This document shows, in pieces, positions 1 through 27,566 of a stretch of DNA of 27,566 nucleotides. How positions within the stretch are numbered: the stretch's first letter is position 1; each line of letters opens with the position of its first letter. Position numbers and translations under genes: made by a program. Under the pieces are notes generated by a model. That model was not told where the DNA came from. It saw only the letters and a list, made by a program, of their open reading frames with translations, and searched no databases. The stretch comes from a virus. Taxonomy: Duplodnaviria; Caudoviricetes. The stretch is taken from IMG/VR virus record IMGVR_UViG_3300031949_000140, positions 1 through 27,566 of that record. One strand, written 5' to 3'.

Positions 1-1
1 C

Positions 2-1489
2 GCCACTGATGTCAGCGGACTCAAGGTCAACAACGGCGAACTTCTTGCCGTCAGTCTTCCGGAACAACGCTCTGCCGGCCGAGCCTTCCCCACCGTTCTT
101 GCCTTGCACAGGAGCAAGCAACTGTTCGGTGTATGCAAGAACTGATCCAAGCAGGTGTTGCAACGCCTCGATGCGAATGGGGACCTTGAGGTCAAGCAAC
201 TGCAGCATAGGTGCAAACGCCATGCGGATACCCACGCCGGTGTTGGTGCCCGTTATGTTGCCAAATGCTGCATCGTTAAGGAATGAGAGATGGTGAATCG
301 CTTGGATGTAACGGTCGAGCAACCGCTCCACGGCATCGGGCACAGGCTGCCAATCCATTGGACCCAACTTCTCCTCCAACCCAATGGGAATGACAGCGCC
401 AGTCTCAAACGCAATGGCGGTCACATCCTGCTGAGGCTCATCCGACGCATACACCAGCGGTTTCTTGATGTGCAACCTAATCTCGGTTGCACTGTCACTC
501 AACGTCTCGTTGTAACGACGGTTGAGCGACTTGATGGCGTCAATGTCACTGCACGTGCCCTGCCACGTTGGGTCAGCCTCACCTGCAAAGATGTTACTGA
601 TGATCCAGAACGGTGGGCGACCCCACAAGTGCTTGCTGTGCTCCAGCAGCACAGCAGCTGTCTTTCCGCTCTCAATGCGGTCACCGAATCCATGTGGCCC
701 GCCACGCTTCTCCGTGGTCGCTACGCGCACGGTCAACGCAATGAGGTAGTAGTCATCGTGGTCCCAGTAGTGCAACAGCGTGCAAGTGGGTTCGACCTGG
801 TTGGCATCCAGCGACTCCAAGCCGCCTGTTGCTTCCAACTGCTTGCCGTAGCGCTGGCGGATCTCCTCGATAAGGCGGTTGCGATCCGGTCGAATGACGT
901 ACCAAAGATCCTCATTGGGGTCATCGTAACCAGTGAACACAGGGAAGAAGTCTTCGGGAGGAACATTGCGGAAGCGGAAAGAGGAACGCGAGCCACCTGG
1001 CAAAAACGAGTACTCGTGCACGAGGCGGTTGTCCTTGCCTTCACCCATCATGCGCACTTCGGGCGCGGTGTCGTGCTTCGTAAACACAGCCTGAATCACA
1101 CCGAAGCCCACCTTACATGCATTGTGCTCTGCACGGCGGTACGCTTTCATCAACTGCGGGAGCATCGACAACAGATAGGCCTCACGACGCTGAGCGGACA
1201 ACCGTGCATCTGGAGCGGCGGGCTCTGGCACCTGCAGCCTGAAGCCTTTGGATAGCACAGCGGCGTACTTCAGGACCACAACGCGTGAATAGTTCACCGT
1301 GATGGTCTCTTCGGTGCCACCCTCGCCCCCAGCATTGGAGTCTGTAGCGATCTCACCACCCTCGCTGTCTAGGGCCCACTGCTTGCCATCGAAGAAGTCC
1401 TGGAGCGTGAGGATGTTGCCGTTACGGGCGGAATACCGTGTTTTTAACTCGATGTATAGACTTTCTAACTCTTCTGCGGTCCGCTGCAT
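2..1489 (-). CDS. Phage portal protein (partial, runs off left edge)
   Basis: Manual translation from ATG at 1489: MQRTAEELESLYIELKTRYSARNGNILTLQDFFDGKQW...TITVNYSRVVVLKYAAVL. The frame appears open to the window edge (ends ...KFAVVDLESADISG), which would explain its absence from the ORF track. It lies directly after terL and has an SPP1-portal-like N-terminus. Confidence 0.75.
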   Translation of the reverse strand, partial: MQRTAEELESLYIELKTRYSARNGNILTLQDFFDGKQWALDSEGGEIATDSNAGGEGGTEETITVNYSRVVVLKYAAVLSKGFRLQVPEPAAPDARLSAQRREAYLLSMLPQLMKAYRRAEHNACKVGFGVIQAVFTKHDTAPEVRMMGEGKDNRLVHEYSFLPGGSRSSFRFRNVPPEDFFPVFTGYDDPNEDLWYVIRPDRNRLIEEIRQRYGKQLEATGGLESLDANQVEPTCTLLHYWDHDDYYLIALTVRVATTEKRGGPHGFGDRIESGKTAAVLLEHSKHLWGRPPFWIISNIFAGEADPTWQGTCSDIDAIKSLNRRYNETLSDSATEIRLHIKKPLVYASDEPQQDVTAIAFETGAVIPIGLEEKLGPMDWQPVPDAVERLLDRYIQAIHHLSFLNDAAFGNITGTNTGVGIRMAFAPMLQLLDLKVPIRIEALQHLLGSVLAYTEQLLAPVQGKNGGEGSAGRALFRKTDGKKFAVVDLESADISG

Positions 1490-3122
1490 TTTCCACTCTC
1501 TTCTGAACCACAGTCAGGAAGTGAGGTCCGTTCGGACCAGAACGCGCTTCGTGTTGCCCAACGTGACCATTGCGCCACTCACGCGCCGTAGTGGCCTGCC
1601 GCTGTGCATAGTGTGGCAACGGAAGTTTGTGACCTCGCACAGCACCGTACCGAGCGATGAGGAGGTACCACAGCGCCTTGAGTGCATCACACGGGAGACG
1701 CGCGTCCGGCACCTCGGATGGGAGGAAGTCACTGCCAACATCGGTCTCTTTGCGTCTGTAACGTGGAAACTCGTATCTGAGACCGTAACCTTGTCCACGA
1801 CCCTCCCAGTCTGCAATTTGCAGGTGTGGTGTGTGAATGAACAACGCATCCATGTCCACCGCTCCTGCACTCACGTCACCAACCGCTGGACGCTCGAAGT
1901 ACAAGAAACTGTGCAGGCGACGAATGCCTTGTAACTGCGGTATCTTGTCTGACTTCAACACAACGCCAGCACGTGACAGCCATCGACGCTTGCTGTCTGG
2001 CGCCTCGTGGTCGATGGCGCCCCCGCGTACATCGCGCCACCACGGCCGAGACATGCACACATCGATAATCTGCTCATCAATGAGACCTCGTTCCCACACC
2101 TCGTCAATAACGTTGCAGTAATCAATGCGGTCGTCCGGATCAGGGTCGGAATCAGACCAGAACTGACATGCCACTACAGCGTATGGATGACCACCGTCGG
2201 ACGGGTCGACACCTAGATAGACCGGCACCCCAGGTTTATAACCACATTGGTTCGCAGAACCAACGTGAATGGATTCGAGATAGTCTCGGAAGACAAGATT
2301 GACGGGCGGAGTAGGGACTCCACCGCAGCGCTCCTCAAAGAGACCAGGGACTCGGGAGTATACGCGCTCAAGTCGCTTGATTTCTGGATCATCGCGTCCG
2401 CCAGGATAGACGGCTAGATTAGACCACGAAGGAACCGAGAAACTGCGCCCACGAAACTCAAGATTGTTGCCCTGGAACTCACGAAACAACTCAGGAAACC
2501 AGCCGGTAGAGCCTTCAAATGTGCCCGAGCATACGAGCCATCCTCTGGTCTCACCCAGGCGACCGAAACACTTGAGAAATAGTGCATACGGCACGGTCGC
2601 AGCCTCAACAACGAGAATACCGTCCGGAGCGTCGGAGCGGACTTTGGAAATATCAAATCCGGACTTGGTTTCAATGATCTGTCCTGTCTTCAGTCGCATC
2701 CGCCACTGGTTGCGCATGGGCATTGACACTTCACGCTTGTCCACAGCGCCCAACTGCACAAACCACTGCAACGCGTACTCGAACTCTTTGTGTGTGCCTT
2801 CGTAGTCCTCGGCAATGATCCAGAAAAGGCGGCCCCACGGTGCACGCGTAACCAACTCCATTGCGGAGTAGTCCGACTTGCCACCGCGCTCACCGCCCGC
2901 TACGAGTTTGACTCTTGCTCGGCTTCTGAGTGGAGCGGCTTGGGCTGCACCGGGGCGTCGTCCAATGGTTCTGAGTATGTGGTCCTGCTGCTCCCAGGTT
3001 GGTCCGCCAACGATTCGGTCGGTCCAGGGCCAATCTCCATTGGCGTCTGGTCCTCCCCAGGCTGCTTCACCACGCCACTTGTGGCTGAAACCTTGGTCAA
3101 CTGATTGAGTAACATCACCCAT
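1422..3122 (-). CDS. terL: Terminase large subunit
   Basis: Q-motif-like PTWEQQ, Walker A AGGERGGKS, Walker B-like GILVVEAA, motif III CSGTFEG, RNase H-like nuclease YLGVDPS, late acidic motif CDALKALWY. Confidence 0.9.
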   Translation of the reverse strand: MGDVTQSVDQGFSHKWRGEAAWGGPDANGDWPWTDRIVGGPTWEQQDHILRTIGRRPGAAQAAPLRSRARVKLVAGGERGGKSDYSAMELVTRAPWGRLFWIIAEDYEGTHKEFEYALQWFVQLGAVDKREVSMPMRNQWRMRLKTGQIIETKSGFDISKVRSDAPDGILVVEAATVPYALFLKCFGRLGETRGWLVCSGTFEGSTGWFPELFREFQGNNLEFRGRSFSVPSWSNLAVYPGGRDDPEIKRLERVYSRVPGLFEERCGGVPTPPVNLVFRDYLESIHVGSANQCGYKPGVPVYLGVDPSDGGHPYAVVACQFWSDSDPDPDDRIDYCNVIDEVWERGLIDEQIIDVCMSRPWWRDVRGGAIDHEAPDSKRRWLSRAGVVLKSDKIPQLQGIRRLHSFLYFERPAVGDVSAGAVDMDALFIHTPHLQIADWEGRGQGYGLRYEFPRYRRKETDVGSDFLPSEVPDARLPCDALKALWYLLIARYGAVRGHKLPLPHYAQRQATTAREWRNGHVGQHEARSGPNGPHFLTVVQKRVENAADRRRVRKSIHRVKNTVFRP

Positions 3123-3535
3123 GCGTCATCACTCGGAAGTCGGTTCTTCTGTAAGGGCTCAAGAATGCGGTCAATCGTCTCTATGGTGTCAACGTACTGA
3201 CGTGACCAGTTGGGCGACATCAACGCCTTGTCCTCCAACTGCTCCGCGTGCTCCTCCAACCGTGCCAAGCGTTCTGCCCGCCTACCCAGCCCTCGGTCAA
3301 GGATCTCTGCATCTCGCAGGCGACGCGCCTCGACTATGTGCTCGTAGAAGTCCGTGTACACACGAACAACCCAGCCATAGTCGACCTCGATGGGCCCACC
3401 AGCCTCGACCGGGCGACTTGCACAGCGCGCGAGAATGCCGGGCACGGTGTAACCTGACACCATGAGGCCAAGGATGAAGTGTTGCTCCGGTGTAAGATTA
3501 TTGATGTCAATATCGAGATCGCGTTCTGCGACCAC
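2900..3535 (-). CDS. Probable terminase small subunit
   Basis: Immediately upstream of terL; N-terminal HTH-like segment (LTPEQHFILGLMVSGYTVPGI), helical middle (RAERLARLEEHAEQLE), disordered tail; start codon uncertain (GTG 3535 or upstream). Confidence 0.55.
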   Translation of the reverse strand: MVAERDLDIDINNLTPEQHFILGLMVSGYTVPGILARCASRPVEAGGPIEVDYGWVVRVYTDFYEHIVEARRLRDAEILDRGLGRRAERLARLEEHAEQLEDKALMSPNWSRQYVDTIETIDRILEPLQKNRLPSDDAWVMLLNQLTKVSATSGVVKQPGEDQTPMEIGPGPTESLADQPGSSRTTYSEPLDDAPVQPKPLHSEAEQESNS

Positions 3536-3560
3536 TGGCCAACCACGCCGGGTTGTCACG

Positions 3561-3737
3561 CTACATCCATCCTTGGCTCGTGAGCACCATCCACGCTGCA
3601 ATGACAAGAACCACCACGATGGCTATCTCCGCAACACATCCGAGAAACTCACCAAGACCACAACGGCCTTGGCCCTCGCGCATGGCCTCACACGTGGGTG
3701 TGCCATCGGGGCCGTGATGGGGTGAGTACGCAGGCAT
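3561..3737 (-). CDS. Small membrane protein (58 aa)
   Basis: ATG overlaps the holin stop (TGATG); C-terminal hydrophobic helix IAIVVVLVIAAWMVL. Confidence 0.55.
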   Translation of the reverse strand: MPAYSPHHGPDGTPTCEAMREGQGRCGLGEFLGCVAEIAIVVVLVIAAWMVLTSQGWM

Positions 3738-4072
3738 CAGTACCTCCGCTGCAACGAGTACGACTTGCCCACCAGCGGCAAGCCCACCAACTTGCTGTGA
3801 ACCAACGGCGATGTGATCCACTGCAGAATCAAGCCCAACACTGCAGCAGCCACGCGTGCGATCTCGTCAATGGCGTTCTGCTCGATGGGTGCCTTGAAGA
3901 GGCCAAGAAACACAAACACGGTGAAGAACACCGTGTTCAAGCCCAGCGCCCACTTGTCCGAGGCACCATCCTTTACAACGTGCAGAGCCTTGAGGACGTT
4001 GACGAGGACGGTCACAAACGCTGCAACACCAGCGAGCGCAGCGTATTTGGAGAGAAGTGTGAAGAGATCCAT
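3737..4072 (-). CDS. Holin-like membrane protein
   Basis: 111 aa, about three hydrophobic helices, SD GGAGGA upstream, first gene of the leftward late block. Confidence 0.6.
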   Translation of the reverse strand: MDLFTLLSKYAALAGVAAFVTVLVNVLKALHVVKDGASDKWALGLNTVFFTVFVFLGLFKAPIEQNAIDEIARVAAAVLGLILQWITSPLVHSKLVGLPLVGKSYSLQRRY

Positions 4073-4144
4073 GGCTCGAGTTCCTCCACTAACCGCGGGG
4101 TTTGCACAGGGCGGCGACTCTAGGAGCCGCCAGAAAGCCGACTA

Positions 4145-4167
4145 CGTGGTGCGTGGTGCGTGGTGCG
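4145..4167. repeat. Tandem 7-bp repeat (CGTGGTG)x3 in a G/T-skewed non-coding stretch
   Basis: cgtggtg cgtggtg cgtggtg cg read directly. Confidence 0.8.
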
Positions 4168-4502
4168 CTCGTTCGTGGGTTGCGTGTTGTGGTACGCCAA
4201 TGCTTGCACGCAGGATACAGCAATCCGTGGCGTGCGTCAAGTGTGGATGTCGCCATGGTTGGGTCGATCTTTGCGTGGTTGAGTGCTGGTTGTCGGGCGA
4301 TCGTTCTGTGAATGTTGAGATTTGTTCGTGGTTGTGGTTGTCGTATATGTTTCAGTAGAGAGGTGCATATATGGTTATTGCAAAGGTAATAAATAGACAT
4401 GTATAGGTTTGAAGCAGTTATATGCGACTCTCGTATGTCCTGATTTACATATATGACAACCACAACTAGTAAATGAATGTGATGGTGTTTTATGGGACAT
4501 TT

Positions 4503-4637
4503 TCAACGTTTCAGCGGGTATCTTTCAACGTTCCCACATTCTTATCAACGTTTAGGCGGTGATGAACGGCGTATTAGAGATCGAACTACGTCGTATTAGA
4601 GGTCACGCGGTGTCATATTAGAGATCGAACCACGACG
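4503..4637. repeat. Phased direct repeats (iteron/operator-like)
   Basis: TCAACGTT at 4503, 4525, 4545; TATTAGAG at 4572, 4594, 4616 (exact 22-bp period; copies 1 and 3 extend to TATTAGAGATCGAACYACG). Confidence 0.8.
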
Positions 4638-4650
4638 TTGACATTGCACC

Positions 4651-4679
4651 TTGACAATGTTGAGACGTTATCGTATGAT
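4651..4679 (+). promoter_or_regulatory. Sigma70-type promoter
   Basis: TTGACA (4651-4656), 17 bp spacer, TATGAT (4674-4679); SD AAGGAGG before ATG 4718. Confidence 0.8.
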
Positions 4680-4717
4680 ATGCAAAGAAAGCAAGAAGAA
4701 AGCGAAAAGGAGGCAAA

Positions 4718-5281
4718 ATGCCGCGACAGGTTGGAGTGCAACTGCCAGTTGAAACACAGGAAGCAATCGTGAAGGCCTACGTTGAGACCAAGACACCAGT
4801 GATGGCTATTGCTTTTGACAATGGTACCTCGGTTGCTACGGTCTACAAGGTGCTGTATATGTGGGGCGTTGAGATAAACCGTGACCGCAGCGGGTTCACA
4901 CGGAACCCCATAGCGGAGCAGATGGTCATTGCGCTCTATCAAAAGGGCGCTCAGATCATTGACATAGAGACTGCGACTTCTCTGTCGCCTGCCACGATAT
5001 ATGGTGTGCTGCGGAAGCACGGCGTGGAGTTGCGACGCATGAAGTCTGCCCAACGTCTTGAAGTATTGAAGCAGGCACGGCGCCGGCGCACGGTGTATGA
5101 AATTGCTGAGGAGACTGGTTTGGATATTGCAAAGGTCCGTGCGGTCATCAAGGCTGGCGGTCTGGAGTTGTACGTTGCAGATCCAGCGAGTCTTGTAAGC
5201 AACCTTGCGGCGGTTACGGTGGTTGCAACAGTTGCAACAGTTGACGTGGAGGACGTGGATGGCAAGGAAACTCTACCCTGA
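4718..5281 (+). CDS. DNA-binding protein with three tandem HTH-like repeats
   Basis: Repeats IAFDNGTSVATVYKVLYMWGVE / IETATSLSPATIYGVLRKHGVE / IAEETGLDIAKVRAVIKAGGLE; strong SD. Confidence 0.8.
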   Translation: MPRQVGVQLPVETQEAIVKAYVETKTPVMAIAFDNGTSVATVYKVLYMWGVEINRDRSGFTRNPIAEQMVIALYQKGAQIIDIETATSLSPATIYGVLRKHGVELRRMKSAQRLEVLKQARRRRTVYEIAEETGLDIAKVRAVIKAGGLELYVADPASLVSNLAAVTVVATVATVDVEDVDGKETLP

Positions 5282-5498
5282 TGTTTCGGATGGTCAGCCA
5301 ATTGTTATCAACTGGAGACAGCAGTACTATAAGATGGCGTGTTGTGACTGCAACTTGGTTCACAAGGTCTACTTCGACGTGAAAGGCAGCAGGTTGACCA
5401 TGCGTGTTTATCGCAGTAACCGCTCCACTAATGCATTGCGGCACCACCGTGGAGTACCCATTGCGGAGCAGACGAAGCAGACGAAGCAGACGACATGA
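5259..5498 (+). CDS. Small phage protein with CCDCxLVH (putative Zn-binding) motif
   Basis: SD GGAGG then ATG 5259; MACCDCNLVH motif; ATGA overlap with the next gene. Confidence 0.7.
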   Translation: MARKLYPDVSDGQPIVINWRQQYYKMACCDCNLVHKVYFDVKGSRLTMRVYRSNRSTNALRHHRGVPIAEQTKQTKQTT

Positions 5499-5710
5499 AC
5501 GTTGATGAGTTGGAGAACCGCAATCAACAGATACTTGCGCTCTTCGATAATGGCATGTCCATTGTTGATTTGGCGTTCGAGTTTGCTTTACCGCTGCCTC
5601 GCGTGATCTCGTTGCTGCGAGACCGCGGGCGGTTAACCGTTGCGAGGAACAAGTCAGGACTGTGGAATGACATCACTGATGCTGCCGGGCGGTCGCGCCT
5701 TAGTGGTTGA
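5495..5710 (+). CDS. Small HTH protein (Mor/sigma-region-4-like)
   Basis: RNQQILALFDNGMSIVDLAFEFALPLPRVISLL pattern; coupled start. Confidence 0.65.
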   Translation: MNVDELENRNQQILALFDNGMSIVDLAFEFALPLPRVISLLRDRGRLTVARNKSGLWNDITDAAGRSRLSG

Positions 5711-6047
5711 GAGCACTGGCGATGCAGACGCTGGGGTGATACTTGATCTATTCGATGTATTGGCGCGCGCCGGTGCACCCGCGTTTGCACTCATGGACGA
5801 GTTCGACTTGAAGGCTGAAGAGTGCTGGTCGTTGCTTGAACTTCGCGGTGTTGAGTTGAAGTTCGATAAACAATGGGTTCGCAAAGAGTTTGCATTATTG
5901 CAGTCCTTTGCAAGCATGTCAACAGAAAGCATGCTTCGTAGACAGTTTGATACCAATGCACGCTGGATGCGCAGAGTGTTGCGTGAATCTGGCGTCAGTG
6001 AAGAACGTACCTCGCTTACCTCGTACCATTCCCCGACTGGAAAGTAG
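5703..6047 (+). CDS. Hypothetical protein, possibly degenerate HTH repeats
   Basis: Overlaps the previous stop; segments ending LELRGVE and VLRESGVS resemble the repeats of 4718-5281; start uncertain. Confidence 0.5.
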   Translation: MVESTGDADAGVILDLFDVLARAGAPAFALMDEFDLKAEECWSLLELRGVELKFDKQWVRKEFALLQSFASMSTESMLRRQFDTNARWMRRVLRESGVSEERTSLTSYHSPTGK

Positions 6048-6364
6048 AAGTGGCCACTGGTTTTGTGGTTTCCATGGAGACACTTACGGAGACACATGTA
6101 TATCTACATATATATCATATATGTATATGTATCTTATCTGTATTTCTCCCGAACGCTGAATTATGTAATGTGTAAACGCATGTGTGCGCACACACGCAAC
6201 GTGCAACGTGTGTTGTGCATGATGTCGTGCGATGTGTGCACGTCACGCGCAACGCGCGATGTCGCAACGATGCATGACGTGTGACGTGTGTATTGCATGA
6301 TTAATTTTGTGCATCCATGCAACACGCACTGCTTGATCCCCCCTCGTTGCAACATCACACAACA

Positions 6365-6428
6365 TGACGAATGTCATACGAAACACATGACATTCGTCAC
6401 ATGACACACACGTACGATGTGATATGAT
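6365..6428 (+). promoter_or_regulatory. Early promoter with upstream inverted-repeat operator
   Basis: Perfect 13-bp IR TGACGAATGTCAT-N9-ATGACATTCGTCA (6365-6399); -35-like ATGACA 6401-6406; extended -10 TG-A-TATGAT 6420-6428. Confidence 0.7.
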
Positions 6429-6513
6429 GTGTGCATAACGAAACACATCACGCAACACACGACGTAAACGTGTGAAAATCAAAACGTGATGTACAAACGA
6501 CAACAAACACAAC

Positions 6514-6822
6514 ATGTCAAACAACACGACGAAACGCGATGTTACATCACACGACAACATGACAACATTCAACGTCAAATGTCGCAACGTTGCGCACGCG
6601 CAACGCATCATCGAATTGTTGCACACGAACGATGTTGAAACGTTCGTGTATCGTGCACAATACGATGCCGAACGTGCGAACATCGTCAACACGTACAAAC
6701 GCATGTTGCACGACATCGCAATCGCGCAAATCAAATCGCGCAACGATGATGACAACAACGTCGTTGACGCGATGAAACGTGACGTGATCGCGTATGCACG
6801 CGACAACAACATCACGATGTAA
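6514..6822 (+). CDS. Early protein, VYR-family paralogue 1 (no Gly/Pro/Trp)
   Basis: Aligns without gaps over ~55 aa with 7864-8154 (FNV...V..AQ.II...VYRA.Y..E...L....IA..K); flanked by promoter and terminator; start may be ATG 6514 or 6559. Confidence 0.8.
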   Translation: MSNNTTKRDVTSHDNMTTFNVKCRNVAHAQRIIELLHTNDVETFVYRAQYDAERANIVNTYKRMLHDIAIAQIKSRNDDDNNVVDAMKRDVIAYARDNNITM

Positions 6823-6845
6823 CACGCGCACATACAATTGAATAC

Positions 6846-6892
6846 GACAACGTAAACACACATCGACAACACGATGTGTGTTTTGTGTTGTC
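6846..6892 (+). terminator. Probable intrinsic terminator
   Basis: AAACACACATCG-acaaca-CGATGTGTGTTT perfect 12-bp stem (6854-6883) running into a T-rich tail; outer GACAAC/GTTGTC pairing. Confidence 0.7.
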
Positions 6893-7000
6893 ACACGCAT
6901 CACGCGCATCACGCACACGCACACGCACACATTGCGCGTGCACGCGCATCAACGCGACATAACGCATGTTCACAAATTCACAATCGAACAAATGATTCAG

Positions 7001-7064
7001 GACGAATGTCATATAAAACACATGACGTTTATCACGTTCAATTATGCGTCATTCGTTATACAAT
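7001..7064 (+). promoter_or_regulatory. Second copy of the operator/promoter; probably yields a leaderless mRNA
   Basis: GACGAATGTCATATAAAACACATGACGTTTATCAC closely matches 6366-6400; -10 TACAAT at 7059-7064 lies 6 nt before ATG 7071. Confidence 0.6.
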
Positions 7065-7070
7065 ACGTGC

Positions 7071-7388
7071 ATGAACGCGCACGTTTCATCGAACGACAAC
7101 GACACGCGCACGCGCAAACGCAAACGTGTTAACGTTGCATTCATGCAACGCATCGCACATGATGACGCGCAACACAACGCATCACGCGATGACACGTTGC
7201 GTGCAACGTTCACATGCAAATGTGATGTGTGTTCACACACGTATGACGCGAATTATGTGCGCGTGTTTGCACACGTGCGCGCAGTTGACAAACGTCAACA
7301 TGCAATGTGTGAACGTTGTTTACGCATTGCGCGTGATGACAACGACGTTAACACGTTCATGCGTGTTAACGGTTTGATGTATGCGTGA
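7071..7388 (+). CDS. Early protein with putative Zn finger (CxCxxC...CxxC)
   Basis: FTCKCDVCSH...AMCERC; no Pro or Trp and a single Gly at the zone edge; ATG sits at the predicted TSS. Confidence 0.65.
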   Translation: MNAHVSSNDNDTRTRKRKRVNVAFMQRIAHDDAQHNASRDDTLRATFTCKCDVCSHTYDANYVRVFAHVRAVDKRQHAMCERCLRIARDDNDVNTFMRVNGLMYA

Positions 7389-7416
7389 AGTTTCAACACA
7401 CACGAGGAGGTGTGAA

Positions 7417-7821
7417 GTGATATACATCAGCAAGAACGGCAAGGTGGACAGGTCGCGCACGTTCGAGGACCATGCGGCACGGCGCGATTGGCATCAAGCG
7501 AGTGGGCACACGTGGTCAACGGAAGGTTGGTGTTGGGTGGACGCTGACGGCAACAAGTATCGCACGTTCGTCGAACGCGACGAGAAGTGGTACGTCGTCA
7601 AGTACTTCAGTGAAGACAAGCGCAACAGCGTGATGCAAGATCGGTACGAGAAGGGGGAGTTGCAGCACGCAAAGGGGGACGCGCGAGCAGGAAGCGCAGA
7701 CGGTCGCGCCGTAGTGTATCGCGCGTCGGTGCAGTTGGGTCGCGTGTGGTATGATACGGTGTGCGAGTATCGCAACGGCGTATACAAGTCGTTGTCGCGC
7801 AGCGGCAAGTGCAGGAGTTAG
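7417..7821 (+). CDS. Hypothetical early protein (no Pro)
   Basis: Strong SD GAGGAGG 7404-7410 then GTG 7417. Confidence 0.75.
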   Translation: MIYISKNGKVDRSRTFEDHAARRDWHQASGHTWSTEGWCWVDADGNKYRTFVERDEKWYVVKYFSEDKRNSVMQDRYEKGELQHAKGDARAGSADGRAVVYRASVQLGRVWYDTVCEYRNGVYKSLSRSGKCRS

Positions 7822-7863
7822 CGTGCAATTCGGCACAACACACAACATGCAAAGGAGATTGCA

Positions 7864-8154
7864 ATGAAGAAAGTATTGGACAGCACGTTCGAGGGCAAGA
7901 ACTTCAACGTCAGCGCGCCCGACGTTGAAACGGCGCAGGAGATCATCAAGTTCGCCGCGGAACTCGGCGCGTCGGTTGTCGTGTATCGCGCCGAGTACAA
8001 GAAGGAAGACCAGGCACAGCGGCGTGTGGTGAGAGGCCTGCTCGAGCGCAGCACCATCGCTGCCTTGAAGGGTGACGACGCGAAAGCGGACGCGTTGAAG
8101 AACGAGGCGAAGGCGAAGGCGGAAGAGTACGGCATCAACCTCATCGGTCGGTAG
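7864..8154 (+). CDS. Early protein, VYR-family paralogue 2
   Basis: SD AAGGAG; similarity to 6514-6822 and 10254-10550. Confidence 0.85.
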   Translation: MKKVLDSTFEGKNFNVSAPDVETAQEIIKFAAELGASVVVYRAEYKKEDQAQRRVVRGLLERSTIAALKGDDAKADALKNEAKAKAEEYGINLIGR

Positions 8155-8223
8155 TGTCAGTCCTCCACCCGCCCACACAACGACCACCACGTGGTCCACA
8201 TACGCGAAACGGTGCTCACGCCG

Positions 8224-8296
8224 CGACACAAAGCGAAACGCAGCGCCGTAGCGAGGCAACGCAGCACGCGACCTTGCCTGACGATGCAAACGTGCG
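8224..8296 (+). ncRNA. Probable type II hammerhead ribozyme
   Basis: GAAA 8235-8238; stem III ACG/CGT; cleavage triplet GTA 8248-8250; stem I GCGAGG/CCTTGC; CTGACGA 8278-8284; short stem II GC/GC; pseudoknot GCACG(8264-8268)/CGTGC(8291-8295); intergenic. Confidence 0.7.
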
Positions 8297-8321
8297 ACAC
8301 ACAACACACAAGGAGACTACG

Positions 8322-8627
8322 ATGTCACAGTTCAAGCGCTCGCGCAAAGGTTGGTTGGTTATCGCTGCCGCTGCCTGTGCAATCGCGGGTTGCAGTGGTG
8401 GCGGCACGAAGACGGCGCAAGTCACGAGCGAACCCACCGTGCGTTACAGCACGCGCAAGGTGTACGCGGACGGCGCACCAGTGCCGTTGAACGATGTCGA
8501 TTGTCCCGAGGACTACACTCGGTCAGTGCTCGATGCGTGTGTGTCGCCTAGCGGCACGCCCGTGATGAGTGCTGCCGACGTGGCGTGGCGCGTGTCCGTT
8601 GGTCGCCTACAGTTCAAGGACAAGTAG
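8322..8627 (+). CDS. Lipoprotein
   Basis: SD AAGGAG; basic N-terminus, hydrophobic stretch and lipobox IAG-C (MSQFKRSRKGWLVIAAAACAIAGCSGGG). Confidence 0.75.
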   Translation: MSQFKRSRKGWLVIAAAACAIAGCSGGGTKTAQVTSEPTVRYSTRKVYADGAPVPLNDVDCPEDYTRSVLDACVSPSGTPVMSAADVAWRVSVGRLQFKDK

Positions 8628-8640
8628 TCGCTTCACACGC

Positions 8641-8799
8641 GAGCATGGGGCAGTGCGGTGTAGTGAGGGTTGCCGAGCGCGCCCACATCAATACCTGCCC
8701 CTGCTTCCTTCCCTGATGCCCGCACCGATATATTCTAGTAACCTAGGTAAGTGCAGAGCGAGTTCACGCCTCGCCGGTGCGGACATGAGGAAAGGAGGC
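8641..8799 (+). promoter_or_regulatory. Structured RNA leader that can sequester the SD of the 8808 gene
   Basis: Long imperfect stem 8703-8727/8775-8799 includes AGGAGG; upstream stem GGGGCAG/CTGCCCC. Confidence 0.5.
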
Positions 8800-8807
8800 A
8801 ATTGACA

Positions 8808-9149
8808 ATGGCGACGATAAGACGCAAACTGCGCTACCCACCCGACCACATCACCAATGAACACGTACCCGACACACTCGCAGACGCAATCATGCGTAAC
8901 GTACCCGACGAACCCAACACTGCGTCCGCGTGGCTGCTGCACGACGACGCGCCCGTGTCCTCATGTGTGGATGGGCACCGCAACTCGCCCAGCACACAAC
9001 CAGTCGAGGCGTTCTCGTCTGGGGTGGAAGCAGTTCCGCTGCGCGGGCGCCATCTGCCTGTGCAACCTGTGAACGTGAGTGGACTTGTCTTAGTGCACCA
9101 TGCACATACAGTGTGTGGTGTGGTTGAACAACCCAGGAGGTTACAGTGA
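8808..9149 (+). CDS. Hypothetical protein
   Basis: SD AAAGGAGG before ATG 8808; stop overlaps the next GTG start. Confidence 0.55.
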   Translation: MATIRRKLRYPPDHITNEHVPDTLADAIMRNVPDEPNTASAWLLHDDAPVSSCVDGHRNSPSTQPVEAFSSGVEAVPLRGRHLPVQPVNVSGLVLVHHAHTVCGVVEQPRRLQ

Positions 9150-9400
9150 GTTCATTTGGTGAAGATGTCAACGCTGCCCGCTACGAGGCAATCGAACTTG
9201 CCCACCAGTTGAGCAAGCAGTGCCCGCAGTGTGAGTCAACGGGCAAGTCGTTGGTTGAAGTCCGTTTGGCACTGCCTCTGCCCAACGTGAGCCGCGCACC
9301 GACTCCAGTCATCACGGTCATCTTTGACACCGAGACGGGCGTGGCACCAGATGATGCGTGGATGTACTGCCACGGATGCCGAACACTCTACAAGTTGTAA
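9146..9400 (+). CDS. Small Zn-ribbon protein
   Basis: SD AGGAGG; CPQC...CHGC. Confidence 0.7.
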   Translation: MSSFGEDVNAARYEAIELAHQLSKQCPQCESTGKSLVEVRLALPLPNVSRAPTPVITVIFDTETGVAPDDAWMYCHGCRTLYKL

Positions 9401-9409
9401 GGAGAAACC

Positions 9410-9625
9410 ATGAGAGCCGAATCACTCTACACGATCTACTACCACCACAAGAACGTCCGGAAGTTGTATCGGGCGTGTGTGGAAGGTATCGACCGTGGTC
9501 CCTTCCACCGGACCCGCGGCGATGCACTCGACTACCGACTCGCCTGGCTGCACAATCGCGACGTTGTACGTCGCCAGCGTGCAGCCGTTGCTGCAAAGGA
9601 GGCACAGCATGCCACAACAGTTTGA
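9410..9625 (+). CDS. Hypothetical protein
   Basis: SD AAGGAG, ATG 9410. Confidence 0.65.
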   Translation: MRAESLYTIYYHHKNVRKLYRACVEGIDRGPFHRTRGDALDYRLAWLHNRDVVRRQRAAVAAKEAQHATTV

Positions 9626-9809
9626 TCCGAGTGCAATGGATGCTGCTGGCGAGGCCGCCGAGCAGGAGTTCTTCGCTCACGAGGCGGCGGCCGAGGGTCA
9701 CAGCGCGGACCTTCTCTGGGTCTGCAAGTGGATGGAGCGCTGGTACTTAACCGCCGGGTACAAGAGACTCGGGCGGATTCTAGTCACTTACGCAAAGGAG
9801 GCAACATGA
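9609..9809 (+). CDS. Hypothetical phage protein (WY.TAGYKRLGR)
   Basis: SD AAGGAGG, ATG 9609, coupled to the next gene. Confidence 0.7.
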   Translation: MPQQFDPSAMDAAGEAAEQEFFAHEAAAEGHSADLLWVCKWMERWYLTAGYKRLGRILVTYAKEAT

Positions 9810-10111
9810 CACCCACGCAGAAGGCACAGCGATTGCTTCGTCTGTTGGAGGTCACGGACAAAGCAGCGAAGGCCATTGACAGTGGTGCGACCGTGAGCAT
9901 CTCTGTGTTTGGGTTGAACACACCCGATGGCAACCGCGAGTTGGCGCAAGCACTTCTCTTCACTGAAGGTGCTGCACAACACACCGGCGGCGGCACCTCA
10001 TGGGTCAACGCCCCGCTTGATGGGGTTGGTCCACACGTCACCGTGTTCTACGAGGACGCGGAGCCTGCTCCTGTTCCTGCTCCCGAGGAGGACGACGAGA
10101 TACCATTCTAA
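9806..10111 (+). CDS. Hypothetical protein with SSB-like acidic C-terminal tip (EEDDEIPF)
   Basis: SD AAGGAGG, ATG 9806; C-terminus PAPVPAPEEDDEIPF. Confidence 0.75.
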   Translation: MTPTQKAQRLLRLLEVTDKAAKAIDSGATVSISVFGLNTPDGNRELAQALLFTEGAAQHTGGGTSWVNAPLDGVGPHVTVFYEDAEPAPVPAPEEDDEIPF

Positions 10112-10125
10112 ACCCGTCAACGTCG

Positions 10126-10186
10126 AGATGCGATCTTTGAATCGTTGAGATCGCATCTTGCCATCGTTGCACGCTTGTTGTATGAT
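10126..10186 (+). promoter_or_regulatory. Sigma70-type promoter with abutting inverted repeat
   Basis: IR AGATGCGATCT-N11-AGATCGCATCT (10126-10158); TTGCCA 10158-10163, 17 bp spacer, TATGAT 10181-10186. Confidence 0.7.
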
Positions 10187-10253
10187 AAACGTGCACGAAT
10201 CAACCCGCCGTTGCGCGTATCGCGCACGAGCACCACACAAGGAGAGTGAAACC

Positions 10254-10550
10254 ATGGCAGGCAGTAGCGTAATCAAGATCACGAGCGTTGATCAGGTTGG
10301 CGACGTGACTCGCATCGCAGTGAAGTTCCCCGACGAGGCCTCCGTCCGCAAGGCCCTCGTCCAGTCCCTCCTGGACAACGGCTGCGAGTTGACGGTCTAC
10401 CGCGGTGCGTCCTCGTACAACCCCGAGAAGGCAGCGGCCGCGCGTGCCACTCAGAAGGCACTGGTCGAGGCAGCGTTGCAGTCGATGAAGACCGGCCGCC
10501 CGGCCACCGACTTCCTTTCACCTGAACTGGCGGCGAAGATCAGCGGCTGA
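10254..10550 (+). CDS. VYR-family paralogue 3
   Basis: SD AAGGAG; LLDNGCELTVYRGASSYNPEKA resembles LHTNDVETFVYRAQYDAERA of 6514-6822. Confidence 0.8.
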   Translation: MAGSSVIKITSVDQVGDVTRIAVKFPDEASVRKALVQSLLDNGCELTVYRGASSYNPEKAAAARATQKALVEAALQSMKTGRPATDFLSPELAAKISG

Positions 10551-10562
10551 TCGCAGGCGCAC

Positions 10563-10596
10563 GAAGCCAGCGTTGTTAGGGACCAGCGCTGGCTTC
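10563..10596 (+). terminator. Hairpin after 10254-10550 (possible terminator or processing site)
   Basis: GAAGCCAGCG / CGCTGGCTTC perfect 10-bp stem; weak U-tract. Confidence 0.5.
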
Positions 10597-10632
10597 AACT
10601 TGCTCTCATCCATAACAATTCTGGAGGAAACC

Positions 10633-11055
10633 ATGGAAGACTTGACACCCAACGATGATGGCCTCCCCAACGAGGTCAACTATTTCGAGGCAGCGTTGTA
10701 CCTGGGTCACTCCGGTACGACGCGCGTGCAACACCTCTTGCGTGTGGGCATTCTTGCGCGTGGCACCACATCCAAGACCATCACCCGCGAGTCTCTGCTC
10801 ATCTACGCTGTGGGTCGCCGCCAGCCCAACACAGACGCCTTGTGGTATAAGGTGCAGTTGACGCAGGAGCAGTCGGCGGTGTTGAATAACCCGCTCGATT
10901 ACGCTACGTCCCAAGTGATGGAGGCGTTGGAGGGGCTCGCCTTCGAGCGCTTGCACAAGTACGACGACGCTGCAAAGGAGCGCCGCCGGCGCCGTGAGTT
11001 CAAGGATGCAGGCGTGCTGCAAGGGCGCTTGCCGGAGGGGTTCAAACATGACTGA
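10633..11055 (+). CDS. Excisionase/MerR-like HTH DNA-binding protein
   Basis: SD GGAGGA; NYFEAALYLGHSGTTRVQHLLRVGIL...ITRESL pattern. Confidence 0.6.
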   Translation: MEDLTPNDDGLPNEVNYFEAALYLGHSGTTRVQHLLRVGILARGTTSKTITRESLLIYAVGRRQPNTDALWYKVQLTQEQSAVLNNPLDYATSQVMEALEGLAFERLHKYDDAAKERRRRREFKDAGVLQGRLPEGFKHD

Positions 11056-11377
11056 GATCGTTGTCAAGCACAGAGCACCGGCCCTGCATTACTGGGCTGA
11101 TGCACCCGTGCACCGTGACTACCTACGTGTGCCACACCGCCACCTCTTCACTTACGTTGTGCGTCTCGAAGTGCACCACGGTGACCGAGAAGTTGAGTTC
11201 CATGACGTGCTGCAGTGGTTGGCTGCGCGCGTGTGCGTTGATTGGGGCGGGCGGTCGTGCGAGAACATCGCGGCTGACCTTCGCATGGCGATGCTGAGCC
11301 GCCAGCCCAACCACGTAAGGTGTACCGTCGAGGTGTGGGAGGACGACGAGTGTGGCGCTGTGGTGAGCGGTGACTAA
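11048..11377 (+). CDS. dpdL: QueD-paralogous T-fold protein, DpdL-like (predicted 7-carboxy-7-deazaguanine decarboxylase)
   Basis: HYWADAP...YLRVPHRHLF...HGDREVEF...SCENIA...VWEDDECGA; the LxxxHRHxF motif is recalled as the DpdL signature (needs an HMM check); queD/queE/folE/dpdA present and no queC. Confidence 0.6.
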   Translation: MTEIVVKHRAPALHYWADAPVHRDYLRVPHRHLFTYVVRLEVHHGDREVEFHDVLQWLAARVCVDWGGRSCENIAADLRMAMLSRQPNHVRCTVEVWEDDECGAVVSGD

Positions 11378-11909
11378 CATCATCTCCATCGATCCAGGTG
11401 GTGCGCATATCGGTGTGGTCTGGTATGAGTCCCACCCGCAGTCTCCGTCATTCCTTGTGTGCAACGAGTGGTCCTTCGATGACTTCGTTGCGTTGATGCA
11501 CCGCGATGGGTTCCACTCGACCTACTTTGACACCATCATCTACGAGGGCTTCCGCATCCGGGACTTGGAGGCCCTCAAAGGTGAACGTCCACTGGTGGTG
11601 GAGTTGATTGGTGCTATCCGCTTGGCGTGGGCGTTTGACCATCCACACTTGGTTGAGCAGTTGCCACCCTGCAAACAGGGTTGGCCTGACGACGAGATCA
11701 TTCGTGTGGTTGGTTGGATGCCCACGTCCTCTCACTCGCGTGATGCTTTCCGTCACCTCTTGCACTACTACGCCAGCAATGACGACCACAAATCCATCGA
11801 GGAGTTGCGCAATGTCAAAGTCTTCGGACCGGTCAGACGAGCAGCAAGCCTACGAGGAACTACAACGTCTCCTTCTCACCCCAATCACAGCACCGATAAC
11901 AGTCGCTAG
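11370..11909 (+). CDS. RuvC-like Holliday junction resolvase
   Basis: IISIDPGGAHIGVV, IIYEGF, HSRDAFRH catalytic pattern. Confidence 0.75.
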   Translation: MTNIISIDPGGAHIGVVWYESHPQSPSFLVCNEWSFDDFVALMHRDGFHSTYFDTIIYEGFRIRDLEALKGERPLVVELIGAIRLAWAFDHPHLVEQLPPCKQGWPDDEIIRVVGWMPTSSHSRDAFRHLLHYYASNDDHKSIEELRNVKVFGPVRRAASLRGTTTSPSHPNHSTDNSR

Positions 11910-12012
11910 GTGGCTGGCAACGTGGACAGTACGCCTGGGCGTCAGCGTAGCGTTCACCATTCTTCACAACCTCGCGCCCAACCTGTTTGGCGGCAAAGAC
12001 CGTGACAATTGA
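11812..12012 (+). CDS. Hypothetical protein
   Basis: SD GAGGAG, ATG 11812; overlaps the low-information tail of the RuvC ORF and the helicase start. Confidence 0.5.
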   Translation: MSKSSDRSDEQQAYEELQRLLLTPITAPITVARWLATWTVRLGVSVAFTILHNLAPNLFGGKDRDN

Positions 12013-13393
12013 ACTCTACCCCTACCAACTTGCGGGCGTCAAGCACCTAGAAGGACGCAGCGCCTGCTTGTTCGACGAGCCGGGCCTTGGCAAGACTGCA
12101 CAGGCTGTGGTTGCCAATGCCGATGCGGTCGCCAACGGGCCCATTCTCGTCATCACGCCTCTTCGTAACAAGATCTTCTTTGCTGCTTCCATCCTGCACT
12201 GGGCACCACACGATGACAACGAAGTCATCATTGCTGAAACTGCTGGGCGGTTTGACCTTGACTGCTTCCGTCAAGCCATCAAGGAGCGCAAGCGGGTGTG
12301 GTTGATCACGCACTGGGCGGCGTTGTCACAACCAACCAACGCAGACCTTGCCGCTGTGCAGTGGGCGGGAGTGATAGTCGACGAGGCACACAGGATGCGT
12401 GATCGTGAAGCGTTGCAGTCACAGTTCGTTACACACACGCTTCATGCGAACCACTTTCACTTCCTCACTGCCACACCCAAGGACAAGCATCCAGGTGAAC
12501 TCTGGCCCATGTTGCACTGCTGTGACCGTGCAAAGTTCAGGTCGTACTGGGCGTTTCACAACGAGTGGGTTGCGACCACGCCGCAGCGTGTGCATGGTGG
12601 CAAGATTATCCAGGTCCCATCGGGCACGAAGAACCCAAGCGGGTTTGCCAAGTTGCTCAGCAAGTACACACTTGCACGTCGCAAGGTGGATGTGTGCAGC
12701 GAGGTGCCACCCATCACCACGTGCACGGTCGACATTGACCTCAATGGGCTAACCGCTTCGTACCACCAACTGGAGAAGCAAACATATATCGACTCCCTTG
12801 CTGAGCAGCGCTTACCCACGCCGCTCTACGTGCCCAACCAACTTGCACGCATCATACGCTTGCAGCAACTCACATCTCACCCTGCAATCATCGGTGTTAG
12901 CACCTACTCGCCCAAGTTCGAGTGGTTACATGACTTCCTAGAAGGCATGCCGGGGACCGCGCCCGTCCTTGTGTTCGTGAAGTACCGCGAGACTGCGCTC
13001 TTCATTGCTGCTTCGTTGCCGCGTGCGCGTGCTGTGCTGGGTGGTGGACCCGCATTCTACGGCTGGCCTAAAGGCATCGACACACTGGTCGTTACCTATG
13101 GTACACTTAGCGAAGGCGTGAACCTCGACACCACGCTGGATGGGCGCACGTGCTCACATGTGGTGTTCTATGATGCACAGTGGTCCTCCATCGTGCAGGA
13201 GCAGAGCATCAACCGCGTCCATCGTATGACCACGCGCCTGCCTGTCACGCTTTATCAACTGCGCGCTGTGCTACGTGACGGAGGCGATGCTGCCACAGTA
13301 GACGATGACATACTCAAGACGCTTGACTCCAAAGCGGGTGACACAGGACTAATCAACCTTTTCCTTAGGAGGCTACAAAATGCCACGACGTGA
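12002..13393 (+). CDS. SNF2-family (SF2) helicase
   Basis: LYPYQ, DEPGLGKT, IVDEAH, LTATP, SEGVNL, QSINRVHR motifs. Confidence 0.92.
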   Translation: MTIELYPYQLAGVKHLEGRSACLFDEPGLGKTAQAVVANADAVANGPILVITPLRNKIFFAASILHWAPHDDNEVIIAETAGRFDLDCFRQAIKERKRVWLITHWAALSQPTNADLAAVQWAGVIVDEAHRMRDREALQSQFVTHTLHANHFHFLTATPKDKHPGELWPMLHCCDRAKFRSYWAFHNEWVATTPQRVHGGKIIQVPSGTKNPSGFAKLLSKYTLARRKVDVCSEVPPITTCTVDIDLNGLTASYHQLEKQTYIDSLAEQRLPTPLYVPNQLARIIRLQQLTSHPAIIGVSTYSPKFEWLHDFLEGMPGTAPVLVFVKYRETALFIAASLPRARAVLGGGPAFYGWPKGIDTLVVTYGTLSEGVNLDTTLDGRTCSHVVFYDAQWSSIVQEQSINRVHRMTTRLPVTLYQLRAVLRDGGDAATVDDDILKTLDSKAGDTGLINLFLRRLQNATT

Positions 13394-13646
13394 TCCGCGA
13401 AAAGACCCTGGACCCGGAACGTACAAAGCAGAAGGCACTGCACGCAAGCCAAGCGGTGACTACGTTGACATGCACACCATGCCATACGAGGCAGACAACC
13501 TGCAAGATGCTTACCACAAAGGTGGCAAGCGGGTCATGGAACTTGCGCCACAAGGCTCCACGCTTGTGAGGCTAGCAGTGTACCTCATCAGTGCTGCTGT
13601 GTTTGTGATGGCGCTGGCTGCTGTTCTTCTGGAGGGACTCAAATGA
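13380..13646 (+). CDS. Small membrane protein
   Basis: SD AGGAGG; C-terminal TM helix; ATGA coupling. Confidence 0.65.
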   Translation: MPRRDPRKDPGPGTYKAEGTARKPSGDYVDMHTMPYEADNLQDAYHKGGKRVMELAPQGSTLVRLAVYLISAAVFVMALAAVLLEGLK

Positions 13647-14770
13647 TCCTCCCGCCGCCCGAGATTCACGTAACCGATGTTCTTGCGTACTTCAACTGCC
13701 GCCGTGCATGGGCATGGCAGTCGCGCCTCCGGGCCGGACTCGAGCCGATGAAGCCACACCGCCCCTTCGTCATGGGCACAGCATACCACCATGCAATGGA
13801 GCAACTCTACCAACCCAACGGGGACGCTGCCGGTCGCGCGCTCGGTGCCATTGCACCAGTGTTCGAGAAGGCGTTGAGAGAGTACTCCGCCACTGACGGC
13901 ATCGTGGATGATAGCACGCTCGAAGGCCTCAAAGCAGACCAAGAACTCTGCGAGCAGATGGTGCTCAACTACGCTGCATGGGCGCGCACGGTGGACGACG
14001 ACTGGGAAGTGATTGACACCGAGCGTGAGTTGAGGTTCCCCATTGCAACATCCGAGGGAGGCAGCAGGTGGTGGGTCTGTTCGGAGAACGAGGATGCGGT
14101 AGACTTCGTCCTGTCGATGCGGATCGATGGTGTGACTATCCACAAACCGACCAGCACGTTGTGGTTGCGCGAGTACAAAACGGCGCGCAGCATTCCCGAG
14201 GAAGAGACCAAGATCACCAAGTCACTCCAGCACAGAGTGTATGCGTGGGGCGCAGAACAGACTGTGCACAGGCCCATTGCTGGGGTTGAGTATCGCTTCG
14301 CCCGCAAGGCTGCACCACAGTTCCCTCGCAAGTTGAACAGTGGCAAGGTCAGTGTAGCATTGACTGGCGAAGGCGAATACACCACGCCCATGACATTCCG
14401 TGTTGCTTACGAGATGTATGCGGGCAGGAAGTGGCCCGATGATGGGCAACCGCCCGCTGAGTACGTTGGCCACTATGCGGCGCTTGTTCAACGCGAGAAG
14501 GAGGGGCAATTCTTCAAGGTGCTGCCTGTGCAGAAGACGTCCGTTGAACTCACCACCGCCATCGACACAGTGGTTGCGGCTGCCATGGAGATGCTGGATG
14601 AACACACATCCATCTACCCCATGCCTCACCCGTTGGGTTTCAACTGCAACAGTTGTCTATTCCGTGCGCCATGTGACCGTTTGGATGCTGGACTCGATGC
14701 AGACTTCCTACTTCGCAACGAGTACCGTCCGCGCAGACCTAGCGTGAGGAGAGAGACCAACGAACAATGA
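13643..14770 (+). CDS. PD-(D/E)XK exonuclease (RecB/Cas4-like phage family)
   Basis: CRRAW, GTAYHHAME, RIDGV, REYKT, Q..VY, C-terminal CNSCLFRAPC. Confidence 0.85.
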   Translation: MILPPPEIHVTDVLAYFNCRRAWAWQSRLRAGLEPMKPHRPFVMGTAYHHAMEQLYQPNGDAAGRALGAIAPVFEKALREYSATDGIVDDSTLEGLKADQELCEQMVLNYAAWARTVDDDWEVIDTERELRFPIATSEGGSRWWVCSENEDAVDFVLSMRIDGVTIHKPTSTLWLREYKTARSIPEEETKITKSLQHRVYAWGAEQTVHRPIAGVEYRFARKAAPQFPRKLNSGKVSVALTGEGEYTTPMTFRVAYEMYAGRKWPDDGQPPAEYVGHYAALVQREKEGQFFKVLPVQKTSVELTTAIDTVVAAAMEMLDEHTSIYPMPHPLGFNCNSCLFRAPCDRLDAGLDADFLLRNEYRPRRPSVRRETNEQ

Positions 14771-15027
14771 AGTATCCTAGCGACCGCGACGCGGATGCAC
14801 CTGTGCAGCACCCGGACACGCCAGATGCGCCTCCGCTTGTTCTCTTTTCAAAAGAACAACTGCCCGCAGGTGTACTTTTCCTTGAGGACAACCAGGCAGC
14901 CGGGCTACTGAAGTTTCGGTGGCGCGGCTACAACTATGTCTACGTGCGGGTTTCCGCACAGCGCCATGGTATGCGTATCACCGCGTACCGCCTACTCAAC
15001 CCACGAGAAAGAGAGGAACCGACATGA
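14767..15027 (+). CDS. Hypothetical protein
   Basis: ATGA-coupled on both sides. Confidence 0.6.
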   Translation: MKYPSDRDADAPVQHPDTPDAPPLVLFSKEQLPAGVLFLEDNQAAGLLKFRWRGYNYVYVRVSAQRHGMRITAYRLLNPREREEPT

Positions 15028-15125
15028 AGGACAATTCTTGGTATCTCCCGTTGGCGGCAGCACTAGTGATAGCGTTGTGGCTCGCGCTAGCGTGTGCCTT
15101 CACATTGATTACTGGAGAAGGATAA
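15024..15125 (+). CDS. Very small membrane protein (33 aa)
   Basis: SD GAGGA, ATG 15024, single TM helix. Confidence 0.5.
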   Translation: MKDNSWYLPLAAALVIALWLALACAFTLITGEG

Positions 15126-15126
15126 C

Positions 15127-15276
15127 ATGAGCAAGTACTCAGTGGATGAAGTGAACCAGTTGATGAAGGAGAGTGAGACCAAGGGGTGGGTGAAAGGCTT
15201 CCTCATCGCCCTTCTTTGGGTGCTGTTCATCTTCATCATCCTTGCTGCAAACGTCGTAACCATTCCGGGAGGGTAA
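15127..15276 (+). CDS. Small membrane protein (49 aa)
   Basis: Manual translation MSKYSVDEVNQLMKESETKGWVKGFLIALLWVLFIFIILAANVVTIPGG; fills the gap exactly. Confidence 0.55.
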   Translation: MSKYSVDEVNQLMKESETKGWVKGFLIALLWVLFIFIILAANVVTIPGG

Positions 15277-15277
15277 C

Positions 15278-16060
15278 ATGCCACGCATCAACCTAGAACT
15301 ACAGACCAAACTCAAACTTCTTGTCACTGGCAATCCAGGCATTGGCAAGACTACGCTGTGTGCCACGGCGATGGATGATCCAGCCACGGCGCCCGTGCTC
15401 ATCCTCAACTTCGCCGGCAACCCGGAGGCGCTCATCGCCCGGCCACCCGAGAAGCGTCCAGTCATTTGGAACTGCAGGTCCTTGACTGAAGTTAACAACA
15501 TCCTCACGTGGGTCCGCGGCGGCCAGGGTGCAGGCAAGTGGCGTGACGAGATGGGACTGGCAGAGGGTGTGAACTTCAACACTGTGTGTGTGGACCACCT
15601 CGCAGAGTTCCAGCGCCGCCAGTATGCAGACATCATGGGCACAGTCACAGACGCTGATGACATCCACGGCGGGAAGATTGCAGAGTTCAAGCACTGGAAT
15701 CTCATGTGGCAACGCAGCGTTGCGCTTGCCCGTGTGATGTCCGATCCAGAATGGCCCACTCATGTGGTGATGACTGTTCACATCAAGACGGGCGAGGATG
15801 GCATCGGTCGCACATACGAGCCCATGCTCTATGGTCAGTCGGACTTCGAGGTGCCAGGCTACGTGCTGGCACATGGGTGGTTGACGTGGACAAGCGATAT
15901 GCCAAAGTCTGTGCAAACGCTGTCGGGCGGTGCTGAACGTGTGTTGGTGTTCAAGGAGGCGTTCCGGCACATCACACTCAAGGAGCAGTACGGCGGGCGC
16001 CTGCCCACGTATGTGTTCAACCCGACTGTGCCAGCGCTAGTGAGGCTGATCCATGCTTGA
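15278..16060 (+). CDS. AAA_24 / Sak4-like ATPase (recombination)
   Basis: Walker A GNPGIGKT, Walker B VCVDHL, HVVMTVH; sits between the exonuclease and the SSB-like gene. Confidence 0.8.
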   Translation: MPRINLELQTKLKLLVTGNPGIGKTTLCATAMDDPATAPVLILNFAGNPEALIARPPEKRPVIWNCRSLTEVNNILTWVRGGQGAGKWRDEMGLAEGVNFNTVCVDHLAEFQRRQYADIMGTVTDADDIHGGKIAEFKHWNLMWQRSVALARVMSDPEWPTHVVMTVHIKTGEDGIGRTYEPMLYGQSDFEVPGYVLAHGWLTWTSDMPKSVQTLSGGAERVLVFKEAFRHITLKEQYGGRLPTYVFNPTVPALVRLIHA

Positions 16061-16436
16061 CGTTGACCTCTCCAAAGTGAACGAACTGAAGAAGTCCTGC
16101 ATCAGTGATGGCTACCTGTGGGACGAAGAGATGCAGATGCCCATGCACAGGGCGGTGGCTGTGCGGCTAGGCGTGACGCTGTATGAGGGCAACGAGGTGC
16201 ACCACATCAATCACCACCGCAAAGACAATCGTCCGGCCAATCTTATCGTGCTTCGCCACGTGGGGCACCTCATGGTCCACGCAAGTGCCAGTTACTTGTA
16301 CTTCGAGTGCGGTAACTTGCGCGAGCCAGAGACGTTGACTCTCACGCTGAAGGATGCAGGCATGTGGTACGACTACTTGGGGGACCGCGACCGCAGTAAA
16401 GGTGAGCAAACCACACGCAACAAGGAGACCACATGA
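16053..16436 (+). CDS. HNH endonuclease
   Basis: MHRAVA...EVHHINHHRKDNRPANLIVL...H. Confidence 0.85.
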   Translation: MLDVDLSKVNELKKSCISDGYLWDEEMQMPMHRAVAVRLGVTLYEGNEVHHINHHRKDNRPANLIVLRHVGHLMVHASASYLYFECGNLREPETLTLTLKDAGMWYDYLGDRDRSKGEQTTRNKETT

Positions 16437-16864
16437 GTGACTACGATCAGTTCGATATCGAGAACCTTGCCGTTGATCTCAGCGAGACTGTGCTCCCCGA
16501 CGAGGGGGAGTACAAGGTGCGCTTCGACGAGATCAAGGGCGGACGGTTCGAGCCTAGCGACAAGAATCCGCAGGGCCTGGCCAACATCACCTTCACGTTG
16601 ACCATCTACGGCGCGGAGGACCCCAAGGCCAACGGCCGCAAGATCTTCCAACGCAGTCCGCGTGAGGGTGCTGGCGCCTACCTGGTCAAGCAGATCATCA
16701 AGGTTGCTGAACTGGCAGACCCGGAGGTGGTTGTGCCACAGGCTGTGAACTTCAAGAGCCTGCTCAACCGCGCTGCGCTGGTCGCCATCAAGCACGACCA
16801 GGACAAGGAAAAGAAGTACGAGAAGCGCCTGCAGGTTTCGCGCTTCATCGAGATGCTGGACTAA
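16433..16864 (+). CDS. Phage single-stranded DNA-binding protein (DUF669-like)
   Basis: LPDEGEYKVRF...ITFTLTI...GRKIF pattern; typical position after a Sak4-like ATPase. Confidence 0.65.
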   Translation: MSDYDQFDIENLAVDLSETVLPDEGEYKVRFDEIKGGRFEPSDKNPQGLANITFTLTIYGAEDPKANGRKIFQRSPREGAGAYLVKQIIKVAELADPEVVVPQAVNFKSLLNRAALVAIKHDQDKEKKYEKRLQVSRFIEMLD

Positions 16865-16895
16865 CCTCCGGCGTCACCCCCGTTGGGTCGCATAA

Positions 16896-16932
16896 GGGCG
16901 GAGCCTGCTCACCCTCCGCCCACTTCCCTTTT
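16896..16932 (+). terminator. Possible terminator
   Basis: GGGCGGAG/CTCCGCCC stem followed by a pyrimidine-rich tract. Confidence 0.5.
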
Positions 16933-16942
16933 GGAGAACTTC

Positions 16943-19345
16943 GTGGATTTTCTCAAGATTGTGTTCAAGGACGCTCCGGAAGGCTCATTGGTCCGCTTAG
17001 TTACTGGAAGTTTTGGAGATGCGAACACCAGATACATCAAGTCATCACTGCTGCTGGTCACCACCAGAGGACTTACTGAGTCACTGGGAACCACAACCAA
17101 CGTGTGGTTTGCACCCGCAGTATTGCAATCTCCTGGTGACGAGAAGCAACACGTACTTGCCAGCCATGTACTATGGGTGGATGTGGATGCTGCTGCTCCG
17201 CCACGCAGTGCCTTTCCTCCAACGTTTGTTGTTGCAAGCGGGCACGGTTACCACTACTACTACGTCTTGAAGGGGTGGCTAACTGACACCGCCAAACTTG
17301 AAGCACTAAACCGTTTGATGGTAGATGAGTTGGAGGGGGGCGACGTTGCATGCTTCAACTGCAACCGTCTCATGCGGGTGCCAGATACGGTGAACGCTAA
17401 AGAGGACTCCAAGCCTGTGCCCGTGCTGTTAGTGGGTGCAACGGACATCGAGTATGAAGTTGGTGACTTCGATGTACTTCCCAAACTCAACGATAAACTC
17501 AAGCGCAAACTTGCAACTGGTGATTCACGTGGGTTCCGTTCGCAAAGCGAACTTGACTGGCACATCGTGCGTGGACTGCTTCTTGCAGGCGCCAGTGAAG
17601 ACTTAGTCAAACGGTTGGCATTCAACAGTCCATGGAGCAAGAAGTTCATCGAGGAGGGAGACCGCTACTTTGAGAGAACGCTTGCACGAGCGAAGCAACG
17701 CGCAACGGGGAGCACCACTGCGACCGGGCAGTTGACTGGTGTCATTGAGGAACGAGAGGATGGCTACTACATCACAAATGCAGCAGGTGGGGCGAGGCGC
17801 GTGACCACATTCCGTTTCACACCAACGTTGTTACTCGAGCACCCAGACTGCGATGTGCTACGCGGAGAAGTGCGTGCAGCGGAGGTTGACCACGTGTGGA
17901 AGGATGTGAACTTCACACGCCGTGCCTTCAACTCGCACGCTGCCTTCGTCAAAGAACTTCCATACGCTTCGTGGCAGGTGTTGGCAGGTGACATGGAGGT
18001 CAAACTGCTGCTGCCACACATACTCAAGCAACTTACTGACAAAGGACTTCCTCGTGTGAAAGCCACATCAGTGTTGGGGCAACACGGCGATGCGTTCGTG
18101 GGCACCAACTGTGTTGTAACCAAAGAAGGGGCGCGCACCTATGACGATGCACCCATCGTGTATGTGGAGCCGGGCCACGAGCGACCAGCCTTCCTTTCCC
18201 ATCCGCTGCTGGAGGCACAGGCTGTTGATGTCCCTCGGTTACTCACTCGTGTCTTGGCGATCAACGTCCCTTGTGTTACGTATCCACTCCTTGGATGGTT
18301 CACAGCGTGCGCTTACAAGCATGTGCTCCACGGAGCAGGAGTGCGGTTCCCGATACTTAATGTGTTTGGGACAAGAGGGAGTGGGAAAACCACGACTATA
18401 CATTTGCTCTCACGCATGTTCGGAAACACCGACCCCGTATCATACGACGCAACAACTACGCGGTTTGTCACCCTTAGTCTTATGGGTAGCATTAACGCTG
18501 GGCCTCCCGTCTCATTCAGCGAGTTCAGATCCGCCCACGGAACCGGAATCCTGAGGTTCATCCTGTTGTCGTATGACGTGGGGAGAGATGCACGTGGACA
18601 CGCAGACCAAACCACTACCACGTATCCTCTCCTCGCACCCATAGTGGTCGATGGCGAGGACATGGTAGCAGACCCTGCTGCCAAAGAGCGCATAGTTGCA
18701 GTAAACATGCACCCGGAGGACTTAACCGATGAACGACGCAGCGTCCTTCTCTCGCTTTCTAACGAGGAAGTGTCCTCGTTTGCCATTCCATATTTGCAGC
18801 GTGTCTTATGCACCGAGGTTCCGCAATGTCTCGACCGTGCCAGGCAACGTGTCACTAGTGCGTTCCCGGAGAGGATACCAGATAGGATCCGAAACAACCT
18901 CTCCATCGTTGCCTTCGGGCTGGAGGTACTTGAAGTTCCGTGGGAACGTGCACATCTTGAGGCCTCTCTGCTGAACATCTACAACGCCAGGATGGCACGG
19001 ACGGAGGCAATGGTGGATGAGTTCGTCACTGCAGTGGTCAATGCTTGCGAGCAGCGCAAGTCGGACTTCTTCTGGCACTCGGACACGAAAGCAGGCATAC
19101 TCTGGTTCCACTTCACCACGGCACTCATGTGGTGGTTTCAGTTAGCAAGACGAGCAGGCACACCCATGCTCGCACGTGAAGCGTTGAAAGTCCAGATACA
19201 GGAGAGATATGATGACTACATGGTGCCCTCTCAAGCGGTGGGCACAAAGTTCATGTTCGGAGTCAACCTTAAGAAGGCTGTTGCACTAGGCCTCGACGTT
19301 CCATCCGAGGTAACACCAGAGTCACAAGTCATACTGGAGGTGTAG
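16943..19345 (+). CDS. Primase-helicase (RepB-like/AEP primase + P-loop domain)
   Basis: LWVDVD, SGHGYHYYY, RLMRVPDTVN primase motifs; SQSELDW (PriCT-like); Walker A GTRGSGKT; GTG 16943 follows GGAG. Confidence 0.85.
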   Translation: MDFLKIVFKDAPEGSLVRLVTGSFGDANTRYIKSSLLLVTTRGLTESLGTTTNVWFAPAVLQSPGDEKQHVLASHVLWVDVDAAAPPRSAFPPTFVVASGHGYHYYYVLKGWLTDTAKLEALNRLMVDELEGGDVACFNCNRLMRVPDTVNAKEDSKPVPVLLVGATDIEYEVGDFDVLPKLNDKLKRKLATGDSRGFRSQSELDWHIVRGLLLAGASEDLVKRLAFNSPWSKKFIEEGDRYFERTLARAKQRATGSTTATGQLTGVIEEREDGYYITNAAGGARRVTTFRFTPTLLLEHPDCDVLRGEVRAAEVDHVWKDVNFTRRAFNSHAAFVKELPYASWQVLAGDMEVKLLLPHILKQLTDKGLPRVKATSVLGQHGDAFVGTNCVVTKEGARTYDDAPIVYVEPGHERPAFLSHPLLEAQAVDVPRLLTRVLAINVPCVTYPLLGWFTACAYKHVLHGAGVRFPILNVFGTRGSGKTTTIHLLSRMFGNTDPVSYDATTTRFVTLSLMGSINAGPPVSFSEFRSAHGTGILRFILLSYDVGRDARGHADQTTTTYPLLAPIVVDGEDMVADPAAKERIVAVNMHPEDLTDERRSVLLSLSNEEVSSFAIPYLQRVLCTEVPQCLDRARQRVTSAFPERIPDRIRNNLSIVAFGLEVLEVPWERAHLEASLLNIYNARMARTEAMVDEFVTAVVNACEQRKSDFFWHSDTKAGILWFHFTTALMWWFQLARRAGTPMLAREALKVQIQERYDDYMVPSQAVGTKFMFGVNLKKAVALGLDVPSEVTPESQVILEV

Positions 19346-19346
19346 G

Positions 19347-19793
19347 ATGTACGCAAAGATAACACGAGAATACACGTTCGACGCTGCCCACCTGCTGCCA
19401 GGCTACAACGGCAAGTGTGCTCACCTGCACGGACACACGTATCGACTGCTCGTGCAAGTATCAGGCGAGGTGAGCGACGAAGTTGGCAACAGTGATGACG
19501 CCATGGTCATGGACTTCGCTGACCTTGACGCCATCGTCAAACCACTTGTCTCCAAACTCGACCACCGCTTCATTGCAAAAGGTGACGAGTGGCCGTGCAA
19601 CGCTGCACGACTGGCCGGCGTGGATGACGTGTTCTACATGGGCCAGCGGACCACTGCAGAGAACATCGCCGGGTGGTTTGCTCACTGGGTCAGCAAAGGA
19701 TTGTCGACTATGGCTCCCAGCAGCGAGTTCGACACGAACTGCATCGTGTTTGAGACACCACGCAGCAGCGCCAGCGTGCGGTGGGAGGGTTGA
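19347..19793 (+). CDS. queD: 6-carboxy-5,6,7,8-tetrahydropterin synthase
   Basis: FDAAHLL...CAHLHGHTY, MVMDF, LDH, TTAENIA, FETP. Confidence 0.93.
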   Translation: MYAKITREYTFDAAHLLPGYNGKCAHLHGHTYRLLVQVSGEVSDEVGNSDDAMVMDFADLDAIVKPLVSKLDHRFIAKGDEWPCNAARLAGVDDVFYMGQRTTAENIAGWFAHWVSKGLSTMAPSSEFDTNCIVFETPRSSASVRWEG

Positions 19794-19794
19794 C

Positions 19795-20520
19795 ATGCAC
19801 ACGTACAACATCAACGAGGTCTTCACGTCGTTCCAGGGAGAGGGTGTGCACTGTGGTGAGCAAGCAACATTCATCCGCGCACAGGGTTGTCCAGTGGGCT
19901 GCCCGTGGTGCGACAGTGGACCGAACTATCACCCGGACGAACCGCTCTACGACGCCGTGGGGCAACGTGTGGAGGGCGTCAGCCACGTTCCGTCTGCAGG
20001 CAACACGTGGCCAGGCGTGGGTGGCGCAAAGATGACCGAGTACGATCTCTGTGCCCGCATACCCACTGACATACCACGCATTGTCATCACCGGTGGCGAA
20101 CCAGCGCTGCAGGACTGGGACGACTTCATCAACTGCTGGGAGTCCTACGTCGGGCACCATCGCACGGTCATTGCGTTGGAGACAAGCGGCCAGTACGAGT
20201 GGCGTGGCAGTCGCTGGCCTGACTGGGTGACCGTGTCACCGAAGTGGTCCGGCAACCCATGGCACGTGGAAGGCGTGTACTGGACCTACGTGGACGAGTT
20301 GAAGTACGTGGTGGACGACCGCTTCGATGACTCCATCGTGGCCGAGCACCTTCGCCAACTGCGTGAACTATGTCCGCAACGCGGCATGCCATACATCGTG
20401 CTCATGCCTGAAGGTGCTCCGCCGAACCAAGGGACGACCGAGCGCACGTTGTCGTTCCTCAAGAAGCACCACGACTGGCGTGCGGGACCACGACTGCAAT
20501 ACGACTGGAGGGTGAAGTGA
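19795..20520 (+). CDS. queE: 7-carboxy-7-deazaguanine synthase (radical SAM)
   Basis: EVFTSFQGEG, FIRAQGCPVGCPWCD, VITGGEP, ETSG, TVSPK. Confidence 0.93.
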   Translation: MHTYNINEVFTSFQGEGVHCGEQATFIRAQGCPVGCPWCDSGPNYHPDEPLYDAVGQRVEGVSHVPSAGNTWPGVGGAKMTEYDLCARIPTDIPRIVITGGEPALQDWDDFINCWESYVGHHRTVIALETSGQYEWRGSRWPDWVTVSPKWSGNPWHVEGVYWTYVDELKYVVDDRFDDSIVAEHLRQLRELCPQRGMPYIVLMPEGAPPNQGTTERTLSFLKKHHDWRAGPRLQYDWRVK

Positions 20521-21092
20521 AACCACTAATAGAGCCGCATGTCGCCATTGGGTATGCACTGACGAAAATCTTCGGCGCAACGTGGGCCGAGGGTCAGCAT
20601 GCACGAGACACAGCACAACGCATACTCAGGTACTGGCAGGCACTTGTCCCACCTCCAGTTGCGTCATTGGACAAGGCGTTCACCACCTTCAAGAATGAAC
20701 CACGTGCAAAGCAGATGGTGGTGTGCTGTAACATTCCATTTCACTCTGCCTGCGCCCACCACCTCCTGCCGTTCGAGGGTCATGTCCACATCGGCTATAC
20801 ACCGGATGCTGTGCTCTGTGGGCTGTCGAAGTTCCCACGTGCCGTGAACCACTTCGCACAGCGTCCACAGATCCAAGAGTTGATGGGGCGTGAACTGGCT
20901 GACTACCTCTATGCCAAACTGGAACCACACGGTCTGGGCATACGCGTAGTTGCCGTACATACCTGCACCACCTGCAGAGGCGTTGTTGCACCAGGCACCC
21001 TGATGGTCACAGACATCATGCTTGGCGACTTTCAGCGTTACGAAACCCTCAAGCAGGAGTTCCTATCCATGATTCGAGAAAGGACACCGTGA
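20517..21092 (+). CDS. folE: GTP cyclohydrolase I
   Basis: SACAHHLLPFEG, GLSKFPR, RPQIQE, HTCTTCRGV. Confidence 0.93.
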   Translation: MKPLIEPHVAIGYALTKIFGATWAEGQHARDTAQRILRYWQALVPPPVASLDKAFTTFKNEPRAKQMVVCCNIPFHSACAHHLLPFEGHVHIGYTPDAVLCGLSKFPRAVNHFAQRPQIQELMGRELADYLYAKLEPHGLGIRVVAVHTCTTCRGVVAPGTLMVTDIMLGDFQRYETLKQEFLSMIRERTP

Positions 21093-21511
21093 TGTCGTAC
21101 ACACCTGACGAGAAGGCGCTCATCGAGCGCGAGATGGCTGCATTCTGGACGAACTACACCGGACTGCTCAACGATGCCAAGCACATTGCAGAAGAACGCG
21201 GTAAAGAGTCCGGTGACAACACGCCTCCCTGGCACAAGATCTCCATGCGTGATGGCGTCATCACACTGCTGCGAATGAAGATCGAGCGCCTGGTTGACTG
21301 TACACCGGATAAGTGCATCGAGGAGTGCAAGGACATCATCAACTACGCGGGCTACCTCGCCGCATACACGTTGATGGTGAACAACATCCACCCGCCGGTT
21401 GTCACCAGCCAGGGCACACCGCCTGCAGTGAAGTTAGAGCCTGTAGACCAGACACCACATGCAAGTATCACTGCTGCACAGGCACTGGCTGCAAGAGAGG
21501 TGAAGAAATGA
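21089..21511 (+). CDS. Helical protein, DUF1599/nucleotide-modification-associated-like
   Basis: LRMKIERL...EECKDIINYA pattern, located inside the modification cluster. Confidence 0.5.
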   Translation: MMSYTPDEKALIEREMAAFWTNYTGLLNDAKHIAEERGKESGDNTPPWHKISMRDGVITLLRMKIERLVDCTPDKCIEECKDIINYAGYLAAYTLMVNNIHPPVVTSQGTPPAVKLEPVDQTPHASITAAQALAAREVKK

Positions 21512-22266
21512 AACTGGCCATCGTTGCGTCCCCGTCGACAGTGAAGTACGCCCGCCCCCTCGCCGGTGGTTACCACATGGCGCTGGCACACCTCATCCGT
21601 GACGACACCAGTTATCGTGAGTGGTACAACACGCGGGCGAGTTGGATGAACAGCGAAGTCATCCTTGACAACGGAGCGGCCGAGTTCGGCGTGGCAATGC
21701 GACCAGAGGAACTCCTCAGGATTGTTCGTGACTTCAAGCCAACTGTGTGGGTGATGCCTGATGTCATCATGGAGACCGCAGCCACGATGTGGTACTTCCA
21801 CATGACGCTGACGCTGAAGGACTTGCCACTGCCATTCATGGTGGTTCCGCAGGGGCGCAACTTCTCTGAGTGGTTGGACTGCTTCAACTCCATGAGAGAT
21901 GCACTAACTGAGCGCAACATGACCGCGTGGCTAGGCATCAGCAAGTTCTGCTTGCGCCACACCGAGCGGCTGACCATCCTGGAGATGCTCGCAGGCAACC
22001 TGCCTTCGTGCTTCACACACGTCCACCTCCTCGGTCTAGAAGATCCGCAGGAACTGTTGAAGGCTGCACAGATGTACCCATGGGTGCATGGATGCGATAC
22101 ATCTACACCCATCGCCATGGGACTCAAAGGCTTGCGCTGTCAGGACTACACTACCAAGATCGACATGGATTGGAGAGAGCATCACATCGACGCGGGTGAA
22201 GATGCTCTCATCCGCAACAACGTAAACTACCTCGTGGAGTTGGCACGTGGATACCAGGCTAAATAA
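21508..22266 (+). CDS. dpdA: DNA guanine transglycosylase (TGT fold), DpdA-like
   Basis: ILDNGAAE, MPDV, VVPQG, HLLG, GCDTSTP motifs; adjacent to queD-queE-folE; ATG 21508 coupled to the previous stop. Confidence 0.75.
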   Translation: MKLAIVASPSTVKYARPLAGGYHMALAHLIRDDTSYREWYNTRASWMNSEVILDNGAAEFGVAMRPEELLRIVRDFKPTVWVMPDVIMETAATMWYFHMTLTLKDLPLPFMVVPQGRNFSEWLDCFNSMRDALTERNMTAWLGISKFCLRHTERLTILEMLAGNLPSCFTHVHLLGLEDPQELLKAAQMYPWVHGCDTSTPIAMGLKGLRCQDYTTKIDMDWREHHIDAGEDALIRNNVNYLVELARGYQAK

Positions 22267-22351
22267 GGCGGTGGTCTTCGTGCTTCAAGTCGCCATCCTC
22301 GTGGTGGTGTTCACCACTTGCTCGCTCATACTAGGGGGCTTCCATGGGTGA
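22247..22351 (+). CDS. Very small membrane protein (34 aa)
   Basis: GGAG then GTG; MDTRLNKAVVFVLQVAILVVVFTTCSLILGGFHG. Confidence 0.4.
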   Translation: MDTRLNKAVVFVLQVAILVVVFTTCSLILGGFHG

Positions 22352-22502
22352 CATCGTTGTTCTGGTCACGTTTGGCGGCTTCTTGATCTGTGCATACCTG
22401 GCAGGCAAGAAGAGATCCTGGACTGGCAAGTTGGTCATCCTCCTCATTGAACTGACAGCACTGGGAATGGTTCTGCAGTACGCAGGGTTGGTGTTGCCAT
22501 GA
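22344..22502 (+). CDS. Small two-TM membrane protein (52 aa)
   Basis: Manual translation MGDIVVLVTFGGFLICAYLAGKKRSWTGKLVILLIELTALGMVLQYAGLVLP; ATGA overlap with the next gene. Confidence 0.55.
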   Translation: MGDIVVLVTFGGFLICAYLAGKKRSWTGKLVILLIELTALGMVLQYAGLVLP

Positions 22503-22789
22503 ACATCAAGCAGGAGGTTGCTGACTACATCACCGCGAAAACTGCACAGGGTAAGTGGACGACGCCACCTTTGCAGGATGCGCTGTGCTTCCTCGTGACC
22601 GAGGTGGATGAGGCGCTGGAGGCATACATGCGCACGAAGCCTGAGTACGTCCGCAACGACCCCACCAAGAAGTATGACCTGGGCAAGGAACTCGCGGATG
22701 TGGTGTTAATGGCATTCGTGTGTGCTCAGGTAGGAGGGTTCGACATTGAGACAGAACTTGCCATCACACTTAGCACTACCAGACGTTGA
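22499..22789 (+). CDS. MazG-like nucleotide pyrophosphohydrolase
   Basis: LVTEVDEALEA...KELADVVL (ExxE...ExxD). Confidence 0.8.
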   Translation: MNIKQEVADYITAKTAQGKWTTPPLQDALCFLVTEVDEALEAYMRTKPEYVRNDPTKKYDLGKELADVVLMAFVCAQVGGFDIETELAITLSTTRR

Positions 22790-23396
22790 AGTCAACCCTG
22801 TGACGGGCGAGGTGACTGAGCACTACCGCGATGCTTCCCCGCCGCGTGGCATCCTCAAGTACTGGCGTGAACTTCTGCTTGCGCTTTCCATCGTCACAGT
22901 CTGTCCCCTTGCGGGAGTCGTTGGCATCCACATGGTGGGGGCCGCGTTTGTGCCCCCACCTACCCACACGCCCACGCCTCTTCCAACCGTTGGACCCACG
23001 TCCACGCCGGTGCCCACACCCACGCCATCTTTGACCCCATCGCCCACGCCCGTGCCCACTGAACTCTTCCAAGGCTATGCCTACGTGTGGGCACAAAAGG
23101 ACGACGAGTATGACAATCAGTTCAGTGTGCCAGGTGATCCAACAGGAGTGCGCGCGTGGGTGTGTTGGACAGGAACAGCAAAGCAGAAGGATGGCTTTGA
23201 GATCATCGTCAAACTCGTGCCGACCTGTGCAACAGGCATTAACACGGCGTCCATGCCAGCGTGGAACGGTATCGCCATCAGCGCAAGCATGGCAAAGATG
23301 CTGGGCATGGACGTGAAAAAGTACAAGTATCCACACATCGTGGTGTTCAGCCTGAGTGGCGGAGTACTGCCAGGCTGGGAGGTGGTGGACCAGTGA
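22746..23396 (+). CDS. Membrane-anchored protein with Pro/Thr-rich linker
   Basis: TM helix followed by PTHTPTPLPTVGPTSTPVPTPTPSLTPSPTPVPT and a globular domain; start uncertain. Confidence 0.7.
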   Translation: MRQNLPSHLALPDVEVNPVTGEVTEHYRDASPPRGILKYWRELLLALSIVTVCPLAGVVGIHMVGAAFVPPPTHTPTPLPTVGPTSTPVPTPTPSLTPSPTPVPTELFQGYAYVWAQKDDEYDNQFSVPGDPTGVRAWVCWTGTAKQKDGFEIIVKLVPTCATGINTASMPAWNGIAISASMAKMLGMDVKKYKYPHIVVFSLSGGVLPGWEVVDQ

Positions 23397-23536
23397 GCAA
23401 ACGCTTTGTTGACAAAGTACAACGCGGACTCTATGAAGCACAGCGCCCGAAGTTCACACTGCGTGAATTCCTGCTAGCACTGATACTGCTGTGGTTGGCT
23501 GTGTCCGTGTGTGGGCTTGACCGGTTTCTGAGGTGA
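23393..23536 (+). CDS. Small membrane protein (47 aa)
   Basis: GGAGG then GTGA overlap; C-terminal TM helix. Confidence 0.5.
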   Translation: MSKRFVDKVQRGLYEAQRPKFTLREFLLALILLWLAVSVCGLDRFLR

Positions 23537-23539
23537 CTA

Positions 23540-26032
23540 GTGAACAAACATCCACTCGCCAACTGCACAGGCTGCCCGTACAAGGACCGTCCCTACGTTT
23601 CATCCGAGTTCAACCCTGGTGCAACATACAACGTAGTGGGCGAGTCTCCTGGGCGTGATGAGGCGTTCAACACTCACACACCCTTCACAGGCCCAAGCGG
23701 TGACCTCCTCTGGAAGACAATGGCACAGGCCGGCGTCAAGCGTTCACAGTGCAATGTGCTCAACGTCATTGCCTGTGCCCCTCCCGAGGCTGATGCTCCT
23801 GAGAAGCAACAACAGTTCGCCCCAAAGGGCCAATACGACGTTGACCAGACACGTGCAACCAAAGACGCAGAGACTGTTGCTTCCGAGAAGGCACAGGCAG
23901 CACAGTGTTGCAGTGGTCGTTTGCACGACGAGTTGTCGTGTACTACTGGCAACATCCTGCTACTGGGGAGGATAGCGCAGTATGCACTGTTGCCAGAGTT
24001 GGAGGGTGCAAAGAACACGCGCCTGTGCAGATGGGTGGAGCATAACGGACGCAATTACATCTACACATGGCACCCAGCGCATGTCTTACGCGCACCTGTT
24101 GAAGCACGCACCATGATGAACGGCATCCAGAAATACGTGCGCGTGCCTCCTGGACGCAAGTTGCCACCTGTGCCGGAACATCACATCGTGGTCTCACCAG
24201 GCCACCTGCACGGCCTGTGCAGCCTGTGGGAGCAGCGTAGGGCTTTGCAACTTTGCATTGACACCGAGACGGACCAGATAGACTGGCAGAACGACGACAT
24301 CCTGTGCATGGGCATCTACGACGGAATTAACATCTATGTAGTGCCCAAGTATGCGTTTGACTCGTTCAAGTATGGGTTGCCAGTGTGGGACGAGTGGTAT
24401 AAAGCACTTCACAGGTTCTTCTCCATTGACGCTGTATGGATCATGCAGAACGGAAAGTACGACCAACGCTTTCTTCGTGGCCAGTATGGTTTGCCCGCAC
24501 GCTGCACGTGGGACACCATGCTTGGTCACTACGCATGGGACGAGCGCAAAGGCACGCATGACCTCAAAGGCTTGTGTGCGTTCTTTTTCGATGTGGAAGA
24601 CTGGGAACTGCAGATGGCCGAGTGGATTGGCACATCACATGCCCACAATGCACGGTACAGCATCATACCTGCAGATAACCTTCATGCTTACGTTGCACAG
24701 GATGTGTTCTACGATTGGCATCTGAAGCAGGGGTTGGAGAAGTTGTTGAAGCGCGAAGGACTGCTTGAGTGGCCGCTACTCAACCTGCTCATGCCTGCAA
24801 ACGAAGTCCTGCTGGAAGCGGAGATCTTTGGTGCATATGTGGACACCGAGGCGCTCGATGAACTGTGGGTGCAGTGGCTGTTATGGCAGTGGGACGTGCG
24901 CGATGAGATAGAGGCAATGACGAATGGGCTAGTTGACAACCCAGCATCCACCGTGCAGGTGTCGCACTATGTATACGACATACTCGGGCTGAAGTTGCAG
25001 AGGCACCTGCCCAAGAAGTCACGCTGTACGGACGACGAGGTGATTGCACAACTCTTCGTGGAACTTGAAGAAGCAGGCAAGAAGGCACTGCACGCCTACG
25101 AGTTTCTGGTTACGCTTCGCCAGTTCCGTCGCATACAGAAAATGCGTGGCTCCTACGTGGAGCAAATCAAGAACTTCATGGATGAGCACAGGCGCGTGCA
25201 TCCTGAGTTCCTAGTGCACGGCACGGAGACTGGCCGTATCTCTGCACGCAACCCTGCCATCCAAACCATTCCACGCCCCAATGACCGAGAAGCAGGTCAG
25301 ATGGGCTCACACATCCGCAACCTGTTCATTGCACCACCTGGCTGCAAGTTGGTCAACGTGGACTATTCACAGTGCGAACTGCGGTTCGCTGCTCACGTGT
25401 CCGGTGACACCTTCCTACGTGAAGCGTACATTGCTGGGCGCGATCTGCACAGTGAGGTAACAAAGGGTGTGTTCGGGGAGGACTACACCGACGAGCAACG
25501 TCAGCGCATCAAGGTGTTTAACTTCCAGTTCCTCTATGGTGCAAAGCCAGAGGCGAAGTCGTATGCACGCGGTGAGTCCATTCCGCTGGATGTTGCCAAG
25601 CGCTTCGTTGACGGTTACAAAGCAACGATGGGAGGACTGCTGGTATGGCGCAACAACCAGGAACGCTTGATGCACAGTCAGCACTTCGTGAAGTCGATCT
25701 TCGGACGCCGACGAATGTTGCCAGTAATTACGATTGGCAACCGTGAAGAGGCGCGCAAGGTATCAATCAACGCGCCCATTCAGGGTGGTGCATCGGATCT
25801 CACACTCTTGGCAGCAATTGACATCTACAATGATCCATGGATGCGTGCAAAGGACGTGCATGTACTTCTGCCCATGCACGATAGTATTCTCCTGCAGGTG
25901 CCAACTGAGTACGCTGACGAGGTGGCAGACCGCGCGAAGCAGGTCTTCGTGGATGTGGCTGCCCGTTACATCAAAGACGTGCCATTCAAGGCGGATGCTA
26001 AGGTTGGCGACCGATGGGGAGACGTGAGATGA
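23540..26032 (+). CDS. polA: Family A DNA polymerase with N-terminal uracil-DNA-glycosylase-like domain and 3'-5' exonuclease
   Basis: UDG4-like CTGC, GESPG, PFTGPSG, HPAHVLR; exonuclease DTET, NGKYD, YVAQD; polymerase TGRIS, DYSQCELR, KVFNFQFLYG, HDSI. Confidence 0.93.
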   Translation: MNKHPLANCTGCPYKDRPYVSSEFNPGATYNVVGESPGRDEAFNTHTPFTGPSGDLLWKTMAQAGVKRSQCNVLNVIACAPPEADAPEKQQQFAPKGQYDVDQTRATKDAETVASEKAQAAQCCSGRLHDELSCTTGNILLLGRIAQYALLPELEGAKNTRLCRWVEHNGRNYIYTWHPAHVLRAPVEARTMMNGIQKYVRVPPGRKLPPVPEHHIVVSPGHLHGLCSLWEQRRALQLCIDTETDQIDWQNDDILCMGIYDGINIYVVPKYAFDSFKYGLPVWDEWYKALHRFFSIDAVWIMQNGKYDQRFLRGQYGLPARCTWDTMLGHYAWDERKGTHDLKGLCAFFFDVEDWELQMAEWIGTSHAHNARYSIIPADNLHAYVAQDVFYDWHLKQGLEKLLKREGLLEWPLLNLLMPANEVLLEAEIFGAYVDTEALDELWVQWLLWQWDVRDEIEAMTNGLVDNPASTVQVSHYVYDILGLKLQRHLPKKSRCTDDEVIAQLFVELEEAGKKALHAYEFLVTLRQFRRIQKMRGSYVEQIKNFMDEHRRVHPEFLVHGTETGRISARNPAIQTIPRPNDREAGQMGSHIRNLFIAPPGCKLVNVDYSQCELRFAAHVSGDTFLREAYIAGRDLHSEVTKGVFGEDYTDEQRQRIKVFNFQFLYGAKPEAKSYARGESIPLDVAKRFVDGYKATMGGLLVWRNNQERLMHSQHFVKSIFGRRRMLPVITIGNREEARKVSINAPIQGGASDLTLLAAIDIYNDPWMRAKDVHVLLPMHDSILLQVPTEYADEVADRAKQVFVDVAARYIKDVPFKADAKVGDRWGDVR

Positions 26033-26442
26033 AGAAACCAAACGAGTTCACAATGGCACAGGCTGTGCAGGACTTCAAGTATGGAGCACGCATGTACCTG
26101 AAGTCAGACCGTGACTCAGCAACTATCCTGGTCCGTATTCGCACAGAACGACCACTCATGTGGTTTGTGTTTGGAGACGCAGCAGGGTCGGTCCATCCAG
26201 GGTACTGGGAGACCTCGTCCATGTCCACACTGCTGCGTGTGTGCATCCAACTCCTCAAGTCATCTCTTGCAGACGAGATGACACGGGTCAAGTTGGAGTT
26301 ACTCGTGGCATTCTGCCAAGCGCCTCGTGAAGAGCGGCCCTCAATTGCGATTGAACTGCAGAGGACTCAACGCGAGATGGATGCAGCCACTACGGAGGAA
26401 AGAGCAGAGTATGTGCGAGCACTGTCCCAACCACGGAGGTAG
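26029..26442 (+). CDS. Hypothetical protein
   Basis: ATGA-coupled to the polA stop; last gene of the plus block. Confidence 0.6.
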   Translation: MKKPNEFTMAQAVQDFKYGARMYLKSDRDSATILVRIRTERPLMWFVFGDAAGSVHPGYWETSSMSTLLRVCIQLLKSSLADEMTRVKLELLVAFCQAPREERPSIAIELQRTQREMDAATTEERAEYVRALSQPRR

Positions 26443-26605
26443 CAATGCTCACAACTGCAACGATAATGAAGCGCGCAAGACGGTTACTCTGTTCGAGCAA
26501 CGCCACCCTCTCAAACAGACCCGTCTTGCCGTTGCCAAACAGCGCCTGTCGTATGGTCCTGACATCCTCCTTAATCTCTGATACATCGTCAGCAATAGCC
26601 ATCAC
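26390..26605 (-). CDS. Small membrane protein (holin/XhlA-like), end of late block
   Basis: Coiled segment, LFGNGKTGLFERVALLE, C-terminal TM helix. Confidence 0.6.
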   Translation of the reverse strand: MMAIADDVSEIKEDVRTIRQALFGNGKTGLFERVALLEQSNRLARFIIVAVVSIATSVVGTVLAHTLLFPP

Positions 26606-26808
26606 GCAATCTCCTTGAGTTGGTCCTCGAACGCTGCAATCAGCGCCTCGGTCCTTTCCATCTCTGCTTCAATCGCCTTCAACGACTCCATGTCGCCTAT
26701 GCGCGTGCGCGCCCTGTGCCGTGCAGCGAGCATGAACACGCCGTTACGCAGCCCCTGGATTTCCTGCTGCAACAAGGCACGTTGAACTTCCACTGGAACG
26801 TTATCCAT
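26602..26808 (-). CDS. Small coiled-coil protein (possible tail fibre accessory)
   Basis: ATG immediately after the tail fibre stop; helical composition. Confidence 0.6.
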   Translation of the reverse strand: MDNVPVEVQRALLQQEIQGLRNGVFMLAARHRARTRIGDMESLKAIEAEMERTEALIAAFEDQLKEIA

Positions 26809-26809
26809 A

Positions 26810-27565
26810 TCACACCACCGTTGTTAGACCATAGTTGTTTAACGCTGTACGCAGCGCTGTGATTGCTGCAATGGATGTCGCCAGATCTGTTGGCACAGCG
26901 CAGCCTGTTTGCTTCACTACGGGCGTTGCGTTGTTGAAGCCTGCCAGCGTGCCTCTATGTGCTAAATCCTTTGCAATGGCAAGGCTGCCTGCAGCAGTCA
27001 TTCCATCCGTCGTTGTGCCTATCAACAAGTTGCCCGCAGCAGTCAACCGGGCAACCTCAGCCATTGTCACAGAACTTGTTGGAGTTGTGTGAAACGACAC
27101 AAGTGTTCCGTGCGCTGTGTTGGTAAACGCTTCGGCGGCGGTCATACGAATCGCCACTCGTGCTCCCGTGAATGCTGGTGTACCAACGGTGTAGTAACCA
27201 CGCGCATCGATCTGGAACAGCACGTTACCAGAAGCAGTAGCCGTTGGTGAAGCCTCTGTGCCTTGTGCCCGTTTGGCAAAGAAGACTGGTCCAGCACCAT
27301 ACGCCACCATTTGGTTGATTGGTGCTACGCCATCGCCAACCACGTTGTATCCAGGGAACGCTATGCCAGGCTGGGTGCCTATCGAAAGTACCTTGTTGGT
27401 GTCGTCCCACGTCAAGTCAGCCGAGTCTCCAAGCAGTCCGCTCGCACCTGCAAACGGAATGCGTGTGGCAGTCAGAGCGGTAACGGCAAGACTGTGCAGC
27501 GTGGTGACGCTTGTAGTACTGTCGATGCTCAACGCGGTTACAAAGGGGCTTACTAGGTTTGCAAC
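26810..27565 (-). CDS. Tail fibre protein C-terminus (partial, runs off right edge)
   Basis: Frame open to the window edge; Gly/Thr/Ala-rich; LTATRIPFAGASGLLGDSADLTWD, EVARLTAAGNLLIGTT, ALRTALNNYGL fibre-type motifs. Confidence 0.8.
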   Translation of the reverse strand, partial: VANLVSPFVTALSIDSTTSVTTLHSLAVTALTATRIPFAGASGLLGDSADLTWDDTNKVLSIGTQPGIAFPGYNVVGDGVAPINQMVAYGAGPVFFAKRAQGTEASPTATASGNVLFQIDARGYYTVGTPAFTGARVAIRMTAAEAFTNTAHGTLVSFHTTPTSSVTMAEVARLTAAGNLLIGTTTDGMTAAGSLAIAKDLAHRGTLAGFNNATPVVKQTGCAVPTDLATSIAAITALRTALNNYGLTTVV

Positions 27566-27566
27566 A

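What the first reader, a model, noticed from the sequence alone, without database searches (positions are those of the whole stretch)
6158..7388. A 1.2-kb early region written in a reduced dinucleotide alphabet (G almost never follows a purine), in a phage encoding a guanine-replacement system
Seen: outside a 30-bp island at 6315-6344, AG, GG, CT and CC occur only 5 times in about 1,200 bp by manual count; a few hundred would be expected and they are common elsewhere in the window. On both strands, G is therefore preceded by a pyrimidine. This is not simple low-complexity DNA, since it holds two ORFs, two promoters with operators and a terminator. Established: DpdA transglycosylases insert 7-deazaguanines post-replicatively and can be context-specific. 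Inference: the zone is the footprint of a context-specific modification. If RG is the target, it is a modification-free window readable by host RNAP/factors or invisible to modification-dependent nucleases. If YG is the target, it is a fully modified window. Alternative: avoidance of host defence motifs (NGG/NAG or CC/AAG-type PAMs, most restriction sites) in the first-injected DNA.
Basis: partly seen in the sequence, partly recalled or inferred. Interest (0 to 1): 0.95.

Follow-up and report, generated by a model that had tools for sequence, protein, structure and literature searches.

The report
Phage gene cassette without purine-G steps
A 1.2-kb stretch of a soil phage, holding two small conserved genes with their own control sites, contains almost no G that follows a purine on either strand; relatives keep the same rule, and it is likely a window kept free of the phage's own guanine modification.

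Summary
Window 6157-7388 holds 14 AG/GG/CT/CC, where about 295 are expected. Nine lie in a 29-bp insertion and 5 elsewhere. It is not an artefact. Contigs of three other soil studies cover parts of it. A relative that differs at 39% of aligned positions has 0 forbidden dinucleotides in 992 bp, although 53% of random substitutions would create one. Both ORFs are conserved proteins, and all three members of the ORF2 family lack Pro and Trp and have at most one Gly. Selection therefore keeps a DNA-level, strand-symmetric rule. The contig encodes FolE, QueD, QueE and a DpdA3-like transglycosylase. The link to modification is not shown. Three results bear on it. Outside the zone, GATC is avoided only as YGATCR (7 against 29 expected). 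Inside the zone, allowed palindromes are avoided, so the zone behaves as unprotected DNA. In phage iggy, whose DpdA motif is mapped as GA, a stretch upstream of a leftward gene block is five-fold depleted in GA. Together they favour [quoted passage not shown] (about 0.35) over "fully modified". Avoidance of a host PAM or nuclease motif remains a serious rival. Four other deazaguanine phages and one phage without annotated queuosine or DpdA genes have no such zone.

The parts
6091..6156 (.). Conserved AT-rich element just upstream of the zone. It contains CT and CC but no AG or GG.
   Evidence: Positions. It aligns with L003/L004. Its function is unknown.
6157..7388 (.). The zone: G is preceded only by C or T, and C is followed only by A or G, on both strands.
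   Evidence: A homologous zone in L003 has 0 forbidden dinucleotides in 992 bp, and in L004 0 in 1006 bp.
6315..6343 (.). Island holding 9 of the 14 exceptions. It is an insertion relative to L003/L004 and contains the contig's only ATCCC.
   Evidence: An independent run's contig (X2 record 1, 6301-6462) is identical here.
6364..6400 (+). Pair of dyad sites ATGAC-N4-GTCAT (6364-6377 and 6387-6400), 23 nt apart. Likely operators.
   Evidence: 6 matches with at most 1 mismatch in the window, against 1.17 expected. Three of the six lie in the zone. L003 has the same pairs.
6401..6428 (+). Promoter-like site P1: ATGACA, 16-nt spacer, TATGAT, with TG before the second hexamer.
   Evidence: 10 of 12 matches. 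ATGACA-N17-TATGAT is present at the aligned place in L003. This is a consensus match only.
6514..6822 (+). ORF1, 102 aa, with no Gly, Pro or Trp and no Shine-Dalgarno. Predicted helical.
   Evidence: 47% identical to L003 403-714. Model pLDDT 73. No family hit and no fold match.
6854..6883 (+). Terminator-like hairpin after ORF1.
   Evidence: -20.5 kcal/mol. L003 has a different perfect palindrome at the same place (-19.3 kcal/mol).
6999..7035 (+). Second pair of dyad sites (6999-7012 and 7022-7035) flanking TATAAA. It contains the conserved exception AGG.
   Evidence: (repeat D2, 84% identity). The same CAGGAYGAATGTCATATAAAACACATGAC occurs in L003 at 247-275.
7044..7388 (+). ORF2, 114 aa, with a CxxC...CxxC zinc-ribbon-like motif, one Gly, no Pro or Trp, and no Shine-Dalgarno.
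   Evidence: Homologues P0003 (56% identity) and P0004 (E=2.7e-26) both lack Gly, Pro and Trp.
7404..7821 (+). First gene after the zone: GAGGAGG at 7404-7410, GTG start at 7417, ordinary composition.
4718..5281 (+). Protein with two helix-turn-helix motifs at the head of the rightward block. It is a candidate binder of the dyad sites (guess).
   Evidence: Pfam HTH_7 2.9e-08. phrog_1303. A promoter-like site with 11 of 12 matches at 4651-4679.
19347..22789 (+). 7-deazaguanine gene set: QueD 19347-19793, QueE-like about 19795-20520, FolE 20517-21092, DpdA3-like 21313-22266, MazG-like 22499-22789.

Best explanation
Selection keeps a self-contained two-gene cassette (6157-7388) free of any G that follows a purine on either strand, likely so that this stretch escapes the phage's own 7-deazaguanine modification, whose DpdA3-like transglycosylase would act on G in a 5'-purine-G context. 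Shown: the rule itself; that it is kept across 39% sequence divergence; that both ORFs are conserved proteins forced to do without Gly, Pro, Trp and Shine-Dalgarno sequences; and that the contig encodes FolE, QueD, QueE and a DpdA3-like protein. Inferred: that RG is the modified context, and that the zone is therefore plain DNA. Also inferred is the purpose. The two promoter-operator units and their genes could then be read by unadapted host machinery straight from the injected, modified genome, or would offer nothing to a modification-dependent defence. The price would be that the zone must avoid restriction-type palindromes by sequence alone.
For: (1) The rule concerns only the 5' neighbour of G and is strand-symmetric. 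It also holds in non-coding parts and across codon borders. That fits a process acting on G in duplex DNA. Trinucleotides in the zone fit a first-order Markov chain at 0.82-1.21 of expectation, so the constraint really is at dinucleotide level. (2) Selection maintains it. There are 409 differences in 1059 aligned columns between the window and L003, and 53% of possible single substitutions would break the rule, yet L003 has 0 breaks in 992 bp. A third family member, P0004, lacks Gly, Pro and Trp over 138 aa. (3) The only G-directed DNA enzyme seen on the contig is the DpdA3-like protein. (4) Outside the zone, synonymous-codon shuffles expect 98.6+-7.0 GATC, and 72 are seen. Nearly the whole deficit lies in YGATCR: 7 against 29.0+-4.2, with 0 of 400 shuffles as low. 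Sites with a 5' purine on one strand (49 against 51.5) or both strands (16 against 18.5) are at expectation. GTAC (16 against 23.3, P=0.02) and GCGC (48 against 58.7, P=0.05) lean the same way. Palindromic hexamers whose G are all YG stand at 0.63 of expectation, against 0.85 for those with an internal RG. (5) In the zones of the window and L003 together, the allowed palindromes are avoided: GATC 1 against 8.9, ACGCGT 0 against 8.5, all allowed hexamers 54 against 96.1+-10.0. The zone therefore behaves as unprotected DNA. (6) A parallel exists in phage iggy, where 99.75% of modified G lie in GA (PMC10484667, passages). The non-coding 59900-60628, upstream of its leftward gene block, has GA/TC 17 against 89.3 (0.19). 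This is the lowest 700-nt window in the genome and the lowest for any dinucleotide class.
Against: No modification data exist for this phage. The studied DpdA3 members replace all G regardless of context (PMC10516641, passages). Published DpdA motifs depend on the 3' neighbour (GA, GGC), not the 5' one. AGCT (1 against 79), GGCC (73 against 114) and GGGAT/ATCCC (0 against about 13 each) have G after a purine and are nonetheless the most avoided words. This reading has to assume that the enzymes cutting them ignore the modification. AluI does cut dG+ DNA of phage 9g (PMC5567051), but only about 25% of G are modified there. Avoidance of YGATCR could simply reflect a host enzyme with that specificity: phage MW202455 has 1 RGATCY among 112 GATC. 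After stratifying by reading frame, the 5'-purine bias at GATC gave z=2.35, third of about 60 tetramers. The difference between the hexamer classes is only about 1.7 sd. CAjan, with mapped GA/GGC motifs, has no motif-poor control region (lowest GA o/e 0.50, inside a tail gene). So the parallel holds in 1 of 2 phages with mapped motifs. phiST, BSTP12 and Youna2 show no zone. Why whole genes, and not just the promoters, would need to be unmodified is not explained by known biochemistry.
Confidence: 0.35

Rival explanations
1. Avoidance of a host defence motif, unrelated to the phage's own modification. The cassette would carry no NGG/NAG-type PAM, or no CC or AG-containing PAM, or no site for a short-motif nuclease or nickase, on either strand. 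Its two genes, perhaps anti-defence genes, could then not be targeted or damaged before they act.
For: Host nucleases have heavily shaped this phage: AGCT 1 against 79, GGGAT/ATCCC 0 against 13, many hexamer palindromes depleted. The zone also avoids GATC and ACGCGT. 'No RG on either strand' equals 'no NGG and no NAG'. Each gene has a promoter flanked by inverted repeats, an arrangement recalled from anti-CRISPR operons. Genome-wide PAM depletion in phages is in print (PMC4246573, listing and start of abstract only).
Against: Local immunity pays only if this DNA enters or acts first. The gene map does not place the zone at an end: 1.4 kb of ordinary rightward genes precede it. The host and its defences are unknown. 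ATG, a working type I-E PAM (recalled), is abundant in the zone, and TTC/GAA is not depleted. The 29-bp island rich in CC and CT is tolerated. No known family was found for ORF1 or ORF2.
Confidence: 0.25
2. An RNA-level or DNA-structure cause. Either the transcripts must lack every Shine-Dalgarno-like and anti-Shine-Dalgarno-like word and be translated without one, or the DNA must have a special shape: 75% of its steps alternate purine and pyrimidine, which makes it flexible and prone to Z-DNA.
For: The zone ends exactly at the ORF2 stop codon, and the next gene starts with GAGGAGG. The leaders and 5' ends of the ORFs are A- and C-rich, with AC-GT skew up to 0.47. YR and RY steps make up 462 + 462 of 1230.
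Against: The rule is equally strict on both strands and in the stretch upstream of promoter P1 (6157-6400), which the mRNA model does not cover. AA/TT and GA/TC steps are not avoided (0.78-0.98), so alternation is not what is selected. No Rfam family reaches its threshold.
Confidence: 0.15
3. A fully modified window: DpdA acts on YG, so every G of the zone is modified and the stretch is armoured.
For: Every G on both strands is in a YG context. AGCT, GGCC and GGGAT, whose G are RG, would be unprotected, and they are the most avoided words genome-wide. The zone is rich in ACGT, CGCG, GCGC, TGCA and CATG.
Against: The zone still avoids GATC, ACGCGT and palindromic hexamers overall. Outside the zone it is YGATCR that is depleted, not RGATCY. 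In iggy the local depletion concerns the target motif itself. Selection against a single unmodified G would be weak, which does not predict 0 in 992 bp.
Confidence: 0.07
4. Assembly artefact, or the footprint of a context-specific mutation process such as deamination.
For: None beyond the oddity of the sequence.
Against: Contigs of runs from three other studies cover parts of the zone at 99-100% identity. Two further metagenome contigs carry a diverged copy. The products of C-to-T or G-to-A change (TT, AA, TC, GA) are not enriched (0.78-0.98). Both ORFs keep conserved protein sequences.
Confidence: 0.02

Closest known systems
Restriction-site and PAM avoidance in phage genomes (for example, PAM depletion in phages of hosts with CRISPR, PMC4246573)
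   Same: Short words are removed from phage DNA by selection. This contig also shows classic cases: AGCT 1 against 79, GGGAT 0 against 13.
   Different: Known cases are genome-wide, partial, and concern words of 4-8 bp. Here two dinucleotide steps are excluded almost completely, but only in 1.2 kb. The exclusion reaches through coding sequence, so the proteins lose Gly, Pro and Trp.
Context-specific 7-deazaguanine modification by phage DpdA (iggy: GA; CAjan: GA and GGC)
   Same: A G-directed, post-replicative, duplex-DNA process whose target is set by a neighbouring base. Iggy has a local stretch five-fold poor in its own motif.
   Different: The published motifs depend on the 3' neighbour. 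The DpdA here is closest to DpdA3, which is reported to replace all G. No motif-free window has been described in the papers I read (passages only). CAjan has none.
Leading early regions of T7 and T5, where the first DNA to enter carries host-type promoters and anti-restriction genes (recalled, not read here)
   Same: Host-type promoter matches, small genes of unknown function at the head of a gene block, and freedom from nuclease targets.
   Different: A position at a genome end is not shown and is not suggested by the map. The avoidance is of dinucleotides, not of particular sites.
Morons and anti-CRISPR-type cassettes: promoter, small gene, terminator, with inverted repeats at the promoter (recalled)
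   Same: ORF1 sits between a promoter-like site with paired dyads and a hairpin. The zone's G+C is 47%, against 56% for the contig.
   Different: There is no homology to any known Acr or Aca protein. The helix-turn-helix gene lies upstream in another unit. A reduced alphabet is not a feature of such cassettes.

Membership tests
Phage 7-deazaguanine DNA modification system (DpdA3 type) | Genes for the preQ0/CDG pathway (FolE, QueD, QueE) | tested here: met
   FolE 5.8e-43 and PTPS/QueD 2.5e-28. QueE-like phrog_2076 1.2e-24.
Phage 7-deazaguanine DNA modification system (DpdA3 type) | A DpdA-family DNA transglycosylase | tested here: inconclusive
   The Pfam DpdA score of 18.7 bits is below the cut-off of 27. 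The best phage hits are the immuto_2-6A 'DNA guanine transglycosylase' (9e-10) and phiST. BLASTP against phiST CGPG_00065 gives 2e-13 at 26% identity over 138 aa. Catalytic residues were not checked.
   Neither 21089-21511 nor 19347-19793 aligns with phiST CGPG_00067. No phage hit was found for 21089-21511. No QueC hit appeared. A divergent DpdL is not excluded.
Phage 7-deazaguanine DNA modification system (DpdA3 type) | Modified G actually present in virion DNA, and its sequence context | not testable with these tools
   Only assembled contigs of short-read soil metagenomes were available.
Motif avoidance driven by host restriction or CRISPR | The word is depleted against a model that keeps composition and coding | tested here: met
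   for RG/CY in the zone. for GATC, AGCT and the hexamers.
Motif avoidance driven by host restriction or CRISPR | The word equals a recognition site or PAM of a system in the host | not testable with these tools
   The host is unknown.
First-entering (leading) early region, T7/T5 type | Lies at the genome end that enters first | tested here: inconclusive
   The contig runs through both borders of the zone. The terminase and portal genes lie leftward at 2-3122 and an AT-rich divergent region at about 4200-4700. No read ends could be seen because only contigs were laid.
Anti-CRISPR (acr-aca) operon | Homology to a known Acr or Aca, with an aca gene in the same operon | tested here: not met
   No family hits for ORF1 or ORF2 in Pfam or PHROGs. 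No fold or atlas match. PADLOC and dedicated Acr libraries were not searched.

The most novel reading that the evidence does not exclude
Hypermodified phages keep an 'ignition cassette' of plain DNA. This phage has rewritten two genes, their promoters, operators and terminator in a 12-dinucleotide alphabet so that its own guanine transglycosylase cannot touch them. The genome sequence alone therefore reveals the enzyme's context rule (5'-purine-G), and it implies that 7-deazaguanine in DNA interferes with a step of early gene expression or draws a modification-dependent defence.
Probability: 0.3. Interest if true: 0.9.

Novelty: new variant of a known kind. Interest (0 to 1): 0.85.

Why it matters
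Excluding two of the ten DNA base-pair steps over a kilobase, strictly enough to strip Gly, Pro, Trp and all Shine-Dalgarno sequences from two conserved genes, is an unusually clean footprint of selection on DNA itself. If it marks the target context of a DpdA3-type transglycosylase, sequence rules of DNA hypermodification could be read from genomes. It would also show that modified phages need unmodified windows, which has not been described in the papers I could search. If it marks a host defence instead, it points to a system that reads a purine-G step, and it flags two small proteins as candidate first-acting counter-defence factors. Either way, it gives a simple scan for finding similar cassettes: stretches free of one strand-symmetric dinucleotide class, or proteins lacking Gly, Pro and Trp.

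Tried and rejected
(1) Nucleotide search of the zone against 50,697 phage records found no match.

(2) Scans of IMG/VR found no relatives carrying a zone. I scanned with the flanking proteins, with P0003 and P0004 and with the operator-promoter motif. The last gave 6 loci, all chance matches without a zone.

(3) ORFs as evidence of coding: ORF lengths in the zone are no longer than in Markov-1 random sequence (longest 215 aa, against a mean of 148 with 95th percentile 218). Coding rests on conservation instead. The long antisense ORF is as conserved as ORF1 only because it overlaps it.

(4) Iterons or a repeated binding word: k-mer maxima are within Markov-2 expectation. Only the operator word, and mildly GCAACG, stand out.

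(5) Mutational footprint: rejected.

(6) Generic stealth against all restriction sites: rejected, because 36 of 64 palindromic hexamers stay possible, and ACGT, CGCG, GCGC, TGCA and CATG are at expectation in the zone.

(7) DarT1-type guanine ADP-ribosylation as the agent: no consensus motif is known (PMC11543638, passages).

(8) The RGCY (CviJI-type) reading of the AGCT avoidance: AGCC/GGCT stand at 0.92, so only AGCT is avoided.

(9) Fold and atlas searches for ORF1 and ORF2 found nothing usable.

(10) Rfam and tRNA scans found nothing.

(11) No RNA holder was listed among the sequencing runs. Run X6 laid nothing, and parts of the zone (6140-6265, 7211-7399) were not covered by the other runs' contigs.

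(12) Earlier-findings look-ups returned nothing.

(13) Literature searches for a local dinucleotide-free or PAM-free phage region and for DpdA motifs found no description of such a zone. Subscription journals are not covered.
Full report

In 6158-7388 (1231 nt) the counts are AG 2, GG 2, CT 3 and CC 7. Elsewhere in the window these four dinucleotides occur at 0.24 per position, so about 295 would be expected in the zone. Nine of the 14 lie at 6315-6343.

The longest stretch free of these dinucleotides is 33 nt outside the zone, against 331, 325 and 283 nt inside it. A rough expected number of such a gap is 10^-33.

The rule is simple. On both strands G is preceded only by C or T, and C is followed only by A or G. 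Given the twelve allowed dinucleotides, trinucleotides fit a first-order Markov chain at 0.82-1.21 of expectation. So this is neither low-complexity DNA nor a repeat array. K-mer maxima are within Markov-2 expectation apart from the operator word.

**It is neither an artefact nor a mutational scar**

The held genome is only this 27,566-nt metagenome contig. Contigs of runs from three other soil studies (X2, X4, X5) cover parts of the zone at 99-100% identity. Their indels, a 12-nt CACGCGCACGCG insertion and a 16-nt deletion, stay within the alphabet. One contig is identical across the island.

A scan of metagenome contigs with the ORF2 family found two more contigs, L003 and L004. They are identical over their 1257 commonly aligned positions and differ by one indel. 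These carry a diverged copy of the whole cassette, with 0 forbidden dinucleotides in 992 bp (L003) and 1006 bp (L004).

The window and L003 differ at 409 of 1059 aligned columns. About 53% of all possible single substitutions would create a forbidden dinucleotide. The rule has therefore been maintained actively through long divergence.

The products expected from C-to-T or G-to-A decay (TT, AA, TC, GA) are not enriched, at 0.78-0.98.

**What the zone contains**

ORF length alone proves nothing here. Random sequence of this composition gives ORFs as long as those observed. Coding rests on conservation instead.

- ORF1 (6514-6822) is 47% identical to its L003 counterpart. It models as a helical protein with pLDDT 73.
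- ORF2 (7044-7388) belongs to a small family with conserved CxxC...CxxC cysteines.
- ORF1 has no Gly, Pro or Trp. ORF2 has one Gly. P0003 (122 aa) and P0004 (138 aa, a third lineage) have none. GGN, CCN and TGG cannot be written in this alphabet.
- A Shine-Dalgarno sequence cannot be written either. The leaders are A- and C-rich instead.

Each ORF is preceded by a pair of dyad sites, ATGAC-N4-GTCAT, 23 nt apart. The same pairs are present in L003. A promoter-like ATGACA-N16/17-TATGAT is conserved after the first pair. A hairpin follows ORF1 in both lineages, with different sequences.

The one conserved exception to the rule is the AGG in CAGGAYGAATGTCAT, which sits inside this control element.

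The island at 6315-6343 is an insertion that L003 lacks.

The zone ends at the ORF2 stop codon, 16 nt before the GAGGAGG of an ordinary gene. In L003 the next gene is still partly constrained.

No family, fold or RNA family was found for any part of the zone.

**The surroundings**

The terminase and portal genes run leftward from about 3100. A rightward block starts at a strong promoter-like site at 4651 with a gene for a protein with two helix-turn-helix motifs. That block then holds the zone, many small genes, SNF2 helicase, PD-(D/E)XK nuclease, primase, QueD, QueE, FolE, a DpdA-like protein, MazG, and a PolA fused to a UDG-like domain.

The DpdA-like protein's best phage hits are Flavobacterium phage immuto_2-6A and Cellulophaga phage phiST. 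BLASTP against phiST CGPG_00065 gives E=2e-13. That is the DpdA3 subfamily, which is reported to replace all G (PMC10516641, passages).

I could not confirm a dpdL. The gene order resembles that of Bacillus phage BSTP12 and Weizmannia phage Youna2.

**Is the zone a general feature of such phages?**

It is not. A survey of 700-nt windows in six phage genomes gave lowest AG/CT ratios of 0.67-0.79 and lowest CC/GG ratios of 0.23-0.71. The window's own values are 0.01 and 0.02. The six were phiST, MW202455, BSTP12 (first 50 of 55.4 kb), Youna2 (first 50 of 52.9 kb), iggy and CAjan.

**New evidence on the 5' neighbour of G**

The rest of the contig is strongly shaped by nuclease-type avoidance. Measured against synonymous-codon shuffles, AGCT is seen 1 time against 79 expected, GGCC 73 against 114, and GGGAT and ATCCC 0 against about 13 each.

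GATC is seen 72 times against 98.6+-7.0 expected. Nearly the whole deficit lies in YGATCR:

- YGATCR: 7 against 29.0+-4.2, with 0 of 400 shuffles as low.
- A purine 5' of G on one strand: 49 against 51.5.
- A purine 5' of G on both strands: 16 against 18.5.

In six other phages YGATCR makes up 0.23-0.52 of GATC sites, against 0.10 here.

GTAC and GCGC lean the same way (P=0.02 and 0.05). Palindromic hexamers whose G are all YG are more depleted (0.63) than those with an internal RG (0.85). That difference is only about 1.7 sd.

Within the zones of the window and L003, allowed palindromes are themselves avoided: GATC 1 against 8.9, ACGCGT 0 against 8.5, and all allowed hexamers 54 against 96.1+-10.0.

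Read together, a purine before G looks protective, and the all-YG zone looks like naked DNA that has to defend itself by sequence. This argues against the 'fully modified window'. It fits 'RG is the modified context'.

**Results that cut the other way**

- AGCT, GGCC and GGGAT have G after a purine and are still the most avoided words. The best explanation needs the enzymes that cut them to be insensitive to the modification. AluI and RsaI do cut dG+ DNA of phage 9g (PMC5567051, passages). I also recall, without having seen the paper here, that HindIII and PvuII still cut 7-deaza-G DNA (Seela and Roeling 1992).
- Flank-specific GATC avoidance can be an ordinary enzyme specificity. MW202455 has 1 RGATCY among 112 GATC.
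- In a frame-stratified test the 5'-purine bias at GATC was z=2.35, third of about 60 tetramers, so it is not an outlier on its own.

**A parallel in a phage with a mapped motif**

In iggy 99.75% of modified G lie in GA (PMC10484667, passages). Its non-coding 59900-60628 lies upstream of the leftward gene block. That stretch has GA/TC 17 against 89.3 expected (0.19). This is the lowest of all 700-nt windows (mean 0.80, sd 0.14) and lower than any other dinucleotide class anywhere in that genome. The other classes in the same stretch stand at 0.73-1.47.

CAjan, with mapped GA and GGC motifs, shows no such region. The parallel therefore holds in 1 of 2 phages.

**Verdict**

It reflects selection on duplex DNA that overrides protein composition and ribosome binding.

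I put about 0.35 on a modification-free cassette with RG as the DpdA context. I put about 0.25 on avoidance of a host PAM or nuclease motif, about 0.15 on an RNA-level or DNA-shape cause, about 0.07 on a fully modified window, and about 0.02 on an artefact. The remainder goes to causes not thought of.

Searches of the paper library found no description of a local dinucleotide-free phage region. The library lacks most subscription journals, and I did not read supplements.

Noticed in passing
window, whole contig outside 6100-7400: AGCT occurs once (position 656), where synonymous-codon shuffles expect 79. AGCC/GGCT are normal (0.92), so an AluI-type specificity, not RGCY, is what is avoided.
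   Followed up: yes
window, whole contig; 6335-6343: GGGAT/ATCCC is absent outside the zone (0 against about 13 each). The only ATCCC lies in the island insertion. CGTACG likewise occurs only once, inside the zone (0 against 5.7 outside).
   Followed up: partly
window, outside the zone: TGCA (251 against 168.5) and CATG (135 against 108) are over-represented against synonymous shuffles. CA/TG stand at 1.38-1.44 of mononucleotide expectation genome-wide, the same direction of bias as in the zone.
   Followed up: no
L013 (MW202455.1, whole record): Only 1 of 112 GATC sites is RGATCY, against 58 YGATCR. This looks like avoidance of a BstYI-type site in an unrelated phage.
   Followed up: no
L016/L017 (phage iggy) 59450-60628 and 1-310: The non-coding end region is five-fold poor in GA/TC, the phage's mapped DpdA motif, and is rich in ACCAGG-like repeats. 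The passages I read do not mention this.
   Followed up: partly
window 23540-26032: The family A DNA polymerase carries an N-terminal UDG-superfamily domain (6.2e-18) ahead of the 3'-5' exonuclease and polymerase domains.
   Followed up: no
window 6891-6932 and 7102: CACGC-type short repeats are length-polymorphic between soil samples: a 16-nt deletion and a 12-nt insertion in contigs of other runs.
   Followed up: no
L003 1243-1500: In the relative, the gene after the zone has a strong Shine-Dalgarno but still only 2-8 forbidden dinucleotides per 100 nt, against about 20-24 normally. The return to ordinary composition is graded there, whereas the window's border is sharp.
   Followed up: no
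window 6091-6156; L003 about 100-152: The conserved AT-rich element before the zone is strand-asymmetric. It has CT and CC but no AG or GG, and it carries CATATA and ATCTG repeats. It may be an origin, a packaging site or an upstream promoter element.
   Followed up: no

Follow-up and report, generated by a model that had tools for sequence, protein, structure and literature searches.

An uncultured soil phage (Caudoviricetes) carries an island in which the dinucleotides AG and GG (together RG) are almost absent, from both strands over about 1.2 kb and then from the template strand only over about 0.5 kb. One gene of the island, p1, has been recoded at the protein level and belongs to a family with two further copies in the same genome; the phage also carries deazaguanine pathway genes, and the arrangement recurs in relatives. 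Our leading explanation, held tentatively and somewhat short of an even chance, is that the island and the recoding of p1 result from the phage's own DNA modification, and that p1 is a counter-defence protein against a glycosylase or nuclease acting on modified guanine.

The sequence under study (the window) comprised 27,566 nt of record IMGVR_UViG_3300031949_000140, a partial genome. On its + strand, CT and CC (CY) mark the RG of the opposite strand. Coordinates are given in Table 1, where G001 and L098 denote two relatives.

Table 1. Features of the window and the equivalent zones in two relatives
Feature	Position	Strand	Basis or remark
Terminase large subunit	1422..3122	-	PHROG 2
Zone A, both strands nearly without 5′-RG	6157..7370	both	RG 3 vs 149.2 expected, CY 10 vs 143.3
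Inverted repeat TGTCAT-N9-ATGACA	6372..6392		Directly upstream of promoter; putatively operator-like
Sigma70-type promoter-like site ATGACA-16-TATGAT, extended -10	6401..6428	+	Consensus match only; 0 RG/CY in 50-mer
p1, recoded paralogue, 102 aa	6514..6822	+	No Gly/Pro/Trp; without GGAG-type ribosome site
Terminator-like hairpin after p1	6854..6883	+	Sequence
Second inverted-repeat copy, imperfect	7007..7027		Sequence
z3, second recoded ORF	7044..7388	+	Two CxxC pairs (zinc-finger-like from sequence); start uncertain
Zone B, RG-free template strand, normal coding strand	7371..7900	+	CY 4 vs 62.6 expected, RG 92 vs 65.1; fades through p2
z4, zone-B ORF	7381..7821	+	No Pro, 11 Gly, 6 Trp
p2, paralogue at zone B edge, 96 aa	7864..8154	+	Matches P0002 at 58%
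Promoter-like site TTGCCA-17-TATGAT upstream of p3	10158..10186	+	In RG/CY-poor patch, 4 steps/50 nt vs mean 11.8
p3, distant paralogue in normal DNA, 98 aa	10254..10550	+	Syntenic G001 orthologue P0023
DpdL-like T-fold protein	11048..11377	+	LxxxHRHxF present as LRVPHRHLF; matches ACP17 at 39%
QueD, QueE, FolE	19347..21092	+	Pfam, PHROGs
DpdA3-like guanine transglycosylase	21508..22266	+	Weak Pfam DpdA
Zone A equivalent in G001	about 45,330-46,520		
Zone A equivalent in L098	about 250-1240		

Composition of the island

The core of zone A (6345-7370) contained three RG steps and one CY step. Beyond it, the template-only constraint extended to about 7900 and faded within p2, where 16 CY steps were found against 21.9 expected (31/500 simulations as low). 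The constraint was exactly the dinucleotide, with no trinucleotide depleted beyond that (observed/expected 0.86-1.18). Avoidance of UV-induced pyrimidine dimers was rejected, as TT and TC were normal, and, with both strands of zone A clean, a cause at the mRNA level was rejected as a full account. The long antisense ORFs there were discounted as shadows, since stops are rare without AG and variation is highest at the third codon positions of the + frame.

The left part of zone A was repeat-rich and non-coding, and included the inverted repeat. Two perfect copies of this repeat occurred in L098 and none was found in G001; a search of viral contigs with the pattern gave no match. The hairpin after the p1 stop was present in all three phages, the L098 and G001 hairpins differing in sequence. 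ORF z3 was 56% identical to an L098 ORF, with 48/46/60 mismatches by codon position, and had no match in G001. ORF z4 contained 4 CY steps against 30.3 expected from its own codon usage, with normal RG. The zone proteins, checked against PHROGs for T5 pre-early homologues, had no match, and Rfam returned no matches over 5900-10700. The late operon, which includes the terminase, is directed away from the island.

Recoding within the p1 family

The initial annotation had described three paralogous proteins, one of them recoded to obey a constraint on the DNA. All three ORFs lay at the positions given there. The paralogy was borne out when local BLOSUM62 scores were compared with 5000 double shuffles: the p1-p2 score was 78 (shuffle mean 25.3, maximum 58, 0/5000 as high), and those for p1-p3 and p2-p3 were 50 and 54 (3/5000 and 2/5000 shuffles, respectively). 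Pairwise, p3 was weak (hhalign probability 20.6%, E = 0.0011). A profile lacking any p3-type sequence recovered p3 at E = 6 × 10−4 and its two relatives at about 10−5, the best decoy among 13,360 sequences scoring E = 0.13. The p3-type proteins formed a distant clade (100/98), and from their sequences the p1/p2 and p3-type copies may have diverged in function.

The p1 protein contains no Gly, Pro or Trp, as had been observed, and at none of its 15 positions after Lys, Gln, Glu or Met does Val, Ala, Asp, Glu or Gly follow; such pairs number 12 in p2 and seven in p3. The proposed replacement of p2 Pro and Gly by Arg, Asp, Ser or Asn in p1 held at most sites, with Met to be added: of seven Pro/Gly residues in p2, six lie opposite Met, Arg, Asp, Arg, Ser and Asn, and one falls beyond the p1 end. 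In the DNA of p1 there were no AG, GG or CT steps and a single CC, at 6668. The Ala-Glu of YDAER requires this CC, and therefore protein selection prevails at one site. The protein can be encoded with one forbidden step, whereas shuffles of its own residues averaged 13 (0/200 as low), which upholds the view that selection on DNA overrode the protein sequence. That p1 is a real ORF was likewise supported by orthologues in the same island of G001 and L098, by the codon-position pattern (38/33/53 mismatches to L098), by its own promoter-like site and by the hairpin.

Recurrence in relatives

The initial annotation had proposed asking whether homologues sit in similarly biased DNA, and two-tier islands with a p1 orthologue were found in G001 and L098. 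The template-only zone B was present in both, and in all three phages it runs through coding genes. The only zone-A gene common to the three was p1. Three further homologues carried the same recoding signature; long repetitive matches (P0021, P0022, P0024 and P0025) were dropped, and P0019, the L098 protein, was counted once. G001, which is 95% complete, has only two family copies and the same deazaguanine pathway as the window phage. A contig of 51,421 nt, judged from its length to be one and the same, is listed both for the recoded homologue cluster P0016/P0030 and for P0004, a DpdA3 homologue. No island was present in G002, a syntenic relative (terL 46%) with DpdA3 and DpdL. The family profile gave no match at G027 925-1281, and at G002 1451-1687 an E of 3.8 only. 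Contigs aligned over p1 differed by one change, outside the ORF and thus uninformative, and the sequencing runs with phage sequence listed no RNA run.

Predicted deazaguanine pathway

The modified-DNA context anticipated by the initial annotation was supported by the gene content, which includes FolE, QueD, QueE, DpdL and DpdA3-like genes. The QueD motif CxxxHGH is present as CAHLHGH in 19347-19793, and the DpdL motif is that defined in bioRxiv 2023.04.13.536721. Among annotated phages, the best matches to the transglycosylase were Flavobacterium immuto (immuto_2-6A; 27%, E = 2 × 10−10) and phiST (26%, E = 7 × 10−7), and on these best matches it is taken as a member of the DpdA3 subfamily. A crude motif search found no QueC, which the dDG pathway lacks, in the window or in G001. 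Given that the phage encodes FolE, QueD, QueE, DpdL and the DpdA3-like transglycosylase, RG is likely to be the modified context, and the restriction of the void to RG suggests context-dependent replacement of G.

This gene set resembles the DpdA3/DpdL pathway for 7-deazaguanine (dDG) in the Cellulophaga phage phiST (bioRxiv 2023.04.13.536721) in FolE, QueD, QueE, the DpdL motif, the DpdA3-like enzyme and a MazG-like neighbour. However, phiST replaces all G and has neither a compositional island nor the p1 family, whereas here RG alone is avoided, and locally. Dinucleotide-level specificity of guanine replacement is described for DpdA1 of iggy (GA) and CAjan (GA/GGC) in the available text of PMC10484667, although there the motif is G then A and here it is purine then G. 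No comparable void was found in the iggy and CAjan genomes.

Voids in other DpdA3 phages

Among 29 DpdA3-like IMG/VR records scanned, a clear gene-level void was found in four (G001, G004, G005 and G017), a partial void in two and none in 23. The partial voids were a two-strand void confined to the promoter region in G027 and a weak one in G028 (10/500). G004, G005 and G017 are unrelated DpdA3 phages in which template G was purged from one early tandem-HTH gene, normal paralogues being kept; CY counts in these genes were 0 against 13.8, 15.4 and 8.6 expected, respectively. The purged gene of G005 lies within a 2,364-nt C-free block, and in G004, G017 and G028 the C that remains stands before purines, again sparing template RG.

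The void was not general. It was absent from all eight named deazaguanine-pathway phages, and HTH copies in the DpdA3-positive G033, L231 and L239 were not purged. No RG void occurred within ±10 kb of DpdA3 at any of 80 loci, because the island lies farther off. A purged HTH gene near the terminase was found in 0 of 6 DpdA3-negative records (each at least 85% complete), a small control set in a survey ascertained largely through DpdA3. L219, found via its HTH, had normal composition and no DpdA3 in its 47%-complete record. C-free 100-mers occurred in 6/49 records; the voids of G014 were set aside as non-coding repeats, and the single C-free 100-mer match of G028 as lying off the coding strand of its HTH gene.

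Searches for p1 function

None of p1, p2 and p3 had a substantial match in Pfam, PHROGs or NCBIfam, weak photolyase/mutase matches of p2 being below cut-off. The ESM Atlas gave no usable feature match, and its structure rows were generic. AlphaFold2 models were obtained for p1 (pLDDT 84, pTM 0.47, N-terminal strands unpaired) and p2 (pLDDT 66, beta-alpha-beta plus helical hairpin), which share three helices when compared without superposition. Foldseek, the comparison suggested in the initial annotation, returned no matches in PDB or BFVD at E ≤ 0.001. The best VIA-align Z, 7.4, covered the helical hairpin only, with no significant fold match to an RNA-polymerase/sigma cofactor. Net charges (K+R-D-E) were 0, +1 and +2 for p1, p2 and p3 (family range -2 to +4). 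DNA-mimic inhibitors of the Ocr/Ugi type are strongly net negative, and such a role for p1 was rejected on its net charge of 0. Cultured phages contained no match to p1, p3 or the G005 HTH, viral contigs none to p2, and species genomes none to the p1 or terminase alignments.

Discussion

In the counter-defence explanation, the DpdA3/DpdL pathway would put 7-deazaguanine at RG steps, or RG would be where 7-deazaguanine harms most. With RG as the modified context, the island would enter, or be read by host RNA polymerase, first. A clean double strand would avoid breaks, and for the next genes a clean template would suffice because coding-strand lesions do not corrupt the transcript. As the predicted first product of the unmodified island, p1 would block a host enzyme excising or cutting at the modified base, and p2 and p3, expressed from modified DNA, would carry on this role or a version of it.

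In favour of this explanation count the island statistics, the recurrence of the two-tier island with p1 in G001 and L098, the shared pathway of G001 and the voids of the unrelated DpdA3 phages, together with the available text of published reports. DpdA can be motif-specific, as for GA in iggy (PMC10484667). Dag1 excises and nicks at 7-deazaguanine, the bare form included (bioRxiv 2025.10.29.685425), and END nucleases attack G-modified phages, against which phage inhibitors exist (PMC12191111). These anti-END proteins and the predicted Dag inhibitors are small phage proteins shielding modified DNA, as p1 would be if it so acts; p1, however, has no sequence or fold link to them, and the available text mentions no motif-free island. 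In T5-like phages, restriction resistance is described only with sites absent from first-transfer DNA (PMC10644984). The T5/BF23 first-step-transfer (pre-early) region is likewise a small early region free of phage-harmful sites that encodes host-takeover and counter-defence proteins, to which the RG void is analogous only. What T5/BF23 avoids in its unmodified DNA are host restriction sites, each with 5-8 specified bases (PMC10644984); here, by contrast, the purge concerns a dinucleotide, is strand-specific and extends to the choice of amino acids, in an island seen next to the terminase operon.

Several observations count against the counter-defence explanation. The p1 protein has no family match and no net charge. 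Characterised DpdA3 phages replace all G, which predicts no RG-only void unless the enzyme is motif-specific, and most DpdA3 phages, including the syntenic G002, lack an island. Without staged entry, the remainder of the genome would come under attack.

It is possible, though rather unlikely, that the obstacle is instead host RNA polymerase, the base being bulkier than 7-deazaguanine and p1 (later p2 and p3) acting as a helper for modified promoters or templates. The template-strand asymmetry would fit, as would the promoter-only void of G027 and two RG/CY-poor promoter patches (at 4651 and 10158) with 4 steps/50 nt, where 5 or fewer occur in 0.8% of background 50-mers; depletion at the matching G001 promoters is, however, weaker (6 and 9 steps/50 nt). 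In G004, G017 and G028 the island gene is a single tandem HTH; from its sequence it looks like a DNA-binding regulator, which fits a polymerase helper equally well. Three glycosyltransferase-like proteins, a radical-SAM enzyme and a methyltransferase-like protein of G001 could hypermodify the base, but the transferase genes adjoin the capsid gene, and their products may instead target the virion. In the 2,422-aa protein of G001, a regular-expression search detected no DxDGD-type polymerase motif. Published in vitro data show inhibition of initiation by bulky 7-substituted G, yet an obstacle at initiation alone would not account for the purging of entire genes, and an elongation block was not observed; in the available text of PMC4838386, major-groove substituents alone did not block elongation. 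Fully substituted phiST, moreover, has no void. Counter-defence was ranked above the polymerase helper because, in vitro, bacterial RNA polymerase is not stopped by bare 7-deazaguanine but transcribes it very efficiently. The earlier interpretation is thus supported in part, as to a real ORF, DNA-level selection and a modified-DNA context; as to its two candidate roles for p1, anti-defence or enabling expression of modified DNA, the published in vitro data speak against RNA polymerase simply being blocked by bare 7-deazaguanine.

Improbable, in our judgement, is a host-made guanine adduct, laid down by a DarT1-like ADP-ribosyltransferase or similar enzyme with RG preference, with p1 as the antidote and the deazaguanine genes incidental. 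The target of DarT1 is guanine. Phages carry antidotes to DarT1, which modifies their DNA, but the available text gives no DarT1 motif (PMC11257639). The patchy distribution of the island among DpdA3 phages would suit a host-made lesion; against it, p1, p2 and p3 have no NADAR or macrodomain Pfam match at E ≤ 0.01, DpdA3 is present in each of the three island genomes whose length allowed a check, as well as in the three HTH cases (mostly found through DpdA3), and the six DpdA3-negative records have no purged HTH gene near the terminase. Least probable of all is an island kept clean for a DNA-level job (a packaging, ejection or replication signal) with p1 as a recoded passenger: the island does adjoin the terminase operon start in the window, G001, G004, G005 and G027, and its left part is repeat-rich, but zone B crosses coding genes, p1 is kept in all three islands despite normal paralogues, and G001 lacks the inverted repeat.

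A literature search found no description of such an island. It seems to us somewhat probable that guanine-modifying phages repeatedly evolved a launch island cleared of their own motif, at first in both strands and farther on in the template alone, with a recoded duplicate of a key gene. The purged word would then reveal the context of modification, which would be RG here and all G in some tandem-HTH phages, and the p1 family would be a new class of factors making modified DNA usable in the host. The island bears on how first genes are expressed from modified phage DNA, before the phage has its own proteins and amid host enzymes directed at the modified base, and it points to the one gene that this phage could not leave in modified DNA. 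The modification context, RG, is thereby predicted from sequence alone, and the loss of Gly, Pro and Trp from members of a protein family clearly illustrates selection at the DNA level. As a direct candidate for a counter-defence or transcription factor, p1 comes with built-in controls in its normal-sequence paralogues.

An island nearly free of AG and GG

Between 6157 and 7370 in the window, AG and GG (together RG) occurred 3 times against 149 expected, and CT and CC (CY, which is RG on the other strand) 10 times against 143; in the core at 6345-7370, the counts were 3 and 1. GA and TC were near normal, and no trinucleotide in the island was depleted further than the dinucleotide rule predicts. 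At 7371-7900, RG was back on the coding strand (92 versus 65 expected) and CY was still missing (4 versus 63), indicating that the template strand alone stays RG-free. CY climbed rightward, from 0.9 per 100 nt in z4, an ORF of this template-only zone, to 5.5 in p2, 8.2 in the next gene and 11-14 beyond.

The window, a virus contig of 27,566 nt, carries the terminase operon on its minus strand. Small early ORFs occupy the plus strand, together with genes for helicase, nuclease, primase and a family A polymerase fused to uracil-DNA glycosylase (UDG). Window DNA was found in soil metagenome runs, one possibly its own source. Three ORFs (4718-6047) lie immediately left of the island, preceded at 4651 by a promoter close to consensus; a repeated HTH with weak matches to CRISPR repeat-binding Cbp1 and T5 D5-like families is encoded by the first of them. 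A near-perfect (11/12) leftward promoter-like site (5922-5894, minus strand) is antisense to the HTH genes.

Recoding of p1 and its family

It had been proposed from the initial annotation that p1 forms a paralogue family with p2 and p3, and that the DNA constraint had altered its protein sequence. The p1-p2 alignment (score 78, reached by 0/5000 shuffles) was clearly significant. The place of p3 as a distant third member was marginal in pairwise comparisons taken alone (3/5000 shuffles with p1, 2/5000 with p2) and was borne out by profiles: those without any p3-type sequence still found p3 (E 6e-4; best decoy 0.13, among 13,360 sequences), and p3-type profiles found p1 and p2. Searching 1.84 billion representatives with a profile gave 15 matches: p1, p3, P0002, eight more members of the family and, set aside here, four long proteins of repetitive sequence; a further search added P0027. 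A tree of 14 rows placed the recoded proteins together to one side of a 96/95 branch and the p3-types in a separate group (100/98). P0017, of normal composition, sat among the recoded proteins on a long, unsure branch; it shares VETFVYR with p1 and is possibly an unrecoded p1-type copy.

Recoding was measured as the fewest forbidden steps needed to code a given protein, compared with 200 shuffles of its own residues. p1 needed 1 step and four homologues (P0016, P0019, P0020 and P0026) 0-2, against 13-17 for their shuffles, with 0/200 as low for each protein; p2, p3 and five normal homologues needed 27-40, the same as their own shuffles. The DNA rule therefore shapes both residue content and residue order in the recoded proteins, as had been suspected for p1. 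At fixed protein, p1 codon choice gave 1 CY and 0 RG, versus 16.7 and 17.2 expected from genome codon usage, and the sole CC was forced by Ala-Glu of YDAER. A Tyr-Arg pair is invariant in p1, which has no net charge; its predicted structure gave no fold match with Foldseek or VIA-align.

The same island in relatives

p1 orthologues in G001, a 95%-complete relative syntenic with the window throughout, and in L098, a 2-kb metagenome contig, each sit in a 1.0-1.2 kb two-strand void followed by a template-only zone. Of the genes in the two-strand void, only p1 was common to all three phages; recoded z3 was shared by the window and L098 only. Window and L098 p1 mismatches were 38/33/53 by codon position, third positions differing most, and a hairpin lies 3' of the p1 stop in all three. 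G001 has p1 and p3, with no p2 at E <= 0.1. The clean intervals of the two strands are staggered at both ends in all three phages. At the left edge, the plus strand turns RG-free 40-70 nt ahead of the minus strand; in the window, including a short C-rich patch near 6340 widens this lead to about 250 nt. The island is absent from G002, the next closest relative (syntenic, with DpdA3 and DpdL), where an ORF at 1451-1687 of G002:C1:1-5000 is weakly like p3 (E 3.8).

Beyond the window, G001 has an SU10-type capsid, a portal and a 2,422-aa protein. The last (G001:C1:30510-37778, minus strand), between the portal and capsid region, is without family match and is a possible ejection protein. Adjoining the capsid gene, G001:C1:22697-28334 (minus strand) holds three glycosyltransferase-like genes, a B12 radical-SAM enzyme and a methyltransferase-like gene, for which virion glycosylation and DNA hypermodification are candidate roles.

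Purged genes in other DpdA3 phages

QueD, QueE and FolE are all encoded in the window, and another of its proteins bears the DpdL motif LxxxHRHxF. The window also encodes a transglycosylase, for which DpdA3 of immuto_2-6A and of phiST were the best annotated matches. As described by Cui et al. (bioRxiv 2023.04.13.536721), this set predicts 7-deazaguanine, and all G is replaced in characterised DpdA3 phages. DpdA3 is flanked by genes for an unnamed helical protein (21089-21511) and a MazG-like pyrophosphatase (22499-22789); these could deplete dGTP, which would suggest that the base is incorporated before replication.

Features of the window and of purged regions in other records
Feature	Location	Remark
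p1, recoded	window 6514-6822
p2	window 7864-8154
p3	window 10254-10550
z3, recoded	window 7044-7388
z4	window 7381-7821	template-only zone
Family A DNA polymerase with N-terminal uracil-DNA glycosylase domain	window 23540-26032
Near-C-free coding-strand block, 2.36 kb	G005:C1:59534-61897 (L140, L222)	DpdA3/DpdL phage
Tandem-HTH copy, C- or CY-purged	G004:C1:1097-1381	minus strand
Tandem-HTH copy, C- or CY-purged	G017:C1:36239-36619
Tandem-HTH copy, C- or CY-purged	G028:C1:30078-30434
Tandem-HTH copy, C- or CY-purged	L284:1505-1807
Two-strand RG/CY void over promoter region divergent from terminase genes	G027:C1:1290-1560	DpdA3 phage

The G005 block, 2,364 nt with just 4 C on the coding strand, adjoins the terminase operon and comprises several short genes, each with its own C-free promoter. 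In G004 and G017, C was purged from one tandem-HTH gene, paralogues elsewhere being normal. The tandem-HTH family (G004, G017, G028, L284) thus has the design of p1/p2/p3, one purged copy with normal paralogues, although the protein differs. G017 and G028 have a QueC-like motif instead of DpdL, so the effect is not bound to one derivative. Such purged genes support our inference that modification occurs, or does most harm, at RG; for CAjan, the iggy paper (PMC10484667) gives the modification motif as GA/GGC.

No such void was found in 23/29 DpdA3-like records (two covered in part only) or in 8/8 named deazaguanine-pathway phages (one covered in part only), and voids of other words scored about as high as the weaker cases. 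Among 80 control loci reached via terminase, a small set and not phylogenetically independent, strong purging of HTH genes was limited to G005, once more, and to L284, a fragment outside the 30 records searched for DpdA3. Of those 30, 8 had DpdA3, and six near-complete DpdA3-negative ones had no HTH match near terminase. A literature search, with subscription journals thinly covered, returned no paper that describes an early island lacking the modification motif, nor any on the p1 family; site avoidance in T5 first-transfer DNA, as presented in PMC10644984, is similar in principle.

Possible roles of p1

Since whole genes are purged on the template only, the cost would fall on reading of the template. 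Host enzymes acting at modified G are described: Dag1, by excision or cutting (bioRxiv 2025.10.29.685425), and END nucleases, for which phage inhibitors exist (PMC12191111). With lesions from such enzymes, breakage would matter on both strands and transcription on the template, and enzymes acting in some hosts only would fit the patchy distribution of the island. We therefore tentatively favour a counter-defence role for p1 against a host enzyme attacking modified G.

It seems rather unlikely that p1 instead helps host RNA polymerase on modified DNA. Cost on the template would fit, but Raindlova et al. (PMC4838386) describe bare 7-deazaG as transcribed very efficiently and report no elongation block for bulkier groups either, so a plain polymerase block would call for a bulkier base of an undescribed kind. 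That the guanine adduct is made by the host is improbable, and that the island is a DNA-level signal with p1 a passenger is the least probable reading. The island and the recoding of p1 stand under all four.

Follow-up and report, generated by a model that had tools for sequence, protein, structure and literature searches.

The DNA examined here, referred to below as the window, is the whole of a 27,566-nt record (IMG/VR IMGVR_UViG_3300031949_000140) and is a partial tailed-phage genome. Over about one kilobase it is almost free of AG, GG, CC and CT on both strands (tier 1). At 7389 AG and GG come back to the + strand, and CC and CT do not (tier 2). Is tier 2 the result of the amino acid make-up of the gene within it? 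Or, has one strand been purged of two dinucleotides, and if so is it a guanine of the template, a cytosine of the coding strand or the message itself that is under constraint? Below, RG stands for AG or GG and CY for the complementary CC or CT.

In the window the portal and terminase genes (minus strand) are followed by a helix-turn-helix gene, by rightward small genes, and then by rightward replication genes for a helicase, an exonuclease, a primase and a family A polymerase fused to a uracil-glycosylase. The QueD, QueE, FolE and DpdA-like genes sit between the primase and the polymerase. This polymerase (23540-26032), with its N-terminal uracil-DNA glycosylase domain, is common to the clade. 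No terminase relatives were found in prokaryote genomes, and therefore no host has been assigned. The end of a small CxxC gene carries, at 5463-5492, a short tandem repeat with about three GCAGACGAA-like units. Inverted repeats, which are likely to be terminators or processing sites, lie between early genes at 9001-9100, 10090-10190 and 10550-10600, for example one of about 20 bp at 10125-10175.

Contigs from a second sample are identical to the window at 7523-7840 and 7846-8107, with zero differences, and this letter-for-letter match excludes assembly error as the source of the CC/CT depletion. In a polymorphism test two of four runs were identical to the window, the other two gave only spurious matches of 33-38 nt, and no variants were seen.

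Table 1. Positions of zones, signals and genes in the window. Counts are observed vs expected.
Feature	Position	Strand	Remarks
Portal, terminase genes		-
Mirror zone	6092-6344	-	RG 0 vs 22.7, CY 16 vs 27.7 (edges set after seeing the data)
Shine-Dalgarno-like GAGGGGGG	6345-6338	-	8 nt before a leftward 28-codon ORF (6329-6243)
Tier 1	6345-7388	both	RG 4 vs 102, CY 1 vs 110
Sigma-70-type promoter-like site	6401-6428	+	ATGACA-16-TATGAT with TG extension; consensus match only
ORF 6514-6822	6514-6822	+	Tier-1 protein-coding gene; no Gly, Trp or Pro; no Shine-Dalgarno sequence
ORF 7044-7388	7044-7388	+	Likely second tier-1 gene; two CxxC pairs
Tier 2	7389-7900	+	CC/CT nearly absent on coding strand, i.e. 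AG/GG nearly absent on template
Shine-Dalgarno sequence	7404-7410	+	GAGGAGG; first tier-2 gene
First tier-2 gene	7417-7821	+	GTG start; 134 aa
Second gene	7864-8154	+	CY ratio 0.73
Partial zone	7901-8688	+	CY 63 vs 88.8, about 70% of expectation
DpdL-like QueD paralogue	11048-11377	+	LRVPHRHLF; phiST DpdL, E 3e-9
QueD	19347-19793	+	PF01242, E 2.5e-28
QueE-like radical SAM	19795-20520	+	phrog_2076, E 8e-25; TIGR04322 below cut-off
FolE	20517-21092	+	PF01227, E 5.8e-43
DpdA-like DNA guanine transglycosylase	21508-22266	+	Profile and phage matches

One-strand loss of CC and CT

Tier 2 starts at the first base past the stop codon of ORF 7044-7388. The + strand of its 512 nt has 46 AG and 45 GG, that is 91 RG where 95.9 are expected, and 4 CY where 36.2 are expected. 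These are CC at 7470 and 7709 and CT at 7544 and 7605, with no others up to 7900. A recount agreed exactly with the earlier note on the four sites, on the Shine-Dalgarno sequence and on the first tier-2 protein having Gly and Trp and no Pro. In 5000 base shuffles the expectation was 41.2 CY and the minimum 25, and among 512-nt windows from 8201 to the end the lowest count is 40.

The product of gene 7417-7821 contains 11 Gly, 6 Trp, 0 Pro and 3 Leu, the last all encoded by TTG. Synonymous recoding of the gene (n = 2000) gives 28.1 CC/CT for the 4 observed (z -5.5), and its CY ratio is the lowest of the 40 genes tested, the next lowest being 0.64. When its own codons were reordered 19.3 were expected, and 0/500 shuffles were as low as the gene itself. 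Codon choice also differs with the base that follows. Codons with a synonym end in C in 2/33 cases before a codon starting with C or T and in 45/70 before one starting with A or G (Fisher p 8e-9); in other genes the figures are 35% and 46%.

On the coding strand AG/GG are not avoided (72 vs 65.8 expected), and all ten Lys codons are AAG despite the silent alternative, so that AG is free there. A softer point, in raw counts, is that silent positions carry a purine in 13/28 cases before G and in 27/41 before other bases. The one-strand rule put forward in the earlier note is thus upheld by synonymous recoding, with 4 vs 28 for the template and 72 vs 66 for the coding strand. Composition and ordinary purine skew, which that note had named as a possible explanation, fail in the recoding null for CC/CT (4 vs 28.1). 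We regard it as confirmed that the depletion is real and selected. Palindromic restriction sites, already doubted in the note, are a poor fit because motif loss is unequal between the strands.

The constraint is specific to two steps. TC (19 vs 19.6 expected) and TT (16 vs 14) are kept in the tier-2 gene, and CA and CG are raised and take up the cytosines, C being 22% of the gene. Normal TC with raised CA/CG therefore speaks for a prohibition of two steps and against purine loading. All CY-containing trinucleotides drop together in tier 2. A longer hidden motif was rejected, as no trinucleotide in tier 1 stands out past the dinucleotide rule. Avoidance of UV pyrimidine dimers was ruled out because TT (16) and TC (22) are kept.

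Downstream the bias does relax, as had been claimed, but in the window it does so stepwise rather than gradually (4/36, 63/89 and 93/92 observed/expected in tier 2, the partial zone and 8689-9400). The deficit of the partial zone, the boundary of which was set by eye, has a p of 0.0025, and gene 8322-8627 inside it has a CY ratio of 0.76; from 8689 the count is at background level (93 vs 92). Elsewhere in the window, the non-coding stretch 4200-4717 before the helix-turn-helix gene has 20 CC/CT vs 35.

Staggered zones and a second lineage

AG/GG leave the + strand at 6092 and are back at 7389, and CC/CT leave it at 6345 and begin their return near 7900. In our reading, tier 1 is where two staggered one-strand zones overlap, the + strand being clean over 6092-7388 and the - strand over 6345-7900. 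In the mirror zone AG/GG are off the + strand and CC/CT are partly kept, a polarity opposite to that of tier 2. The promoter-like site sits near the start of the CY-free zone. A strong leftward promoter was looked for near 7388 and none was found. On both sides of the depleted region, or desert, the sequence is ordinary within the contig, and no genome end is visible there. The opposite stagger of the strand-clean zones fits the direction of transcription better than the order of DNA entry.

A related virus, G001, has the same gene order (DpdA 41%, terminase 56%) and carries the pathway genes too. Its tier 1 lies in the same place (observed/expected AG 0/78, GG 1/68, CT 1/64, CC 0/58). In successive genes its template-strand ratios are 0.11, 0.27, 0.46, 0.81 and 1.15, a smooth fade, and the coding-strand ratios of the same genes are 0.89, 0.63, 0.91, 0.90 and 1.01; the second tier-2 gene is also low in coding GG (5/14.5). 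The desert is replicated in an independent lineage and is part of a recurring pattern. Neither inspection by eye nor a profile search shows homology between the tier-2 genes of G001 and 7417-7821, and the left overhang of G001 is only about 40 nt, with no clear mirror zone. Left of tier 1 the sequence is ordinary in both contigs. The ends of G001 overlap by about 215 nt, and contig ends are not virion ends. A helix-turn-helix gene of G001 (L089:13124-13741) has a CC/CT ratio of 0.59.

ORF 6514-6822 matches a tier-1 gene of G001 at 34.3 bits, with 30 shuffled controls at or below 26.2, and because of this homology tier 1 is more than a promoter field. ORF 7044-7388 has a G001 counterpart with the same position and CxxC pattern, at 23.9 bits, which is within the control range.

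For the product of 7417-7821, a profile search of 1.84 billion representatives found one homologue (55%), a protein with three Leu and with one Pro, at its last residue. It has no match in Pfam, PHROG or NCBIfam, and a Foldseek search of PDB and BFVD with its model (pLDDT 67) gave nothing at E 0.001. The best VIA Z was 5.7, and the top Atlas score, 0.89, was to an unnamed match. Scans for related loci with DpdA or the 7417-7821 protein alone found nothing in viral contigs, and a metagenome scan returned what is apparently the window's own contig plus one chance match.

A V..VYR..Y pattern is common to 6514-6822, 7864-8154 and 10254-10550 and is also found in a G001 gene outside the desert, with members at L089:14685-15083 and L087:1279-1581. 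These form a small paralogous early-protein family, one copy of which lies under the both-strand ban and has no Shine-Dalgarno sequence. A search with the 6514 family gave six matches, five of them the input sequences (model pTM 0.44), and 7864-8154 had no usable Atlas match.

Deazaguanine genes and related viruses

The DpdA-like protein falls under the cut-off of PF23859 (19.5 bits, cut-off 27; E 5e-4) and matches phrog_1279 (E 3.4e-5) and phiST CGPG_00065 (E 9e-14). Its best phage match is the 'DNA guanine transglycosylase' of Flavobacterium immuto_2-6A (E 2e-10; 27% over 94%). D54 and D197, which we take to be the TGT catalytic aspartate pair, are invariant in 12/12 aligned DpdA-like sequences. 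The named best matches (phiST, immuto_2-6A) are DpdA3; in a quick tree phiST is on a long branch at an open fork, apart from the window.

The motif LxxxHRHxF is that of DpdL, a proposed CDG decarboxylase (PMC10516641; this and the other papers are cited for the accessible portions of their text). The DpdL-like gene co-occurs with DpdA-like, FolE, QueD and QueE genes and without a QueC match, none being found in G001 (about 95% complete) or in the window (a partial contig). FolE, QueD, QueE, the DpdL motif and the DpdA-like gene, with no QueC found in G001, are the likeness to the DpdA3/DpdL (dDG) pathway of phiST (PMC10516641). That phage differs in that all its G is replaced, it has its own RNA polymerase by annotation, and it has no desert, whereas the window implies a dinucleotide context. 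From these genes the guanines of the window are predicted to be 7-deazaguanines, and the published scheme (PMC10516641) would make the base either 7-deazaguanine itself or the carboxy precursor. The late module of G001 (L088:7697-12114) contains a B12-binding radical-SAM gene and two GT1 glycosyltransferases, and its counterpart in G018 has GT2 and sulfotransferase genes.

The survey covered 34 DpdA-like virus records read whole or nearly so, with a strong desert defined as a 400-nt window with -log10 p >8; G005, G006, G013 and G056 were read in part. Four of the 34 pass, namely G001 (AG/GG/CC/CT), G018 and G038 (TG/CA) and G014 (GC), and five with G026. The last was exposed when 2,878 ORFs from 40 genomes were screened automatically. 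That screen serves as a lead only, since 7417-7821 was lost from it in favour of a longer antisense frame. Weaker deserts, at scan level and not codon level, are present in G014, G021, G023, G024, G027, G048, G051, G052, G053 and G059. Among 80 loci with up to 10 kb on each side of DpdA there is no AG/GG desert, deserts being seen only in whole records, and two distant terminase relatives have none in their examined DNA. The sister lineage G002, the nearest after G001, is about 97% complete and encodes both a DpdA-like and a DpdL-like protein. It lacks a desert, and the one low count is that of CT in its first small gene (4 vs 11).

In G026, 1,928 nt (75000-76927; L184:18000-19500, L185:1-927) are without C on the coding strand. 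They comprise an intact 263-aa ORF (C 0 vs 44.4, 295 G) and about 1 kb upstream of it, after which C is back at a low level for about 300 nt and then normal. This virus, for which only its own record was found and which is unreplicated, encodes a DpdA-like protein, a family B polymerase, FolE2 and QueC, and its host is probably archaeal. Coding CC is low and coding GG normal in small genes of G015 (0/7.0 and 1/7.2 observed/expected), in G019 (0/9.5) and in G030 (0/3.2 and 0/6.1). These three belong to one DpdA clade, and they were selected after all 16 steps had been scanned over many windows. There are thus four other DpdA-like viruses with a clean template in putative early genes, for GG in G015, G019 and G030 and for all G in G026.

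The TG/CA relatives behave differently from these. In G038 gene 5937 has coding TG 0/10.4 and CA 5/7.3 and gene 8024 has TG 2/8.4, a reversed polarity, and in G018 the polarity is mixed. The deserts themselves (L156:5455-6262 in G038, L104:11050-12560 in G018) involve TG/CA, plus CG in G038. With G after a pyrimidine, this is the complement of the AG/GG rule. A 47-aa gene inside the G038 desert (L156:5937-6080; ESGQGLIEY) has no Pfam match, and we take its product to resemble a Flp-type pilin. GC-step deserts lie at L115:16950-17550 (G014), L322:2100-3100 (G053) and L333:4876 (G059), and in G048 a 400-nt stretch upstream of small rightward genes (L303:4326-4726) has CC 0 and GG 2.

The avoided step tracks the quick DpdA tree, with SH-aLRT values of 97 for the AG/GG pair, 97 for the TG/CA pair and 99 for the GG clade, an agreement which may be due to ancestry alone. 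In a set drawn by polymerase similarity, 5/15 records with a DpdA match and 0/5 without pass -log10 p 4.5, too few for significance, and a further DpdA-less record peaked at 4.1. The association of deserts with DpdA is suggestive. No such desert is present in phiST, BSTP5 or CAjan. In the iggy record the terminal gap (59949-60628, L150), which separates divergent genes, has GA 5/43 and TC 11/40 (observed/expected). A template tier is lacking in both iggy and CAjan.

What the template strand may be avoiding

Our leading but tentative explanation, to which we give not quite an even chance, is that a modified G at AG or GG hinders the first round of host transcription when it is on the template. 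The phage's DpdA-like pathway would alter G within AG/GG steps, and the incoming genome would carry the modification throughout. Host RNA polymerase would be slowed or stalled by an altered G on the strand that it copies, and the first-read genes would have been purged on the template side only. Tier 1 would hold promoters and transcription in both directions. An early product, for which 7417-7821 or the 6514/7864/10254 paralogues are candidates, would then lift the block and the rule would lapse; the rest of the genome would wait unharmed until it acts.

A template-only mark on G accounts for both tier 2 and the mirror zone, for the way the bias fades away from the promoter and for the viruses that share the polarity. 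Of the two transcription-tied agents suggested in the earlier note, modified G on the template or CY on the other strand, the first has gained from the candidate enzymes, G001, the mirror zone and the four viruses of the same polarity, but sequence does not distinguish G from opposite-strand C or from mRNA. Against the mechanism are the DpdA-like genomes without a desert, which are the majority and include G002, and the two TG/CA relatives that break the polarity. Unsubstituted 7-deazaG is what DpdL without QueC would predict. In vitro, two bacterial RNA polymerases tolerate this base fully, and the block by substituted G was at initiation rather than at elongation (PMC4838386). The mechanism therefore needs a carboxylated or decorated base or a more sensitive host enzyme.

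The DpdA3 enzymes tested replace all G, with no dinucleotide subset, and trials of DpdA3 in E. coli are reported to have been unsuccessful (PMC10516641). CAjan (GA, GGC; PMC7544227) and iggy (GA; PMC10484667) resemble the window in having G modified in a short context, and the partial two-strand GA/TC desert of iggy between divergent genes matches its published motif. They differ in that the context is the 3' neighbour, the CAjan DpdA1 motifs reading this and not the 5' neighbour (PMC7544227), and in having no template-only tier. G after a purine would be a 5'-neighbour rule, which is not reported for the CAjan and iggy motifs in the accessible portions of these papers; nor was any mention found there of avoidance, promoters, transcription or the GA/TC gap (PMC7544227, PMC10484667). 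A literature search, with most subscription papers outside it, turned up no report of modified phages purging a motif from the template strand. The phages T7 and T5 avoid restriction sites, and their first-entering DNA is poor in them. The window is similar in that the first-expressed region has been purged of a target motif. It differs in that those motifs are of 4-8 bp and are lost from both strands, whereas here a two-letter, one-strand ban is strong enough to strip Pro from a protein.

A wider idea, which we consider doubtful, is that the modification acts as a transcription lock, with a lineage-specific step, in which the host first reads templates that cannot be marked and their product unlocks the rest. 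The locked step would be AG/GG here, whereas other DpdA-like viruses would use TG/CG, GG, GC or every G. If this is true, the banned step would be a readout of enzyme specificity from assembled sequence, and modification motifs could be inferred for uncultured viruses. A new kind of unlocking factor would then be found in 7417-7821 or in the 6514/7864 family, and such relieving proteins would be candidates for reading or transcribing modified DNA. Hypermodified phage DNA is mostly viewed as armour; the ban points to a cost in first-round transcription. The predictions are a modified context (G after purine), the strand on which the mark counts and a few small early proteins that should relieve the cost.

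It is unlikely, in our estimate, that the modified G is instead excised by a host Dag1/Dag2-like glycosylase or a modification-dependent nuclease. Until an inhibitor had been produced, gaps in the template would stop transcription, and the DNA would break where both strands had gaps; the AG/GG context would come from DpdA or from the host enzyme, and the first kilobase would be clean on both strands and the genes after it on the template only. The polarity predicted is the same as for hindered transcription, the tolerance of RNA polymerase for plain 7-deazaG is sidestepped, and different hosts would explain the desert-free G002 and most DpdA phages. Dag1 and Dag2 do exert host pressure on 7-deazaguanine DNA, blocking phage in which it is full, and Dag1 nicks such DNA (bioRxiv 10.1101/2025.10.29.685425). 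However, in the accessible portions of that report these enzymes have no sequence context or strand rule and there is no sequence-level escape. The remaining genome would be damaged meanwhile unless entry is staged, and 72 sites are still present within 400 nt of the coding strand.

We think it improbable that the rule is one of RNA, with the first messages shunning CC/CU because of a ribonuclease, a terminator or pairing with an AG/GG-rich ribosome site. Such a rule predicts the loss of CY from the coding strand. Rho prefers YC, and would hit TC. In tier 2, TC and TT are kept and CA/CG raised, a ban on specific steps and not a loss of pyrimidines; the mRNA of 7417-7821 folds no more weakly than its recodings (-155.9 vs -147.8 +/- 7.5 kcal/mol, 40 recodings); and the both-strand ban of tier 1 would fit only with antisense transcription. 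In Bacillus, Rho avoidance is an established driver of purine bias (PMC13323073), and there too a coding-strand constraint moulds codon choice. That bias is graded, in C-over-G and T content, and extends to all genes, whereas in the window two steps are lost from the first genes and TC/TT are kept.

We give still less weight to a mark that is not the phage's deazaguanine, either a bulky group put by the host on G after purine, as by a DarT1-like enzyme, or an unseen modification of C before pyrimidine. DarT1 ADP-ribosylates guanines in single-stranded DNA, but for the E. coli enzyme there is no consensus motif in the accessible portions of the same paper (PMC11543638). The B12 radical-SAM gene and two glycosyltransferases of G001 count in favour of such a mark, and in sequence a mark on G and a mark on the C of the opposite strand look alike. 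On the other side, no DNA methyltransferase family has a Pfam match among 38 window ORFs and 29 G001 ORFs, and all strong deserts found lie in genomes with a DpdA match.

The earlier note had seen in the tiers a temporal gradient, recording the order of DNA entry with the first kilobase sensed on both strands, and this we hold to be very unlikely. DNA entry is staged in T5 and T7, and there is an ordered fade away from tier 1 in the window and in G001. However, there is no genome end, the sequence left of tier 1 is ordinary in both contigs, and the left flank has the opposite polarity. Amino acid make-up with ordinary purine skew can be dismissed: the lack of Pro and scarcity of Leu do lower the expected CC/CT from 48.9 to 28.1, but the recoding null, in which 4 are left against 28.1, refutes it, as do the codon junctions (p 8e-9), the normal TC and the replication in G001.
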